In this document: positions 1 through 64,000 of the stretch, one piece after another
Layout of the letters: the number at the start of each line of letters is the position of its first letter
Numbering within the stretch: position 1 is the stretch's first letter
From: Micavibrio sp. UBA6929
Lineage (GTDB): Bacteria; Pseudomonadota; Alphaproteobacteria; Micavibrionales; Micavibrionaceae
DNA length: 64,000 bases
Assembly: GCA_002448815.1 (NCBI GenBank)
Contig: DKAJ01000003.1
Coordinates: 175,892 to 239,891 of the forward strand
Direction of reading: 5' to 3'
Program-made: the position numbers and the translations under genes
The notes under the pieces: generated by a model
The model's database searches: none
The model's input: only the letters and a program-made list of their open reading frames with translations
What the model was told of the DNA's origin: nothing

Positions 1-1
1 G

Positions 2-394
2 GGTGTAGTGAATGTTGTTTACCGCCTGTTTGATCATGTGAAGCCTGATGTGGCTGTTTTTGGTGAAAAAGATTTTCAGCAATTACAGGTGATTTCTGAG
101 ATGGTCGCGGCGCAGTCATTGCCGATTACGATTGTTGGCGCGCCGATTGCGCGTGATCCATCTGGTCTTGCGCTATCTTCGCGCAATGCGTATCTGAGCG
201 AGGATGAACTGGTCGTTGCGCGTCAGTTGAACGTGATTTTGCGGCGCGTTGCATCAGGCGATATTGATGAGGCGCAAGCCAGTGAGGCGTTGATTGAGGC
301 AGGTTTTGCCAAGGTTGATTATGTCGCGCAGCGCTGGGGGCGCGTACTGGGCGCGGCTTGGCTGGGTAAGACGCGTTTGATTGATAATCTTTGA
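2..394 (+). CDS. panC: pantoate--beta-alanine ligase, C-terminal part (5' end cut by window edge)
   Basis: The frame is open from the window edge. VAVFGEKDFQQLQVI and GLALSSRNAYL match the conserved C-terminal half of PanC. Confidence 0.9.
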   Translation, partial: GVVNVVYRLFDHVKPDVAVFGEKDFQQLQVISEMVAAQSLPITIVGAPIARDPSGLALSSRNAYLSEDELVVARQLNVILRRVASGDIDEAQASEALIEAGFAKVDYVAQRWGRVLGAAWLGKTRLIDNL

Positions 395-652
395 TTCTTT
401 TTGATTCGTTTTTCCTTCGTATTCCAAATTTTTGTTTCATAAAAAAAACGTTTCCCATAAATTTAATTGATCTTTATCGGCTATGTTGTTGTTTGTTTTG
501 TCTTTTTTTCTTGAGGGGCTAAGGGATTCTTTTTGCTTGGTTTTTAAGGTATACTGATTTGGTTACATTTTGGTTTGGGGCGTTAAGATTACAGTAAGTA
601 ATTTCATGTATTCTGTTTCAATGGGAGCAGGCCTTTCCAAAATTTTAAGCCG

Positions 653-3600
653 ATGAGTGTGAGGATACCGACAATCGTGAGTGAAGAATATCAAACAACT
701 TTAAATACTGATTTACCGCCTGGTTGCGGGTGTGCGGCCTGCCGCGATACTGACGGCAGTAACGATCTTTACCTGTCTGATGGCTCCTCTTATACATCGG
801 AATATGCGGCAAGCTCGGGCGATCCTGAGGCTGCGTCTACGGTTACGGATGCCAATACATTGATCGATGGACGCGAATGGGGTGAAGGCGGCGGCGTTGG
901 CGTTGAGATTACCTTTAGTTTCCCATCGTCTACGCCATCGTATTATTCTGGTGGAGCAACCGAGCAAACGAATTTTCAGGCATTTACTTCAGCGATGCAA
1001 TCGGCCACGCGCGCGATTTTCGATATGATTGAAAGCTTTACCGATTTGACCTTTACGGAAACGACAGGTGAAAACGGTGATATTACTTTAGCACAGGCGC
1101 AACTAGACGAAGGCGTTGGTGCATGGGCATATTATCCGGATCAAGGTGATTTCAGTGGTGATGTTTGGACAAATACGCGTTATGCGTCAGATACGCAGGA
1201 TGTTACGCTGGGTGATTATGGCTTTTATACGTTGATGCATGAAATTGGCCATGCGCTCGGGCTGCAGCATTCATTTGATGCAGGGCTGACTGGCGCCGAA
1301 AATACCGAGCAATACACCGTGATGGCTTATGACTGGTCAACGTGGGGCAGTGTCTATGCGCAAAGTTATATGCTCTATGATATTGCGGCGTTGCAAACAT
1401 TGTATGGGTCTAATGATGCGTATAATACAGGGGACACCACATATACGCTTGAGGCGGATGTTGCGCAGACAATTTGGGATGCTGGCGGAACAGATACGCT
1501 GGATGCTACGGGGATTAGCGGCGCAGTGACGATTGATCTGGACGCGGGTGATTATAGTTCGGTTGGTATGACCGATAACTTGGCGATTGCCTATGGCGTT
1601 GAAATTGAAAATGCGATTACTGGGGCGGGCAATGATACAATTTATACCAATGCCTATGATAACAATATTCAATCGGGTAATGGTGCAGATACAATTTATG
1701 GATCGGCTGGTGACGATATCCTGGATGGTCAAGGTGGTTCATCCGACACGGTGAATTACAGTTATAGTTTATCCGATTTTATTTTTACGTTCGTTAATGC
1801 ATCGCAAGTGAATTTGCTTCATACCTCGGAGGGGTGGGGCGATATTTTGTATAATTTTGAGACATATGTCTTTAATGGATCGTCTTATACACGTTCGGAA
1901 CTGCAGGCCAGTGCGACAACGGGTTCACTGGATTCGATTGATGTGCGTTTTGAATGGAATGGCGGCAGTGACCGCTATACTTATCGCGGGGATCAGGTCG
2001 AAAGTGTTGCGTTTTCAGGAACGCAATTGGGCTATAACGGTGGATCGAGTGATCTGTTGAGCTTTGACCGCAGTGGAAGTGGCCTTGATGTGACATTTGG
2101 TAATAGTGATGCGCCGTCTGTTGTGCGTTTGACGGGGACGTCTTCGGGTGAAACAATTAATTTAACAGGCACTGTTAGCGGGTATAGTTCGTTTGTATAT
2201 CTGGGGGATGGTGATGATACGCTGAATGCCAGCGTTGCAGGAAATAATCAGCTTTATGGTGAAGGCGGCGCGGATACGATTAATGGGTCATCTGGCGCGG
2301 ATCGTATCTTTGGCGGCGCAGGCGGGGATACATTAACTGGTAATGCTGGCGCAGATCGCATTTGGGGCGGTGATGATAACGATACTTTGTATGGTAGCGC
2401 CGGCAATGATGAGCTATATGGCGATGGCGGTAATGATATCCTAAACGGCGGTGATGATGATGATACGCTGTTTGGTGGTAGTGGTTTAGATACGCTTAAT
2501 GGCGATGATGGCAGTGATATTTTGCACGGTGAATTGGGCGTGGATACGCTTAATGGTGGTGCAGGCGATGATAGTCTTTATGGTGGCGATGGTGATGACA
2601 TTTTAAATGGTGATGCGGGCAGTGATGTGATCTTTGGCCATGCTGGAGATGATACCATTAATGGCGGTGATGATGATGATACGCTGTATGGTCTTGATGA
2701 CAATGACACCATTAATGGCGATGCAGGCGTAGACCGCCTGTATGGCGGCGTCGGTGATGACATTATGGATGGCGGCACTGAAGATGATCGTTTGTGGGGT
2801 GGTCTTGGTGGAGACACACTTAGCGGCGGCACGGGTGACGATCTGCTTTATGGTGAAGACGGTATTGATACACTCAATGGCGATGCGGGGAATGACGTTC
2901 TATTTGGCGGTATTGATGGCGATACGCTTAACGGCGGTGCGGACAATGATATTCTCTACGGCGAAGATGGTGATGATACGTTGAACGGCGGTTTAGGTGA
3001 GGATAGACTGTTTGGGGCTGATGGTGCGGACACGATGAATGGTGATGCAGGCAGTGATATTCTTTATGGCGGTGCCGGCGCGGATATCATGGATGGCGGC
3101 GATGATAATGATCGCTTGTGGGGCGGTCTTGCAGGGGACACAGTAAGTGGCGGCGCAGGTAATGATTACCTTTATGGCGAGGATGGTGTTGATACGCTGA
3201 ACGGGGATGCTGGCGATGATGTTCTATTTGGCGGCATTGATGGCGATACGCTCAATGGTGGGGATGATAATGATATCCTCTATGGTGAAGACGGTGATGA
3301 TACGCTGAACGGTGATGCGGGCAGTGATAAAATTTTTGGCGGCGCAGGTATCGACACGGCAGATGGTGGTGCAGGTAATGACCGCATTTATGGTGATGCG
3401 GGGAATGATGTTTTATCTGGCGGCGCGGGTGATGATATCCTTTATGGTGGCGTGGATGATGATACGCTCAATGGCGGTGATGATAATGATATCCTCTACG
3501 GTGAAGATGGTATTGATACGATCAATGGTGATGCAGGGGATGATATTCTTTATGGCGGCATAGGGTCGGATATCATGGATGGCGGCGACGATAATGATGT

Positions 3601-4159
3601 TCTGTACGGCGATGGCGGCGGAGATGAACTTCGCGGCGGCGCGGGGAATGATTATCTGTATGGCGGCGGCGGCCTCGATGATTTGTATGGCGGTGATGGT
3701 GATGATTATCTGTTTGGCGAAAATAATCCAGATGCGCTTTATGGTGGGGCGGGGTCTGACCGCCTTTATGGAGGAAGCTCGTCGGACTTTTTACATGGTG
3801 GTGCAGGCATAGATTTCTTATCTGGCGGCAGTCACGCGGATACATATTATTTTGATGCGCTTGATGGGTCTGTTGACCGGATTTTGGATTTTACACGAGG
3901 ATCTGGATCGAGCGGTGATATCATTAACATTACCGATTTGTTGACGGGCTTTGATACGGGTAGTGATGATATTAATGACTTTGTTCAGTTGGTTTATTAC
4001 TCGTCTGTGCGTACGGATATTATGGTTGATGCAGATGGGGCAGGGGGCGATTGGGTGACCTTTGCGATGATGCGCGAGGACTGGAGCGGCGTTACTGTGG
4101 ATCAGCTTTATGCCGATGGTAATTTGGTCGTTGATAATTCGATAGTGATCCCTGTTTAA
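653..4159 (+). CDS. serralysin-family (M10B-like) zinc metalloprotease fused to a very long RTX calcium-binding repeat region; predicted type I secretion substrate
   Basis: HEIGHALGLQH (HEXXHXXGXXH, nt ~1238-1270) is followed by a Met-turn-like YTVMAY. About 550 aa of GGxGxD nonapeptides follow. The acidic C-terminal domain has no Cys and ends ...VVDNSIVIPV. There is no N-terminal signal peptide. Confidence 0.85.
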   Translation: MSVRIPTIVSEEYQTTLNTDLPPGCGCAACRDTDGSNDLYLSDGSSYTSEYAASSGDPEAASTVTDANTLIDGREWGEGGGVGVEITFSFPSSTPSYYSGGATEQTNFQAFTSAMQSATRAIFDMIESFTDLTFTETTGENGDITLAQAQLDEGVGAWAYYPDQGDFSGDVWTNTRYASDTQDVTLGDYGFYTLMHEIGHALGLQHSFDAGLTGAENTEQYTVMAYDWSTWGSVYAQSYMLYDIAALQTLYGSNDAYNTGDTTYTLEADVAQTIWDAGGTDTLDATGISGAVTIDLDAGDYSSVGMTDNLAIAYGVEIENAITGAGNDTIYTNAYDNNIQSGNGADTIYGSAGDDILDGQGGSSDTVNYSYSLSDFIFTFVNASQVNLLHTSEGWGDILYNFETYVFNGSSYTRSELQASATTGSLDSIDVRFEWNGGSDRYTYRGDQVESVAFSGTQLGYNGGSSDLLSFDRSGSGLDVTFGNSDAPSVVRLTGTSSGETINLTGTVSGYSSFVYLGDGDDTLNASVAGNNQLYGEGGADTINGSSGADRIFGGAGGDTLTGNAGADRIWGGDDNDTLYGSAGNDELYGDGGNDILNGGDDDDTLFGGSGLDTLNGDDGSDILHGELGVDTLNGGAGDDSLYGGDGDDILNGDAGSDVIFGHAGDDTINGGDDDDTLYGLDDNDTINGDAGVDRLYGGVGDDIMDGGTEDDRLWGGLGGDTLSGGTGDDLLYGEDGIDTLNGDAGNDVLFGGIDGDTLNGGADNDILYGEDGDDTLNGGLGEDRLFGADGADTMNGDAGSDILYGGAGADIMDGGDDNDRLWGGLAGDTVSGGAGNDYLYGEDGVDTLNGDAGDDVLFGGIDGDTLNGGDDNDILYGEDGDDTLNGDAGSDKIFGGAGIDTADGGAGNDRIYGDAGNDVLSGGAGDDILYGGVDDDTLNGGDDNDILYGEDGIDTINGDAGDDILYGGIGSDIMDGGDDNDVLYGDGGGDELRGGAGNDYLYGGGGLDDLYGGDGDDYLFGENNPDALYGGAGSDRLYGGSSSDFLHGGAGIDFLSGGSHADTYYFDALDGSVDRILDFTRGSGSSGDIINITDLLTGFDTGSDDINDFVQLVYYSSVRTDIMVDADGAGGDWVTFAMMREDWSGVTVDQLYADGNLVVDNSIVIPV
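2250..3840 (+). repeat. RTX nonapeptide (GGxGxDxUx) coding array with a higher-order 324-nt period
   Basis: The 27-nt coding periodicity is continuous. DGGTEDDRLWGGLGGDTLSGG (nt 2768) recurs as DGGDDNDRLWGGLAGDTVSGG (nt 3092), a spacing of 324 nt or 12 nonapeptides. Confidence 0.85.
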
Positions 4160-4162
4160 TCT

Positions 4163-5773
4163 TTAGGCGTTTTCTCTTTCAAAATAAGTGATGTTGATAT
4201 CGCTGCCTGTAGCGGTGTTTTGACCGATAGCTGGTGTAGAAGAGCCGTTTCCGCGTTCATGTTGTAGGGGCAATGCGCCTGAACCATGTACTGTGTTTAT
4301 GGCGGTGCCGTCTAGGTCTTCGATTTTTATGCTGACATCTTTTGAGCTGCTGGTGTTGTTGACATGTATGTCGTGAAAGTAAAAGCCATTGAGGGCAGTT
4401 CCGATGATGGCATAGTTGCTGCAATCGCCATAAATGTGGTGACAGTAAGATTGGCTATTTATGGCTAAATTTGTGTCGGTAACAAGGCTCCAACTGCTTT
4501 CATCCCATTGCTTGAAAAAGTCGGCAATTTGCCCTGTGCAGTTTTCGGCTACGCAGTATTCAATTGAACAGTTTTCGATGACTGAGATATGCTCGAAAGC
4601 ATCTTCTGTACATTCGGTAACGTAGCAATACCGAAAGGCAGTGTTTTTCGCGCGCGCGGATTCTAAGCATTCATTGCCTGCGCCTGAGCCGCTTTGTTTG
4701 GTCATTTTTAAATATTGCACGGTTGTGTTTTCAATTTTAATCGTGCTGTCGGTATCATCGCTGATTAGGTAGATTAAGCGATATCCGCTGCCGGTGCTGG
4801 CGTTATGGTGGACGGTGCCGTGCTGTATGGTTGTGCCGTTTAGGGCGCTGAGTAAAATGGCTTCTTGCGCTGTATTTTGAATATCGAAATAGGTCACGAT
4901 TATGGATTTTTGCGCGGCGGGTGCGATGGTATCTGACATCATGTGCGCCATGCCGCCATTGATTTTTATGTGAGAGAAGGTAGATCCGTCCTGACATGCG
5001 ATGATTTGGAAGAGACTGTCGATTGTGACGGGCGTCATGCTTGCCTGATTTTCAATATGGGCGGCGTTGATTATTAAATCAGGGCTGTTAAAGAAAAAGA
5101 CGTCACAGCCTGATGCCCAATTTGTGCTGTTATTGCTAATATAAATATTTGTGAGTGTCAGTGAGCCTTGCGCAGTTGTCGCCGTGACATAGCCTGCGTA
5201 TGAATTGCACCCTGATAGTTCACATTCTTTTAGTGTGATATGTCCGCTTGTGTGTAAGAAGAGCTCTCCATTGGCGGCAGTGTTGTAAAACAAGCAGTGT
5301 TCGAATGTGATTGTGCCGCTTCCCCATGTGTCGAACCATAAATTTTGTGATGTCCAATCGTAAAAGCGGCAATTTATAAACTTCACGTGATAATTCGCAT
5401 CTGGATCATTAAAGCGCAGCGCCCAGTTGATGCTTTGCTGTCCATCATAATTAAGGTTTTCAATGATATAGGGGGCGGCCTGTGTGCCGCTGCTGGCTAG
5501 GTTTTGGATGTGCGTTTCGGATGTGATGTGCGTTTTTGATGCGGTGATCAGGATTGTGTCATCGATCAGGCCAGGTGTGATACCTGTTTCGATGCCTGCG
5601 ATCTCGCCAGCGGGGATGCCTGCTTGCGCCTTGATATTATGGGCGAGGCTTTGATTGCGATAGTGATAGGGCAGCGCGTCCTTTAACGGGAAGGGAGCGC
5701 GCAGGGAAAGTTGTAATTTATCATATGCAGGCACGCGCATAGGTGCCTGTGCACAATTGAGTGACAGTCTCAT
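4163..5773 (-). CDS. hypothetical right-handed parallel beta-helix (PbH1-like) protein, possible glycan-modifying or depolymerising enzyme
   Basis: 536-aa ORF with recurring ~22-25-aa segments rich in N/G/C/I/T (NCRFYD..., FEHCLFYN..., LKECELSGCN..., IENCSIEYCVAENC...), typical of pectate-lyase-fold repeats. It lies next to wzy/wzx. I see no obvious signal peptide. Confidence 0.5.
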   Translation of the reverse strand: MRLSLNCAQAPMRVPAYDKLQLSLRAPFPLKDALPYHYRNQSLAHNIKAQAGIPAGEIAGIETGITPGLIDDTILITASKTHITSETHIQNLASSGTQAAPYIIENLNYDGQQSINWALRFNDPDANYHVKFINCRFYDWTSQNLWFDTWGSGTITFEHCLFYNTAANGELFLHTSGHITLKECELSGCNSYAGYVTATTAQGSLTLTNIYISNNSTNWASGCDVFFFNSPDLIINAAHIENQASMTPVTIDSLFQIIACQDGSTFSHIKINGGMAHMMSDTIAPAAQKSIIVTYFDIQNTAQEAILLSALNGTTIQHGTVHHNASTGSGYRLIYLISDDTDSTIKIENTTVQYLKMTKQSGSGAGNECLESARAKNTAFRYCYVTECTEDAFEHISVIENCSIEYCVAENCTGQIADFFKQWDESSWSLVTDTNLAINSQSYCHHIYGDCSNYAIIGTALNGFYFHDIHVNNTSSSKDVSIKIEDLDGTAINTVHGSGALPLQHERGNGSSTPAIGQNTATGSDINITYFERENA

Positions 5774-5852
5774 GGTGTTTCCTTTGAAAAATATGCTAAT
5801 AATGGGAATATAGTTTAAGGAATATAATCCTAAATCGGTACGTTTGTCAAGG

Positions 5853-7157
5853 TTAAACTTCGTTGCGTACGGTCGGGGTCAGTAGTCTGCCCCATCTTGC
5901 CTGCGTGAGGAATTGGAAGATAAACAATGGAATGACAAAGAAAATGTAATTGATGAAAATCCCGTTATTGATGCCCGTAGGGGAAACAACATACAAAATC
6001 AGAATATAAGAAATATACGTAGAAAATGGATCGCGCGTCATTTGGCTGTATTTGGCTTGTATTTGACGCAGCAGCCATCCTGTTAAAAAACCACCAGTTA
6101 TCACGCCCAGCCATCCAAAACTGGAAAACCATTGGTTATAGGCAAATACAGGCCAGCCCCCGCGGCTTCCAGGGAGGAGGCTTTCTTTGAAATCACCGCC
6201 TGCGGTAATTTGTACGGGTTTATCTGGCCATAAAAAGCGCGGCACAACGCCGGCAAGACCGTTGGCAAAAGTTTCGCCAGTTTCTTCGTCGTGGAGTGTT
6301 CCAAGTGTGTCGATAAAGATGAGGTTTCCATCCATCACGTCGAAATGCAGCGCGCCGTAAAGATAGCTAATTGGGTCTTTGATGCTGGCTTCTTTCACGA
6401 AGATGATGCGTGTGAATTGTAATGATAATACTAGAACGACCAGTGCAAGGCAGGTCAGTGATATAAATTGCATGGGCTTTTTCGTGGCGCACACCGCATA
6501 GGCAATCGCCATGAAGGCCAGTGGCCAAATGATAAACCCTTTACCGCCCATGATGAACGAGAAAAACAGGTTCAGGATCAAGAGCACGGCAATAAGGCCA
6601 ATGAATTTTGTGTCAATGTGCGCGCCGCGCCTTTTGCGTACGATTAGATCGACGATGTAGGCGCTGCTGAGTAGGGTGGCGAATTGGATGAATTTTTTAA
6701 GGACGTTCAGCCCTTCGTAAAAATCAAGGTTACGCACGAGGTTAATGGCTTCGAAGATATCGCCTGTTTGTTGAATGGGTATCCATGCCACGATAAAGGC
6801 GCAAATCGTTAAGGTGATAATGCCTGCAAGGATAAGGAGATCTGATTTTGGGGCGCTGTAATCCGGGAAGAGGGATTGTCCAAACCTAACGCGGTTGAAA
6901 ACAATATATCCAAGATAGGTAAAAACCATAAAGACCATAAAGATCAACGCCATTTCCACCATGGCCGAGCTATGGCGGACATTGTCGAAAAAGGCGCTTT
7001 CGCCGCTGAACCCGAAGAGATAAAAAATGCTTGGCAGGTGACGATAAGCAACAAAACACAGGAAAAAACCCATGGCGTCAAAGGGGCGTTTGGCAACGAC
7101 CAAAAAGCCGAAACCAACAACACATATCACCGTAATAAAGAGCATAATCTCATGCAT
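5853..7157 (-). CDS. polytopic membrane protein, Wzy-like repeat-unit polymerase candidate
   Basis: 434 aa with at least 10 hydrophobic segments and a larger hydrophilic loop (DGNLIFIDTLGTLHDEETGETFANG...). The coding DNA is AT-rich. It sits directly downstream of a Wzx-like gene. Confidence 0.5.
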   Translation of the reverse strand: MHEIMLFITVICVVGFGFLVVAKRPFDAMGFFLCFVAYRHLPSIFYLFGFSGESAFFDNVRHSSAMVEMALIFMVFMVFTYLGYIVFNRVRFGQSLFPDYSAPKSDLLILAGIITLTICAFIVAWIPIQQTGDIFEAINLVRNLDFYEGLNVLKKFIQFATLLSSAYIVDLIVRKRRGAHIDTKFIGLIAVLLILNLFFSFIMGGKGFIIWPLAFMAIAYAVCATKKPMQFISLTCLALVVLVLSLQFTRIIFVKEASIKDPISYLYGALHFDVMDGNLIFIDTLGTLHDEETGETFANGLAGVVPRFLWPDKPVQITAGGDFKESLLPGSRGGWPVFAYNQWFSSFGWLGVITGGFLTGWLLRQIQAKYSQMTRDPFSTYISYILILYVVSPTGINNGIFINYIFFVIPLFIFQFLTQARWGRLLTPTVRNEV

Positions 7158-7172
7158 GGTGGCATGATTTTA

Positions 7173-8621
7173 TCAACTTACTTTGTTTTTTATAAGGCTA
7201 AAGAAGTGTAAGACGGACTTTATGCGGATAAAAATGTAGGCGCAGCAGATGGCGGCGCAAGCACTGGCGGCGATAAGGGCGCTGGTGTTTGTATGGGTGA
7301 AGGCAATGATGGTGCACGTAGTCAATATCAGGGTGAGTATTTCTGGCCATGCGATCAGTGCGTATGTGTTTTTCTTTTTGATGATAGTTGTGATGCTGAG
7401 CATGGTAATCAGGACGGCAATGTTGGTTGCATACGCCGCGCCAATGCCTTGATATTCTGGCACAAGATATATAAACCCGATCAGCAATGTGACAAAACTG
7501 ACAGTATGGGTGATAAGTGCCCATCCAGCGTGGCCAGCCATGGCGATAAAGCCGCCCGCATCACCAAAGGCCGCGCGAAGAAGGCTCGCGATCGAAAGTA
7601 AAATGAGGATATCGTATGTTTGCTGTCCATAGTCACCGAACTGCGCGAGGACAGGTTTGCTGAAGAGGATAAATGCGATAATGCCACATAATGTCGCGCA
7701 GAGCATCAGCGCCTGATTGGTGCGATACTCATCGATAAGCGCCGTGCGGTTGTTTTGTTTTAGGTGCGCGCGAATACGCGGGGTCAATAATTGCACCAGT
7801 GCATTTTTCGGGATAAGCAATAATTGACCGAAGCGCGATGCAATCGCAAAGTCAGCGGTCAGCGCCGTGCTAGCCAGTGCGCCGGATAGGACGATAACTA
7901 AATTGCGCGTAGATTTATTAACCAGTTGACCAAATCCTGATTGGGCGGCGTATTTGACATCCCACGCGGAAAAGACGCGCCAGTTCAGCGATGGGCGCAG
8001 CGGCGTTTGAATATACAGCGCTGCAAATGGTATTAAGTACGATGCAATAAAGGCGCATCCAACCCACGTGAACAGATGACTTGAATGCGTGATAAAGCCA
8101 AGGCTGGCTAGTGCGGCAATGCGCAGGATAGAAGGCAATATCTCATTATAGAGCGTGAGCTTATCAATATTTTGTAAGGCGCGATGCCAGCTGGTGAGTA
8201 CCATATTGATGGTGAAGGCGGGGATGAAACCTGCCATGGCGGCGAACCATAGGCTTAGATCGGGTTTGTTGAAAAGGCCTGCCAAAAAGGGCGCGCCGAC
8301 AAAACACAGTATGCCGATTGCTGCGCTGATGACGCATGATAGCCCCATGCCAGCGCGCGCAATAGGGTGGGGGATGTCTGTTTTGGCTGTGCTTTCATCG
8401 CTTGGAACGTGATATAAAATGCAACTTTGGAACAGGGTTGATAAGGTTGCGGCGATAATCTGGTACAGCGAAAAGACAATCATGAACGCGCCAAAGTCGT
8501 CTTTGCTCATGATCAGGTTGAGTTGCCAAATTGTAATGACGCCCGATACTGCCAAAAAGATTTTGGCAATGCCCGCAAAGGCCGTGGATTTGAAATAGAG
8601 GTTACGAAGGGCGCTGGGCAT
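7173..8621 (-). CDS. MOP-superfamily polysaccharide flippase (Wzx-like)
   Basis: 482 aa with about 12-14 TM segments. The N-terminus (LRNLYFKSTAFAGIAKIFLAVSGVIT...) resembles polysaccharide biosynthesis protein family members. Glycan-locus context. Confidence 0.7.
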   Translation of the reverse strand: MPSALRNLYFKSTAFAGIAKIFLAVSGVITIWQLNLIMSKDDFGAFMIVFSLYQIIAATLSTLFQSCILYHVPSDESTAKTDIPHPIARAGMGLSCVISAAIGILCFVGAPFLAGLFNKPDLSLWFAAMAGFIPAFTINMVLTSWHRALQNIDKLTLYNEILPSILRIAALASLGFITHSSHLFTWVGCAFIASYLIPFAALYIQTPLRPSLNWRVFSAWDVKYAAQSGFGQLVNKSTRNLVIVLSGALASTALTADFAIASRFGQLLLIPKNALVQLLTPRIRAHLKQNNRTALIDEYRTNQALMLCATLCGIIAFILFSKPVLAQFGDYGQQTYDILILLSIASLLRAAFGDAGGFIAMAGHAGWALITHTVSFVTLLIGFIYLVPEYQGIGAAYATNIAVLITMLSITTIIKKKNTYALIAWPEILTLILTTCTIIAFTHTNTSALIAASACAAICCAYIFIRIKSVLHFFSLIKNKVS

Positions 8622-8733
8622 GTTTTGTATGGAGCGGGTCTATGTGTCTGTTGTTCGGGGGCTTTATTCTTTTCCTATTTTAAAATACAATGGTTTCAAA
8701 TACTAACGGAAAATTTAGGCCTTATCATTTTAT

Positions 8734-9633
8734 ATGCCCAGCAGGGAATCTTCGCAATTTGTACCTGACTTTTTAATCGCTGGCGCGACGCGCTGCGGCA
8801 CGACCAGTTTGCATGAAGCGCTGGCGGCGCATTCTGGTGTGTGCGTTCCGCGTAAAAAGGAAGTGAAGTATTTTTATGACGATGCGCAGTACAAGCGCGG
8901 CGGTGCATATTACGCAACACATTTTTCGCATCGTGAAGACGGGCAAATTTGTGGCGAGGTTTGTCCGCTTTATTTCGAAAAAGGATTTGTCTTAACGCAA
9001 GATGGTCCTTCGTCATGGGTGCCAGAAGATGACTGCGCCGCGCGCATTCATCGTGACTATCCTGATGTGTCGTTGTTGTTTAGTTTGCGTGATCCTATTC
9101 AGCGCGCGCATTCGATTTTTTGGAAGAATAAATGGCAAGGACGTGAAACGGCAGATGACTTTGCGCAAGCCGTAGATGAAGAATTAATCGGTAAACGCAA
9201 GCCAGAGGAAACGCCGTTTTGCTTTGTGTGGCGTAACCGTTATCACATTCATCTTGAGCGCTGGTTAGAGCTATTCCCCAAGGAACAGTTACATGTTTTG
9301 CTGTTTGAGGAGTGGGTTAAAAATCCGCAAATTGCGGTTGATGCGTTTCAATCTGTTATGGATTTGCCTGCTGATCCGCAGTGGGGGGCGCACTGCTTTG
9401 TCAAAAGCAATGAGGGTCGCAAGTTATCCCATCCTGCGCTGCGATCTATTTCTGCGATCGGGGATAAAATACCACTAGTGCGCAGCTTTACCAGGCGCTT
9501 TTTAACGCAGCCCGGATATCCGCCGATTGATCCGCATGTATATGCGCGCCTGCAAGAAGAGTTTCGTGAGGATGTTACATTTTTAGAAACATTCTTGGGG
9601 CGCGGAATTGATGTCTGGTTGAAGGGCGTGTAG
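8734..9633 (+). CDS. PAPS-dependent sulfotransferase
   Basis: 5'-PSB-like loop FLIAGATRCGTTSL and 3'-PB-like FSLRDPIQRAHS. Confidence 0.8.
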   Translation: MPSRESSQFVPDFLIAGATRCGTTSLHEALAAHSGVCVPRKKEVKYFYDDAQYKRGGAYYATHFSHREDGQICGEVCPLYFEKGFVLTQDGPSSWVPEDDCAARIHRDYPDVSLLFSLRDPIQRAHSIFWKNKWQGRETADDFAQAVDEELIGKRKPEETPFCFVWRNRYHIHLERWLELFPKEQLHVLLFEEWVKNPQIAVDAFQSVMDLPADPQWGAHCFVKSNEGRKLSHPALRSISAIGDKIPLVRSFTRRFLTQPGYPPIDPHVYARLQEEFREDVTFLETFLGRGIDVWLKGV

Positions 9634-9728
9634 TATATGTATATTCGGCGTTTTTCTTGGCGCTGATTTCTTTGTTTTGCCATGCATTCGCCAGGGCATT
9701 TTCTTTGCCGCATTAAGGGAAAATAGTC

Positions 9729-10577
9729 GTGAAAGACCGTGTAGAGTTTTTTTATTTAGGCCCGCCCAAAAGTGCCTCAACATGGACGTATTTCTGCCTT
9801 GCAGATCATCCTGAAATTAATGCTTCCTCGCGCGGGGAACCTTGCTTTTTCGATCAGCATTTTCATGAAGGTTTATCATGGTTTGATGGGTTGTATGATG
9901 CAGGCCATGATGGGGTGCGCATGGATTGTACGCCTGGATATATTTATAATATCAACGCGCTAGAGCGCATTAAGAATTATAACCCTGATGCGAGGCTTGC
10001 CTTTGCTTTGCGTCATCCGGTTGAGCGCACATTTTCGGCGTATTGGCATGTGCGCAAGCGCCGTGATGTTGTGTGGACATTGGATGAGGTTTTTGACAAT
10101 CATGCGGCGTGGCGCCTATGGGTTGATAGCAGTATGATATCGGCGGGCGTTGAATATTTGCTAGCGAATTTTCCGCGTGAGAATATTCACTTTTTCATGT
10201 TTGACGATTTGAAGGCACAAGGGCTTGAGACTGTTCAAAATCTTTACCGCTTTATTGGTGTGGATGACGGGTTTGTTCCGCCGTCCTTGACAAAGCGCAT
10301 TAATGTGGCTGCGCCGCGGCCAACATTGCAGCACAAGGTGCGCCATAAACTGGCCGGTGTTTTGATGGGTGATAAGCTGCACCAGCGTGATGCGCAATTT
10401 AATGGGTTTGAACGCTGGCTGTCGGGTAAGGGCGAGTATCTTGAGGGGATGAAGCCTGAACTGCGCGCGGCGCTATTGCAGGCGTTTCTTCCTGAAATTG
10501 ATAAGTTAGAGCGTCTTTTAAACGTCGATTTATCACACTGGCGGGGGCATAATGATGCTGAAAAAACTGGCGCTTAG
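9729..10577 (+). CDS. PAPS-dependent sulfotransferase (second, divergent copy)
   Basis: [13 protein letters not shown] (5'-PSB-like) and [14 protein letters not shown] (3'-PB-like). GTG start preceded by AAGGGA. Confidence 0.75.
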
Positions 10578-11049
10578 GCTTTTTTATATTGTGCGTCGTG
10601 GCTCGCGTATATTGCGCTCAGCCAAGTGGCATATGCTTGTTGCACAATGCGGTAAGCGCTTTTGGGTGTTTGGACGCATTCGTATGGACATGCCTGAAAA
10701 GATTTATATCGGTGATCGCGTTAGTTTGAACGATGGCGTGTTTTTAATTGGCCGTGATGAGATACGCCTTGGTCATGGCGTGACATTGTCGCCGCATGTA
10801 TTGGTGACCTCGGCCAGTATGGATGTGCATCAAGGCTTGCCGCCATATCCGCGTGCCACAGGGCCGGTTGTGCTGGAAGACGGCGTTTGGGTTGGCGCGG
10901 GGGCGATTGTTTTACCAGGTGTCACGATAGGCAGAAATGCCGTTATCGCCGCAGGGTCTGTGGTCAATAAAGACGTGCCAGCAGGGCATCTTTATGGCGG
11001 TGTTCCCGCAAAAATGATTAAGAAAATTCACGATAAGGACGCGGCATAG
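10552..11049 (+). CDS. left-handed beta-helix (hexapeptide-repeat) O-acetyltransferase, WcaF/LacA-like
   Basis: Hexapeptide repeats [33 protein letters not shown] followed by GGVPAK. It overlaps the upstream sulfotransferase by 26 nt. Confidence 0.8.
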
Positions 11050-11050
11050 T

Positions 11051-12121
11051 ATGGGCGTAAAACTGGATCATGTGCGTGACTTACATGGTGATCCGGCCTC
11101 GCCGATGAAGTGGCCAAATTCTGCCGCGGTGTTTAATGATGGCCGCATTGCGGTTGCGGATAGTGGCCATAACCGCGCCACGGTTTTAACGCCTGACGGT
11201 GATATGATCTGGCAGGGCGGGCAGCAAGGATTTTCAACGGGTGACCTGCGCGAGCCGATCTATGTCTTTGTTACGCCAGATCAATATTTATTGGTTTCTG
11301 ATTGGCACAATCATCGCTTTTGCGTGTATCGTCCAGACTTATCCGTGTCTCATGTTTTGGGGCATCTTGGGCGTTTGTCGCCCGTGCGCGGCGTGCGTGA
11401 TGGCGTGCGTTTATGTTTATCGTTTTTGAGTAATTTGGCCATCGAATATGTGGGGGCGCCTTATTATTTTACGCCCTCTAAAATGAAAAATGGCCGCCCT
11501 GAAAAGCCTAAACGATCACTGAAAATGTTGATCTGGGGTATGTGGCATTATGCGCGCAACTGGCCAGAATTAAAGGCGATTTTTACAGATACGCGCACCG
11601 CAATGATGAAACCTAATGGCGCCGTTTTTCGTGATGGTCATTTGATTGTTGCACAAAAAGGACATCAATGTTTATCCGAATATAAGGTCGCGAATGACTG
11701 GCGTGATTTGGACTTGGTGCGTCATGTTAAAGACTTTAATGGCGGCGATACATTTTTGCGTCTTTGTAATATGAGCCAAGATCCGCAAGACCGCATTTAT
11801 GTGTGTGATCAAAAACGATGGCGCATTGTCGTGTTTGATAAGGACTTGAATTATCACTCAGAAATAACGTTCGCGGATGATGGGCGCTATCCCGATGGGC
11901 CGTTTAGCTGCGCTGTGTTAAATGCGGATTACATTGCTGTGGCGATTGGTTTTAAGGTCGAGGTGCGCGCCCTGGACGGCGGGCAGGTTGTTGCCGAGTT
12001 GGATGGCTTTGGCGAAACGCACGGCATAACGTGGGATGAGGCGCGTCAATATTTGTATTTTGTTGATCGCAGTGAATCGTGCTTGCGTCAAATCAAAGTG
12101 ACCTTTGGGGAGGAGCGCTAA
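11051..12121 (+). CDS. NHL-repeat-like beta-propeller protein, function unknown
   Basis: Recurrent NHL-type motifs: VADSGHNRATVL, VSDWHNHRFCVY, VCDQKRWRIVVFD and VDRSESCLRQI. No signal peptide seen. Confidence 0.55.
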   Translation: MGVKLDHVRDLHGDPASPMKWPNSAAVFNDGRIAVADSGHNRATVLTPDGDMIWQGGQQGFSTGDLREPIYVFVTPDQYLLVSDWHNHRFCVYRPDLSVSHVLGHLGRLSPVRGVRDGVRLCLSFLSNLAIEYVGAPYYFTPSKMKNGRPEKPKRSLKMLIWGMWHYARNWPELKAIFTDTRTAMMKPNGAVFRDGHLIVAQKGHQCLSEYKVANDWRDLDLVRHVKDFNGGDTFLRLCNMSQDPQDRIYVCDQKRWRIVVFDKDLNYHSEITFADDGRYPDGPFSCAVLNADYIAVAIGFKVEVRALDGGQVVAELDGFGETHGITWDEARQYLYFVDRSESCLRQIKVTFGEER

Positions 12122-13980
12122 TGTGCGGGATCTTTGGTCAGCTTAAATTAGGTGGTTTTTCCCAAGAAGAGGCGCGCCGCGCACTCAACAGTCTTGCACA
12201 CCGTGGCCCTGATCAGTGGAGTGACTGGGACGATGAGCATGTTTATTGCGGTCATCGCCGCCTGAGTATCATGGATCTTAGCGAAGCAGGCCGTCAGCCG
12301 ATGATTGGCCATGGCGTGATTTTGACGGTCAATGGTGAGATTTGGAATTTTATGGAACTGCGCGAAGAGCTGATTGCGCAAGGGTATAAATTTAATAGCC
12401 AGTCCGATAGCGAAGTTCTTCTTCACGGGTATCATGCGTGGGGTTGGGATCGTCTTCTTGAGCGTATTGATGGCATGTATGCTTTCAGTATCTATGATAC
12501 GAATTTGGGTAAATTATGCATTGCGCGTGATCGCTTTGGTATTAAACCGCTTTATTACGCGGCGGGAAATTTTGGGTTTGGATATGCGTCTGAGGTGAAA
12601 GCGCTTTTTGAATGGCGCGATGAATTGCGCTGTTTTTCCTTGAACGGGGTGCGTGATTGGCTCCTGTACAGAGGGGGGCAATCAGGCCTGACGCCCTATT
12701 ATCAAATTGTAAAATTACTGCCGGGACATTCGATCTGCGTTGATGTGCGAAGTGGTGATGTTGACGTGCGAAAATACTATGACGTGGTTGATCATATTGG
12801 CGATAAAAAGTCGGATCCAAATGATTTGCCTGACGTTTTTGAGGAGGCCGTTTCACGCAGGTTGATGGCAGATGTTCCCGTTGGATTGCAGCTTAGCGGC
12901 GGGGTGGATTCTTCGTTGGTTGGCCATGCAATGCATAAATTATACGATACGGATCAGATAAATTCTTTTTCTGTTGGTTTTGATGCCGAAAATGAGGCGC
13001 ATTTATCGGAAGAACCGTTTGCGCGCTATGTCGCCGATAAATATGGTTTTACGCATCATCAGTATAATATTAACCGCAAGATGATCGCCGAAAATTTTGA
13101 GCATGTCTTGTGGCTTGCGGATGGGATGCTGGATTATCCTAATACGGTGCCGATTTATTTGTTAAGCCGCTATGCCAAGCAAAATGTTACGGTTCAGTTG
13201 ACTGGCGAGGGCGCTGATGAGCTGTTTGCAGGGTATACCAAGTTTAAGAAGATGGCTGGTTTGTCGTCTGGTGGTTCCCTTGAGAAAATGATGCCAGATG
13301 GTGTGATTGATGCGATTGGGAATATGGATGCACGTGTGGGACGCATGTTGCATTTGCGTAAACACTACACAAAACAAAACGCCGTGATCCTTAATAGCTT
13401 GAACAGTTATATATCTGCATCCACAGTTGAGCAAATGTTTGGTCCTCATGAGGGGCATTTGTTGCGCGGCGATACGTGCGCGGCGCTGAAAGAATTTTCA
13501 TTTTCGCGGCAATTGATTTTGGCTGATCATAAGACATATCTTGTCGCCGTTTTAGAGCGTCAGGATAAATCGTCGATGGGCGCTGCGATCGAAAGTCGCG
13601 TTCCATTTTTGGATCGTAATTTGATCGAATGGGCGATGAATTTAGATGAAGATATTTTGTTCGGCGCAGATGAAACGAAAAAGATTTTGAAGGATTATGC
13701 AGCCGATATTTTTTCACATGATTTTGCGTACCGTAAAAAAGTTGGTTTTCCTTTGCCGCTTAAAAACTGGATGGAAAGTGATGCTGGTCTGAAGCCGTTT
13801 CGGGATAAAATTTATCAAAGCGATTTTTTGCTGAGTGAATATTTTATGCATTATAAGAAAAAATCATTTGATCATATTTTGCTGCATTACGGGGATAGTG
13901 AAAGCCAGTGGGTTGAGTATTTCATGATGGTCTTGCGAAGTGCACAGGATGTGTTTGGTATTCGTGAGGTGCGCCCATGA
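12121..13980 (+). CDS. glutamine-hydrolysing asparagine synthase family amidotransferase (EPS/O-antigen type, WbpS-like)
   Basis: MCGIFG N-terminus carries the Cys2 Ntn nucleophile. SGGVDSS PP-loop. The ATG at 12121 overlaps the upstream stop (TAATG), whereas the ORF-track start at 12079 lies inside the previous gene. Confidence 0.85.
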   Translation: MCGIFGQLKLGGFSQEEARRALNSLAHRGPDQWSDWDDEHVYCGHRRLSIMDLSEAGRQPMIGHGVILTVNGEIWNFMELREELIAQGYKFNSQSDSEVLLHGYHAWGWDRLLERIDGMYAFSIYDTNLGKLCIARDRFGIKPLYYAAGNFGFGYASEVKALFEWRDELRCFSLNGVRDWLLYRGGQSGLTPYYQIVKLLPGHSICVDVRSGDVDVRKYYDVVDHIGDKKSDPNDLPDVFEEAVSRRLMADVPVGLQLSGGVDSSLVGHAMHKLYDTDQINSFSVGFDAENEAHLSEEPFARYVADKYGFTHHQYNINRKMIAENFEHVLWLADGMLDYPNTVPIYLLSRYAKQNVTVQLTGEGADELFAGYTKFKKMAGLSSGGSLEKMMPDGVIDAIGNMDARVGRMLHLRKHYTKQNAVILNSLNSYISASTVEQMFGPHEGHLLRGDTCAALKEFSFSRQLILADHKTYLVAVLERQDKSSMGAAIESRVPFLDRNLIEWAMNLDEDILFGADETKKILKDYAADIFSHDFAYRKKVGFPLPLKNWMESDAGLKPFRDKIYQSDFLLSEYFMHYKKKSFDHILLHYGDSESQWVEYFMMVLRSAQDVFGIREVRP

Positions 13981-15212
13981 GCAACGTGTCCCGCGCGGAT
14001 ATTTCGTTCTTTTTACACCTTGGGTACTTCCCGGGTTATGCGGATGCGTTGCCACTGGATTACTCGGGGGTTGATCCATCGCGTTATGTGGGGTTGGATG
14101 AGCAAGCCCTGATGGATGAGGGGATGCGCCTGTTTCGTAAGGCGATCGAAGATGACTTTGTCACTGGCGCGCGTCATGTTGTGCCGATCAGCGGCGGTTT
14201 GGATAGTCGTGCGATTTTATGCGCGCTTCGTGAGTTTACGGATGCGGGCAATATTGAGACATATACGTTTGGCACGCCTGGCAGTTATGACTATGAGTTC
14301 GGCGCACAGGTTGCGCGCGCGGCGAGTGTGCGGCATCAGGCCATTGATTTAACGCAGGTATCTTGGCAGGCGGATGAGCTTTTGGAAAATGCGCGGCGTA
14401 ATGATGCCCAAACATTTTTATTTCATCATGTGCCGATTTCCCTGCTGGAGCCTTATAGCGATGCGTTGATATGGTCGGGGTATATTGGGGATGCGGTTGT
14501 CGGCGGTCATCTAAAGGCCGAGCCAGCACTGTCTTTGGAGCAAGCCAAGGGGCGCTATTTGAAAAAACGCGCCGAGGTTAAGTCGATGGTGATGCATGAC
14601 GGCGATGTTGGCGGTATGTCGGCGCATGTTGGTGGGGGCTTTGCCTCGCCAGATGTGTTGAGCTTCGATGAGCAGGTCTTGTTTGCAGAGGTTGGTAAAT
14701 TGGTTGCACCGCATGTTTTGATTAAGGGTTTTTCTTATAAAACGCCGTTTATTAATAATGATTTTTGGCGATGGGGCCTGAGTATTGATGGGCGCTGGCG
14801 CCGTGATCGTAATTTATTTATTGCGATGATGCGCCGTGCGTATCCCGATGTGTTTGATGTGCCTAATAAACCGAATTTTGGTTTGTCTTATAGTGCGTCA
14901 CGATCACAAGTGTTTGCGGCGCGTTTAAAAAACAAAATACTACATAAGGGCATTGAGGTGATGCCATTTATCAATTGGCCATCATCGCCGAATACGAATT
15001 TTATCGATTTTTCAAAATTGGTACGTGAGCGCGAAGATTTGAAAAATATGTCATATGCATTTTTGCAGGCATTAAAGGCGCGCGATATTGTGACGTGGTT
15101 GGATATTGATGTGATTTGGGAAACGCATTTTTCGCGGCGTAAAAATTGCGGTGATGCGATTGCATTATTGGTGTCGTTAGAAGCAAATTTACAGGTCAAA
15201 GAAGAGGGGTGA
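13977..15212 (+). CDS. asparagine-synthase synthetase-domain-only paralogue (PP-loop ATP pyrophosphatase), no glutaminase domain
   Basis: VVPISGGLDSRAIL PP-loop about 70 aa from the N-terminus, with no Cys2. ATGA overlap with the preceding AsnB-like gene. Confidence 0.6.
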   Translation: MSNVSRADISFFLHLGYFPGYADALPLDYSGVDPSRYVGLDEQALMDEGMRLFRKAIEDDFVTGARHVVPISGGLDSRAILCALREFTDAGNIETYTFGTPGSYDYEFGAQVARAASVRHQAIDLTQVSWQADELLENARRNDAQTFLFHHVPISLLEPYSDALIWSGYIGDAVVGGHLKAEPALSLEQAKGRYLKKRAEVKSMVMHDGDVGGMSAHVGGGFASPDVLSFDEQVLFAEVGKLVAPHVLIKGFSYKTPFINNDFWRWGLSIDGRWRRDRNLFIAMMRRAYPDVFDVPNKPNFGLSYSASRSQVFAARLKNKILHKGIEVMPFINWPSSPNTNFIDFSKLVREREDLKNMSYAFLQALKARDIVTWLDIDVIWETHFSRRKNCGDAIALLVSLEANLQVKEEG

Positions 15213-15215
15213 AAA

Positions 15216-16301
15216 ATGCGTCTTTTTTATGCCTCAGGATCCTTGATTCCATCTGATCGTGCGAACAGTGTTCATGTCATGAAAATGTGTCAGGCCTTTG
15301 CAAAAAATGGATGTGATGTCACGTTGTTTGCCAAACGTGGTGGGTGTGAAAATCCATTTGATTTTTACGGCGTTGATTCGATTTTTTCGTATGTTTTTTC
15401 GCCTTTCAAAAACGGCATTTTTCGTCTTGTTGATCAGGCCTATCAATTTTTAAAATTGCCAAAACCTGATATTTGTTATGGGCGAGACCCTTGGCTTTTG
15501 GCATGGATGTCTTTGTTTTGTCCGGTGGTTTTAGAGCTTCATGAGGTTCCATCTGGGTTGCAGGGCAGGGTGGTGAAATGGCTGTTTTTGAAAAATAAAA
15601 CAAAACTTATCGTATGTATTTCAAAGTCTTTGCTATCAGATGTTTTGGCCTTTTTGGGCTCCTCAGATGAGGCGCGTTTTGTTGTTGCGCATGATGGCGC
15701 AGATATTCATGAAAACGTAACGGTTGGTATTTTAAAGGACGTTAAGCCTGCTGTTGGTTACGTTGGGTCGCTTCTTCCCGGGAAGGGCGCGGAGGTTTTG
15801 GTTGATCTTGCCGCGCGTATGCCAGAGATTTCGTTTCACATTGTTGGCGGTTCTCGGCAGCAAATTGATGAATTGAGGATACGTGAAAAAGGTGGTGATG
15901 TCCACTATCATGGGCATGTTTCTCATGGTGATTTGAGTCAGTATATTTCTGGTTTTGATGTTGTTGTTGCACCTTATCAAAAAGATATGTCGCTGCGCAC
16001 TGGTGTGAATATTTCACGATGGATTTCACCCTTAAAATTGTTTGAATATATGGCCGCGAAAAAGCCAATTATTTGTAGTGATCTTTCTGTGCTGCGTGAG
16101 GTGATGGAGCATGAAAAAAATTGCCTTTTGGTGGCGCCAGATAATTTGGATGAGTGGCAAAATGCGATCACACGTTTGGTGAATGATGAAGCGTTAAAAG
16201 TGCGCTTGTCAGATCAGGCGCTAGCCGATTTGAAAGAGCATTATACATGGGATAAACGTGCGAAAAATATTCTTGGTGCTGTGACAAAGGCATTGATGTG
16301 A
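15216..16301 (+). CDS. GT4-family (GT-B) glycosyltransferase
   Basis: 361 aa. The C-terminal half carries an EX7E-like region: PLKLFEYMAAKKPIICSDLSVLREVMEHEKN. Confidence 0.8.
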   Translation: MRLFYASGSLIPSDRANSVHVMKMCQAFAKNGCDVTLFAKRGGCENPFDFYGVDSIFSYVFSPFKNGIFRLVDQAYQFLKLPKPDICYGRDPWLLAWMSLFCPVVLELHEVPSGLQGRVVKWLFLKNKTKLIVCISKSLLSDVLAFLGSSDEARFVVAHDGADIHENVTVGILKDVKPAVGYVGSLLPGKGAEVLVDLAARMPEISFHIVGGSRQQIDELRIREKGGDVHYHGHVSHGDLSQYISGFDVVVAPYQKDMSLRTGVNISRWISPLKLFEYMAAKKPIICSDLSVLREVMEHEKNCLLVAPDNLDEWQNAITRLVNDEALKVRLSDQALADLKEHYTWDKRAKNILGAVTKALM

Positions 16302-16315
16302 TTTACACTTGATTC

Positions 16316-17626
16316 ATGATTCGCATTTCTCGTGCACTTATTCTTACATTGTTGGCTTCTTCTTATATGGCAATGCCCGCGCATGCGCAGGACGCAAAGC
16401 CCGCTTGGGAGCGTTTTGGCTTTAAGGATGACTCGACCAACAAAGGTAAATTGCGCGCCGTTGATCCGGGTGTATTGACGACGTCGCCTTTCCATTGGCG
16501 AGGTTTTAAGATTTATGCGCGGATGGATACCGAGGAAGAATATAACGATAATATTTATGCGACCGAGGATGATGCGGACGCGGATTTTATTACGCGGTTT
16601 AAGCCTAGCGCGACTGTTGTCAAAGATGTTGGCCGTCATCAGTTTACTGTCAGTGCTAAAGGCGAGATGGAACGCTATGCGGATTCGCCCGATGAAAATA
16701 CCATTGATGGTGAGGCGCAATTTGGCGGCGTTTTAGAAGCGTATCGCAGTTTTGTTATTCCATTTAATGTGACGCACGGCGTCTATCATACAGACCGCGC
16801 TAAGGTGCGCGGCACCAGTTTTGGCGCGCTGACGCGCAAGCCTGTTGAGTATAGCGAGACCACCGCCGAAGCGGGATTTCGTTATCAGCCTAATCGTTTA
16901 GGGTTGTCGGTTATGGGACGCGCAGGGCAGACCCGTTATAAAAATGGGGTGTCGAACTCTGGCGCGGAGGCTATCTATAAAGATGGTGATTTTGACCAGA
17001 ATGAAATTGATGCGCGCCTGTCTTATGCGACGCAAACTTCTTTCGAGCCTTATGTGCAGGTTAAGTGGACTGACCAGAATATGAAGAACCGCGAATATGT
17101 TGCGGGTAGCGGTTTTACTGGTAATGACCGCAGTAATAAGAGCTTTTTAGCGCGCCTTGGATCGACCTTTGATTATAAGGGGCTGGTGACTGGTTTTTTA
17201 AGTATTGGCCGTGAAAATCGCACATACGATCAAAGTAACATTGATGATGCATCAAGCTTGTCTTTTGCAGGTGCGGTGCAGTTGATTTTAAATCCAAAAT
17301 GGAAATTAAATTTGGATGCTGGCGTTTCTACGGCAGAGGATACATTGATTAAGGCAGGCATGAAAAAGCGTGGCTTTGGCATTGGTTTGGATTATGAATT
17401 GCAGCAAGACTTGTTTGCAACGCTTGGCGTGAATTATAACGAGGATGAATTTACCAGCCTTGTCCGTACAGATGAAACGTGGGAGCTTGGCGGTGGTATG
17501 CGCTATGTGATTAGTCCGCGCCTGTCTTTGAGCGCAGAATACTTAAACCGTATGCGCGATAGTGATGCGGCAGATGCGGATTTGGATAATCATATGGTTA
17601 TCTTGCGTCTGAGTGGCGCCCTTTAA
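16316..17626 (+). CDS. outer-membrane beta-barrel protein associated with the glycan locus (BBP2/OmpL-like)
   Basis: Signal peptide MIRISRALILTLLASSYMAMPAHA/QD. EEYNDNIYAT motif. Alternating amphipathic strands rich in Y/G/R run to the C-terminus. Confidence 0.55.
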   Translation: MIRISRALILTLLASSYMAMPAHAQDAKPAWERFGFKDDSTNKGKLRAVDPGVLTTSPFHWRGFKIYARMDTEEEYNDNIYATEDDADADFITRFKPSATVVKDVGRHQFTVSAKGEMERYADSPDENTIDGEAQFGGVLEAYRSFVIPFNVTHGVYHTDRAKVRGTSFGALTRKPVEYSETTAEAGFRYQPNRLGLSVMGRAGQTRYKNGVSNSGAEAIYKDGDFDQNEIDARLSYATQTSFEPYVQVKWTDQNMKNREYVAGSGFTGNDRSNKSFLARLGSTFDYKGLVTGFLSIGRENRTYDQSNIDDASSLSFAGAVQLILNPKWKLNLDAGVSTAEDTLIKAGMKKRGFGIGLDYELQQDLFATLGVNYNEDEFTSLVRTDETWELGGGMRYVISPRLSLSAEYLNRMRDSDAADADLDNHMVILRLSGAL

Positions 17627-18357
17627 TTCTTTATCATATCAATTTGAATATGCCATGTGATGCGACCATTATGAGCTGCGTCGCAATAGGTGTATGCATG
17701 CTTGATTTGTGAATGCGTTAGGGGCGTGTAATCGGGGTGAGGGGTTGCCGCGCCTGTTGTGCGCATTGATCTTAGGAAGTTGAGCGTCGATCCATATTCT
17801 TGCGGAATAGTGATGTGTGATATTTTGCCGCGTGTTGATTGGAAGGGGTGCAACCCACTTTGATATCCACAATGTGCGAGGCTATTGCGCCATTCTGGGA
17901 AGCAGTTTTCGGCCGGACGACTGGTGAGGATTGTTCCCGAAGGCGCGAGGATGCTCTGCCACGCGTCATAGCATCCCTGAATATCGTCCAGCCATTGCAC
18001 GGTCATATTGCTGATGATTAGGTCAAAGGTTTGACCTTGCAGCGGGGTAATGTCCTCCCCGTTAAGGTGCATTGTTTCGATATGTGAAGTGTTGCTTATT
18101 TTACGCTGCACTTCGTGGAGCATTTCTGGCGTGACATCGGTTGCGGTGATGTGGGCGCTAGGGAAGCGCGCCGATAATAGATGCGTTAGATTGCCTGTGC
18201 CGCAGCCAATTTCAAGGATGCGTTTTGGCGTTGTGCCTTTTGGCAGTGCGCTGAGTAACTCTTGCGCGACCGCCTGTTGCAACGTGCTTTGTTCGCCGTA
18301 TTGTTTGGCGAAACGACCAAAGTTTGTGATGATTTTGCGCGCGTGTGTGTCTGGCAT
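17623..18357 (-). CDS. bioC: malonyl-[ACP] O-methyltransferase
   Basis: FGRFAKQYGEQSTLQQAVAQELL and the SAM motif ILEIGCGTGNLT. I chose the start at MPDT (18357), 2 nt after the upstream stop. The longer ORF-track N-terminus overlaps the upstream gene. Confidence 0.7.
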   Translation of the reverse strand: MPDTHARKIITNFGRFAKQYGEQSTLQQAVAQELLSALPKGTTPKRILEIGCGTGNLTHLLSARFPSAHITATDVTPEMLHEVQRKISNTSHIETMHLNGEDITPLQGQTFDLIISNMTVQWLDDIQGCYDAWQSILAPSGTILTSRPAENCFPEWRNSLAHCGYQSGLHPFQSTRGKISHITIPQEYGSTLNFLRSMRTTGAATPHPDYTPLTHSQIKHAYTYCDAAHNGRITWHIQIDMIKN

Positions 18358-18359
18358 AG

Positions 18360-19013
18360 TTAAAGGTTGTTGTCTTTGATCCATGCTTTGATTTGCTTTT
18401 TGCACCATTGTGGGTGGCTGAGTGGCAGCGCGTGCCCTGCATCGGGGTTGGTGATAAGAGTGTGTCCGTCCCAATGGGGCATCATTTTATCAATTTTGCA
18501 GATTCGGTCTTTGTCACCTGTTAGAACAAGGACAGGGCAATTGAGCGAGGCAAGCTCGATCTGGCCGTCCCAACGTTGCAGCCAGTCTAGCCCTTCGTGC
18601 AGGCGCTGCGTGTTCCAGAAGTCTGTTTGATGTGCCTGTGATTCGCAGTCGGCCTGTTTTAAAAAGCGCTGCATTTGCGCATGTGGGTTGTCCTTGAGTG
18701 CCTTTTGCATGGCCTGCAAGATGTGTTTATCACTGAAGGTTGTGAAATTGTGGAAGCTATTGATGAAGACCATACCGCGGCGCGGGTAAATGCCGTTTTT
18801 TAAGGCCCACAGCCCGCCCAGAGAGTGGGTGATAAGGAAATCTGCGCTGGGGCTGGTTGGGTTTTTATTGGCAGGTTCGCTGGTGAAATTTAAATCTGTT
18901 GTGGTGCTTTGAAAGGCATCTAGCTCACCTTGCAGTTTATGCCAGAAACGCGGCGACATGCCCCATCCGTGGATGAAGTTTATTGTTGGTGATTTTTTTA
19001 TCCCGAATTGCAT
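18360..19013 (-). CDS. small alpha/beta hydrolase, probable pimeloyl-[ACP] methyl ester esterase (BioH-like)
   Basis: HGWG oxyanion region, nucleophile elbow HSLGG, then GDKD and GHALP, consistent with a Ser-Asp-His triad. Immediately upstream of bioC. Confidence 0.6.
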   Translation of the reverse strand: MQFGIKKSPTINFIHGWGMSPRFWHKLQGELDAFQSTTTDLNFTSEPANKNPTSPSADFLITHSLGGLWALKNGIYPRRGMVFINSFHNFTTFSDKHILQAMQKALKDNPHAQMQRFLKQADCESQAHQTDFWNTQRLHEGLDWLQRWDGQIELASLNCPVLVLTGDKDRICKIDKMMPHWDGHTLITNPDAGHALPLSHPQWCKKQIKAWIKDNNL

Positions 19014-19067
19014 GCTGTTATTTCTAGGGCTTTCTGGTTATAAAATCCATATCATCTGATAAAAAAT

Positions 19068-19111
19068 TTGACAGAATTCTTCCGTAATGATAAAAACCAT
19101 GCATTACGGAA
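19068..19111 (+). promoter_or_regulatory. sigma70-like promoter (TTGACA-17 nt-TAAAAA) overlapped by a 10-bp perfect inverted repeat, upstream of the giant adhesin gene
   Basis: TTGACA at 19068-19073. TTCCGTAATG (19080-19089) and CATTACGGAA (19102-19111) are exact reverse complements separated by 12 nt. Confidence 0.4.
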
Positions 19112-19186
19112 AATTAACAAGATATTAATGGTGCAAATGCACTGGTTAATTAAAGCACTGAAATAACGTGCAGGTAGAGGTGTAAA

Positions 19187-22100
19187 ATGGCTAATCAAAC
19201 GCAATATGCTAAGACAATCGATGTTTCTTCTAGTAAGGGGTATACATTTGATTTTAACGAAAGTGACATTGTCAGTGTTACATATCTTAGTAACGATCAA
19301 GCGATGATTCAGCTGGCCTCAGGCTCTTTATATCTTCTTAAAAATATTGATGGTTTGTCTTCAGGTAATGCGCCGGTCGTATTTAATGACGGCACTGCGC
19401 TGAATTCTCAGACGCTGTCTTTACACTCTATGATTAGCTCGACAAGTTCTGTCTTGTCAGGTGATCAGCCTGAAACATTGCAGGCGCCTGATGCGCCAGA
19501 GGTGAAGACAATCACGGTTGATCGTTTGACTCCTTTATCACTTGGCGTTGAGTTTGTTGACATTCAATCTGTACACAGCGGCGATAATGAAGTGATTTTG
19601 ACGTTGAATAACGGTCAGAAAATTGTCTTGGAAAATGTTGCCGAAGTTATGGCTGAGAACCCAGAAGTTGCGGTTTTCTTGAACAACGAAGTGATGACGT
19701 TGCAAGATCTTGTTACGGCGCTGAATGTTGATACAGGGTTGTTTGAAGTTCAGGTTGCTTCTTTGGCGGAAGAGCTTGCGATTATCGAACCGGCAGCGGG
19801 CGAAACATCTGGCGCGCAAAATTCTGGTTTTACATTTCAGGATATTTCTTCTGCATCGTTTAACAATGGCCCAGCAGCCGTTGGCCCAATCGGCGCGACG
19901 AGCCTTGCTTATACGGCAACAACAACACAAGATGATGTGTTCCGCGTTACATTTGACGAGCAAACTGGCGAGCCAATCTTCACAACGATTACAGCGCAAC
20001 CACCAACATTGACAGTCAATACAAATGGTTCAAATGCAGAAGTTTACGAAGATGGATCAATCTTTGTTCCTATTACGGCAAGTTTGAACGATACAGATGG
20101 TGGTTCTGAAACGCTTTCTTTGACATTGAGCGGCATTCCTGCGGGCTGGGGTTTTTCTGGCGCGGGCTGGACGGATAATGGCAATGGCACATATACCTAT
20201 GACGGTTTGGCAGCAGGTCAGGATTACAGCGGCGGTATTACATTGACACCACCAGCGGACAGCGATGTTGACTTGTCAGGTTTGACCGTTGTTGCCACAG
20301 CAACAGAAAGCAACGGTGATACGGCGACAGCAACGCAAAGCATTGATGTGATCGTTGATGCGGTTGCGGATGCGCCAATTATTACAGTGACAGATGCGTC
20401 TGGTTCGACAAGCTCTAGTAGCTCATCTTCAAGCTCTAGCAGTTCTTCATCGAGTGGTTCATCTTCAAGCTCTAGCAGCTCGTCTTCTAGTGGTTCATCA
20501 TCTTCAAGCTCTAGTAGCTCATCATCAAGCGGTTCGTCTTCAAGTTCTAGTAGTAGCTCGTCTTCTGGCTTTAGCGGCGCAGAGGATAGTGATATTGCGT
20601 TGGATATTTCTGTGGCGTTGACCGATACAGATGGATCGGAGAGCATTACAGCAATTTATATCAGCAATGTTCCTGCGGGCTTTACATTTTCGGCTGGTAC
20701 GAATGAAGGCAATGGGGTTTGGTCGTTTACGCAGGCCGAGCTTAACGGTTTGACGATTTCATCGCCAACAGGTTATGCGGGTACGATTAACTTGCTCGTA
20801 AGCGCGACATCGACAGAAACAAATGTTTCTGACGCCGAGCTAACATTGACGAATAATGACGCAACATCTACGGCGCCATTTTCTGTGACGTGGGATGCTG
20901 GTTCGGATGCGCAGCCACCAAGTCTAACAGTCAATACAGATGGTTCTGATGCGGAAGTTTACGAAGATGGATCAATCTTTGTTCCTATTACGGCAAGCCT
21001 GAATGATACAGATGGCTCAGAAACGCTGTCTTTGACGTTGAGCGGCATTCCTGCGGGCTGGGGTTTTTCTGGCGCGGGCTGGACGGATAATGGTAACGGG
21101 ACATACACTTATGATGGTCTTTCTGCGGGTCAGGATTACAGCGGCGGTATTACTTTGTCACCACCAGCGGATAGCGATGTTGATCTATCGGGTTTGACAG
21201 TTGTTGCGACTGCGACAGAGAGCAACGGTGAAACAGCCACAGCAACGCAAAGCATTGATGTGATCGTTGATGCGGTTGCGGATGCGCCGATCATTCAAGT
21301 GAATGATGTTTCTGGCGGTACGATTAGTGGCGGTTCATCGTCTTCAAGCTCTAGCAGCTCTTCGTCTTCTGGCGGTTCGTCATCTTCAAGCTCTAGCAGC
21401 TCTTCATCTTCTAGCGGTTCGTCGTCTTCAAGTTCTAGCAGCTCTTCATCATCTAGCGGCTCATCGTCTTCATCAAGCTCTAGCAGCGCATCATCTGGCG
21501 GTAGCGGCGCAGAAGACAGTGATATTCCATTGGGCATTTCAGTGGCTTTGACCGATACGGATGGATCGGAAAGCATTACTGCGATTTACATTACAAATGT
21601 TCCTGCAGGTTTCTCGTTCTCGGCGGGTACAGATATGGGTGCAGGTGTGTGGTCATTTACCGAGGCGGAATTGCGTGGTTTGACGATTTCACCGCCTCCT
21701 GGTTATACGGGTACAATTGATTTGTTTGTTCGTGCAACATCAACAGAGACAAATGTTTCTGACACTGAGCTAACACTGACAAACAACGAAGCCACAACAA
21801 CAGAGGCCTTTTCTGTGACATGGGGCGGCGATGCAGATACGCCAAACCTGACAGTGAATACAAATGGTTCTGATGCGCAGGTTTATGAAGATAATTCTGT
21901 TTACGTACCAATTTCTGCAAGTTTGAATGATGCAGATGGTTCTGAAACACTGTCTTTAACAGTCAGCGGCATTCCTGCAGGCTGGGGCGTGTCTGGCGCG
22001 GGCTGGACTGCGAATGGTAACGGCACTTATAGCTATAATGGCTTGGCTGCTGGTGCGAATTATAACGGCGGTATTACGCTGACACCACCGGCAGACAGCG

Positions 22101-24190
22101 ACGTTGATTTGCCAAATCTGACAGTTGTTGCAACTGCGACAGAAAGCAATGGCGATACGGCCACAGCAACGCAAACAATTGACGTTGACGTTGATGCGGT
22201 TGCAGACGCGCCAAGCGTTTCTGTAAGCTTGAGCGGCGGATCAAACGGCGCAGGCAGCACAGTTGACTTCGATTTGTCAGTTGCGCTGAATGATACGGAT
22301 GGTTCGGAAGAGATTTCATCAATTCTTGTGCAGGGTGTTCCTGCAGGGTTTACATTCTCTGCCGGTACAGATATGGGCGCAGGTGTATGGTCATTCACAC
22401 CAGACGATCTTAACGGTTTGACCCTTACACCAACCAACGATTACAGCGGTACGCTCAACCTTACTGTGGTTGCGACATCAACAGAAACGAACCTGTCTGG
22501 TGAAGAGGTTACACTGGCTAATAACAGTGCTTCGACATCGGCAAGCGTATCTGTAAGCTGGGACGCAGCAGATGATCAGTTTGAGGTTGGTCCAAATACG
22601 AACACAACACTGACAGGTGCAAGCGGTAATGACATCTTTGTTGGTGATACTGGCGGTTCGGTCGTGACGCAGCCTGATCAAGATTATAACTTGAACATTA
22701 TCGTTGATACCAGCGGATCACTGCAAAGCCAGTGGGATATGGTTCAAAATGCGATTGAAAGCCTGCTTCAGGAAGTTGGCCAGTATGATGGCGGCGATAT
22801 TCATGTGAACTTGATCCCATTTGCACCAGTTGTCACAAATGATGTGACAGGCGGTTCATCGTCTTCAAGCTCTAGCAGTTCGTCATCTTCGGGTGGATCG
22901 TCTTCAAGCTCTAGCAGCTCGAGCAGTTCATCATCAGGCAGTAGCTCGTCTTCATCAAGCTCTAGTAGCTCGTCATCTTCGGGTGGATCATCTTCAAGCT
23001 CTAGCAGCTCGAGCAGTTCATCGTCTGGTACTGGCTATGACTATTTCAACGGTGATGTTGAGCCAAGCAGCCATTATGTGACGCAAACAAACGGCTTGAA
23101 CGCGCTGGTTGATTTTATCAATAACCAGGTGTCTTACGGATCGACAAACTTTGAAGCAGTCTTATCTGCGGCGATTGATATTATTGATCAAAACTCAATT
23201 GATAATGCGGCGACATATACGTTCTTTATCTCTGATGGTGCGGCCAATGCCTATACTGACAGTGATGGTACGGTTGAATTTACACCATACCCATCAGATA
23301 GCGCAGTGCCAGGCGGTACGAATATTGACGTTGAAGATCAAATCAACGGCAGTGCAGACGGATCAAATGAGATCGGCGGCTTGCAAGCAACAAGCGATGA
23401 GGTTTTCAGCATTATTGTTGGTTCACCATCCGCGTCAGAGCAAGACATCATGGATGCAATCGATTCAAATGGTTCTTCTGATTACCTGACAACAGATAAC
23501 GGTCTGGATGGGTATGCGAACCTGTTTAATGCGGCTGCGATTGTTGTTGAACTTGCCGATGCAGGCAGTGACACAATTACAGGGTCAGGCGGTGATGATA
23601 TCTTGTTTGGTGATGTTTTGTTCACTGACGAGCTTGCCGATGATAATGGTATTATAGCTGATGATGGCGCGGGCTTTAGAGTCTTTGAGATGCTTGAAGC
23701 GACTTCAGGTTGGGATCGTGATGACACGATTGAATACATTGAAAATAATGCGGTGACGCTTGCGAAAGAATCGAACATTAACGGTGAAGTACGCGGCGGT
23801 GGCCATGACCATATTTATGGCGGCGACGGTAACGATACTATCTTTGGCCAAGAAGGAAATGATTATATTTCTGGTGGTAATGGTAATGATGATCTTTACG
23901 GCGGCAGTGGCGCAGACACATTTGCCCTAGGTGGTACAGGCGTTGATACGATCCATGATTTCTCGATTGCGCAAAATGACGTGATTGACTTGTCATCATA
24001 CCTCAGCGGCTATAACCCGACGCAAGATGCGATTACTGATTTTGTGCGCATCACAACAAGCGGCCAAAACAGCATTGTTTCTATCAGTGAAAATGGCAAT
24101 GGTCAGTTCACAACAGTTGCGACTATTGAAGGTGTGACTGGTTTGACGAACGAGCAATCATTACTGAATGACGGCACAATTGTTGTGTAA
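19187..24190 (+). CDS. giant secreted adhesin-like protein: six T1SS-143-like repeat subdomains, poly-Ser tracts, vWA/MIDAS domain, short RTX block and type I secretion C-terminal target domain
   Basis: 1667 aa with no signal peptide. Repeated ...DTDGSE...DAVADAP modules. DTSGS MIDAS motif (nt 22705-22719). GGDGNDTIFGQEGNDYISGGNGNDDLYGGSGADTF. The C-terminal ...DVIDLSSYL...IVV resembles the VC_A0849-type T1SS target domain. Confidence 0.8.
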   Translation: MANQTQYAKTIDVSSSKGYTFDFNESDIVSVTYLSNDQAMIQLASGSLYLLKNIDGLSSGNAPVVFNDGTALNSQTLSLHSMISSTSSVLSGDQPETLQAPDAPEVKTITVDRLTPLSLGVEFVDIQSVHSGDNEVILTLNNGQKIVLENVAEVMAENPEVAVFLNNEVMTLQDLVTALNVDTGLFEVQVASLAEELAIIEPAAGETSGAQNSGFTFQDISSASFNNGPAAVGPIGATSLAYTATTTQDDVFRVTFDEQTGEPIFTTITAQPPTLTVNTNGSNAEVYEDGSIFVPITASLNDTDGGSETLSLTLSGIPAGWGFSGAGWTDNGNGTYTYDGLAAGQDYSGGITLTPPADSDVDLSGLTVVATATESNGDTATATQSIDVIVDAVADAPIITVTDASGSTSSSSSSSSSSSSSSSGSSSSSSSSSSSGSSSSSSSSSSSSGSSSSSSSSSSSGFSGAEDSDIALDISVALTDTDGSESITAIYISNVPAGFTFSAGTNEGNGVWSFTQAELNGLTISSPTGYAGTINLLVSATSTETNVSDAELTLTNNDATSTAPFSVTWDAGSDAQPPSLTVNTDGSDAEVYEDGSIFVPITASLNDTDGSETLSLTLSGIPAGWGFSGAGWTDNGNGTYTYDGLSAGQDYSGGITLSPPADSDVDLSGLTVVATATESNGETATATQSIDVIVDAVADAPIIQVNDVSGGTISGGSSSSSSSSSSSSGGSSSSSSSSSSSSSGSSSSSSSSSSSSSGSSSSSSSSSASSGGSGAEDSDIPLGISVALTDTDGSESITAIYITNVPAGFSFSAGTDMGAGVWSFTEAELRGLTISPPPGYTGTIDLFVRATSTETNVSDTELTLTNNEATTTEAFSVTWGGDADTPNLTVNTNGSDAQVYEDNSVYVPISASLNDADGSETLSLTVSGIPAGWGVSGAGWTANGNGTYSYNGLAAGANYNGGITLTPPADSDVDLPNLTVVATATESNGDTATATQTIDVDVDAVADAPSVSVSLSGGSNGAGSTVDFDLSVALNDTDGSEEISSILVQGVPAGFTFSAGTDMGAGVWSFTPDDLNGLTLTPTNDYSGTLNLTVVATSTETNLSGEEVTLANNSASTSASVSVSWDAADDQFEVGPNTNTTLTGASGNDIFVGDTGGSVVTQPDQDYNLNIIVDTSGSLQSQWDMVQNAIESLLQEVGQYDGGDIHVNLIPFAPVVTNDVTGGSSSSSSSSSSSSGGSSSSSSSSSSSSSGSSSSSSSSSSSSSSGGSSSSSSSSSSSSSGTGYDYFNGDVEPSSHYVTQTNGLNALVDFINNQVSYGSTNFEAVLSAAIDIIDQNSIDNAATYTFFISDGAANAYTDSDGTVEFTPYPSDSAVPGGTNIDVEDQINGSADGSNEIGGLQATSDEVFSIIVGSPSASEQDIMDAIDSNGSSDYLTTDNGLDGYANLFNAAAIVVELADAGSDTITGSGGDDILFGDVLFTDELADDNGIIADDGAGFRVFEMLEATSGWDRDDTIEYIENNAVTLAKESNINGEVRGGGHDHIYGGDGNDTIFGQEGNDYISGGNGNDDLYGGSGADTFALGGTGVDTIHDFSIAQNDVIDLSSYLSGYNPTQDAITDFVRITTSGQNSIVSISENGNGQFTTVATIEGVTGLTNEQSLLNDGTIVV
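20406..20568 (+). repeat. poly-Ser(Gly) coding cassette 1
   Basis: About 50 residues of S11-13 blocks separated by G. Contains the 20-mer TCTTCAAGCTCTAGCAGCTC (20462-20481). Confidence 0.9.
21329..21506 (+). repeat. poly-Ser(Gly) coding cassette 2
   Basis: Same organisation as cassette 1. The 20-mer occurs at 21341-21360 and 21383-21402. Confidence 0.9.
22851..23029 (+). repeat. poly-Ser(Gly) coding cassette 3, inside the vWA domain
   Basis: The same 20-mer occurs at 22902-22921 and 22992-23011. There is an internal 90-nt direct duplication (22881-22940 versus 22971-23030). Confidence 0.9.
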
Positions 24191-24218
24191 ATAAGTTTCC
24201 TAGATCGTGAACGAAGAA

Positions 24219-24251
24219 GGCCGAGGGATTTATATCTCTCGGTCTTTTTTA
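24219..24251 (+). terminator. rho-independent terminator after the giant adhesin gene
   Basis: GGCCGAGGGAtttatatCTCTCGGTC stem with one mismatch, followed by TTTTTT. Confidence 0.6.
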
Positions 24252-24273
24252 TTGCGCTGGGCGGGGAGGGGCG

Positions 24274-25110
24274 TTATTCGGCGTCGTCTTCGAGGAACCA
24301 GTTTTCGCTAGCGGCGATAAACTCGGGGTTGAGCATATCGCGCTCGGTATGGCCGTATGTGAAGGCCGTGCCATCAGTTTGCACCAGGCATCCGCCCGCA
24401 GCATTAAGGACAGCGTGCGCGGCGGCGGTGTCCCATTCGCATGTCGGGCCAAGGCGCGGGTAAAGGTCGGCTTTGCCTTCTGCGATGGCGCAGATTTTCA
24501 GAGAGCTTCCACGGCGCATGAGCTTATTGATCTTGAATGACTCAAGCAATTTTTCCATGCGCTCATTATCGCCGTGCGATTTGCTGGCTACAACGGTTAG
24601 GCCGTTTTTAGGGGCGCTGCGCACGTGAATGGATTTGTCTTGATCTGTTTCTTCGCTCCAGCGGATGGCGCTGCCTGCGGCGTGACCTGCATATAAAACG
24701 CCTGTTACAGGAACAAAGACAACGCCCATTACAGGCGTGTCGCCTTTGATAAGGGCGATATTTACGGTGAAATCTGATCCGCCTTGGATGAATTCTTTTG
24801 TGCCGTCTAGTGGATCAACTAGCCAGAAATATTCTCCTTGAGAAAGGTTAGGCATTTTGCCGGCTTCTTTGGATTCTTCACCGACCATTGGGATGTCTGG
24901 TGTGATGCTGGCTAGTTCTTTGGCGATGTATTCTTCGGCCTTTTGATCGGCCAGACTAACGGGGGATCCATCACCTTTTGTTTCGACGTTCAGGTTGCCC
25001 ATCTCGTAATAATCAAGGGTAATGTCGCCAGCCTGCACGGCAATGCGGCGCACCATGTTGCATAATGCGGGCAGGTTCGCGAGGAGCTTTGCTGATAAAG
25101 GGTGTCCCAT
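24274..25110 (-). CDS. cysQ: 3'(2'),5'-bisphosphate nucleotidase (PAP phosphatase)
   Basis: WLVDPLDGTKEFI and FTVNIALI, in the IMPase-fold CysQ pattern. The start codon shares one nucleotide with the ugd stop (TAATG). Confidence 0.85.
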   Translation of the reverse strand: MGHPLSAKLLANLPALCNMVRRIAVQAGDITLDYYEMGNLNVETKGDGSPVSLADQKAEEYIAKELASITPDIPMVGEESKEAGKMPNLSQGEYFWLVDPLDGTKEFIQGGSDFTVNIALIKGDTPVMGVVFVPVTGVLYAGHAAGSAIRWSEETDQDKSIHVRSAPKNGLTVVASKSHGDNERMEKLLESFKINKLMRRGSSLKICAIAEGKADLYPRLGPTCEWDTAAAHAVLNAAGGCLVQTDGTAFTYGHTERDMLNPEFIAASENWFLEDDAE

Positions 25111-26462
25111 TATTGTGCAACTTCTTTTAAGGCTGGCGTGCCTTGGTTTGCTTCAACCGCTGGACGGCCGATAGACACGTAATCAAAGCCGCGCGCGGCC
25201 ATGTCTTTGATTTTATAGATATTGCGCATGTCGATGATACGCTTTTCCGCCAGCAGGTCTTCTACGCGGTCAAGGTCAAGGGCGCGAAATTCGTTCCACT
25301 CGGTAATGATGGCAAGGGCATCGGCGCCTTCGATGGCTTCGTATGAATCCTTCGCCCATGTCACGTCAGAAAGGACTTTTGCCGCATTATCCATAGCAGC
25401 AGGATCAAAGGCCGAGATTTGCGCGCCAGCGGCTTGCAGGTGCGGGATGATTTGCAGGCTTGGTGCCTCGCGGATGTCATCTGTGCCAGGTTTAAATGAA
25501 ATGCCAAGTACGGCAATTTTTTTGCCTTTCACATCGCCGCCACATGTTTTCACAACAAGGTCAGCCATTTCCTGATGGCGCAGCGTGTTGATTTCGACAA
25601 CTTTTTCGACGATGCGTTGCGGCGCGCCGAATGTTTCGCCAATTTGCGTTAGGGCAAGAGTGTCCTTGGGGAAGCATGATCCGCCGTAGCCTGGGCCAGC
25701 GTGCAGGAATTTGCTGCCGATGCGGCCATCTAGGCCCATGCCGCGCGCAACTTCTTGGACGTTTGCGCCTGTTTTTTCGCACAGGTTTGCAATTTCGTTG
25801 ATGAAGGTGATCTTTGTCGCCAAGAAGGCATTGGCCGCATATTTGATTGTTTCAGATGTTTCCGGCGATGTGATGACCATCGGTGTTTCATTGATGTAAA
25901 GCGGGCGGTAAAGCGCTTTTAGCACATCTGTCGCGCGTTTAGAGCTTGATCCGATGACGACGCGGTCTGGGCGCATAAAGTCATTGATTGCGGCGCCTTC
26001 ACGCAGAAATTCTGGGTTTGAACAAATATCAAAATCACCATCAGGGCGTTCTTCGCGGACGATTTTTTCGACTTCGCGCGCTGTGCCGACAGGGACGGTC
26101 GATTTGGTCACGATCACTGTATAGCCATCCATGACGCGGGCGATTTCGCGCGCTGCTTGATAGACGTACGTCATATCCGCGTGACCGTCCTCTTCGCGTG
26201 GCGGTGTGCCAACAGCAATAAAGACTGCATCTGCGCCTTTGACGGCGTCTTCTAGGTTGGTTGTGAAGGAAAGGCGGCCTGCTTCGACCTGTTTTTTGAC
26301 CAATGTTTTTAGGCCGGGTTCGTAAATTGGGATTTCGCCGTTTTCTAGGCAGTCGATTTTGCTTTTGTCCTTATCGACGCAGATGACGTTGATGCCGAAT
26401 TCGGCAAAACATGTTCCAGAGACCAAGCCTACATAGCCTGTTCCAACCATTGCAATGCGCAT
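25110..26462 (-). CDS. ugd: UDP-glucose 6-dehydrogenase
   Basis: MRIAMVGTGYVGLVSGTCFAEFG Rossmann N-terminus and the GGSCFPKD catalytic-Cys motif. 450 aa. Confidence 0.9.
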   Translation of the reverse strand: MRIAMVGTGYVGLVSGTCFAEFGINVICVDKDKSKIDCLENGEIPIYEPGLKTLVKKQVEAGRLSFTTNLEDAVKGADAVFIAVGTPPREEDGHADMTYVYQAAREIARVMDGYTVIVTKSTVPVGTAREVEKIVREERPDGDFDICSNPEFLREGAAINDFMRPDRVVIGSSSKRATDVLKALYRPLYINETPMVITSPETSETIKYAANAFLATKITFINEIANLCEKTGANVQEVARGMGLDGRIGSKFLHAGPGYGGSCFPKDTLALTQIGETFGAPQRIVEKVVEINTLRHQEMADLVVKTCGGDVKGKKIAVLGISFKPGTDDIREAPSLQIIPHLQAAGAQISAFDPAAMDNAAKVLSDVTWAKDSYEAIEGADALAIITEWNEFRALDLDRVEDLLAEKRIIDMRNIYKIKDMAARGFDYVSIGRPAVEANQGTPALKEVAQ

Positions 26463-26579
26463 GAGATACTCCGTTCTTTGATCGTCCCAATTGTTGTTTG
26501 ACCATAGACCATTTTATGGCGCTGTAAAACGGTTTCTTGGGCTTTTCACAAAAACATGCCCAATTTGCAGATTGGAAAG

Positions 26580-26598
26580 CGTTTACAAATCGTTTACA
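26580..26598. promoter_or_regulatory. direct repeat CGTTTACA-N3-CGTTTACA (11-nt period) in the ugd/sapC divergent region, candidate winged-helix response-regulator site
   Basis: cGTTTACAaatcGTTTACAc is read directly from the sequence. It ends about 65 nt upstream of the SapC-family ATG. Confidence 0.3.
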
Positions 26599-26662
26599 CT
26601 TTCCGTGGTAGGGTAGTTTTTATCCTAGTTGTTTGTGAGATTATAAAGGGGACATATAGAAT

Positions 26663-27451
26663 ATGGCTAAGAGCAAAGAAACAGAGAATAAAGAAGAGGC
26701 AAAGGGCGCATCGTCTGCGTTTCCATTGTTTTACAGTGAGCCTCGACCACTTGATTCAGAGGCGCATAAAACACTGGCGCTAAAGGAAGGGTTAGGTTTT
26801 GGGTTTACTGATAAAGTGAATGCCGTGCCTGTGAACTTGGTAGAGATGCCGCAAATTTGCCATCATTATCCGATTGCCTTTAGTCCTGATGCGAATGCAA
26901 CGCCTGTTGCGATTTTGGGTTTGCGCGATGGTGAGAACCTGTTCGTTGATAAAGAGGGTAAATGGGCGGAAGGGGCGTATATTCCTGCATATATTCGCCG
27001 TTATCCTTTCATTTTTTCAGAAGTGCCTGAAAGCGATCAATTGACGCTTTGTATTGATTTCAAAGAAGGTGAAACCGTTCAAGAGGGCGGCGATAAAAAG
27101 TTCTTTGATGATGAAGGTAAGGCAACGGCGCTTGCGTCAAATGCGCTTGAGTTTTGTAAGTCATACCACGCGGCAGCGCAGCGCACAGCCGAATTTTCAA
27201 AAGAATTGCTGGCAAAAGATTTGCTGATCGAACGCCAGGCGCAAATTCAAGTTGGCAGTGATGTGCGTATTAACTTTAGCGGCTTTAAAATCGTTGATGA
27301 GAAAAAGCTAGCTGAACTTGATGATGCGACATTCCTTGAGTGGCGTAAAAAAGGCTGGTTGCCGTTTTTATATGCTCACTTATTCTCAGGCGTTCAGTGG
27401 CAGTCACTAAGCGGTGCGTTGTCTAAGATCCTTGAGGCTGAAAAAGCATAA
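26663..27451 (+). CDS. SapC-family protein
   Basis: 262 aa. PLDSEAHKTLALKE..., MPQICHHYPIAF and YIPAYIRRYPFIF match my recollection of the SapC (PF07277) family. Confidence 0.65.
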   Translation: MAKSKETENKEEAKGASSAFPLFYSEPRPLDSEAHKTLALKEGLGFGFTDKVNAVPVNLVEMPQICHHYPIAFSPDANATPVAILGLRDGENLFVDKEGKWAEGAYIPAYIRRYPFIFSEVPESDQLTLCIDFKEGETVQEGGDKKFFDDEGKATALASNALEFCKSYHAAAQRTAEFSKELLAKDLLIERQAQIQVGSDVRINFSGFKIVDEKKLAELDDATFLEWRKKGWLPFLYAHLFSGVQWQSLSGALSKILEAEKA

Positions 27452-27480
27452 GATTAAGATTTCTCTCTTAAGAATGAGGA

Positions 27481-27514
27481 AAAAGGCGTTAGGCATTGTT
27501 CTGGCGCCTTTTTT
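27481..27514 (+). terminator. probable rho-independent terminator after the SapC-family gene
   Basis: AAAAGGCG...CGCCTTTTTT, an 8-bp stem with a fairly large loop and a T-run. Confidence 0.4.
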
Positions 27515-27630
27515 GTTTGTGCACAGCTAGTTTCCGTTTTTATGTCATATAATCTTGCGTTTTTTAGAGTCGCTATGCTAAGTCTAATCCCAAGATAGCA
27601 CAGTTTTAAGGAAAATAAGGGTTTTCAAAC

Positions 27631-28284
27631 ATGGCAAAAGTTGGCGCACAAAGAGCAGCAGATATCACTGGCATTTCGAAGTCGACTATTCAGCGTGCGA
27701 TGAAAAGTGGCAAATTGTCGTTTTCGCGTAATGATAATGGTCACCGTGTGATTGATGTGTCAGAGCTTGAGCGCGTTTATGGTTTGAAGGCTGATGTGAC
27801 GCCTGAGGGCAAGCCTGTTGAGAAGGACGCTGCGCCTAAGCAGGAAAATGTCGTGCAGCAGGAAATGCAAAAGGCGAGCACAATGATCGAGATGGAGCGT
27901 ATGAAGATGCGTATCTATATGCTTGAGCAGCAGCTTGAAACGGCGCATGCGCAAATCGATGATTTGAAAGAGCAGCGCGATCAGTGGCAGAAGCAGGCAT
28001 CGCAAGTATTGATCACGAGCGAGTATAGCCAGCGCCAAGCAGAAGAGCTGAAAGAAAAAATTCGTAAGCGTGAAGAGCGCGCACGTGCCTTGCGTGAACG
28101 CCGCGAACATGAAGGATTGGGCGAAAAGATGCAAAAAATGCGTCCTCATAACCAAAATAGCGGATCGTTCGTAGATAATACGCGCAGTTATGTTGATTTG
28201 GCAGAAGAAGCGCGCGCGGCGCAGTTGTCTGAGCGTGGCGGTTTGATGACCGGGTTTTTGAAACGCATTCGCGGCGCGGCATAA
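27631..28284 (+). CDS. HTH (excisionase/MerR-like HTH_17) DNA-binding protein with long charged coiled-coil tail
   Basis: N-terminus AADITGISKSTIQRAMKSGKLSFSRNDNGHRVIDVSELERVYG. About 100 aa of E/K/R/Q heptad-like sequence follow. Confidence 0.5.
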   Translation: MAKVGAQRAADITGISKSTIQRAMKSGKLSFSRNDNGHRVIDVSELERVYGLKADVTPEGKPVEKDAAPKQENVVQQEMQKASTMIEMERMKMRIYMLEQQLETAHAQIDDLKEQRDQWQKQASQVLITSEYSQRQAEELKEKIRKREERARALRERREHEGLGEKMQKMRPHNQNSGSFVDNTRSYVDLAEEARAAQLSERGGLMTGFLKRIRGAA

Positions 28285-28334
28285 TTTTATTGTCTTGTTT
28301 TATAACAAAATTTTCTTTTTCATAATTTTGTTGA

Positions 28335-28386
28335 CACCCTTGGTCTTTTGCCTTTTATTAGGGCAAAAAAATAAGGGTGTTTTTTA
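28335..28386 (+). terminator. nested hairpin plus T-run. It would terminate the HTH gene transcript and also contains the likely RBS of the next gene
   Basis: CACCCTT (28335-28341) pairs with AAGGGTG (28373-28379). There is an inner TTTTGCC/GGCAAAA stem and a T-run at 28380-28386. The ATG lies at 28389. Confidence 0.5.
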
Positions 28387-28388
28387 TT

Positions 28389-29378
28389 ATGGTTTCTTAT
28401 TCTGGTAAAGAAAATAGTCCAGTTGTGCTGTTTTGCGGTGCGGCGCATTATTATATTCCTGAACCAAATACCGAGCATGGCCCTGCCAATGATTTGCAGG
28501 TTGAAGGGCGAAAGGCTTATTTGAAAGATCGTAAGGGCTTTGTTGAGAAGGCTGTTGAGCAATCTCATGGCTTGTATGAGGCGTTGATGGCGGCTGGGGC
28601 GTCAGTTGTGTCGTTGCAAGAGCTTGAGGGGCATCCTGATCAAGTGTTCACCGCCGATGCGTCATTGTCGTTGGTGGATCATGGTTCCGTAAAGACGGTT
28701 ATGAGCCATTTTTCAAATGAAGAGCGCCAGCCCGAAGTTGATTTGCACCGTGCGTTTTTTGATTCTGTTGATCCTGAGCGTTCGATGATTGTTAATCCGC
28801 ATAATTTTGAGGGTACAGGTGATAACCTTTATGATCCTTTTCGTGATGTATTTTGGTCTGGTTATGCGGTTGATCCAGGGCGTCATAGTGCGGCGCACGG
28901 TCGGTCCAGTAAGCTTGCACACACATTTTTAAGAAAGACACTAGGCGTGCCTGTTGTGTCGTTGCAAACGAAAAAGCCGTTCTTTCATATTGATACAGCG
29001 CTTGGCGCGTTACCACGTGGTGAAATGATTGTGTATCCAGGTGGCCTTGAAAACTTTGATGAAAAAGGTTTTTGTGAATTTGCTTTTGAACGCTATGGTC
29101 TAAAGGCTTCTGAGAATTATATCGCGATTGATAAGGCTGACGCGATGGCGTATGGCGCGAATTTCCGTGTGTTTGGTAATACGGTGGTTATGCCTGAATG
29201 CTCACAAAAATTGCAAGATCAAATCAAAAAGCGTGGCTATGATGTTGTGACGGTTGATTTGAAGCAGTTTATTTATTCAGGCGGCGCGGTGCATTGTATG
29301 GCCAACCGCATTGATGAGCCTCGTATCGACGGCGGTTATGTTCAAGAAGAAAACGGTTTTTTGATGCCTGCGCTTTGA
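28389..29378 (+). CDS. guanidino-group-modifying-enzyme superfamily protein (amidinotransferase/DDAH/ADI fold)
   Basis: FFHIDTAL and C-terminal SGGAVHCMANRI carry the catalytic His/Asp and Cys signatures. I prefer the ATG at 28389 because the GTG at 28377 lies inside the hairpin. Confidence 0.6.
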   Translation: MVSYSGKENSPVVLFCGAAHYYIPEPNTEHGPANDLQVEGRKAYLKDRKGFVEKAVEQSHGLYEALMAAGASVVSLQELEGHPDQVFTADASLSLVDHGSVKTVMSHFSNEERQPEVDLHRAFFDSVDPERSMIVNPHNFEGTGDNLYDPFRDVFWSGYAVDPGRHSAAHGRSSKLAHTFLRKTLGVPVVSLQTKKPFFHIDTALGALPRGEMIVYPGGLENFDEKGFCEFAFERYGLKASENYIAIDKADAMAYGANFRVFGNTVVMPECSQKLQDQIKKRGYDVVTVDLKQFIYSGGAVHCMANRIDEPRIDGGYVQEENGFLMPAL

Positions 29379-29382
29379 TGTG

Positions 29383-29400
29383 TTTGACTAACTAGTCAAA
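29383..29400. promoter_or_regulatory. palindromic operator candidate upstream of the TetR gene
   Basis: TTTGACTA-AC-TAGTCAAA, with 8-bp perfect arms. The left arm includes a TTGACT -35-like hexamer. Confidence 0.5.
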
Positions 29401-29440
29401 TTGTATGTACTATAGAAATATAACCTTTTTATGATAGTGC

Positions 29441-30052
29441 GTGCGTATGACGAAAATTTCTACAAAAGATAAATTGATTGAAACGGGCATTGAGCTTATT
29501 TGGCGTAATAGCTATGGCTCGGTCAGTGTGGATGAGATTTGCCGTAAGGCTGGCGTTAATAAGGGCAGTTTTTATCACTATTTTAAGTCGAAGGCTGAAT
29601 TGGCGGCTGCGGTCTTAGAGTTTCACTTTGATTCGTGCCGTTCTGATTTTGATGAGGCTTTTTCTCCGGCATTGTCGCCGCAGCAACGCATTAACAATAT
29701 GATTGACCTGATTGTGAATAAGCAAGAGGAGGTTTACGCGCAGTATGGGCAGGTTTGCGGGTGCCCGTTTTCGGCGCTGGGGTCGGAAATTGGTGCGCGC
29801 GAAGATATTGTGAACACAAAGGTTCAAGAGATCTTTTCATCGTATGACCGTTATATGCTGAGTGTTTTGCGTGATTTGGTTGAGGAAGGTGTTCTTGCTG
29901 AAGACGAGGACTTGAATGTGGTTTTATCTGCGCTGCGCAGTTATATCATGGGCGTTAAAATGATGGCCCGCGTTGAAAACTCTTTGGAGACTTTTCGCGC
30001 GGATGTGCGCTTTGGTGTGCTGCGCATTTTGGGCTTGCCAGGTGACGCGTAA
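29441..30052 (+). CDS. TetR/AcrR-family transcriptional repressor
   Basis: HTH SVDEICRKAGVNKGSFYHYFKSKAEL. It precedes an RND operon. An alternative ATG lies at 29447. Confidence 0.85.
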   Translation: MRMTKISTKDKLIETGIELIWRNSYGSVSVDEICRKAGVNKGSFYHYFKSKAELAAAVLEFHFDSCRSDFDEAFSPALSPQQRINNMIDLIVNKQEEVYAQYGQVCGCPFSALGSEIGAREDIVNTKVQEIFSSYDRYMLSVLRDLVEEGVLAEDEDLNVVLSALRSYIMGVKMMARVENSLETFRADVRFGVLRILGLPGDA

Positions 30053-30083
30053 ATTTATTGTGTGAAAAAAATTTGCTTTTTTA

Positions 30084-30107
30084 TTTGACTGATTGGTCAA
30101 CTTGACC
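30084..30107. promoter_or_regulatory. overlapping palindromes related to the tetR operator, upstream of the RND operon
   Basis: TTTGACTGATTGGTCAA (TTGAC...GTCAA arms) overlaps GGTCAA-C-TTGACC (30095-30107). Confidence 0.45.
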
Positions 30108-30148
30108 TAAGTCTTTAAATTGATCTTTGTTCCTGGGAGAAATGTTGG

Positions 30149-31324
30149 ATGGCAAAATTATCGGAAATGAATAATAAAACATTGGTTAGCGGCGCGGTTT
30201 TGGCACTGTTGGCTTTTGGTGTTGGTGGCTATGTTTTTTCTGGGCACAGTGAAACCGAGGCTGCTCAGGGGGCGTCGCAGCAAGCCCAAGCGATGCCGGT
30301 GAATGTTATGGTTGCTGCGCCCGAGCCTGTGCAAATTTGGAAAGAGTTTTCAGGTCGTATGGTCGCGGTTGATTATGCTGAAATTCGTCCGCAGGTAAGC
30401 GGCACAATTTCCGAAATTAAGTTTCAAGATGGTCAAGATGTACAGGCAGGCGATGTCTTGCTTGTAATTGACCCAAGCCCTTATGAGGCAGCTGTCGCGC
30501 AGGCAGAGGCCGAACTTGCCGCCGCAGAAAACGAAGCCGCCCATGCGCAGCGCGAGTTAAAGCGCTCGAAAGGTTTGATCGAGAAAAAAGCCATTTCACA
30601 AAGTTTGTATGATAGCCGTGAAAATGCTGCGCGCGTTGCGCAGGCATCGTTGCAGGCGGCGTTGGCGCGCCTTGTTCAGGCACAAATTAATTTGGATTAT
30701 GCGCATGTGAAAGCGCCGATTAGTGGCCGGGTAAGCCGCGCCGAGATTACAGAGGGTAATTTGGTTGAAGCGGGCTCGTCTGCGCCGCTGCTGACATCGA
30801 TTGTATCACGTGATGGTATTTACGCAGATTTTGAAGTCGATGAATCGACCTATTTAACGCATATCCGTAATCAAGTACGCGATGCGGCGGCAGAGAAATC
30901 TGTGCCTGTTAAACTGGTTGTCGGTGCAGAGGCTGGCGGAGAAGGTATGATTGTTGATGGCTTTATCCGCAGTTTTGATAACCGCATTGACCCAGCGTCG
31001 GGTACAATTCGTGCGCGTGCATATTTTGACAATGCTGATGGTGCGTTATTGCCTGGTATGTTTGCCAGAGTACGCCTTGGCAGTGCGCAGGAAAATAACG
31101 TGATTATGATGCCTGAGCGTGCAATTGGCACAAATCAGGATAAGAAATTTGTGTATGTCGCTGAAAATGGCGCTGCAGCTTATCGTGAGGTGAAAATTGG
31201 CGATAGTCTTAAGGGGCGCCGCGTGATTCAAAGCGGTTTGCAGCAAGGAGATCAAGTGATTGTTGATGGTGTGATCCGCATTCGCCCTGGTGTGCCTGTT
31301 TCACCACAGATTGTCCAAAAATAG
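30149..31324 (+). CDS. RND efflux periplasmic adaptor (membrane fusion protein)
   Basis: N-terminal TM anchor, a coiled-coil hairpin (AEAELAAAENEAAHAQRELKR...) and a lipoyl-like motif VLLVIDPSPY. Confidence 0.85.
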   Translation: MAKLSEMNNKTLVSGAVLALLAFGVGGYVFSGHSETEAAQGASQQAQAMPVNVMVAAPEPVQIWKEFSGRMVAVDYAEIRPQVSGTISEIKFQDGQDVQAGDVLLVIDPSPYEAAVAQAEAELAAAENEAAHAQRELKRSKGLIEKKAISQSLYDSRENAARVAQASLQAALARLVQAQINLDYAHVKAPISGRVSRAEITEGNLVEAGSSAPLLTSIVSRDGIYADFEVDESTYLTHIRNQVRDAAAEKSVPVKLVVGAEAGGEGMIVDGFIRSFDNRIDPASGTIRARAYFDNADGALLPGMFARVRLGSAQENNVIMMPERAIGTNQDKKFVYVAENGAAAYREVKIGDSLKGRRVIQSGLQQGDQVIVDGVIRIRPGVPVSPQIVQK

Positions 31325-31385
31325 GTGCTGTGTGCGCCGAACCAAGTTTGTGTTTGTTTAAAACAATAAGTGTAAGAGAAGTTAT

Positions 31386-34300
31386 ATGAATATCTCCGGC
31401 TTTTATATTGACCGTCCAATTTTTGCGTCGGTGTTATCAATTTTGATTTTTATGGCTGGATTGATTGCCATGTTTCAATTGCCTATCTCGGAATATCCCG
31501 AGGTATCACCGCCATCTGTTGTCGTAAGTGCCCAGTTCCCCGGCGCGAACCCAACAGTGATTTCTGAAACGGTGGCAACGCCGCTGGAAGAGCAAATTAA
31601 CGGCGTTGAAAATATGCTGTATATGAACTCTTTGGCGTCGTCGGATGGCTCGGTCTCGTTGCGCGTGACGTTTGCGATTGGTACTGACCCTGACCTTGCA
31701 CAGCAATTAGTGCAAAACCGTGTGTCGCAGGCTGAACCGCGCTTGCCCGAGGTGACGCGCCGTTTGGGTGTGACTGTGACGAAAAGCTCGCCCGACTTGA
31801 CGATGGTTGTCCATTTGCGCTCGCCTGATGATCGTTACGATACGCTTTATCTGCGCAATTACGGTACACTGAACGTCAAAGATGAGCTTGCCAAGATTGA
31901 TGGTGTTGGCGAGGTGCGTTTGTTTGGTTCGGGTGATTATGCGATGCGTGTATGGTTGAACCCGAATAAAGTTGCCGAGCGCGGCATGAGCGCGGGTGAA
32001 GTTGTCGCGGCTATTCAGGCACAGAATATTCAGGTTGCAGCGGGCGTTGTTGGTGGTCCTCCGTATCAGGATGGCGTGCAATTGCAGATGCCTGTGAATG
32101 TGCAAGGGCGTTTGGAAACGCCAGAGGAATTTGGCAATATTATCATTAAGCGTGATGACAACGGCGTGATTACGCGTCTGTCTGATGTGGCGCGTTTGGA
32201 AATGGACTCGCAGACATATGCGCTGCGTTCGATGTTGAATAATCAGCAAGCTGTGGCGATTCCTATTTTTGCATCCCCTGGTGCGAATGCGCTGCAGATC
32301 TCGACAGATGTGCGCGCAAAAATGGCCGAAATGAAAGAGCGCATGCCAGAAGGTGTTGATTATTCAATCGTGTATGACCCGACGGTCTTTGTGAAGGATT
32401 CGATTAAGGCTGTTATCAAAACATTGTTAGAAGCCGTTTTGTTGGTTGTGATCGTGGTTGTGGTGTTCTTGCAGACATGGCGTGCGTCGATTATTCCGCT
32501 TTTGGCAGTGCCAGTGTCGATTGTCGGTACGTTTGCCTTTATGTATATGTTTGGCTTTTCGATTAACGTTTTGTCTTTGTTTGGTTTGATTTTGGCGATT
32601 GGTATCGTTGTTGATGATGCCATTGTTGTGGTTGAAAACGTCGAGCGTAATATCGAAGAGGGCAAAGCGCCGCGCGCGGCAACCATTCAGGCAATGAAAG
32701 AGGTAACAGGCCCAGTTATTGCAACGTCTTTGGTGTTGATGGGTGTGTTTGTTCCTATTGCGTTTATTAGCGGCCTAACGGGGCAATTTTATCAGCAATT
32801 TGCGCTGACGATTGCGATTGCGACCTTTATTTCAACTGTAAACTCTTTGACGCTTAGCCCGGCTTTGTCAGCCCTGATGCTAAAGCCAAAGGATCAGCAG
32901 ACAGATATACTTAGCCGCATCATGGATAAAACACTTGGTGGCTTTTTCCGTCACTTTAATATTGGTTTTTACCGCACGCGTAAGGTTTATACCAAAGGCG
33001 TTGGCGTCTTTTCAGTGCGCCGCGGGATTATGATGATTGCCTTTGCTGCGCTGATCGGTGTGACAGGCGGTATGTTTAAGGTTGTGCCAAAGGGATTTGT
33101 TCCTGCGCAAGATAAGGGGTATTTGATTGCCTTTGCACAATTGCCACCAGGTGCGACGCTTGACCGTACAGAGGAAGTTATTCGCGAAATGTCGGATATT
33201 GCCTTGAAAACAGAAGGTGTTGGCAACGCGGTGCAATTTACAGGCTTGTCGATTAATGGCTTTGTTAGTTCGCCGAGTGCAGGGATTGTTTTTGTGCCTT
33301 TGGCGCCATTTGCAGAGCGCGATAAAGATCATCACTTGAACGGTTTTGCGATTGCAGAAACATTGCAAAAGAAATTTTCCGTGATTGATGAAGCGTATGT
33401 AGCCGTATTTCCGCCGCCACCTGTGCGTGGTTTGGGGACGCTTGGCGGGTTTAAACTGCAATTAGAAGACCGCACTGACCAAGGTGAGGCGGCAATGGCA
33501 GAGATTATCCAAAAAGTGCAGGCACGCGCGGCGCAAGATCCTGCGCTGACAGGGGTCTTCTCAAACTTTAATATTGGCTATCCTCAGTTGTTTGTTGATG
33601 TGGACCGCACCAAGGCAGAGCAAGTAGGCGTGCCTGTGCAAGAGGTCTTTGAGGCCATGCAGATTTACATGGGATCCATGTATGTGAATGACTTTAACCA
33701 GTTTGGACGCACATATCAGGTTGTGGCGCAGGCGGATAAAGAGTTCCGCGGTGTGCCAACGGATATTACCCGCCTTCAGGTGCGTAACCATGATGGCAAT
33801 ATGGTGCCTTTGGGATCGATTGTGAAGGTTGAGGAGACCTTCGGTCCTGAAACATCGATGCGTTATAATGCCTTTAGGGCTGCCGATATTAATGGTAATG
33901 CCGCGCCAGGATTTTCATCTGGTCAGGCGCAAGAAGCCATTACTAAAATTTTGAACGAGGAAATGCCACAAGGCATGGCGTTTGAGTGGACTGAGCTTAC
34001 CTATCAGCAGATTTTGGCTGGTAATACGGCGATCTTTATTTTCCCGCTTTGCTTGTTCTTGGTGTTCCTTGTTTTGGCTGCGCAGTATGAAAGTCTGACA
34101 TTGCCGCTGAGCGTGATTATGATTGTTCCGATGGGGATTTTATCCGCGATGGTCGGGGTTATGCTGTTTGGCGGTGATAACAATATCTTTACGCAGATTT
34201 CACTCTTTGTCTTGGCGGGGCTGGCCTGTAAGAACGCCATTTTGATTGTCGAGTTCGCGCGCGAGCTTGAGCATCAAGGGCGCAGCGTCGTTGAGGCCGC

Positions 34301-34568
34301 CGTTGAATCGTCCAAGATGCGTTTGCGTCCAATCATCATGACATCGATTGCCTTCATTATGGGCGTGTTGCCATTGGTTCTGGCGCACGGCGCGGGGGCT
34401 GAGATGCGTCATGCAATTGGTATTGCGGTCTTCTCGGGTATGATTGGCGTGACCATTTTTGGCCTTATTTTTACGCCCGTCTTTTACGTGCTTTTAAGAA
34501 AACTAGAATTGAAATTATCTGGCCGTCACGAGGCTGGCGCACAGAGCAAAAAGGATATTGCAGCATGA
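31386..34568 (+). CDS. RND efflux permease (AcrB/MexB family)
   Basis: 1060 aa. N-terminus FYIDRPIFASVLSILIFMAGL...PISEYPEVSPPSV. 12-TM architecture with two large periplasmic loops. Confidence 0.9.
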   Translation: MNISGFYIDRPIFASVLSILIFMAGLIAMFQLPISEYPEVSPPSVVVSAQFPGANPTVISETVATPLEEQINGVENMLYMNSLASSDGSVSLRVTFAIGTDPDLAQQLVQNRVSQAEPRLPEVTRRLGVTVTKSSPDLTMVVHLRSPDDRYDTLYLRNYGTLNVKDELAKIDGVGEVRLFGSGDYAMRVWLNPNKVAERGMSAGEVVAAIQAQNIQVAAGVVGGPPYQDGVQLQMPVNVQGRLETPEEFGNIIIKRDDNGVITRLSDVARLEMDSQTYALRSMLNNQQAVAIPIFASPGANALQISTDVRAKMAEMKERMPEGVDYSIVYDPTVFVKDSIKAVIKTLLEAVLLVVIVVVVFLQTWRASIIPLLAVPVSIVGTFAFMYMFGFSINVLSLFGLILAIGIVVDDAIVVVENVERNIEEGKAPRAATIQAMKEVTGPVIATSLVLMGVFVPIAFISGLTGQFYQQFALTIAIATFISTVNSLTLSPALSALMLKPKDQQTDILSRIMDKTLGGFFRHFNIGFYRTRKVYTKGVGVFSVRRGIMMIAFAALIGVTGGMFKVVPKGFVPAQDKGYLIAFAQLPPGATLDRTEEVIREMSDIALKTEGVGNAVQFTGLSINGFVSSPSAGIVFVPLAPFAERDKDHHLNGFAIAETLQKKFSVIDEAYVAVFPPPPVRGLGTLGGFKLQLEDRTDQGEAAMAEIIQKVQARAAQDPALTGVFSNFNIGYPQLFVDVDRTKAEQVGVPVQEVFEAMQIYMGSMYVNDFNQFGRTYQVVAQADKEFRGVPTDITRLQVRNHDGNMVPLGSIVKVEETFGPETSMRYNAFRAADINGNAAPGFSSGQAQEAITKILNEEMPQGMAFEWTELTYQQILAGNTAIFIFPLCLFLVFLVLAAQYESLTLPLSVIMIVPMGILSAMVGVMLFGGDNNIFTQISLFVLAGLACKNAILIVEFARELEHQGRSVVEAAVESSKMRLRPIIMTSIAFIMGVLPLVLAHGAGAEMRHAIGIAVFSGMIGVTIFGLIFTPVFYVLLRKLELKLSGRHEAGAQSKKDIAA

Positions 34569-36055
34569 AAATGACACGAATTTTATTATGCTCGGCGAGT
34601 TTGATGACGCTTAGTGCCTGCGGGATGCCGTATTCTGGGTTGATGGGCGATGGTTTTTCGCAAATGGAAATACCATCATTGTGGCGCGCACCTGTTGCAC
34701 AAGATGCGCAAGCCAAAGCAGCAGAAGAGAAGCAAGCTAAGGCAGGGCAGGTCGAAACAGCGCCGCAGGATTTAGCGCCTGTCCAAGACGGAAACGGTGT
34801 GATTACGGCTTTGGACCGTGATGCATTACAAGGATGGTGGAAAGGTTTCCATGATCCAGTGCTTGATTCCTTGGTGAGTAAGGCCTTAAGCGAAAGCCCA
34901 GATCGCGCAATTGCCGCCGCCCGCATTGCCGAGGCACGTGGTCTGCGTCGCACTGCGCGCGCGGGTTTGATGCCGAACATCACAGGCACTATCAGCGAAG
35001 GGCGCGAAGATAGCGGCCTTTATGGCGCGAATGATGTATCAAATGCAGGGTTTGATGCCAGTTTTGAAATTGATGTTTTTGGTAAAAATCGCCTGACATC
35101 GAAGGCGCGCGATGCCAATGTTCAGGCGTTGGTGGCAAGCTATCACGATGTCACTGTTACGTTGATTGCAGAAATTTCGCGTGTTTATGCGGAGTACCGC
35201 GCCTATGACAAACAGGTGCAAATTGCACAAGATAACTTGAAGTTACAGCAAGAAACATTGTCCCTGATTAAGACGCAGCAATCGTTGGGTGAGGCGCCGC
35301 AACTGGATGTTGAGCGCGCCGAGAATTTGGTGAATACCACCAAGGCCTCGATCGTTGAGTTTGAGCGTTTGTCTGATGCGTCGCGCCTGTCATTAGGGGC
35401 GTTAGTTGGCGTTATGCCGGCGCAAGTGCAGCACATGTTGACACCTAATAAGCAGGACAATGTCCTTGCTGCGGTGCCAGGGGCAGATATTACGCCTTTG
35501 TTATTGATGCCAGCAGATGTGATCGCGCAGCGCCCTGACGTGCAGGCGGCTTGGGCGGAGCTTGTGTCACAAGGTGCGCTTGCTGATGCAAAGGCGGCTG
35601 AGTATTTTCCATCTATCACTTTAAGCGGATTCTTTGGCGTTGCTGAAAGCGCGCTGATGAGCAGCGCAACCATTTGGGATGTTGCGATTGGTGCGGCCGT
35701 TTCTGTGCTGGATTTTGGCCGTCTTGAAGGCCAAGTAGACGCCGAGCGTGCGCGCGAAAAGCAAGCCTTTGAAAGTTATCGCGGGGTTGTTTTATCGGCT
35801 GTGGCCGAGGTCGAAACGGCGCTGAGTGATTATGCGCATATTCACACCCGACGGGAAGCGCTGGCTGATGCGTTTATTAATGCAGATCGTGCGCTGTCAC
35901 TATCGCGTGATTTGTATAATGAAGGTGAGGTTTCCTTCCTTGATGTACTGGATGCGCAGCGCACACGCAACGAGGCGAATTCCGCGTTGGTGACGGCAGA
36001 GCTTGCGCAGGCGCAAAGTTTGATCCGTTTGTATAAGGCCTTTGGCATTTATTAG
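34565..36055 (+). CDS. RND efflux outer-membrane factor lipoprotein (NodT family)
   Basis: Lipobox LMTLSAC. Duplicated OEP-type helices. ATGA overlap with the permease gene. Confidence 0.85.
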   Translation: MKMTRILLCSASLMTLSACGMPYSGLMGDGFSQMEIPSLWRAPVAQDAQAKAAEEKQAKAGQVETAPQDLAPVQDGNGVITALDRDALQGWWKGFHDPVLDSLVSKALSESPDRAIAAARIAEARGLRRTARAGLMPNITGTISEGREDSGLYGANDVSNAGFDASFEIDVFGKNRLTSKARDANVQALVASYHDVTVTLIAEISRVYAEYRAYDKQVQIAQDNLKLQQETLSLIKTQQSLGEAPQLDVERAENLVNTTKASIVEFERLSDASRLSLGALVGVMPAQVQHMLTPNKQDNVLAAVPGADITPLLLMPADVIAQRPDVQAAWAELVSQGALADAKAAEYFPSITLSGFFGVAESALMSSATIWDVAIGAAVSVLDFGRLEGQVDAERAREKQAFESYRGVVLSAVAEVETALSDYAHIHTRREALADAFINADRALSLSRDLYNEGEVSFLDVLDAQRTRNEANSALVTAELAQAQSLIRLYKAFGIY

Positions 36056-36097
36056 GCCGCTATAAAAAGTTTTACTGTGTAACTCTCTACTGTGTAA

Positions 36098-36138
36098 ATT
36101 GGGCCCTTTGTTTTTTTTAACATTGGGCCCTTTTTGTA
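36098..36138. terminator. possible terminator formed by two copies of ATTGGGCCCTTT between convergent genes
   Basis: GGGCCC is self-complementary, so copy 1 (36098-36109) can pair with copy 2 (36122-36133). A T-run follows copy 2. Confidence 0.35.
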
Positions 36139-36143
36139 TGTGT

Positions 36144-36482
36144 TTAGTATCCGCATTTTGCGCCGGGAAGGGCGACGATCAAGCCGTCCATATCTTCGGT
36201 GACTTTGATTTGGCAGCTTAGGCGCGATGAGGCGCGTTCGTCAAAGACCACGTCCAGCATATCGGCTTCTTCATCTGTTTTTTCGTTATCGTCTGCTTGG
36301 GTGATATCCTGCCACTGGGGCGCGATATAGCAGTGACATGTAGCGCACGCCATGCAGCCGCCACATGCGCCGTCTATGCCCTTTATATCGTTTTGTAGGG
36401 CAATCTCCATGAGCGAATGATTGGGCGCGGCCTTGACGGTTTGTTTTTCGCCATCTGCAAGGATAAAGGTAATTGTGATCAT
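36144..36482 (-). CDS. fdx: [2Fe-2S] ferredoxin, adrenodoxin/putidaredoxin type
   Basis: Cys ligand pattern within GACGGCMACATCHC, plus a distal Cys in RLSCQI. Start at MITITF (36482). The longer ORF-track N-terminus overlaps the upstream gene. Confidence 0.85.
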   Translation of the reverse strand: MITITFILADGEKQTVKAAPNHSLMEIALQNDIKGIDGACGGCMACATCHCYIAPQWQDITQADDNEKTDEEADMLDVVFDERASSRLSCQIKVTEDMDGLIVALPGAKCGY

Positions 36483-36487
36483 GGCTG

Positions 36488-37630
36488 TTATTTTTGAATG
36501 CGCTGTAGGATCTTGGTAAAGGACTGTATGAAGGCGTCGATATCGCCCTGCGTTGTTTGCCATCCTGTTGATATGCGCAGCGTGCCTTTGGCAAGGTTTT
36601 TCTCGGTGCCCATGGCATTTAAAACGTGACTGGCTTTGACAGTGCCTGATGAGCACGCCGATCCGTTTGATATGGCGATGCCGTCTAGATCAAAGGCCAT
36701 CAGCATGCTTTCAGCTTTTGCGCCTGGGATGCTGATTAGGGTGCTGTTGGGGATGCGCGCGGCGGTTTGAGCATGGATGACGGCTTCAGGGCAGGTATCT
36801 GTGATTGCCTTTTCTAGGTGCGTGCGCAGGCCTTCAAGGCGCTGTTGCTCGTGCGTGAGGATATCCGCGTCGCAAGCCTGTGTGATGGCCGCGCCAAAGC
36901 CTGCGATCCCTGCAACATTTTCTGTGCCAGCGCGCTGTTTCTTTTCTTGCCCGCCGCCGTGCAGTAAAATCGGTGAGACGCCGCATAAGCCAACCGCCAA
37001 TGCGCCGACGCCTTGCGGCCCGCCAATTTTATGCGATGATACCGTCATGAGGTCGATGCCAAGTGCCTGCATATCGATGTGAATGCGTCCAAGGCCTTGC
37101 GTGGCGTCGCAGTGTATCAGCGCGCCTTTACTGTGGGCGAGGGTAGTGATGTCTTTTAAAGGCTGTAATGTGCCTGTTTCGTTGTTTGCCATCATAACCG
37201 ATACAAGGCTGGTGCGCGGCTCTGCGCCGAGCATGTTTTCAAGTGCGTCAAGGTTGACCACGCCGTTATGATCGGTTGGGATTGTTTTGATGTTCGCGCA
37301 AGGTAAATCGTGAATGGAGGGGTGCTCGGTCGCGCCGATCAGGATAGTTTCCTTTGGATAGGTTTGCGCAAAATGGTTGATGACCGTGTTGTTGCCTTCA
37401 GTTGCGCCGCTGTTAAATGTGATTTGCGCCGCAGGGCAGTTTATGGCGCGGGACAAGTGCGCGCGCGTATCTTCGATGATTTTACGGCCCATGCGGCCAT
37501 AGGCATGAACAGATGACGCGTTCAGCGGGAAAGCGTGCGCATCCATAATCGCAGTGCGTGCAAGATCACGCAGCGGCGACGTGGCATTATAATCGAGATA
37601 TATACGTTTCGTTAGGTCGTTATTGGCCAT
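36488..37630 (-). CDS. class V aminotransferase-fold cysteine desulfurase (NifS/IscS-like)
   Basis: IYLDYNATSP, the PLP-lysine motif SSHKIGGP and the active-site loop GSACSSG. Start chosen at MANNDL (37630). Confidence 0.85.
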   Translation of the reverse strand: MANNDLTKRIYLDYNATSPLRDLARTAIMDAHAFPLNASSVHAYGRMGRKIIEDTRAHLSRAINCPAAQITFNSGATEGNNTVINHFAQTYPKETILIGATEHPSIHDLPCANIKTIPTDHNGVVNLDALENMLGAEPRTSLVSVMMANNETGTLQPLKDITTLAHSKGALIHCDATQGLGRIHIDMQALGIDLMTVSSHKIGGPQGVGALAVGLCGVSPILLHGGGQEKKQRAGTENVAGIAGFGAAITQACDADILTHEQQRLEGLRTHLEKAITDTCPEAVIHAQTAARIPNSTLISIPGAKAESMLMAFDLDGIAISNGSACSSGTVKASHVLNAMGTEKNLAKGTLRISTGWQTTQGDIDAFIQSFTKILQRIQK

Positions 37631-37858
37631 AATTCTATGATATCCACATTGTTTTTCAAGCACTTATCATTATTTTCTGGACTTTTGCAAGCCTGAGTCT
37701 TTATAAAAGGTCATGCGCTGGCGAAGCAAGGAGCCAATCGGATGACATTTCAAATCTAAAAAATCCTTGTGTGCAGTGCAAAAGTTTTAATCGTTGTCAT
37801 AGTGCGTTTTTGACACTATATCGGCTACGGTTATTTTTATAAACTAGAAAGGGACTTT

Positions 37859-38542
37859 ATGCCTGAAGTTATCTTTAATGGCCCGGAAGGGCGTCTTGAA
37901 GGTCGTTACTCTCACTCCCAAGATAAAGATGCTCCGTTAGCACTTATTCTTCATCCAAGCCCAGAACTGGGTGGCACTATGAACAATAAGATCACCTATA
38001 TGATGCACCAGATTTTTGTTCAACGTGGATTTAAAACATTACGTTTTAACTTCCGTGGCGTTGGCCGTTCTCAAGGTGTGTATGACCATGGTGAAGGCGA
38101 GCTGAGCGATGCCGCATCGGCGCTGGACTGGATGCAGGAAATTAACCCGAATGCCCCTTATGTGTGGGTTGGTGGTTTTGCGTTTGGTGCGTGGATTTCG
38201 ATGCAATTGTTGATGCGCCGTCCTGAAATTCAGGGCTTTGTGTCAGTGGCTCCGCCAACGAATACGCAGGATTTTACATTCTTGGCACCGTGCCCAACAT
38301 CAGGTTTGGTCATGCATGGCAGCCGTGATGATGTTGTGACTGCGGAATCGATCACTGATTTTGCTGAGAAAATTCAGCTTCAAAAAGGGATTGAAATTGA
38401 TTGCCGTCAGATCGACGGTGCGAACCATTTCTTCCACGGTTATGAGGATCAATTGGTTGCCAATATCAATGATCACCTTGATCGTGCAGGTGCTGGTCGT
38501 TCGATGAATACACAATCAAAGTTGCTTGCGGCGGCGGAATAA
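37859..38542 (+). CDS. alpha/beta-fold hydrolase, function unknown
   Basis: 227 aa with hydrolase-like blocks: LILHPSPELGG, a nucleophile-elbow-like GGFAFGAW, then HGSRDDVV and ANHFF. Confidence 0.55.
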   Translation: MPEVIFNGPEGRLEGRYSHSQDKDAPLALILHPSPELGGTMNNKITYMMHQIFVQRGFKTLRFNFRGVGRSQGVYDHGEGELSDAASALDWMQEINPNAPYVWVGGFAFGAWISMQLLMRRPEIQGFVSVAPPTNTQDFTFLAPCPTSGLVMHGSRDDVVTAESITDFAEKIQLQKGIEIDCRQIDGANHFFHGYEDQLVANINDHLDRAGAGRSMNTQSKLLAAAE

Positions 38543-38572
38543 TTTTTCGCGTTACGTAACGATATGAACAAT

Positions 38573-38601
38573 AAAAAGCCCGCGGTAAAGCGGGCTTTTT
38601 T
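38573..38601. terminator. bidirectional rho-independent terminator
   Basis: AAAAAGCCCGC-ggtaaa-GCGGGCTTTTTT, a perfect stem flanked by A- and T-runs, between convergent genes. Confidence 0.85.
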
Positions 38602-38624
38602 GTATCTGAATGGGATGGTAAGGC

Positions 38625-39089
38625 TTATGCGCTTAGGGCGGCTTTGACCTCGTCAACGTGGCCTTTGACTTTGACTTTGGGCCAGATTTTTTCAATGACG
38701 CCGTTTTCATCAATCAGGAATGTTGTGCGCTCGATCCCCATGAATGTTTTGCCATACATGGATTTTTCTTTCCACGTGCCATAACGCTCACACACGTCGC
38801 TATGCTCGTCCGAGGCTAGCGGGAAGTTGAGGTTTTGCTTGGCTTTGAAAGTGTTGTGCTTTTTCACAGAGCATTTCGACAAGCCGATAATTTGCGCGCC
38901 AAGGTCATTAAAATCTGCCATGGCGTCGCGGAAATCACATGACTCTGTCGTGCAGCCAGGTGTGCTGTCTTTGGGGTAGAAATATAAAACGGTTTTCTTG
39001 CCGCGCAGATCGGACAGTGTGATCTTGCCGTCATTATCGGTGGGCAATGTAAAATCGGGGGCGGTGTCGCCAACATTAAGATGTGTCAT
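38625..39089 (-). CDS. bcp: thioredoxin-dependent thiol peroxidase (Bcp/PrxQ)
   Basis: FYPKDSTPGCTTESC peroxidatic-Cys motif. 154 aa. Confidence 0.9.
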   Translation of the reverse strand: MTHLNVGDTAPDFTLPTDNDGKITLSDLRGKKTVLYFYPKDSTPGCTTESCDFRDAMADFNDLGAQIIGLSKCSVKKHNTFKAKQNLNFPLASDEHSDVCERYGTWKEKSMYGKTFMGIERTTFLIDENGVIEKIWPKVKVKGHVDEVKAALSA

Positions 39090-39194
39090 GGATGATCCTT
39101 ATTTTTAGATGATCGATGCAATAAACATGGGGGTGAAATACATATAAATCAAGTTTCATCCCTAGATTTTCTTTTCCGCAGTCGTTTAAAATAT

Positions 39195-42100
39195 ATGTCT
39201 ATGAATACACAAACGCCACTTATTGATCCGCCGCGCTCACGGTCTGGATGGCTTCGGTCTTTGGTTAAGTTTTCTTTGATCTTAACTGCGATTGTTGCCG
39301 TTTTGATGGGGGCTTTCTTTTGGCGCATTGCCGCGTCGCCGCTGGATTTATCGGTGATTAAGCCGATGGTTGAGCGCTCACTTAGCTTTCCTGAAAATGG
39401 TGTGCGCGTTCAGATTGGCGATATTCATTTGAAATGGGCACCGAAAGAGCGCGCCGTTTTTATGAGTGCGAGTAAAACGCGCATTTTAGGCCGTAACGAT
39501 CAGGTGATGATGGCGATTGAAAATATGGCCATGAGCGCATCATTTAAGCATTTATTGATGGGGCGTTTGCGCCCGCGCGTTATCATGATTTTTGGGCCGC
39601 ATTTGGTGGTTGATCGTCTTGCGGACGGTCGTTTTGATTTTGGCTTTGATAGTGCAGGGGCGCCTGCGCCGGCCAATGATTTAAACACGCCTGAAAAAGA
39701 TGATGTGCTGGCCGAGATCTTGGGCGCCGTTGGGCATGTGGGCGGACGCTCGGCAGAGCGCGGGCCGTTAAGTGCGCTACGCCGTTTTGAAATTCGTCAG
39801 GCTGATATGATTGTGCGTGATCATAAAATTGGGGCTGAGTGGATTGTACCGCGCGTGGATGTGCGTTTTTCGGCGTTTCGCCACCAAGGCCTGCGTATGT
39901 CGGCGGATGTTGCGCTGGGCTTTGAGGGGGATGAGCGTAATCACATTCGTGTGAATGCGGTTATGCCTGTCGGGCAATCGGATTTCGAAGTGCAGCTTGA
40001 TGTGCGAGAGCTTTCTTCGCGTTATGTGATGAATAAGTTACCGTATTTGGATGCGCTGGGCGATCAGGATTTAACTTTGGATGGCCGCGTTCGCGCCAAA
40101 CTATCATCTGATTTACAATTATCCTCGATGGATGTTGATTTGGAATCTGCGCAGGGACGTTTGGATTTAGATATTTATGACGGTAAACCGCTTAGCTATA
40201 CCGACCTTATCGTTCATGCGCGTTATGATGCTCAAGGCGGCGTCAGGATAAGCGAAAGCGGCGTGACGATCGAGGGACTGCCGATCAGCATTGCCGCAGA
40301 TGTTAAGGCTGATGCAGCAGGTTACGATGGGGCGCTGCGCATTGATGTGCCGCAGATGCGCCGCGAAAATTTTGTGCAATTGTGGCCAGAGTCTTTGCAT
40401 TATGTCGGGGCGTATTCGTGGCTGTCTGAGAAGATATCAGATGGTCTTTACCGTGATGTGTCCGCCGTGATTGATGCGTCTTATCATCCTGATGCAGGTG
40501 AGGTCTTTGTTTTTGAAAATGCGCGCGTTGATTTTGCCTTTGACGCGATGAAAATTGATTATCGCGCGCCGATGGTGCCGATTACGCAGGCCAAAGGTGA
40601 AGGCTTTTTTGATTATCAAAGTGAATATCTGTCACTGGATATGCAAAGCGGTAAAGCAGGGGCGCTGGATATTGTGCGCGGCGATGTTGAGCTTGCCCAC
40701 ATTGTTGAGAGCGGTCACGGCGATGCAGATGTTTTTGTTGTTCTGAAAGGGCAGCTTGCCGATGTGTTTGGTTTTCTTGAGGCCAAGCCTATTGCCTTTA
40801 ATCATGGTTATAATAAATCCCGCATTTTGGGTGAGGCTGAGCTGAAGGTGAATATTGGCGTGCCGACACATGGGCATGTCACGATGGATGATGTGAAAAT
40901 TGATGTGCGCGGCACGGTGAAAAATGGCCAATTGCCGCATATCTTGAAAACGACGGATTTGTCGCAAGTCGATGCACGCGTTGTGATTGATCAAAATGCC
41001 GTTGATGTCGCCGGTAAGGGGATGTTTGGCGGGCAAAACCTACGGTTTGATTATCAAGGCTTTCTTGAATCAGAGGGGCAGCCCTTTAAAGAAAAAATTA
41101 CTGTAAAAGGGCGCGCGAATGACGATACGCTTGATCGTCTTGATATTGACCTGAGTGCCTTTCTTGGCGGCGAAATGGGCGTTGATGCGATCTATACGAA
41201 TTATGGCGGCGGTAAGCAAAATGTGCAGGTGAAAGCAGATTTAGGCAGCGCGCACATTTATTCCCCGCAACTGGGCTATGATAAGGCATCGGGCGTGGCG
41301 GCGCAGGCAGAACTTTCCTTGGATCTGCGTCATGGGACGGCGCGCGCAATTTCAGGTTTGCATGTTATGGGGCCAGATTTGCTTATTGAAAATGGCGCGC
41401 TGAGCTTTGCGCCAAAAACTGGTATGCTCAGCGGCGGTAATGCGCCGTTTATGCGTGTTGGGCAAAGCTATGGCCGCGTTGAGTTTAGCGTTGATGCAGA
41501 TCAGCGCTATATGATTGATGGCGATATGCAGGTTTATGATCTGCGGCCACTTTTGAATAAGGATAAAAAGAATACATCGCAGACGGAGGATCAGATTGCC
41601 TTGATTGCAACGCTGAAGGCGAGTGAGCTTTTAACTCATAAAGAGCAGCGCGTGCGCGATAGTCAGATTTACGCCGATATTACTGAAGAGGGGCGCTTTC
41701 AGCAGTTGGAAATGGATGCCAAGGTCGGTCGCGGCAGTATTTATCTGCGGTATAAGCCTAATGATGAAGGGGTGCGCGTCTTCAGGTTTGAGGCCGATGA
41801 TGCGGGCGCAACGCTGGCGGCATTTGGTTTGTATCAACAAATTCGCGGGGGATCTATTCTTGTCCATGCCGAGCCTTTAAATCGCTTGTTAGACGGGAAT
41901 TTGATTGGCGTGGCCGAGATTAAAGATTTTCGCGTAGTTGAAGCGCCAACCTTGGCGAAGCTGCTTAGTTTGACATCGTTTGATGGTTTAACCAGCGGTA
42001 TATCAGAGGAAGGGATTGGCTTTTCCCGCCTTGAAACGCAGTTTGATTGGACATACCGGCCAGGGGGCAGCTTGATTACGCTGCAAGAAGGGCGCACATC

Positions 42101-42362
42101 TGGGTCGTCTATTGGTTTGACGTTTGATGGCGTTGTGGATCAACATGCAGGCACGATTGATGTGTCAGGAACGATCATCCCCGTTTCGGGGGTGAATAAT
42201 ATGATTAAATCTATTCCTGTCTTGGGGGATGTGCTTACAGGTGGAAGCGGCGTTTTTGCCGCGACGTATAAGGTGAAAGGCAAGGCAAATGAGCCTGAAA
42301 TTTCGATTAATCCCTTATCTGTGCTGGCGCCAGGAATTATTAGACGTGTGCTTTTTGAGTAA
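39195..42362 (+). CDS. AsmA-like/YhdP-family (DUF3971) large envelope protein
   Basis: N-terminal TM anchor and a long beta-rich body. The C-terminus GTIIPVSGVNNMIKSIPVLGDVLTGG...YKVKGKANEPEISINPLSVLAPG is typical of AsmA-like C-terminal regions. Confidence 0.6.
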   Translation: MSMNTQTPLIDPPRSRSGWLRSLVKFSLILTAIVAVLMGAFFWRIAASPLDLSVIKPMVERSLSFPENGVRVQIGDIHLKWAPKERAVFMSASKTRILGRNDQVMMAIENMAMSASFKHLLMGRLRPRVIMIFGPHLVVDRLADGRFDFGFDSAGAPAPANDLNTPEKDDVLAEILGAVGHVGGRSAERGPLSALRRFEIRQADMIVRDHKIGAEWIVPRVDVRFSAFRHQGLRMSADVALGFEGDERNHIRVNAVMPVGQSDFEVQLDVRELSSRYVMNKLPYLDALGDQDLTLDGRVRAKLSSDLQLSSMDVDLESAQGRLDLDIYDGKPLSYTDLIVHARYDAQGGVRISESGVTIEGLPISIAADVKADAAGYDGALRIDVPQMRRENFVQLWPESLHYVGAYSWLSEKISDGLYRDVSAVIDASYHPDAGEVFVFENARVDFAFDAMKIDYRAPMVPITQAKGEGFFDYQSEYLSLDMQSGKAGALDIVRGDVELAHIVESGHGDADVFVVLKGQLADVFGFLEAKPIAFNHGYNKSRILGEAELKVNIGVPTHGHVTMDDVKIDVRGTVKNGQLPHILKTTDLSQVDARVVIDQNAVDVAGKGMFGGQNLRFDYQGFLESEGQPFKEKITVKGRANDDTLDRLDIDLSAFLGGEMGVDAIYTNYGGGKQNVQVKADLGSAHIYSPQLGYDKASGVAAQAELSLDLRHGTARAISGLHVMGPDLLIENGALSFAPKTGMLSGGNAPFMRVGQSYGRVEFSVDADQRYMIDGDMQVYDLRPLLNKDKKNTSQTEDQIALIATLKASELLTHKEQRVRDSQIYADITEEGRFQQLEMDAKVGRGSIYLRYKPNDEGVRVFRFEADDAGATLAAFGLYQQIRGGSILVHAEPLNRLLDGNLIGVAEIKDFRVVEAPTLAKLLSLTSFDGLTSGISEEGIGFSRLETQFDWTYRPGGSLITLQEGRTSGSSIGLTFDGVVDQHAGTIDVSGTIIPVSGVNNMIKSIPVLGDVLTGGSGVFAATYKVKGKANEPEISINPLSVLAPGIIRRVLFE

Positions 42363-42483
42363 TTTAAGTATGCATTTTCAATATTGTTGAAATATAATTT
42401 CTTCTTGTTGTTTTTTTATTGACGCACTTTTCTGCATTGATATATGTTTCGCCAAATTTTTACAAGCATAAGGTGTAGACATA

Positions 42484-42822
42484 ATGGGTAGTGTGAATGT
42501 TAAAATGAATGGTGAGCGTTACAGCGTTTCATCTTTGAAAGAATTTGATCAGTTATGCGATAGTACGCAGCAGATGCCAGATACGATCCCTTATGAGCTT
42601 TTGCCTAAAGACTTTATGCAGGCGACCTCTCAACCTTTGCCCCAGCAGCAGCAGCAGGGTGTTCGTTTGTCACAACAGCAGCGCGATGCAGCAACAGGTT
42701 TTAATCATTCAGGTGATGCGTTGACGACACCTCAGATGGGTATTGTGCGCAGTGATGCAAAAGCATTTAATCAAATGAATGATGCTGATGTTTCTGCCTT
42801 GTTGCAGCGCCAAATGGGATAA
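42484..42822 (+). CDS. hypothetical small Gln-rich protein
   Basis: 112-aa ORF, preceded by TTGACG-16 nt-TATATG and aaggtgtagac before the ATG. I recognise no family. Confidence 0.35.
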   Translation: MGSVNVKMNGERYSVSSLKEFDQLCDSTQQMPDTIPYELLPKDFMQATSQPLPQQQQQGVRLSQQQRDAATGFNHSGDALTTPQMGIVRSDAKAFNQMNDADVSALLQRQMG

Positions 42823-42843
42823 GGCGATGCTTTGCCTTGAAGG

Positions 42844-43269
42844 TTAGTCGTGTTTGGCGACTTTCATGGCGAAAACCGCGCTCCAGCTAATCATCATTAA
42901 TCCGACTAAGGCTTCTGTGCCTGCAAGGATACGTAAATGTCCTGTCGGGAAGAGATCCCCAAAGCCGAGTGACGTATAGGTTGTGGCCGAGAAATACATG
43001 TAATCATGTAAATCTTTAGCGCCTTCTATGGTACCGACTTGCGCGGCGAACTGCGTCGAAAGTACCCAATAGACCAATCCGAATAAGATAATTTCAATCC
43101 AGTGCAGCCATACGGCATAGGCGGTATAGCGCATGATTTTTAGTGTTGGGCGGCGGTGCTGTTCTTCGATGAAGAAGCCTTTGGCCTTATCAAGTGCGAA
43201 GGCGTGCAGGGCAACTGTGCCGATACAGAAAAAGAAGCTCATCCACCAAATCAAAAGCGATAACAACAT
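42844..43269 (-). CDS. minimal potassium-channel-like pore protein (Ion_trans_2-like)
   Basis: TSLGFGD selectivity-filter-like motif between hydrophobic helices. 141 aa with no cytoplasmic regulatory domain. Confidence 0.55.
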   Translation of the reverse strand: MLLSLLIWWMSFFFCIGTVALHAFALDKAKGFFIEEQHRRPTLKIMRYTAYAVWLHWIEIILFGLVYWVLSTQFAAQVGTIEGAKDLHDYMYFSATTYTSLGFGDLFPTGHLRILAGTEALVGLMMISWSAVFAMKVAKHD

Positions 43270-43303
43270 TTGAGGGGGGGGCTCCTTATCTTGTTAGCGT
43301 TGG

Positions 43304-44554
43304 TTAGGCAACCTTGACGAGCGCGTGTTTTTTCTTGCTGGCCGAGATTTTGATGCTGTCGCCGTTCATGTGATCGGTTGATACGGTGCAGGCCTCGTCA
43401 CTGACTTTTTTATCATTGATGCGAACGCCGCCACCTTTGATCAGGCGGCGCGCTTCACCTTTGGACGAGGCAAAGCCTGCCTCGATCAACAGATCAAGCA
43501 TGGCAATACCGCTGCTGAGGGCGTCATGTGATACAGGGACGGTTGGCAAGTCGCCGCCAACGCCGCCTTGTTCAAAGACTTTTTGCGCTGTGGCTGCGGC
43601 CTCTTGGGCTGCGGCTTCGCCGTGGCACATTTGCGTTGCTTCGAAGGCAAGGACTTTTTTGGCCTCGTTGATTTCTTGGCCTTGCAGCGCCTCTAGCTTT
43701 TCAATTTCACTGATGGGCATAGTCGTAAAACGGCGTAAGAGTGTGCCGACCATCACATCATCGACGTTGCGCCAGTATTGATAGTAATCATAAGGGGATA
43801 GCATTTCTTTGTTGAGCCATACCGCGCCGCCCTCGGTCTTGCCCATTTTCTTGCCGTCTGGCGTTGTTAGCAACGGTGCGGTTAGGCCGAACAGCTTAAC
43901 GCGGTCGGCTTTATGGCCAAGGTCAACGCCGTTAATGATGTTGCCCCATTGGTCAGATCCGCCCATTTGCAAAATTGTGCCGTGGCGGCGGTTAAGCTCG
44001 AGGAAGTCAAAGCCTTGCATAACCATGTAGTTAAATTCCAACAGAGAAAGCGGGCTTTCACGCTCTAGGCGCTGTTTAACGCTGTCGAAAGATAGCATGC
44101 GGTTTACCGTGAAATAACGGCCGTAATCGCGCAGGAATTCCAAGTATTTAAGCTCATCCAGCCAGTCATTATTATTGACCATAAGCGCATCTGTTTCGCC
44201 GTCACCGTATGTTAAGAATTGCTGAAAACAGGTTTTTTCAAGCGCATCAATATTGGCCTGAATGGATTCGTCGGTGAGGGCTTGGCGCTCTTTATCCTTG
44301 AATGATGGGTCGCCGATCTTTCCTGTGCCGCCGCCCATTAATGTGATGGGTTTATGACCGCTTTGCTGGAACCAATACAGCATCATTTGGCCGGTCAGGT
44401 GACCAACGTGCAATGATTGGGCCGTGGGATCAAAGCCAATATAAGCCGTTTGAATGCCTTCGCAAAGTTTTGCATCAAGCGCGTCAAAGTCAGAACATTG
44501 GTGGATAAAGCCACGCTGTTCGAGTATATTTAGGAAGTCGGATTTATAAGTCAT
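43304..44554 (-). CDS. tyrS: tyrosine--tRNA ligase
   Basis: HVGHL (HIGH) and KMGKT (KMSKS) motifs, plus a C-terminal S4-like domain. Confidence 0.95.
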
Positions 44555-44569
44555 GGATTGAGTTTTAGC

Positions 44570-45643
44570 ATGGAAAATAAAAAAGTCTATAGAGCAATTG
44601 GCCTAATGTCAGGCACATCGCTGGATGGTGTGGATATTGCGCTGATTGAAACGGATGGTTTTGACTATGTGAAACCAGTGCGCAGCAGTTTTTATGCGTA
44701 TAGCGATGATTTGCGCATGGCGGTGAAGGCTTGTTTTGGTCAGGCCTCGGCGGATCAGGATGTTGTTGATATGATTACGCAGGCCCATGTGCGCGCGGTG
44801 CGGGATTTTGGTGAGCGCGCCGATATTATTGGCTTTCACGGGCAAACCATTTTTCATGATCCAGATCATGGTGTGACCGTGCAAATTGGTGATGGGCAGG
44901 TGCTGGCCGATGCGTGCACGATGCCTGTTGTTTTTGATCTGCGCAGCGCTGATGTCGCCGCAGGCGGGCAGGGTGCACCTTTGTTGCCGCTATATCATCG
45001 GGCGCGGGCGCTGCAGGCTGGTTTGGATTTGCCTGCTGCGATTGTGAATATTGGCGGCGTGTCGAATGTGACATGGATAGGCGGCGCAAGTGATGATGAT
45101 GTGCTGGCCTTTGATTGCGGGCCGGGGAATGCATTGCTGGATGACTTTGTAAAGCAGCGCACGGGGCAGTCCTTTGATCAAGGCGGAGCGCTGGCCAAGG
45201 CGGGGAAAGTGAACGAGGCCTTAGTCGCGCAGTGGATGGCGCATCCGTATTTTGATGCGCCTGCGCCAAAGTCACTGGACCGTGATGCATGGGATGTGCG
45301 CGGCGTGCAGGATTTATCTGACGCCGATGGGGCAGCAAGTTTGTCTGCGTTTACGGCGGCGGCGATTTTGGAAAGTGCGGCGCACTTACCGCAGATGCCC
45401 GCGCACTGGTATATCAGTGGCGGTGGCCGTCATAATGATTATGTGATGGGTTTATTACGCGCGGGGGTGGATGCGCCCGTTGATAGCGTCGATGTTTTAG
45501 GATGGGATGGTGATAGTATCGAGGCCGAAGGCTTTGCCTATCTAGCGGTCAGGTCTTTGTTGAAATTGCCGATTAGCGCTCCGGGTACAACGGGCGCGCC
45601 GTCACCTATGACGGGAGGGCGTCTGGCGTTGCCTGCATCTTAG
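44570..45643 (+). CDS. anmK: anhydro-N-acetylmuramic acid kinase
   Basis: [16 protein letters not shown]-terminal motif. ATG at 44570, with an alternative TTG at 44558. Confidence 0.85.
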
Positions 45644-46412
45644 GCGTGGAGTGCTTTTCGTGATGACTGTCGATGTGGCGTTTAAATTCACCAAACAGTG
45701 CTTCGTGCAGTTCGCCTTTGAATTCAAAATGCGCCTGAACCCCGATGAAAAAGTCGCGATCAATTGCCGAGATCGCCTCGATCACTTTATCGTCGGGGCA
45801 TTGGGCTTCGGTTTGGAAAACATCGCGCAGGCGTGTTGATTGCTCGCTGTTCCAGCCTTCTTCGGTGATGCCTTCATAGTGAATGGAATTTACGCCGAGG
45901 CGTCTTTGGTCATCACATAGATGTTTAAAAATGGGAAAGAGTTGCCCGTTTGGTTGGAAGGTTATTTTATGCACTTCTTGATCCATAGCCACAAAATCGC
46001 CGCGATGATTGTATCCTGAGGCATGGATGTCACTGTCTAGTTTTTGAAGGGCGCCGCCATAGGCTGCCACCATTTCTTGCATGCCGCGGCAAATGCCGAG
46101 TGTTGGCAGGTTGCGAGCGTGCGCTTCGCGGATTAAGGCGATCGCGGTGAAATCCCGTATAATATCATGGTCGTCTGGCGATGGGTTAGGATCGCGGCCA
46201 ACGAAGGACGGGTGAATATTTGAATCGCCACCTGGCAGGAGCAGCCCGTCTAATCCATCAAGGGCTTTGGCGGCATTGATATTCATGCGTGGTTTGATGA
46301 TGCGCACATCAATGTCGCGTGTTTTAAATGGTGTCAGCCAACGATCGCATAATGGCGCGGTGTTGTTGCATAAAATGCCAATGATGGGTTTTGTTGTTTG
46401 CGGCGTTGCCAC
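45606..46412 (-). CDS. class I glutamine amidotransferase-like hydrolase (peptidase C26, PuuD-like)
   Basis: LGICRGMQEM nucleophile Cys and GVQAHFE His/Glu motif. Confidence 0.7.
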   Translation of the reverse strand: MATPQTTKPIIGILCNNTAPLCDRWLTPFKTRDIDVRIIKPRMNINAAKALDGLDGLLLPGGDSNIHPSFVGRDPNPSPDDHDIIRDFTAIALIREAHARNLPTLGICRGMQEMVAAYGGALQKLDSDIHASGYNHRGDFVAMDQEVHKITFQPNGQLFPIFKHLCDDQRRLGVNSIHYEGITEEGWNSEQSTRLRDVFQTEAQCPDDKVIEAISAIDRDFFIGVQAHFEFKGELHEALFGEFKRHIDSHHEKHSTPKMQATPDALPS

Positions 46413-46526
46413 GTGTGCCCTCGATTACTTAAACGCAGTTTCTTTTATTATGATTATGCGAATATAATAAAAGAATGCTTAAAAAAGCAAGAAATTTGCA
46501 TAATTTATGTGATTTTGTGGTGGAGG

Positions 46527-47537
46527 CTATAGCCCGTAATAGCGCTTGTACCAGACGGCAAACTTTTCAAGCCCTTCCTTCAGCGGCGTTGAGGGTTTAA
46601 AGCCGATCGCATCGTGAAGGTCATCTGTGTTGGCGTATGTGGCGTAAACGTCACCGGGCTGCATCGGCAGCATTTCCATGTTGGCCTTTTTGCCAAGGGC
46701 ATCTTCCAAATAGGTGATGAAGTCCATCAGTTTTTCAGGATTGTTATTGCCGATATTATACAGGCGGTATGGCGAGTCTGATGATTTTGGTGACGGCGCA
46801 TCCGACGACCAATTTGGATCAGGCGTTGGTACATGGTCGATCAGGCGCACCATAGATTCGACGATATCATCGATATAGGTGAAGTCGCGCATCATGTCGC
46901 CGTTATTGAAGACCTGAATATTTTCGCCATTGATAATCTTGTTTGTGAAACTGTAATAGGCCATGTCTGGGCGTCCCCATGGGCCGTAAACAGTAAAGAA
47001 ACGCAGGCCTGTGCATGGCAGGCGGTAAAGATGCGCGTAAGTATGCGCCATCATTTCGTTTGATTTCTTTGTTGCGGCGTACAGGCTGACGGGGTGGTCA
47101 ACGCCGTGATCTTCATCGAAAGGCACGGTTGTGTTCGCCCCGTAAACCGAGCTGGACGAGGCGAAAATCAGATGCTGCACATCGTTGTGGCGGCATCCTT
47201 CTAGGATGTTCATAAAGCCTGTAAGGTTGCTGTCGACATAAGCGTGCGGATTTTCGATGGAATATCTGACGCCTGCTTGCGCGGCTAGGTTGACGACAAT
47301 TTCAGGCTTGGTGCGCGCGAAATAGTCTTTCATGGCTGCCTTGTCGGCAAGGTCGATTTGCTCGAAACTGAAATTGCGCAGGGAGCTAAGCTCGTGCAGG
47401 CGTGCGTGTTTCAGCGTTGGGTCATAATAATCGTTGAGATTATCAATGCCGTATACGTTAAAGCCTGCTGCGCATAATTTTTGAACATAGTGAAAGCCGA
47501 TGAAGCCAGCCGCACCAGTGACGAGGATTTTTTTCAT
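46527..47537 (-). CDS. NAD-dependent SDR epimerase, UDP-glucuronate 4-epimerase-like
   Basis: MKKILVTGAAGFIGFH, DNLNDYYDPTLK and YAATKKSNE (YxxxK), in the pattern of the Cap1J/LpsL-type family. Confidence 0.7.
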   Translation of the reverse strand: MKKILVTGAAGFIGFHYVQKLCAAGFNVYGIDNLNDYYDPTLKHARLHELSSLRNFSFEQIDLADKAAMKDYFARTKPEIVVNLAAQAGVRYSIENPHAYVDSNLTGFMNILEGCRHNDVQHLIFASSSSVYGANTTVPFDEDHGVDHPVSLYAATKKSNEMMAHTYAHLYRLPCTGLRFFTVYGPWGRPDMAYYSFTNKIINGENIQVFNNGDMMRDFTYIDDIVESMVRLIDHVPTPDPNWSSDAPSPKSSDSPYRLYNIGNNNPEKLMDFITYLEDALGKKANMEMLPMQPGDVYATYANTDDLHDAIGFKPSTPLKEGLEKFAVWYKRYYGL

Positions 47538-47553
47538 GGACGGTATTTTACTC

Positions 47554-48531
47554 CTAATTCGCGGCGCGTTTCAAGCGATCATTAATCGCAATGCCAACGC
47601 CGATATCAGGGATGCTCATCACGGCGATTGCGCGGTGATTGTGCGCGTCCATGTCATGGAGCATAGTAAACAGGTTTGATGCGGCCTCGTGCAGGTCGCC
47701 TGTTTCGCTGAGGTTGCGGATCATATCTTCGGGCAGGTTAGTCGCCGCGCCGCCGCCCTTGATGCCCATAAATTTGGTTGATCCAAAGGCCAGTAATGCC
47801 TCGTCAGGGTTCAGGTCAACCGCATTGAGGCGTAGCGGCGTTTTAGGCGCGTAATGTTTCAAAAGCTGCCCTGGTGATTTGATGTCGTCGCTTTGCTCTG
47901 CGATGTGCAATTTATGGCCAAGGGTTTCTTCTAGTTCCTCGGGCGTGATGCCGCCGGGGCGCAGGATAATGGATTGCTCGGTCGACAGGTCAATGACGGT
48001 TGATTCTAGGCCGATGCGGCTGCTGCCTGCGGCGAGGACAAGGTCAACTTTATCGCCAAGCGTGCGCGCGACATGTGCGGCGCTTGTGGGGCTGAGCGTT
48101 CCTGAAGGATTGGCGCTGGGCGCGGCGAGGGGAACGCCTGCGGCGCGGATTAAATCTTGCGCGGCCTTGTGGTCGGGGACGCGCACCGCCAGTGTTGGCA
48201 GGCCTGCGGTGACAAGGTCACTGATGGGGCAGTTCGTTTTGCGCTTTAAAATCATGGTAAGCGGGCCGGGCCAAAACTTCTGGGCGAGGGCTTTGGCGCG
48301 TTCGTCCATTTCTGCGTAGGGCTCGATATCGCGGGCGCGGCCAAAATGCGTGATCAGCGGGTTAAAGCTGGGGCGGCCTTTGGCTTCGAAGATGCGGGCA
48401 ACAGCCTTGCCGTCAAGTGCATTAGCCGCCAGCCCATATACCGTTTCGGTGGGCATGCCGATAAGGCCACCTTCTTTTAAAATAGTTGCGGCTTGTTCGA
48501 TCGCGTTTTGATTTGCAGCTATGATTTTCAT
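47554..48531 (-). CDS. tsaC: L-threonylcarbamoyladenylate synthase (Sua5/YwlC type)
   Basis: PTETVYGLAANA and SANPSG motifs, plus a C-terminal Sua5 domain. ATG at 48531. Confidence 0.85.
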   Translation of the reverse strand: MKIIAANQNAIEQAATILKEGGLIGMPTETVYGLAANALDGKAVARIFEAKGRPSFNPLITHFGRARDIEPYAEMDERAKALAQKFWPGPLTMILKRKTNCPISDLVTAGLPTLAVRVPDHKAAQDLIRAAGVPLAAPSANPSGTLSPTSAAHVARTLGDKVDLVLAAGSSRIGLESTVIDLSTEQSIILRPGGITPEELEETLGHKLHIAEQSDDIKSPGQLLKHYAPKTPLRLNAVDLNPDEALLAFGSTKFMGIKGGGAATNLPEDMIRNLSETGDLHEAASNLFTMLHDMDAHNHRAIAVMSIPDIGVGIAINDRLKRAAN

Positions 48532-48554
48532 TACCAACTTTGTATAACCTTGTT

Positions 48555-49574
48555 ATGAGCGTAAAAAAAGCCCTTATTACAGGCATCGCAGGACAAGATG
48601 GCGTTTATTTGGCCAAGTACCTTATCGCGCAAGGCTATGAGGTGCATGGATTGGTGCGCTGGGACAGTGATGTGGGCGCGTTTGATCGTTTGTCACGCTT
48701 TGGCCGTTTGGGTGTTTCGCTGGATGATGTGACGCTGCATATCGGGGATGTGTGTGATCCGCATAATACGCTGGATTTATTTTATCATATCCGCCCTGAT
48801 ATGATTTATAACTTGGCAGCGGTTTCTCATGTGGCGGTCAGCTTTAAAACCCCGACGGCCGCGTTTGATGTTATCAGTACAGGTACTCTTAATCTGTTGG
48901 AGGCTATGCGCCGTTTAACGCCGCGTGCGCGTTTTTATCAGGCGTCCAGTTCTGAAATGTTTGGTAATGCGCCTGCGCCGCAAAATGAAGACACGGCTAT
49001 GATGCCTTGCAGTCCGTATGGCATTGCCAAATTATCAGCCTATCATTTGGTGCGGCTTTATCGCGCGCAATATGATGTGTTCGCGGTGAACGGCATTTTG
49101 TTCAACCATGAAAGCCCGCTGCGTGCGCATGATTTTGTGACGCAAAAAATCGTGCAAGGTGTGAAGGCTATTTCCGCAGGGCGGCAAGATTGTATCGCTC
49201 TTGGGAATTTGGATGCACGCCGCGACTGGGGGCATGCGCGCGATTATGTGCGCGGTATGTTTATGATGATGCAATCAGATGTGCCTGATGATTTTGTTTT
49301 GGCGACAGGGCAAATGCATAGCGTTCGCAGTTTTGCCGAGGCAGCCTTTGCTTGCGCAGGGATGACAATATCATGGCAGGGTGAAGGCTTGGACGAAGTA
49401 GGTATCGATGATGGCGGCACAGTGCGCGTGCGCGTAGATGAGGCCTTCTTTCGCCCGCAGGAGTTGCATGCCTTATGCGGCGATGCCAGTAAAGCGCAGC
49501 GCATGTTAGGGTGGCAACCCTCATATGATTTTCAGGCGCTGGTGCGTGATATGATGGAGGGCGCGGATGTTTGA
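48555..49574 (+). CDS. gmd: GDP-mannose 4,6-dehydratase
   Basis: KKALITGIAGQDGVYLAKYL, GILFNHESP and the overall Gmd pattern. ATG at 48555. Confidence 0.9.
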   Translation: MSVKKALITGIAGQDGVYLAKYLIAQGYEVHGLVRWDSDVGAFDRLSRFGRLGVSLDDVTLHIGDVCDPHNTLDLFYHIRPDMIYNLAAVSHVAVSFKTPTAAFDVISTGTLNLLEAMRRLTPRARFYQASSSEMFGNAPAPQNEDTAMMPCSPYGIAKLSAYHLVRLYRAQYDVFAVNGILFNHESPLRAHDFVTQKIVQGVKAISAGRQDCIALGNLDARRDWGHARDYVRGMFMMMQSDVPDDFVLATGQMHSVRSFAEAAFACAGMTISWQGEGLDEVGIDDGGTVRVRVDEAFFRPQELHALCGDASKAQRMLGWQPSYDFQALVRDMMEGADV

Positions 49575-50511
49575 CTTGTCTGGTAAGCGTATCTTTGTCG
49601 CAGGGCATTCTGGTCTGGTGGGAAGTGCCCTTTGCCGCGCGTTATCTGACGTTGATTGCACCGTTTTAACAGCGCCGCGCAGTGTGCTTGACCTGCGTGA
49701 TCAGGCCTCTGTGCAGGCATGGATGATCGCCCATAAACCAGACGCCGTGATTATGGCCGCCGCGCATGTTGGAGGGATTGGGGCGAATATTGCTGCGCCT
49801 GCAACCTTTGTGCATGACAATGCGGTGATGGCATTAAATGTTATACATTCTGCGCATTTAGCCAATATTAACCATTTGCTATTTTTGGGGTCATCGTGCA
49901 TGTATCCGGTTGATGTGCCCTTGCCGCTGCGCGAGGAAAGTTTGCTGTCTGGTCGCTTTGAGGTCACGAATGCACCCTATGCGTTGGCGAAATCCCTGGG
50001 GGTTGAGATGTGCCGTGCATACAGCGCGCAGTATGGGCGACGTTATATCAGCGCAGTGCCGTGTAATTTGTATGGGCCGCAGGATCGTTATGATCTTGAG
50101 CGCGGGCATGTTGTGCCTGCGTTATTGGCTAAGGCGCATTTGGCCAAAATGTCTGGGGCGCGTGAACTGCCTGTGTGGGGGAGCGGAACGCCGCGCCGTG
50201 AATTTTTATACAGTGATGATTGCGCGCGGGCATTATTGTTATTGCTGCGCTCTTATGAAGGTGATGCGCCTGTGAATGTTGGTACGGGCGAGGAGATCAG
50301 CATCGCCAATCTTGCGCGCATGATTTGCGAGGTCACTGGGTTTAAAGGCGATCTGGTTTTTGATCGCTCGCACCCAGATGGCGTGTCATCCAAGGTTATG
50401 GATGTGTCGCGCATCCATGCGATGGGTTGGCGCGCGGAGATATCGCTGCGTGATGGTTTGGAGCGCGCGTATCAGGATTACCTGAGCAGGGAGGCCGCCC
50501 ATGCAGCTTGA
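49567..50511 (+). CDS. fcl: GDP-L-fucose synthase
   Basis: KRIFVAGHSGLVGSAL, LGSSCMYP and YALAK. It overlaps gmd by 8 nt. Confidence 0.9.
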   Translation: MFDLSGKRIFVAGHSGLVGSALCRALSDVDCTVLTAPRSVLDLRDQASVQAWMIAHKPDAVIMAAAHVGGIGANIAAPATFVHDNAVMALNVIHSAHLANINHLLFLGSSCMYPVDVPLPLREESLLSGRFEVTNAPYALAKSLGVEMCRAYSAQYGRRYISAVPCNLYGPQDRYDLERGHVVPALLAKAHLAKMSGARELPVWGSGTPRREFLYSDDCARALLLLLRSYEGDAPVNVGTGEEISIANLARMICEVTGFKGDLVFDRSHPDGVSSKVMDVSRIHAMGWRAEISLRDGLERAYQDYLSREAAHAA

Positions 50512-51385
50512 GAATATTTATCCGATCATTTTGGCCGGTGGCAGAGGCAAGCGCCTGCGCCCGATGACATCGTATCGCAAACCCAAGCCGTTTGTGACGC
50601 TTAGATCGAATTATAATTTATTGCAAGAAACGTTAATTCGCGCATCGGGATTGGCGCCGCCAACTATTGTGTGCCAGCAAATGTATATCCCCAAGGTAGA
50701 ATTTTCACTGCGATCATTAGCGCGATATGACATTTTTCCGCGCGCTATTGTGGCAGAGCCTTATGTGCGTTCGACCGCGCCTGCGATTGGCGCGGCGTGT
50801 TTGTCGCTGGCGCCTTATATGACTTTTGTGGTCTTGCCGTCTGATCATATCATGGACAATGAAGGTGCGCTTATGAAGGCGATATCTGAGGCCGGTGATA
50901 TCGTTAACGAGCATGGCGGATTTGTGTCTATTGGAGTGAAGCCGCGCGGGGCGTCACGGCGTTTTGGATATTTACACAAAGGCGCGCGCGTTGATGATAC
51001 GCAGATTTACCACAGTGAGCATTTTATGGAGAAGCCAAGCAGTGAGTATGCAGGGCAATTTGTTAAATCGGGCGAGTATTTATGGAATACTGGCATCTTT
51101 GTGGGGCGAGTTTTGGATTATTTGTCTGCTTTTCAGGCAATTGAGCGTGAATATTTGTATTTTTTACGTAAATCGTTCGAAAATTCACGCAATTTCGAGA
51201 TATATTATGAATTAAAGCGCGATTATTACCATAAAATACCCACAATGTCGGTGGATCGTGCCATTTTGGAGCAGTGCACACAAAGGTATGCAGCGGAGCA
51301 TGATGGATATTGGGACGATGCAGGAACATGGCCTAGTTATTTGAAGTTATATTTGATGCGATTATTAGGTATAATAAAACGATGA
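50501..51385 (+). CDS. mannose-1-phosphate guanylyltransferase-like nucleotidyltransferase (no C-terminal cupin/PMI domain)
   Basis: PIILAGGRGKRLRPMTS NTP-transferase loop. 294 aa. It overlaps fcl by 11 nt. Confidence 0.7.
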   Translation: MQLENIYPIILAGGRGKRLRPMTSYRKPKPFVTLRSNYNLLQETLIRASGLAPPTIVCQQMYIPKVEFSLRSLARYDIFPRAIVAEPYVRSTAPAIGAACLSLAPYMTFVVLPSDHIMDNEGALMKAISEAGDIVNEHGGFVSIGVKPRGASRRFGYLHKGARVDDTQIYHSEHFMEKPSSEYAGQFVKSGEYLWNTGIFVGRVLDYLSAFQAIEREYLYFLRKSFENSRNFEIYYELKRDYYHKIPTMSVDRAILEQCTQRYAAEHDGYWDDAGTWPSYLKLYLMRLLGIIKR

Positions 51386-52284
51386 CAGATTCTCTTTTTC
51401 AGTCGACCAATCACTTGTTGATGATCGAACCTGCCTCGTTCTATGCGAACCCGCAAACGATGGAAACGAATGCTTACCAAGTTCAAGATGACGCGCCGCG
51501 TGATGTGCTCTTCGCCAAAGCCTTAAAGGAATGGCGCGGGTTTCGTGATAAGTTGCTGGAAAAAGGAGTGATTATTACAACGCATCGCGGCTTTGAAAAT
51601 TGTCCTGATATGGTGTTCCCTAATTGCATGTCGACCCACGGGGATGGCGGTCTATATTTATATCCGATGTATAATGAAAATCGCCGCGCCGAGCATTCAA
51701 GCGATCTGGTCGCGATGTTGCAAAAGGCGTATCCGCATGTGCATGATTGGCGCCATTATGCAGGTGATCAATTACATCTGGAAAGCACGGCCAGTATATG
51801 CCGCGACCGCGTGAATAAGATTGGCTATTCAGGGCTATCTGCGCGGACGTCACGCGCTCTGGTCGAAAAATGGCTGGATGAAAAAGGGTATAGCCCTGTT
51901 ATTTTTGAAACGTGCTCGCATGCGGGTATTCCTGTTTATCATACGGATTGCGTGATGTGGATTGGCACATCTTTGGCGGCAATTTGCACGCCCTGCATCA
52001 TCGAAAAAGATCGCAGCCGCGTTGTATCATCACTGCGCGCGACGCATGCAGTGCTTGAGCTGAGCATGGAGCAATTAAGCGCGTTTTGTGGTAATGCGCT
52101 AGAGGTTCGCGGCGCAGAAGGGAAGCGTTACTTAGCAATCTCAAGCGGTGGTTATGCGGCGCTGACGCCCGATCAAATCAGTCTGATCCGCGATCATTTT
52201 GATGACATTATTCATAGCGACCTTAGTACGCTTGAGCGCTATGGCGGCGGTTCGGCGCGATGCTGCTTGATGGAATTGTTCTAG
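51382..52284 (+). CDS. arginine deiminase-related / CtlX-like guanidino-group-modifying-enzyme superfamily protein
   Basis: N-terminus STNHLLMIEPASFYANPQTMETNAYQ and C-terminus GGGSARCCLMELF (catalytic Cys). ATGA overlap with the preceding gene. Confidence 0.6.
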   Translation: MTDSLFQSTNHLLMIEPASFYANPQTMETNAYQVQDDAPRDVLFAKALKEWRGFRDKLLEKGVIITTHRGFENCPDMVFPNCMSTHGDGGLYLYPMYNENRRAEHSSDLVAMLQKAYPHVHDWRHYAGDQLHLESTASICRDRVNKIGYSGLSARTSRALVEKWLDEKGYSPVIFETCSHAGIPVYHTDCVMWIGTSLAAICTPCIIEKDRSRVVSSLRATHAVLELSMEQLSAFCGNALEVRGAEGKRYLAISSGGYAALTPDQISLIRDHFDDIIHSDLSTLERYGGGSARCCLMELF

Positions 52285-52300
52285 AAGATATTTTCAATAG

Positions 52301-52339
52301 AAAAAAGCCTCGCTGTATAAATAAGAGCGAGGCTTTTTT
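52301..52339. terminator. bidirectional rho-independent terminator
   Basis: AAAAAAGCCTCGCT-gtataaataag-AGCGAGGCTTTTTT between convergent genes. Confidence 0.85.
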
Positions 52340-52354
52340 GTGTTTATAGCAATG

Positions 52355-54388
52355 TCACTTCAACCCTTCGCGGCGAAGCAGAGCATCTGGGTCGGCGTCA
52401 CGACCGCGGAAGTTCACATACAAGATTTGTGGTGGTTTTGTACCGCCTTGTGAGAGGACCTCGTTTTTATAGGCATTCGCCGTTTTCTGGTCATATAGGC
52501 CGTTTTCAAGGAAGGCTTCGAATGCGTCCGCGTCAAGGACTTCTGCCCATTTGTAACTGTAATATCCGGCAGAATACCCGCCCGAGAATATATGATTGAA
52601 ACTGGTCGACATTGGGCCAGCATAACGCGGGAACAACGTGACGTCTTTCCATGTTTCGTCTTCGAATGCAGCAGGATCGTCAATGGTTGATGGGTCGGTT
52701 GTGTGCCATGCAATATCCAGCAAGCCAAAGCTCACCTGACGTAAGCCAGCCCAGCCCCCCATAAAGTTTTTGGCGTTGTTTAGGCGCGCGATCAGGTCTT
52801 GTGGGATTTTCTCACCCGTTTGATAGTGCCCTGAAATCATATCCAGTGTTTCTTTTTCAAAGCACCAGTTTTCTTGCAATTGTGATGGTAACTCAACAAA
52901 GTCCCATTTGACGGATGTGCCCGCAAGCGATTGATACGTTACATCCGACAGCAATGCATGCACTGCGTGTCCCATTTCGTGGAACAGTGTTGTGACCTCT
53001 CCATGCGTCAGAAGCGATGGGCGGTCTGCTGTAGGCTTGGTAAAGTTACAAACAATGGCAACGACGGGGCGTTCGACCTTGCCGCCGAACAGGCCTTGAT
53101 TGCGGTAACATGTTTTCCATGCGCCTGGTTTTTTGCCTGAACGTGGATGGAAATCCGCATAGAGCGTCCCAACGAAATCGCCGCTATCTTTATAAAAGAC
53201 GTCAAAGCTTTGCACATCGGCGTGCCATTTCGGGTAGGCATTGTTTTCTTCAAAGCGGATGTTAAACAGCTTTTCAAAATGCGTAAAGCATCCACCAAGA
53301 ACCGTGCTGAGTGGCAGGTAGGGACGGAAGTCTTCTGATGAGATGTTAAACAGCTTTTTCTTGAGCTTTTCACTGTAGTAACTGAAATCCCATGGTCTGA
53401 GATCATCGCTGCCATCATAGCCTTTGGCGAAGTCTTGCAAGTCTTGCAAATCTTTTTCTGCGCCGGGTTTATAGGCGCTGAGCAGTGTATCAAGGAAGTC
53501 TGTGACGGCTTTTGGTGATCCTGCCATGCGTTCGGCCAAGACGTAATCGGCATGGTTTTTAAAGCCTAGAAGTTTGGCGCGCTCGTCCTTGAGAGAGACA
53601 ATCTTTTTGATGTTATCGCAGTTATCGTATTCATCCTCGAAGGCGCGGCTGGAAAAGGCACGCCAGATTTTTTCGCGCAGGGCGCGGTTATCGGCGAATT
53701 GTAGGAACGGGCCGAAGCTTGGGTAATCGAGGGTAAAAAGATAACCTTCTTGATCGCGCTCGCTTGCGGCATGTTTTGCGGCTTCAAGTGCGCTTTCGGG
53801 CAGGCCGGCGATTTCATCGTCACCAGTGAGGAGCATTTCAAAGCTTTCGGCGGATTTGCTGACATTTTGCATGAAGGCAGGGCCTAGCGTGGAAAGCTCT
53901 TGCGAGATTTCGCGCAGACGGCTTTTTTTATCATCGTCTAAAAGCGCACCGCTGCGGACAAAGCCTTTATAGGTGTCGTCTAGCAAGGTTGCTTGTTCCT
54001 CGGTCAGGTCAAGCGTGTCTTTGATGTCGTGAACGGCTTTGATGCGTGCGAACAGGTCGGCGTCTAAGTTTACGTCACTGGAAAATGCGGCGTTCATTGG
54101 GCCGATTTCACTGGTTAGGGCGTGGAGGTCATCACCACCCATGGCCGCAAGTTGGTTGTAAAAGACGCTGCCAACGCTGGAGAGTGTTTCCGACGCCGTT
54201 TCCAAGGCCACAATGGTATTTTCAAAGGTTGGAGCATCGGTATTGGCCTTGATCGCGTCAATATTTGCGCGGGCTTCTTCGATGGCGGCGGTAAAGGCGG
54301 GCAGATAATACTCGGTCTTGATGTCGCCGAATAAAGGCGCTTGGTTAGGGGCGGTCGATTTTATTAAAAGTGGATTATTGTTCGTCAT
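52355..54388 (-). CDS. dcp: M3-family peptidyl-dipeptidase
   Basis: FHEMGHAVH zinc motif. The N-terminus NPLLIKSTAPNQAPLFGDIKTEYYLPAF parallels E. coli Dcp. 677 aa. Confidence 0.85.
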   Translation of the reverse strand: MTNNNPLLIKSTAPNQAPLFGDIKTEYYLPAFTAAIEEARANIDAIKANTDAPTFENTIVALETASETLSSVGSVFYNQLAAMGGDDLHALTSEIGPMNAAFSSDVNLDADLFARIKAVHDIKDTLDLTEEQATLLDDTYKGFVRSGALLDDDKKSRLREISQELSTLGPAFMQNVSKSAESFEMLLTGDDEIAGLPESALEAAKHAASERDQEGYLFTLDYPSFGPFLQFADNRALREKIWRAFSSRAFEDEYDNCDNIKKIVSLKDERAKLLGFKNHADYVLAERMAGSPKAVTDFLDTLLSAYKPGAEKDLQDLQDFAKGYDGSDDLRPWDFSYYSEKLKKKLFNISSEDFRPYLPLSTVLGGCFTHFEKLFNIRFEENNAYPKWHADVQSFDVFYKDSGDFVGTLYADFHPRSGKKPGAWKTCYRNQGLFGGKVERPVVAIVCNFTKPTADRPSLLTHGEVTTLFHEMGHAVHALLSDVTYQSLAGTSVKWDFVELPSQLQENWCFEKETLDMISGHYQTGEKIPQDLIARLNNAKNFMGGWAGLRQVSFGLLDIAWHTTDPSTIDDPAAFEDETWKDVTLFPRYAGPMSTSFNHIFSGGYSAGYYSYKWAEVLDADAFEAFLENGLYDQKTANAYKNEVLSQGGTKPPQILYVNFRGRDADPDALLRREGLK

Positions 54389-54413
54389 ACTAAATCAATG
54401 TATCTTTCTGGAC

Positions 54414-55109
54414 ATGGTTCTCAAGTCCCAACAGTATGATGATGTTTATTTCAGTGCGCAAGATGGTTTCGCCGAAACGCGCTATGTCTTTTTAGACGGT
54501 AATGATTTGGCGGCGCGATTTGCGGCGCTGGGCGCGGGCGATGTCTTTACCGTTGGGGAAACAGGGTTTGGCACGGGATTGAATTTCCTTGCGGTGTGGG
54601 CCTTGTTTGCAGAGTATGCACCTGCGGGGGCGTGTTTACGCTTTGCCTCGCTAGAGAAATTTCCGCTGGCGCCAGATGTGATCCGCGAGGCGTTGCAGCC
54701 ATGGCATAAGGATATTGGCGCGCAGTTGGATGCCTTTTTGGCGGCCTATACCGAAGCGCCGCATGAGGATTTTGTAGCCTCTTTCAACGACGGGCGCGTG
54801 TCTTTATGGATTGGCATTGGTGATGCGCCCGATTGTTTGTCGCGCGCGAAAGGCGGCGTTGATGCCTGGTTTTTGGACGGGTTTAAGCCCTCTAGCAATC
54901 CGGATATGTGGACGCAGGAGGTCTTTGATCATGCTGCGCGGTTAAGCGCACCTGAGGCGACCTTGGCAAGTTTTACTGCGGCCGGATTTGTGCGCCGCGG
55001 TCTTGCGCAGGCGGGGTTTGATATTTCAAAACGCGCAGGCTTCGGGCGCAAGCGTGATATGATTGTTGGTCGTCTGCGCAGTGAAACAGAGGACGCGCCA
55101 TGCATATAA
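54414..55109 (+). CDS. mnmC: tRNA (mnm5s2U34) methyltransferase, the MnmC N-terminal (DUF752) domain as a separate polypeptide
   Basis: DDVYFSAQDGFAETRYVFL, GETGFGTGLNF, DAWFLDGFKPSSNPDMWT and SFTAAGFVRRGL align with the N-terminal domain of E. coli MnmC. Confidence 0.75.
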   Translation: MVLKSQQYDDVYFSAQDGFAETRYVFLDGNDLAARFAALGAGDVFTVGETGFGTGLNFLAVWALFAEYAPAGACLRFASLEKFPLAPDVIREALQPWHKDIGAQLDAFLAAYTEAPHEDFVASFNDGRVSLWIGIGDAPDCLSRAKGGVDAWFLDGFKPSSNPDMWTQEVFDHAARLSAPEATLASFTAAGFVRRGLAQAGFDISKRAGFGRKRDMIVGRLRSETEDAPCI

Positions 55110-56149
55110 GTATTATTGGCGCCGGCATTGCAGGGACGGCATGTGCCTACTTCTTGGCGCAGCGCGGCGCGTCATGCGTGATTTATGATCAAGGCGATGA
55201 TGTCGCCATGGGGGCATCGGGGAATGTGCGCGGGCTTTATAATCCGCGTTTTTTTGCGGCCTATGATGCGGAGGCTCAATTTTATGCAAGTGCCTTTCAA
55301 TCGGCGCTGCGCGTGTTTGAGGATTTAGGCGATGACATTGCGTATGATCCATGCGGGGCCGTGCATTTAATCAATACCGAGCAAAAGCAAAAACGCTTTG
55401 CCAAGATGGTGGAAAGCTGGCCTTGGGGGGCGGATGATTTCCAAATTCTAAGCCCAGAAAAAACAAGTGAAATCATGGGGTTGCCTTGTGAATATGAATC
55501 ACTTTATCTGCCGCGATCGGGGATGGTGTCGCCGCAAGCGGTATGCCGCGCTTATGCTCGCGAAAGTGGTGCAACATTAAAATTGGGCGTGCGCGTTGAA
55601 TCAAAAGATTTACAAGACCTGCTAAGTGATTCAGATGCCGTCATTTTTGCGTGCGGCATGGGCACATTAAATTTTGCGCCATGCGCTGATTTGCCTTTAC
55701 GTCCTATGCGCGGGCAGGTCAGTTTGATACACGATACGCCGCAGACGCGCGCGCTTAAAACGGTTGTGTGTTATGGCGGGTATATGACGCCATCGTTTGA
55801 GGGGATGCATTGTGTGGGATCAACCTTTGACCGCGGGGTTGATCATGCCGCTGTTAAAGACGGCGATCATGAAGAAATTATCAGCAAAATGCAGGATAAT
55901 ATTAAGGCGTTTCGGGCAGGTGGTTATCCTTGCACGCAGGCGCGTGCGGGCGTGCGGGTCGGTGCGCCGGGGCATTTTCCTGTAATTGGTGATTTGGGGC
56001 AGGGCATGTATATCAGCGCGGCGCATGGATCGCATGGTATTTTATCGTCCCTGATGGGCGCGCAAATTTTGACCGCGCAGATTTATGGGGATGCCCCGCC
56101 CGTCGCGCCAGAGGTGATAGAGCGCCTTTCCCCGCACCGTTTTTCGTGA
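55100..56149 (+). CDS. mnmC: FAD-dependent cmnm5s2U34 oxidoreductase, the MnmC C-terminal domain as a separate polypeptide
   Basis: ISIIGAGIAGTACAYFLAQRG dinucleotide-binding fold. Its start overlaps the upstream stop by 10 nt (ATGCATATAA). Confidence 0.7.
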   Translation: MHISIIGAGIAGTACAYFLAQRGASCVIYDQGDDVAMGASGNVRGLYNPRFFAAYDAEAQFYASAFQSALRVFEDLGDDIAYDPCGAVHLINTEQKQKRFAKMVESWPWGADDFQILSPEKTSEIMGLPCEYESLYLPRSGMVSPQAVCRAYARESGATLKLGVRVESKDLQDLLSDSDAVIFACGMGTLNFAPCADLPLRPMRGQVSLIHDTPQTRALKTVVCYGGYMTPSFEGMHCVGSTFDRGVDHAAVKDGDHEEIISKMQDNIKAFRAGGYPCTQARAGVRVGAPGHFPVIGDLGQGMYISAAHGSHGILSSLMGAQILTAQIYGDAPPVAPEVIERLSPHRFS

Positions 56150-56164
56150 TAAAAGTTTGCTGTC

Positions 56165-57265
56165 ATGATTGCATTTATTCTTTTTGTTACAGGGTTTGTT
56201 TTGGTTGGCTGTTTTATGCCGATTGTGGCGCGCATGGCTGTGCGCGGCGGATTTGTTGATGCGCCAGGCGGGCGTAAACAACATGACGAGCCTGTGCCGC
56301 CTGTAGGCGGATTATTGATTGTGCCTGTGTTTTTGGCGCTGTATGCGCTGGCGGGGATTGATTGGGCGCGTGATTGGTCACTGATTGTTGGGGTGATTGC
56401 CCTGTTGGTGATTGGTGCGTGGGATGATCGCTGGCAGTTGGGCGCAGCAGTGCGCTTTGCCGTGCAGATCATCGTTGCCGTCATGGTGGTTGTTTTTGGT
56501 TTATGCCGCATTGATACGCTGGGCAATATTTTTGCGTTGGGTGATTTTGATCTGGGGTGGATGGCGATACCCTTTTCAGTAGCGGCCGTGGCGTTATTGG
56601 TGAATGCGATTAACTTGATGGATGGTCTAGACGGCCTTGCAGGCGGGCAAAGCTTTTTGATTTTTGCGCTGATTTTAATTGTGGCGATTGTGTCGGGTGA
56701 TAATACTTGGGCAAATGCATGTGCAAGTGCGATGGGCGCCTTGGGCGGGTTTTTGATGCATAATATGCGCAGTCCTCTTTTGCCGCGAGCGCGCGTATTT
56801 TTGGGGGATGCAGGGACGTTGTCGTTGGGTTTGATGCTGGCGTGGTTTTCTATTTCTGCGGCGAATGACGCGGCGCTGAACCTTGAAGCGATGAGCGTTG
56901 CATGGTTCTTGGCTGTGCCGATCATGGATGAGTGCGCGCAGTTTTATCGCCGCGTGCGTGAAGGGCGTCATCCGTTTTCTGCGGATCGTGGTCATTTGCA
57001 TCATTACTTTATTGATGCGGGTTTTACCCCCGGTCAGGCGACAGTGCGCATCCTAACGATTAGCTTTGCCCTAGGCGGCAGCAGCTATGCTTTTGCAGCG
57101 CTAGGCGGGCCAGTGATTGTTTTGACCCTGACGTGGATGGCTGCGATTTTAGGGCATCTTTATTTAACCGCGCACAAGCCTGGGTTTTACGCGGCGCTGT
57201 TTGCGCGTTTTGTGCCTGAAGGCAATGATAGCGACGATTGTGACAACGACGAGGATGATGAATAG
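56165..57265 (+). CDS. polyprenyl-phosphate HexNAc-1-phosphate transferase (WecA/MraY family)
   Basis: NAINLMDGLDGLAGG and FLGDAGTLSLG motifs. About 10-11 TM segments. Acidic C-terminal tail NDSDDCDNDEDDE. Confidence 0.8.
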   Translation: MIAFILFVTGFVLVGCFMPIVARMAVRGGFVDAPGGRKQHDEPVPPVGGLLIVPVFLALYALAGIDWARDWSLIVGVIALLVIGAWDDRWQLGAAVRFAVQIIVAVMVVVFGLCRIDTLGNIFALGDFDLGWMAIPFSVAAVALLVNAINLMDGLDGLAGGQSFLIFALILIVAIVSGDNTWANACASAMGALGGFLMHNMRSPLLPRARVFLGDAGTLSLGLMLAWFSISAANDAALNLEAMSVAWFLAVPIMDECAQFYRRVREGRHPFSADRGHLHHYFIDAGFTPGQATVRILTISFALGGSSYAFAALGGPVIVLTLTWMAAILGHLYLTAHKPGFYAALFARFVPEGNDSDDCDNDEDDE

Positions 57266-57290
57266 AGGCGTTGAGCGCTGGCGCTAATGC

Positions 57291-64000: not shown

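Follow-up and report, generated by a model that had tools for sequence, protein, structure and literature searches.

Gene calls from the window, which means the whole 64-kb stretch of DNA that was analysed, placed 11 genes at positions 4163-17626. The initial annotation had counted thirteen contiguous genes here, but every function that it had named was found where it had been located. The analysis gave the family of each product and its cytoplasmic or membrane location, as well as the operon structure and the conservation of the cassette. A minus-strand unit encodes a Wzx-like flippase, a Wzy polymerase and a beta-helix protein, and a tight plus-strand operon encodes two sulfotransferases (ST1 and ST2), an LbH acyltransferase, an NHL propeller, AsnB, its synthetase-only paralogue AsnBs, a GT4 glycosyltransferase and a BBP2_2 barrel. 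From ST2 to the barrel gene, stops and starts overlap or sit close together, and the gap between ST1 and ST2 is 95 bp. By gene coordinates, a divergent intergenic region of 112 bp (positions 8622 to 8733) separates the minus-strand unit from the tailoring operon, and a promoter scan found nothing there exceeding chance. The soluble tailoring enzymes (ST1, ST2, LbH, AsnB, AsnBs and NHL) were predicted to have neither a signal peptide nor a TM segment.

The Wzx-like flippase (positions 7173 to 8621, minus strand) has 482 aa and 12 predicted TM segments. Run against family HMMs, it had no match up to E<=5, and it showed 34% identity (E 8e-54) to a Micavibrio-MAG protein with PF01943/PF13440 and 32-39% identity to the product of the same-position gene in the related cassettes L085, L089 and L091, of which the L085 copy carries PF01943 and PF13440. 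The Wzy-type repeat-unit polymerase (positions 5853 to 7157, minus strand; 434 aa, multi-TM) passed TIGR04370 only marginally, with 41.7 bits against the cut-off of 40. A crude hydropathy scan counted 7 TM segments in it, and the same method counted 10 in each of the orthologues L088_435 and L092_430. Wzy orthologues occurred only in the close relatives L088 and L092, and the beta-helix gene always adjoined them. The product of that gene (positions 4163 to 5773, minus strand; 536 aa, 15 Cys, neither signal peptide nor TM segment) scored 24.5 bits with Pfam Beta_helix, slightly below the 25.9 cut-off, and its AlphaFold2 model was a right-handed beta-helix with pLDDT 92.7. Foldseek matches of the model were weak (TM 0.2-0.5), and all of them were tailspikes, EPS depolymerases, PL6 lyases or AlgG. 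Only 18 homologues were found, with E368, E390, D391, E394, D418 and H446 as invariant residues. Two of the 18 lie in phage tail modules (28-29% identity, >90% coverage), and the occurrence of full-length relatives there is a new point. The protein is probably a tailspike-like enzyme that binds or depolymerises a glycan.

The tailoring operon starts with ST1 (positions 8734 to 9633, plus strand; Sulfotransfer_3 40.8 vs 27), which is like heparan sulfate 3-O-sulfotransferases, and ST2 (positions 9729 to 10577, plus strand; Sulfotransfer_3 47.2 vs 27), which belongs to a second clade and has about 20% identity to ST1. Both were above the Pfam gathering scores for Sulfotransfer_3 and Sulfotransfer_1, and both carry 5'-PSB and 3'-PB motifs that are conserved among orthologues, so this HMM check bore out the earlier assignment of two PAPS-type sulfotransferases. 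The motifs are AGATRCGTT (5'-PSB, with Arg replacing Lys, as in 5 orthologues) and RDPIQRAHS (3'-PB) in ST1, and GPPKSAST and RHPVERTFS in ST2. In the PDB, ST1 matched the bacterial sulfotransferase 3rnl (1e-16) and HS3ST1 (1e-12), and ST2 matched 3rnl (3.5e-15) and HS3ST3A (9e-12). The LbH (hexapeptide) acyltransferase gene (positions 10552 to 11049, plus strand) overlaps the end of ST2 with its start. Its product matched Pfam Hexapep with 50.4, in line with the LbH acetyltransferase expected from the initial annotation, and it resembles WcaF, maltose O-acetyltransferase and HpsU, each with a score below the respective cut-off; from these matches it is probably a sugar O-acetyltransferase.

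The NHL propeller named in the initial annotation (positions 11051 to 12121, plus strand) was recovered as a cytoplasmic protein, with a Pfam NHL score of 48.4 vs 20 and a six-bladed AlphaFold2 model (pLDDT 92.7) carrying a helical insert of about 70 residues with helices at 114-179. Foldseek matched the model to the Thin and TRIM2 NHL domains with TMt of about 0.8, and PAL came at rank 16. Next to it, AsnB (positions 12121 to 13980, plus strand; true start 12121) is a full-length Cys2 glutamine-dependent amidotransferase of 619 aa, which starts with MCGIFG and scored 133 with GATase_7, 233 with Asn_synthase, 419 with TIGR01536 (cut-off 267) and 336 with TIGR03108 (below the 817 cut-off). AsnBs (positions 13977 to 15212, plus strand; 411 aa; Asn_synthase 32 vs 21) has a start that overlaps the AsnB stop codon. 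It is of the PP-loop ATP pyrophosphatase type with an invariant SGGLDS PP-loop and lacks a glutaminase domain, so the pair is indeed a Cys2 AsnB with a synthetase-only paralogue. Genetic evidence from PGN_1234, WbqG and H. pullorum WbpS indicates that AsnB-type enzymes of glycan loci make uronamides, and by functional analogy to these the present AsnB probably turns a sugar acid into its carboxamide (PMC7468200, PMC6025236). The AsnBs profile matched only the synthetase domains of AsnB, CarA and beta-lactam synthetase, and its family comprises 208 proteins from bacteria and archaea in Wzx/Wzy loci; across phyla, the homologues sit in standard Wzx/Wzy loci with Wzz, tyrosine kinase, Bac_transf, GT2, GT4, Wzx and Wzy_C. 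The family and its setting suggest that AsnBs is probably a carboxylate-adenylating, amide-forming tailoring enzyme.

Two gene partnerships of AsnBs are new points read from the neighbourhoods. In L085, L088-L091, L096 and L055 the NHL gene immediately precedes AsnB or AsnBs, and in L076 it lies some 1.2 kb upstream, which marks the NHL protein as a recurrent AsnBs partner. The GT4 (GT-B) glycosyltransferase gene (positions 15216 to 16301, plus strand; Glyco_trans_1_4 78.6, Glyco_transf_4 40.3) has full-length homologues in 38 of 79 AsnBs loci (22-39% identity, most 32-39%), directly downstream of AsnBs on the same strand in 22 loci. This was the only strongly conserved partnership in AsnBs loci, and by these gene orders AsnBs and GT4 are a pair conserved over many phyla. 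The operon ends with the BBP2_2 outer-membrane beta-barrel (positions 16316 to 17626, plus strand; PF10082 163 bits), which has a signal peptide with predicted cleavage at AHA|QD. It scored 61.5 with the PEP-CTERM-associated OMP model TIGR03016 (below the 90.85 cut-off) and 35.7 with EpsL, and it probably acts in outer-membrane export or anchoring.

A core made up of sulfotransferase(s), NHL, AsnB, AsnBs, GT4 and the BBP2_2 barrel recurs in L085, L089, L090 and L091 with 28-55% identity. Upstream of it, these four lineages have a Wzx, a Wzy_C-like membrane protein, or the two together, and the flanking housekeeping genes differ in each. In the closer relative L088 (58-79% identity), the cassette lies at the same site, beside panC. 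Recurrence in four different chromosomal settings, together with the shared site in the closer relative, indicates a functional cassette, and synteny of the core in several independent lineages means that the gene clustering is not chance. Identical arrangements were seen in several independent metagenome assemblies, one of them a 1 Mb contig. In the related cassettes the number of sulfotransferases varies from 1 to 4, at least 4 clades are represented among them, and methyltransferases are swapped in; such turnover typifies serotype-like variation. Flanking RTX genes accompany the cassette in the window, L088, L089 and L091.

The genes that the initial annotation had listed as scattered elsewhere in the window held at family level. 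cysQ (positions 24274 to 25110, minus strand; TIGR01331 270 vs 228.8) encodes a 3'(2'),5'-bisphosphate nucleotidase, which removes PAP; it is 6.6 kb from the locus, adjoins ugd and may serve the locus. The UDP-glucose 6-dehydrogenase Ugd (positions 25110 to 26462, minus strand) has all three UDPG_MGDP_dh domains, scored 472 vs 190 with TIGR03026 and is TuaD-like (558 bits), so it could be a source of UDP-GlcA for the locus. An SDR epimerase (positions 46527 to 47537, minus strand; Pfam Epimerase) matched best to PDB 5u4q with 467 bits and to the 6zl6/6zld group, which we take to be UDP-GlcA 4-epimerase, with 151 bits; it is probably a UDP-glucuronate 4-epimerase and may likewise supply the locus. 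The families of gmd, fcl and a short ManC-like NTP transferase were also confirmed. A WecA/WbpL-family polyprenyl-phosphate HexNAc-1-phosphate transferase (positions 56165 to 57265, plus strand; Glycos_transf_4 126.8) scored 188.5 with TIGR02380 (WecA), below the 326 cut-off, and only 56 with MraY, and it is a candidate initiating enzyme for the locus.

The initial annotation had read the locus as one unit for surface-glycan assembly and tailoring, and as a coherent unit this was upheld. We consider it fairly probable, judging from sequence and gene order, that the locus encodes a Wzx/Wzy-dependent pathway for an O-antigen- or capsule-like surface glycan whose short repeat undergoes heavy cytoplasmic tailoring. 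The WecA-family enzyme from elsewhere in the window would prime undecaprenyl phosphate with HexNAc-phosphate, and the single GT4 would add the next sugar. The soluble enzymes would act either on the lipid-linked unit or on the nucleotide sugars from which it is built: ST1 and ST2 by transferring sulfate from PAPS, the LbH enzyme by O-acetylation, AsnB by turning a sugar carboxylate into a carboxamide with glutamine as nitrogen source, and AsnBs with the NHL propeller by a second ATP-dependent acyl-adenylate/amide-forming step that has no glutaminase of its own. Wzx would flip the unit, then Wzy would polymerise it, the BBP2_2 barrel would work at the outer membrane, and the tailspike-like beta-helix protein would bind or trim the polymer. 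In this scheme we infer the acceptor sugars, the order of steps, the choice between O-antigen and capsule, and all catalytic activities. Several observations were counted against it: the Wzx-like protein without a family match, the marginal Wzy score, the Arg at a PSB-loop position where most sulfotransferases have Lys, the lack of a signal peptide in the beta-helix protein, which would have to reach a periplasmic/surface polymer, the single glycosyltransferase in the locus, the low co-occurrence of UDP-sugar dehydrogenases with AsnBs (11 of 55 loci), which does not support a uronic-acid substrate, the origin of the sequence in metagenome assemblies, and the absence of cysDN, cysC, WaaL, Wzz, OPX and PCP within the 64 kb window.

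The expected parts that the initial annotation had found lacking are not an anomaly. The scan of window ORFs, from a length of about 150 aa upwards, indeed gave neither Wza, Wzc nor Wzz and no further glycosyltransferase, but a WecA-family transferase is present elsewhere in the window. An initiating transferase encoded elsewhere is usual for WecA-primed Wzx/Wzy glycans, and O-antigen-type assembly needs no Wza/Wzc, so most of the "missing" parts are normal for a WecA-primed Wzx/Wzy pathway. One GT4 and WecA are enough for a disaccharide repeat.

This kind of cluster, for a surface polymer with sulfate, acetyl and amide groups, is already known; here it lies in an uncultured marine alphaproteobacterium. 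The view that the pathway was not a described one did not fully stand, as sulfated Wzx/Wzy loci (synechan, marine Vibrio and Cobetia) and AsnB-type uronamide formation have been described, but for the NHL, AsnBs and GT4 combination we found no description in the literature. To our knowledge, several tailoring proteins of the locus have never been studied. In Synechocystis, sulfated EPS is made by Wzx/Wzy loci with two sulfotransferases (PMC8205485), and ST1 is a homologue of synechan XssA (23% identity, E 2e-20).

The product could instead be a glycosaminoglycan-like polymer of uronic acid and fucose, made by a non-standard pathway truly without an initiating transferase and Wza/Wzc export, which we regard as improbable. 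The ugd, probable UDP-GlcA 4-epimerase and gmd-fcl-manC genes in the window fit it, as does the closeness of ST1 and ST2, among solved structures, to heparan sulfate 3-O-sulfotransferases, and in all related cassettes except L090 sulfotransferases are at least as many as glycosyltransferases. But the WecA-family enzyme and the dispensability of Wza/Wzc in O-antigen-type assembly speak against it. The fucose-containing polymer proposed in the initial annotation was not borne out, because gmd-fcl-manC shares only the 64 kb window with the locus, lying 31 kb away among housekeeping genes, and the locus has no fucosyltransferase. A uronic-acid link is plausible, since uronic acids are amidated by AsnB enzymes of the WbpS type (PMC7468200, PMC6025236) and the window has both ugd and the epimerase. 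However, a UDP-sugar dehydrogenase lay within 10 kb in only 11 of 55 AsnBs loci, which gives no co-occurrence support for a uronic-acid substrate, and no related cassette had ugd or gmd within 10 kb.

It is also unlikely that the product is not a polymer at all, that is, a short sulfated oligosaccharide flipped by Wzx and ligated to LPS core, lipid or protein. One or two glycosyltransferases per cassette and the narrow pass of the window Wzy would agree with this. The Wzy type varies by lineage; the L085 and L090 membrane proteins match Wzy_C, a domain common to ligases and polymerases, below threshold, and L091 has no polymerase-like gene inside the fetched region. But Wzy sequences are known to diverge strongly, which makes their absence from some cassettes weak evidence, whereas in the window and close relatives a TIGR04370-type polymerase is co-transcribed with wzx, and the tailspike-like protein beside it suggests a polymeric substrate. 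It is very improbable that the sulfotransferases and AsnB-type enzymes lie beside glycan genes incidentally and act on a non-glycan acceptor, such as a lipid, a small metabolite or the secreted RTX proteins encoded nearby. Sequence does not reveal acceptor specificity, beta-lactams and lasso peptides are further products of AsnB relatives, and RTX genes flank several cassettes, but the locus has no precursor peptide or lipid-synthesis genes, the enzymes share one tight operon with GT4 and the barrel, divergent from wzx-wzy and kept across lineages, and AsnBs homologues lie inside unmistakable polysaccharide loci in many phyla.

The locus at 4163-17626 is a real, conserved functional unit, predicted to serve a sulfated glycan. 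We counted 11 genes in it, not the 13 of the initial annotation, and they are arranged in a minus-strand unit and a divergent plus-strand operon separated by a gap of 112 bp. The minus-strand unit contains, in this order, a wzx-like gene (7173-8621), wzy (5853-7157) and a beta-helix protein gene (4163-5773). The plus-strand operon contains two sulfotransferase genes, ST1 (8734-9633) and ST2 (9729-10577), followed by the genes for an LbH acetyltransferase (10552-11049), an NHL propeller (11051-12121), AsnB (12121-13980), its synthetase-only paralogue AsnBs (13977-15212; 411 aa), a GT4 glycosyltransferase (15216-16301) and a BBP2_2 outer-membrane barrel (16316-17626). Within this operon, successive genes overlap or almost touch, except for 95 bp between ST1 and ST2. 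The true start of AsnB was found to be 12121 (MCGIFG), directly behind the NHL gene, and AsnB is translationally coupled to the glutaminase-less AsnBs. The upstream flank holds panC and an RTX serralysin-like protease, and the downstream flank holds bioC, a bioH-like gene and a gene for a 1667-aa RTX/VWA protein. A signal peptide was predicted for the barrel, and the tailoring proteins have no predicted signal peptide or TM segment, so tailoring would be cytoplasmic, where PAPS-dependent chemistry has to be. The window was matched at 100% identity by Tara Oceans contigs, one of them 1 Mb in length, and by the MAG GCA_002716465.1.

To find relatives, homologues of the NHL protein and AsnBs were used, and five other metagenomic or MAG contigs with the same core were obtained. 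This core consists of one or more sulfotransferases, variable LbH or methyltransferase genes, NHL, AsnB, AsnBs, GT4 and BBP2_2, sometimes with a Sulfotransfer_2 gene and a second GT4, and at least one of Wzx and a Wzy_C-like membrane protein lies upstream of it. The closest relative (contig L088) had 58-79% identity and kept the flank of panC and RTX, and it carries an additional TylF-type methyltransferase between its two sulfotransferases. The other four (L085, L089, L090 and L091) had core identities of 28-55%, and each has a different chromosomal setting: dciA and mutY, yidC and rnpA, or hflX and mazG were the neighbours. Of these four, one is a MAG with the label "uncultured Micavibrio sp.". 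The number of sulfotransferases per cassette ranged from 1 to 4, and they came from at least four clades. Serotype-variable surface-glycan loci behave in this way, keeping their core and exchanging tailoring genes.

Both sulfotransferases passed their family models, as had been expected of them: ST1 scored 40.8 with Sulfotransfer_3 and 31.9 with Sulfotransfer_1, and ST2 scored 47.2 and 28.5, against Pfam gathering cut-offs of 27 and 22. Among solved structures, both came closest to heparan sulfate 3-O-sulfotransferases and to 3rnl, a bacterial sulfotransferase. Both proteins have intact copies of the 5'-PSB and 3'-PB motifs noticed earlier (GATRCGTT and RDPIQRAHS in ST1, GPPKSAST and RHPVERTFS in ST2). 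The usual Lys of the PSB loop is replaced by Arg in ST1 and in all five of its orthologues. Tyrosylprotein sulfotransferase also uses Arg in this position, so we did not read the replacement as inactivating. Of genes for making or recycling PAPS (ATP sulfurylase, APS kinase, PAP phosphatase), the window has only that for the PAP phosphatase CysQ, which scored above its cut-off; beside the other cassettes, CysQ gave nothing but a weak partial match in L089. Apart from those of cyanobacteria and of a small number of marine isolates, few sulfated bacterial glycans have been characterised. Since the cassette is compact (1-2 glycosyltransferases and up to 4 sulfotransferases), carbohydrate sulfotransferases for the engineering of glycosaminoglycan-like polymers could readily be drawn from it.

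Wzy is a multi-TM protein that passed TIGR04370 marginally (41.7 bits against a cut-off of 40). The Wzx-like protein has 12 predicted TM segments and matched no Pfam or NCBIfam model even at E<=5, and it is clearly homologous to the proteins at the same position of related cassettes, one of which (E 8e-54) carries PF01943 and PF13440. Among the scanned window ORFs of at least about 150 aa, we found no WaaL, no PCP/OPX (Wzc/Wza) and no Wzz, nor any second glycosyltransferase, in agreement with the single one originally reported for the locus. The initial annotation had also treated the missing Wza/Wzc and initiating transferase as an anomaly. Their absence from the locus was borne out, but there is nothing anomalous in it: Wza and Wzc would not be needed for an O-antigen-like product, and a WecA-family gene lies elsewhere in the window at 56165-57265 (Glycos_transf_4 126.8 against 27; the best model was WecA, with 188.5 against a cut-off of 326). 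In the WecA-primed Wzx/Wzy loci for O-antigen or capsule of Gram-negative bacteria, the initiating WecA-family gene is likewise outside the locus, and both have a Wzy, cytoplasmic tailoring enzymes and a GT-B glycosyltransferase; the flippase of such loci has its putative counterpart here in the Wzx-like protein. The differences are that here there is one glycosyltransferase, that Wzz, WaaL, Wza and Wzc are missing from the 64 kb, and that the unit includes an NHL propeller and a BBP2_2 barrel that is conserved.

The PEP-CTERM/exosortase (XrtA) EPS loci also have an AsnB-type amidotransferase (TIGR03108), a barrel (TIGR03016/EpsL) and stp-type GT4s, and the nearest specific models for the AsnB, GT4 and barrel of the window were those of PEP-CTERM loci. 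All three remained under the trusted cut-offs, with the barrel at 61.5 against 90.85 for TIGR03016 and 35.7 against 275 for EpsL, and the GT4 at 57 against 442 for stp3. No exosortase was found in the window, which in contrast to the XrtA loci also has no EpsB-type sugar transferase, PCP or OPX.

Among known sulfated-glycan systems, the Wzx/Wzy-type sulfated-EPS cluster (xss) for synechan in Synechocystis PCC 6803 resembles the present locus in containing two sulfotransferases of different subfamilies and in lacking the outer-membrane export gene (PMC8205485). It differs in encoding eight glycosyltransferases, dedicated regulators and the PCP XssK (PMC8205485), and in having no AsnB, AsnBs, NHL, LbH or BBP2_2 genes. 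ST1 and XssA are distantly homologous (23% identity, E 2e-20), and no other pair of proteins from the two clusters was similar. Sulfotransferase genes within surface-polysaccharide loci are also found in other marine Gram-negatives, namely in the sulfated CPS loci of Vibrio sp. KMM 8419 and Cobetia marina (PMC11641403, PMC11766843). The Vibrio capsule, however, depends on an ABC transporter (Kps) and has its own cysDNC copy in the locus, neither of which was seen here.

The outlying genes of the window were upheld at family level as CysQ, Ugd, a probable UDP-GlcA 4-epimerase, gmd, fcl, a short ManC-like enzyme and the WecA-family transferase. From such genes a polymer with uronic acid and fucose had been proposed. 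The fucose part is not supported: its genes lie 31 kb away, and the locus has no fucosyltransferase. Uronic acid is still plausible, but it gained no support from co-occurrence: a UDP-sugar dehydrogenase was present in 11 of 55 AsnBs loci, with no enrichment in those with the GT4 pair (7/32 versus 4/23).

The main value of the locus lies in the uncharacterised module of AsnBs, GT4 and NHL and in the phage-related beta-helix protein. AsnB itself begins with MCGIFG and has a complete Cys2 glutaminase domain and a synthetase domain (GATase_7 133, Asn_synthase 233; TIGR01536 419 against a cut-off of 267). Uronamide formation by AsnB-type enzymes in glycan loci has genetic evidence for PGN_1234, WbqG and H. 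pullorum WbpS (PMC7468200, PMC6025236), and the window AsnB is likewise a full-length protein of Cys2 glutaminase and Asn_synthase encoded inside a glycan locus. With TIGR03108, the WbpS/WbqG equivalog model, it scored 336 bits, far under the cut-off of 817, so it is not an orthologue of the WbpS/WbqG type. By analogy, we consider that it would work like this family though it is not classed as a member. NAGGN synthesis, lasso-peptide and beta-lactam chemistry were rejected for the pair of AsnB and AsnBs because of scores under the cut-off and the wrong gene context.

AsnBs keeps the PP-loop (SGGLDS) and has no glutaminase domain. It represents a large uncharacterised family, for which we obtained 208 word-indexed matches and 322 confirmed genome loci in bacteria and archaea, and found no assigned function. 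Its members sit in standard Wzx/Wzy polysaccharide loci. An orthologous GT4 was the only strongly conserved neighbour. Of 79 loci, 38 had one, and in 22 it followed AsnBs immediately on the same strand; clustering of all ORFs from the 79 loci gave no third universal partner of AsnBs and GT4. Full-length AsnB is absent from most AsnBs loci, which means that AsnBs is independent of AsnB. In the profile alignment of the family, WSGYIGD of AsnBs (residues 166-172) aligned with LSGEGSD of E. coli AsnB, and thus a Tyr stands at the position of the catalytic Glu348. Beta-lactam synthetase and carbapenam synthetase have Tyr at this position, and their nucleophile is a substrate amine and not ammonia. 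This analogy hints that the nucleophile of AsnBs could also be an amine rather than ammonia. Polysaccharide loci with the AsnBs-GT4 partnership range from those of Bacillus to those of Bacteroidota, Planctomycetota and archaea, and solving the function of AsnBs here would annotate hundreds of loci. We also observed genes of the "Sugar-transfer associated ATP-grasp" family (PF14397) in 10 AsnBs loci (among contigs L006-L084), often in several copies (for example at 6387-7544 of L021); they are a further uncharacterised candidate family for amide-forming tailoring in these loci.

The NHL protein scored 48.4 against a cut-off of 20 with Pfam NHL and matched the NHL domain of TRIM71 with an E of 1e-23. 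Its AlphaFold2 model (pLDDT 92.7) showed a propeller of six blades and an inserted helical segment of about 70 residues, and in Foldseek it retrieved generic NHL domains (TMt about 0.8). Foldseek gave no preference to PAL or Vgb lyase, so the search provided no functional lead. Exhaustive HMMER searching gave about 25 full-length cluster representatives of the family, and the NHL gene adjoined AsnBs wherever the context was readable. A Polaribacter MAG and one unrelated contig likewise contained the trio of GT, NHL and AsnBs, and NHL lay beside AsnBs in an Anaerolineae MAG. The alignment of the family showed invariant H86, H225 and H324 on different blades, together with invariant Tyr and Arg residues; the three histidines could conceivably make up a PAL-like metal site.

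The beta-helix family is rare, with only 18 matches. Its close members adjoin Wzy beside panC, and two phage tail modules hold full-length homologues with 28-29% identity over more than 90% coverage. These were found on the phage or prophage contigs L087 (1-17200) and L093 (1-12000), after the tape-measure gene and directly after a Pect-lyase_RHGA_epim gene; L087 also carries a diversity-generating retroelement (bAvd and reverse transcriptase) near its tail module. The model was a right-handed parallel beta-helix (pLDDT 92.7), whose structural neighbours, at the level of fold only, were tailspikes, EPS depolymerases, PL6 lyases and AlgG; the Foldseek TM values of 0.2-0.5 are too low to separate lyase, hydrolase and epimerase. 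Searching the PDB with phmmer returned no real matches, tblastn against GenBank phages returned a single weak one (21.6% identity), no CAZy-type family could be assigned, and Pfam Beta_helix was just under its cut-off. The family has invariant acidic and His residues, which are only suggestive of catalysis. From sequence and model, we infer that the protein may bind or cleave the glycan of the locus. It has the fold of the phage tailspikes and EPS depolymerases and of the AlgG/PL6-type enzymes, and homologues in phage tail modules, but it differs from them in being chromosomal, co-located with wzy and without a signal peptide, and this last feature is unexplained under a glycan-binding or glycan-cleaving role. 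Since this host protein is homologous to phage tail proteins, it could serve directly as a starting point for the study of phage-host recognition in a marine lineage that is uncultured.

A pathway can be proposed, in which a WecA-type enzyme would prime the unit and one addition by GT4 would follow. In the cytoplasm, ST1 and ST2 would sulfate it, LbH would O-acetylate it and AsnB would amidate it using glutamine, while AsnBs and NHL would carry out a second amide-forming step that depends on an adenylate. Then Wzx would flip the unit, Wzy would polymerise it and the BBP2_2 barrel would act at the outer membrane, giving either an O-antigen or a capsule. A wider reading, which we regard as improbable, is that the cassette would be an undescribed route of marine Micavibrio-like alphaproteobacteria to a polysulfated, glycosaminoglycan-like glycan of short repeats, that AsnBs and NHL would perform a new amidation of sugar carboxylates, for example with an amine or amino acid instead of ammonia, and that the polyanionic glycan would be both a Ca2+-mediated anchor for RTX proteins and the receptor of phages carrying the beta-helix protein.

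Some minor features were also recorded. Scanning of 4000-19200 for promoters and terminators gave counts no better than in shuffled sequence. Within this chance-level scan, one sigma-70-like site at 5821-5850 on the minus strand (TTGACA, 18-nt spacer, TATATT) had 11 of 12 matches; it falls into the 79 bp that separate wzy from the beta-helix gene, and by its sequence the latter may have its own promoter there. Rfam and tRNA scans of the whole window found nothing. GC skew was above 0 in all 2 kb bins of 1-64000 (0.08-0.38), and AT skew was below 0 in almost all, so the strand bias across the window is strong and uniform, and the glycan locus forms no compositional island. RTX (HemolysinCabind) proteins, some of them serralysin-like metalloproteases, flank or interrupt the cassette in the window (653-4159 and 19187-24190), L088 (11627-14671), L091 (2517-4904) and L089 (19107-20252), and a Ca2+-mediated link of secreted RTX proteins to a polyanionic glycan is conceivable. 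A SapC-family gene adjoins ugd and cysQ and is followed by a TetR-regulated AcrAB/OEP-type efflux operon (26663-27451; 29441-36055); these genes appear to have no relation to the glycan locus. The two halves of MnmC are separate ORFs with an overlap of 10 bp, at 54318-55109 (Methyltransf_30) and 55100-56149 (FAD-dependent DAO), and mnmC at 54318-56149 is thus either naturally split or frameshifted.

What the first reader, a model, noticed from the sequence alone, without database searches (positions are those of the whole stretch)
20406..23029. The same poly-Ser-coding DNA cassette appears at three separate positions in one giant gene
Three ~160-180-nt tracts (20406-20568, 21329-21506, 22851-23029) encode blocks of 11-14 Ser separated by Gly. 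All three reuse the same nucleotide words. The 20-mer TCTTCAAGCTCTAGCAGCTC occurs verbatim at 20462, 21341, 21383, 22902 and 22992, so the tracts are related by DNA-level duplication or transfer rather than by convergent low complexity.

The third tandem unit has SGGSNGAGSTVDFDLSVAL at the equivalent site and no tract. The tract therefore behaves as an insertion into a pre-existing domain boundary.

Possible roles are extended, possibly glycosylated spacers or a recombination-driven length-variation device. The complementary strand of each tract is also stop-free.
Basis: seen in the sequence. Interest (0 to 1): 0.7.

Follow-up and report, generated by a model that had tools for sequence, protein, structure and literature searches.

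The report
Polyserine loops copied within an adhesin gene
Three stretches of almost pure serine in one giant secreted adhesin-like protein of an uncultured marine bacterium are real, share one DNA origin, and are recent insertions into loops of folded domains; they look like the known "polyserine linkers" in an unusual place, and they show no length variation in the assemblies available.

Summary
Gene 19187-24190 (+, 1667 aa) encodes a type I-secreted RTX adhesin-like protein. It carries three tracts, at 20402-20569, 21326-21496 and 22850-23035. Each tract is four units of Gly(1-2)-Ser(9-15), with a 36-48 nt period and 83-89% Ser.

All 12 units fit one codon template. Sharing between tracts far exceeds synonymous-codon shuffles, so the tracts are related at the DNA level.

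Two syntenic orthologues and all 120 best homologues lack the tracts, so they are lineage-specific insertions. They are not at domain boundaries:
- Tracts 1 and 2 split a loop after the first strand of two paralogous Ig/cadherin-like domains. They were inherited when the ~920-nt unit duplicated.
- Tract 3 splits the vWA domain and is an ectopic copy bounded by GGCGGT...TCTGG.

Four assemblies, three from other samples, give tract 3 with no difference, and the whole protein is identical on 5 contigs. Hypervariability is therefore not supported.

The same 20-mer occurs in Cellvibrionaceae polyserine linkers at about the chance rate, so it does not indicate transfer between genomes.

Verdict: a polyserine-linker-like coding minisatellite, which is a new variant of a known kind. 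Interest is modest. Its function, probably disordered hydrophilic loops, is inferred.

The parts
19187..24190 (+). Host gene: 1667-aa type I-secreted RTX adhesin-like protein
   Evidence: ORF. HemolysinCabind E=2.7e-14. TIGR03661 T1SS C-terminal target domain E=2.5e-10. 506 homologues at E<=1e-10; those that carry a source name are mostly alphaproteobacterial (Micavibrio, Microvirga, Thalassospira).
20000..20914 (+). Tandem unit U1 (domain A plus domain B), carries tract 1
   Evidence: 81% nt identity to U2 and 72% to U3. Aligns with 19 homologue segments.
20915..21838 (+). Tandem unit U2 (domain A plus domain B), carries tract 2
   Evidence: AlphaFold2 with alignment A1: mean pLDDT 83 and two beta-sandwich domains. 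Foldseek matches tandem Ig/cadherin-like structures.
21839..22573 (+). Tandem unit U3, tract-free; has SGGSNGAGS at the equivalent loop
20402..20569 (+). Tract 1: four units, G-S/T(17), G-S11, G-S12, G-S11; 50 Ser in 56 aa
21326..21496 (+). Tract 2: four units, GG-S12, GG-S13, G-S13, G-S9-A-S2; 50 Ser in 57 aa; predicted disordered
   Evidence: pLDDT below 50 over model residues 135-189.
22850..23035 (+). Tract 3: four units, GG-S12, GG-S13, G-S14, GG-S13, with an internal 90-nt duplication; inserted in the vWA domain
   Evidence: (family D4, 88%).
22697..22849 (+). vWA domain, N-terminal part (first strand with MIDAS DTSGS, helix 1, second strand)
   Evidence: Pfam VWA/VWA_2 profile positions 2-49. 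Alignment with homologues.
23036..23239 (+). vWA domain, C-terminal part (MIDAS Thr in GSTNFE, MIDAS Asp in ISDGAAN)
   Evidence: Pfam VWA_2 positions 52-106. One contiguous hit at 3-106/107, 30.3 bits, once tract 3 is deleted in silico.
23816..23920 (+). RTX nonapeptide repeats (best-scoring stretch)
   Evidence: PF00353, aa 1544-1578.
23945..24163 (+). Type I secretion C-terminal target domain
   Evidence: TIGR03661, aa 1587-1659, 41.4 bits against a cut-off of 17.6.

Best explanation
The three tracts are one lineage-specific, in-frame coding minisatellite. Its unit is about 12-16 codons, GGY(GGY) followed by 9-15 mixed Ser codons, with the template GGT TCA TCG TCT TCA AGC TCT AGC AGC TCT TCA TCT TCT AGC.

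Proposed history (inferred):
1. The unit arose in a small Ser/Gly-rich loop, still SGGSNGAGS in unit 3, after the first beta-strand of an Ig/cadherin-like extender domain of a type I-secreted RTX adhesin-like protein.
2. It expanded to four units by slippage or unequal exchange.
3. It was carried along when the ~920-nt two-domain unit duplicated, giving tracts 1 and 2.
4. It was copied ectopically into a Gly-Gly-containing loop of the vWA domain, giving tract 3. The mechanism was non-allelic gene conversion or template switching, and the copied block is bounded by GGCGGT on the 5' side and TCTGG on the 3' side.

At the protein level the tracts are disordered, highly hydrated poly-Ser loops. 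Their composition matches the polyserine linkers of Cellvibrionaceae enzymes, but they loop out of folded domains instead of joining them.

Selection keeps them Ser/Gly, because most differences between copies are synonymous. I infer that they act as flexible hydrophilic loops or 'brushes' on the adhesin stalk and beside the metal-ion ligand site of the vWA domain, rather than as a length switch.

Shown here: the anatomy, the DNA relatedness, insertion status, intradomain position, predicted disorder, and invariance across the available assemblies.

Inferred: the order of events, the copy mechanism, and the function.
For: Host protein
- RTX repeats and a T1SS C-terminal target domain.

One unit template
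- All 12 units align to one template at 61-93% identity.

DNA-level relatedness
- Shared 20-mers against synonymous-shuffle null means: T1-T2, 4 vs 0.11; T1-T3, 6 vs 0.04; T2-T3, 17 vs 0.10. The observed value was reached in 5, 0 and 0 of 500 shuffles.
- Two random founder units share 20 nt or more in 75 of 20000 simulations. All three share one 20-mer in 0 of 20000.

T1 and T2 inherited with their unit
- U1/U2 flanks are 81% identical, and identity across the tract (74-89%) is like that of the flanks. U3 is 71-72% identical to both and has no tract.

T3 as an ectopic copy
- Its similarity to T2 starts at an identical 29-mer, GGCGGTTCATCGTCTTCAAGCTCTAGCAG, and ends at TCTGG. The flanks are unrelated.

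Insertion status
- No poly-Ser in the 120 best homologues.
- P0030 and P0002 sit in the same gene neighbourhood: methyltransferase and alpha/beta-hydrolase upstream; Inositol_P, UDP-glucose dehydrogenase and SapC downstream. They have no run of 6 or more Ser in any frame of their loci.

Intradomain position
- The spacing from the DxP linker to the DxDGSE motif is 23 aa in 275 of about 480 homologous instances, and 81 and 87 aa here.
- In the AlphaFold2 model the strand at residues 126-131 precedes the tract and a strand at 193-199 follows it.
- Pfam VWA_2 becomes one contiguous hit, 3-106/107 at 30.3 bits, when T3 is removed, and is split in two with it.
- None of 12 vWA homologues has the insert. 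P0002 has an 11-aa insert at the same point.

Disorder
- pLDDT is below 50 across the tract and above 90 in most of the flanking sequence.

Constraint on the peptide
- Between tracts, 16-24 codon differences are synonymous and 5-6 are non-synonymous. Only 26% of random single-base changes in these codons would keep Ser.
- Ser codon usage in the tracts matches the rest of the gene.

Stability
- T3 and the 1.2-1.4 kb upstream of it are identical in L035, L036 and L037, which come from different samples.
- The full protein is identical on 5 contigs.
Against: - No experiment or read-level data bears on function.
- The available assemblies are otherwise 100% identical over 2.5 kb. The sampled population is nearly clonal, and consensus assemblies hide minority length variants, so the test for polymorphism has low power.
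- The direction of the T2/T3 transfer, and a single copy event versus ongoing conversion, cannot be resolved from 12 short units.
- That strand 126-131 packs against domain B, making the tract an intradomain loop, is inferred from conserved spacing, the parallel with domain A and high local pLDDT. Model coordinates could not be inspected.
- The vWA structure could not be modelled: the single-sequence run gave pLDDT 37.
- The synonymous/non-synonymous count rests on an alignment of low-complexity DNA.
Confidence: 0.6

Rival explanations
1. Length-variation (contingency) device. The tandem 36-48-nt units, with 20-32-nt exact internal repeats, promote frequent in-frame gain and loss of units, so the population carries adhesins with different loop lengths.
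For: - In-frame tandem units with long exact repeats, for example a 23-nt repeat spaced 42 nt apart in T2 and a 32-nt repeat spaced 90 nt apart in T3.
- T3 contains a 90-nt internal duplication at 88% identity, so unit-number change has happened at least once.
- The host is a surface or secreted protein.
Against: - T3 is identical in length and sequence in four assemblies, three of them from other samples.
- The complete protein is identical on 5 contigs.
- Units within a tract have diverged to 61-93% identity, so turnover is slow compared with point mutation.
- Every tract has four units.
- The two Logan contigs that end inside T3 are explained by a 32-nt internal repeat longer than the assembler's word. 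This is my reading, taking the assembler's word to be 31 nt from my own knowledge.
Confidence: 0.15
2. Convergent low complexity. Three independent slippage expansions occurred at three Ser/Gly-rich loops, and similar codon words arose from shared codon preference without any DNA transfer between sites.
For: - The same 20-mer occurs in 18 loci of unrelated genomes, mostly Cellvibrionaceae, inside classical polyserine linkers. The longest shared strings there are only 20-29 nt.
- From the codon frequencies of those linkers the word is expected once per ~7700 Ser codons.
- Ser codon usage in the tracts equals that of the rest of the gene.
Against: - Within this gene the sharing is far above what codon usage gives.
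- T2 and T3 begin with the same 29-mer, including the GGC GGT codons.
- All 12 units share one codon order.
Confidence: 0.07
3. Acceptor sites for modification. The Ser/Gly tracts are O-glycosylated, sulfated or phosphorylated, giving a proteoglycan-like or mucin-like adhesin.
For: - The gene sits next to two sulfotransferases, a GT4 glycosyltransferase, asparagine-synthase-like genes, UDP-glucose dehydrogenase and an Inositol_P (CysQ-like) gene.
- The orthologous locus L031 also has APS-kinase/GTPase and PAPS-reductase-family genes.
- From general knowledge: Ser-Gly repeats are glycosaminoglycan attachment sites in eukaryotic proteoglycans, and Ser-rich repeats are glycosylated in Gram-positive adhesins.
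Against: - The same neighbourhood surrounds the tract-free orthologues, so the linkage predates the tracts.
- From general knowledge: type I substrates are exported unfolded from the cytoplasm, which argues against bulky modification before export.
- No dedicated protein O-glycosyltransferase was identified.
Confidence: 0.06
4. Horizontal acquisition of a polyserine-linker cassette from a Cellvibrionaceae-type genome.
For: Exact 20-mer matches in Teredinibacter, Saccharophagus, Marinagarivorans and related genomes.
Against: - Matches extend only 20-29 nt.
- The number of hits is what chance predicts for genomes holding thousands of linker Ser codons (with linker counts from PMC2699552).
- Those linkers lack the Gly-punctuated unit.
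- Tract codon usage is native; for example TCC is absent here but makes up 12% of Ser codons in those linkers.
Confidence: 0.02

Closest known systems
Polyserine linkers (PSLs) of Cellvibrionaceae carbohydrate-active enzymes (Saccharophagus degradans, Teredinibacter turnerae, Cellvibrio japonicus)
   Same: - About 80-83% Ser over an average of 39-44 residues in secreted proteins (PMC2699552; PMC2386152). The tracts here are 83-89% Ser over 56-63 residues.
- Mixed use of TCN and AGY codons.
- The very same 20-nt word occurs in such linkers.
- The tract is predicted disordered here.
   Different: - PSLs join independently folding modules such as a catalytic domain and a carbohydrate-binding module. 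These tracts lie inside folded domains.
- The host here is a type I-secreted RTX adhesin-like protein whose named homologues are mostly alphaproteobacterial, not a carbohydrate-active enzyme of a gammaproteobacterium.
- The tracts have a regular Gly-punctuated four-unit minisatellite structure and share one DNA origin.
Giant RTX adhesins secreted by type I systems (LapA, SiiE, BapA, FrhA and MpIBP type; 'T1SS-143 repeat' proteins)
   Same: The host protein has RTX nonapeptides, a T1SS C-terminal target domain, tandem Ca-motif (DxDGSE) Ig/cadherin-like extender domains, and a ligand-binding-type vWA domain near the C-terminus.
   Different: - None of the 120 best homologues has poly-Ser tracts.
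- The N-terminal retention module gets only a sub-threshold hit (BapA_N, E=0.015).
- The ORFs scanned next to the gene and at the 5' end of the window (653-8621) matched no type I secretion component.
Serine-rich repeat glycoproteins of Gram-positive bacteria (Fap1, GspB, SraP)
   Same: Ser-rich low-complexity regions in a surface adhesin. The SraP ligand-binding region is among the fold matches of the flanking beta-sandwich domains.
   Different: From general knowledge, those proteins have hundreds of short SxSx-type repeats, an accessory Sec export locus with dedicated glycosyltransferases, and a cell-wall anchor. None of these is present here.
Specificity-determining loop of integrin beta-subunit A (I-like) domains
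   Same: A large insertion in the loop between the second and third beta-strands of a vWA-fold domain, next to the metal-ion ligand site (PMC1538996). Tract 3 occupies the topologically equivalent loop.
   Different: The integrin loop is an ordered, disulfide-bonded, ligand-contacting segment. Tract 3 is low-complexity poly-Ser and presumably disordered.
'Growth by insertion' of DDxP repeat proteins (Di Nocera and De Gregorio 2020, PMC7730722)
   Same: Type I-secreted repeat proteins whose homologues differ by inserted DNA segments. The modules here end in a related D-A-x-P motif (DAVADAP).
   Different: That model inserts whole 136-304-aa modules at the DDxP-coding dodecamer, with 18-bp target duplications. 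The tracts here start 10-13 codons downstream of DAP, or in the vWA domain. They have no target duplication and are low-complexity.

Membership tests
Polyserine linker (PSL) | A stretch of roughly 20-60 residues that is about 80% or more serine | tested here: met
   50/56, 50/57 and 52/63 Ser. Reference values of 80-83% Ser and 39-44 residues come from PMC2699552.
Polyserine linker (PSL) | Separates independently folding functional modules (interdomain position) | tested here: not met
   - T1 and T2 lie in a segment of fixed 23-aa length in homologous domains, after the first strand.
- T3 splits the vWA profile at positions 49-52 of 107.
Polyserine linker (PSL) | Found in secreted or surface proteins | tested here: met
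   T1SS C-terminal target domain and RTX repeats. Secretion itself is inferred.
Polyserine linker (PSL) | Encoded by a mixture of Ser codons rather than one repeated codon | tested here: met
   TCT, TCA, AGC, AGT and TCG are all used.
Type I-secreted RTX adhesin | RTX nonapeptide repeats plus a C-terminal type I secretion signal | tested here: met
   PF00353 E=2.7e-14. TIGR03661 at 41.4 bits against a cut-off of 17.6.
Type I-secreted RTX adhesin | Tandem Ig-like extender domains | tested here: met
   Three ~245-308-aa two-domain units. AlphaFold2 pLDDT 83 with two beta-sandwiches. Foldseek matches cadherin and integrin-leg structures.
Type I-secreted RTX adhesin | N-terminal retention module | tested here: inconclusive
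   BapA_N at 15.4 bits, below the 27-bit cut-off.
Type I-secreted RTX adhesin | Linked ABC transporter, membrane-fusion protein and outer-membrane factor genes | tested here: not met
   No neighbour within 10 kb on either side carries a precomputed Pfam family of a type I transporter. The three ORFs at 4163-8621 have no Pfam match. Such genes can be unlinked, so this does not exclude secretion.
vWA domain | MIDAS residues DxSxS, Thr and Asp, plus a profile match | tested here: met
   DTSGS, GSTNFE and ISDGAAN align with homologues. VWA_2 scores 28.2 bits with the tract (two stretches) and 30.3 bits without it (one stretch), against a cut-off of 27.
Contingency / variable-number tandem repeat locus | In-frame tandem repeats inside a surface-protein gene | tested here: met
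Contingency / variable-number tandem repeat locus | Copy number differs between strains or within populations | tested here: not met
   T3 is identical in L033, L035, L036 and L037. The full protein is identical on 5 contigs. Power is low because these are consensus assemblies of a near-clonal population.
Serine-rich repeat glycoprotein (Gram-positive SRRP) | Accessory Sec locus, dedicated glycosyltransferases, cell-wall anchor, SxSx repeats | tested here: not met
   The C-terminus is a T1SS signal, not an anchor. The repeats are homopolymeric Ser with Gly punctuation. No SecA2/Y2-type gene is among the called neighbours.

The most novel reading that the evidence does not exclude
The Ser/Gly tracts are attachment sites for sulfated or acidic glycans made by the surrounding sulfotransferase, glycosyltransferase and UDP-glucose dehydrogenase cluster. 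This would turn a type I-secreted adhesin into a bacterial proteoglycan-like molecule. The cassette would have been copied into three exposed loops because each copy adds a glycan-bearing site.
Probability: 0.04. Interest if true: 0.8.

Novelty: new variant of a known kind. Interest (0 to 1): 0.35.

Why it matters
If the reading is right, polyserine 'linkers' are not confined to joining modules of polysaccharide-degrading enzymes in one gammaproteobacterial family.

A poly-Ser coding minisatellite can arise in an alphaproteobacterial-type RTX adhesin. It can be copied between non-homologous sites of the same gene through Gly-codon microhomology. It can also be tolerated, and kept as Ser by selection, inside an Ig-like domain and next to the ligand site of a vWA domain.

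This gives a clean natural example, with tract-free orthologues as controls, for two questions:
- How low-complexity sequence spreads within genes.
- What long disordered loops do to adhesin mechanics and ligand access.

It is a modest, descriptive advance, not a new kind of system.

Tried and rejected
- Exact look-up of the protein in the 15-billion-protein clusters, hoping for length variants: the sequence is not in that collection.
- Metagenome scan with the C-terminal 384 aa: only distant RTX-region matches (35-71% over short stretches) and no close relatives, so no strain comparison from there.
- Single-sequence AlphaFold2 of the vWA region: pLDDT 37, unusable.
- PDB sequence search with unit 3: nothing significant.
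- RNA and DNA folding of tracts 2 and 3: z-scores of -0.39 and -0.76, so no structural signal.
- Howard et al. 2004, the defining polyserine-linker paper, is not held. Linker properties are cited through PMC2386152 and PMC2699552.
- Literature search for polyserine + RTX + adhesin: no papers.
- Transfer from Cellvibrionaceae: rejected. Matches are only 20-29 nt, hit numbers are at chance level, and codon usage differs.
- DDxP endonuclease 'growth by insertion' model: rejected. The tracts are not at the D-x-P codons and show no target duplication.
- Antisense gene: rejected. The 140-aa minus-strand ORF at 20224-20646 is a by-product of the stop-free antisense frame.
- Assembly artefact: rejected. 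Independent assemblies give the identical sequence.
- Taxonomic placement by a further whole-database protein search was not run, because it would not change the verdict.
Full report
**1. Observation**

The ORF at 19187-24190 (+) encodes 1667 aa. No copies appeared in 100 shuffles. With up to 3 mismatches there are 12 copies, all inside the three tracts.

Tandem Repeats Finder reports periods of 36, 42 and 39/48 nt with 3.4-3.9 copies. The tract limits and serine counts are:

| Tract | Window coordinates | Residues | Ser / length |
|---|---|---|---|
| T1 | 20402-20569 | aa 406-461 | 50/56 |
| T2 | 21326-21496 | aa 714-770 | 50/57 |
| T3 | 22850-23035 | aa 1222-1283 | 52/63 |

Each tract has four units of Gly(1-2) followed by 9-15 Ser. 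No other run of 6 or more Ser exists in any frame of the 64 kb.

The 'stop-free complementary strand' is one antisense frame out of three per tract. One extra sense frame is also open. Both follow from TCN/AGY composition. The 140-aa minus-strand ORF at 20224-20646 is that by-product.

**2. The host protein**

Pfam finds RTX nonapeptide repeats (E=2.7e-14). NCBIfam finds the type I secretion C-terminal target domain TIGR03661 (41.4 bits, cut-off 17.6). The N-terminus gives only a sub-threshold BapA-prefix match.

Three tandem units follow: U1 20000-20914, U2 20915-21838 and U3 21839-22573. Each is a pair of domains carrying DxDGSE motifs.

AlphaFold2 on U2, using a 22-row alignment, gives a mean pLDDT of 83 and two beta-sandwiches. 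Foldseek matches them to tandem Ig/cadherin-like structures: integrin alpha-V leg domains, protocadherin EC repeats, antigen I/II and SraP.

A vWA domain with intact MIDAS residues (DTSGS, Thr in GSTNFE, Asp in ISDGAAN) lies between the units and the RTX region.

The database search found 506 homologues at E<=1e-10. Those that carry a source name are mostly alphaproteobacterial (Micavibrio, Microvirga, Thalassospira, Rhodospirillales), and several are annotated 'T1SS-143 repeat domain'. The window itself is from MAG GCA_002716465.1, contig PBAW01000008.1.

**3. Are the tracts related at the DNA level?**

All 12 units align to one template, GGT TCA TCG TCT TCA AGC TCT AGC AGC TCT TCA TCT TCT AGC, at 61-93% identity.

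I shuffled synonymous codons within each tract, keeping the peptide and codon composition, and counted shared 20-mers between tracts:

| Pair | Observed shared 20-mers | Null mean | Shuffles reaching observed |
|---|---|---|---|
| T1-T2 | 4 | 0.11 | 5/500 |
| T1-T3 | 6 | 0.04 | 0/500 |
| T2-T3 | 17 | 0.10 | 0/500 |

A stricter null compares single random 'founder' units. Two of them share 20 nt or more in 75 of 20000 simulations. All three share one 20-mer in 0 of 20000. The tracts therefore share one DNA origin or exchange sequence.

A scan of 185,579 species genomes found it in 18 loci, nearly all Cellvibrionaceae (Teredinibacter, Saccharophagus, Marinagarivorans). There it lies inside classical polyserine linkers of chitinase-like enzymes, CBM proteins and lipoproteins, and the longest shared strings are only 20-29 nt.

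From the codon frequencies of those linkers the word is expected once per ~7700 linker Ser codons. T. turnerae alone encodes 42 carbohydrate-active proteins with such linkers, averaging 44 residues (PMC2699552). These hits are therefore chance convergence, not transfer. TCC makes up 12% of Ser codons in those linkers but is absent from the tracts. Tract codon usage instead mirrors the rest of this gene.

**4. Are they insertions, and where?**

None of the 120 best homologues has a comparable tract. Their longest Ser run is 6.

Two homologues are positional orthologues: P0030 (993 aa, GCA_001684045.1) and P0002 (1682 aa). Both have a methyltransferase and an alpha/beta-hydrolase upstream on the opposite strand, and Inositol_P, UDP-glucose dehydrogenase and SapC downstream, as in the window. 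The HTH_17 gene that follows SapC in the window is also seen in the P0030 locus; the P0002 loci end within SapC. Their loci contain no run of 6 or more Ser in any frame. The tracts are therefore lineage-specific.

T1 and T2 are not at a domain boundary:
- In 19 aligned homologue segments and in U3, the tracts fill a single gap between '...DAVADAP-x8-10' and 'G-x-E-D/G-x-x-I-x-L-x-I'.
- The distance from the D-x-P linker to DxDGSE is 23 aa in 275 of about 480 domain instances in the 120 homologues. It is 25-27 aa in this protein's tract-free domains, and 81 and 87 aa in the tract-bearing ones.
- In the model a confident strand (residues 126-131, IIQVND) precedes the tract and another strand (193-199) follows it. 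This mirrors strands 3-6 and 13-16 of domain A. Residues 135-189 have pLDDT below 50.

I infer that the tract loops out between the first two strands of domain B. I could not inspect the model coordinates to confirm this.

T3 is inside the vWA domain:
- The N-terminal part matches VWA profile positions 2-48 and the C-terminal part matches VWA_2 positions 52-106.
- Deleting T3 in silico turns two stretches into one contiguous hit at 3-106/107, scoring 30.3 bits.
- None of 12 aligned homologues has the insert. P0002 has an 11-aa insert at the same point, so the loop tolerates indels.
- The site follows the second beta-strand (IHVNLIPFA). That is the loop that carries the large 'specificity-determining' insertion in integrin beta A-domains (PMC1538996).

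**5. History (inferred)**

U1 and U2 are 81% identical at the nucleotide level. U3 is 71-72% identical to each. Identity across the tract columns (74-89%) is like that of the flanks. The simplest reading is that one tract formed in the common ancestor of U1 and U2, where U3 still has SGGSNGAGS, and was then duplicated with the unit.

T3 is closest to T2. Both begin with the identical 29-mer GGCGGTTCATCGTCTTCAAGCTCTAGCAG, and similarity ends at TCTGG. The surrounding sequences are unrelated. Orthologues have Gly-Gly at the vWA site (NGGEY, GAGGF). An ectopic copy through non-allelic conversion or template switching at Gly-codon microhomology is therefore plausible. T3 later underwent, or retains, a 90-nt internal duplication at 88% identity.

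**6. Constraint and stability**

Between tracts, 16-24 aligned codons differ synonymously and 5-6 differ non-synonymously. The non-synonymous differences are mostly Ser/Gly register shifts. Only 26% of random single-base changes in these codons would keep Ser. The peptide is therefore kept as Ser/Gly by selection, which also confirms that this frame is the translated one.

Assemblies from other samples (ERZ8580415, TARA_SAMEA2622823, ERR594323) cover window 21627/21653-24190 with no mismatch and no indel. T3 is thus invariant among them. The whole protein is identical on 5 contigs.

Two Logan contigs start at 22993, inside T3. A 32-nt exact internal repeat there exceeds the assembler's word size, taken here as 31 nt from my own knowledge, which explains the break.

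This argues against hypervariability, but with low power. These are consensus assemblies of a nearly clonal population. Neither RNA nor DNA folding of the tracts stands out from shuffles.

**7. Comparison with known systems**

The tracts have the composition, length and mixed-codon encoding of polyserine linkers (PMC2386152, PMC2699552). They fail the defining positional feature, because they do not join modules.

They differ from Gram-positive serine-rich repeat glycoproteins in repeat type, export route and anchoring. They do not fit the DDxP 'growth by insertion' model (PMC7730722). A full-text search for polyserine + RTX + adhesin found no papers.

**8. Verdict**

The DNA-level relatedness and the insertion status are supported. 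The 'domain boundary' and 'length-variation device' parts of the interpretation are not.

The tracts are best described as a polyserine-linker-like coding minisatellite that spread to three intradomain loops of one RTX adhesin gene. That is a new variant of a known kind and of modest interest. Its function, probably disordered hydrophilic loops, is inferred and untested.

Noticed in passing
window 653-4159 (+): A second type I-secretion-type substrate in the window. It is a 1168-aa serralysin-like metalloprotease (Peptidase_M10 plus Peptidase_M10_C) with 21 RTX repeat stretches (HemolysinCabind E=4.7e-122).
   Followed up: partly
window 8734-17626 and 24274-27451: The adhesin gene is embedded in a polysaccharide/sulfation-type cluster.
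- Upstream: two sulfotransferases, a hexapeptide transferase, an NHL-repeat protein, two asparagine-synthase-like genes, a GT4 glycosyltransferase and a BBP2_2 beta-barrel porin.
- Downstream: an Inositol_P (CysQ-like) gene, UDP-glucose dehydrogenase and SapC.

The immediate neighbours are conserved around the tract-free orthologues. Locus L031 also has APS-kinase and PAPS-reductase-family genes.
   Followed up: partly
window 4163-8621 (-): Three consecutive ORFs of 536, 434 and 482 aa have no Pfam match at E<=1e-5. Their sizes would fit transport or secretion components, but nothing supports that.
   Followed up: no
window 22993, 21627 and 21653; loci L034-L038: Short-read assemblies of this genotype from other samples break inside the gene. 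Two Logan contigs break at 22993, within a 32-nt repeat of tract 3. Three other contigs break at 21627 or 21653, in domain B of unit 2. Repeats in this gene fragment assemblies, so it is probably under-represented in MAGs.
   Followed up: yes
P0002, vWA region (locus L031/L032 gene 10001-15049): The orthologue P0002 has an unrelated 11-aa insert (APIFGPGGTVI) at exactly the vWA loop where tract 3 sits. This loop is an indel hotspot in the family.
   Followed up: partly
window 19187-24190 versus P0030 and P0002: Syntenic orthologues differ greatly in length (993, 1667 and 1682 aa) because they carry different numbers of two-domain units. The extender region changes by whole-unit gain and loss.
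   Followed up: partly
window 57291-60803 (-) and 39195-42362 (+): A 1170-aa hybrid histidine kinase (HisKA, HATPase_c, receiver, Hpt) and a YhdP-like 1055-aa protein. Neither is related to the finding.
   Followed up: no
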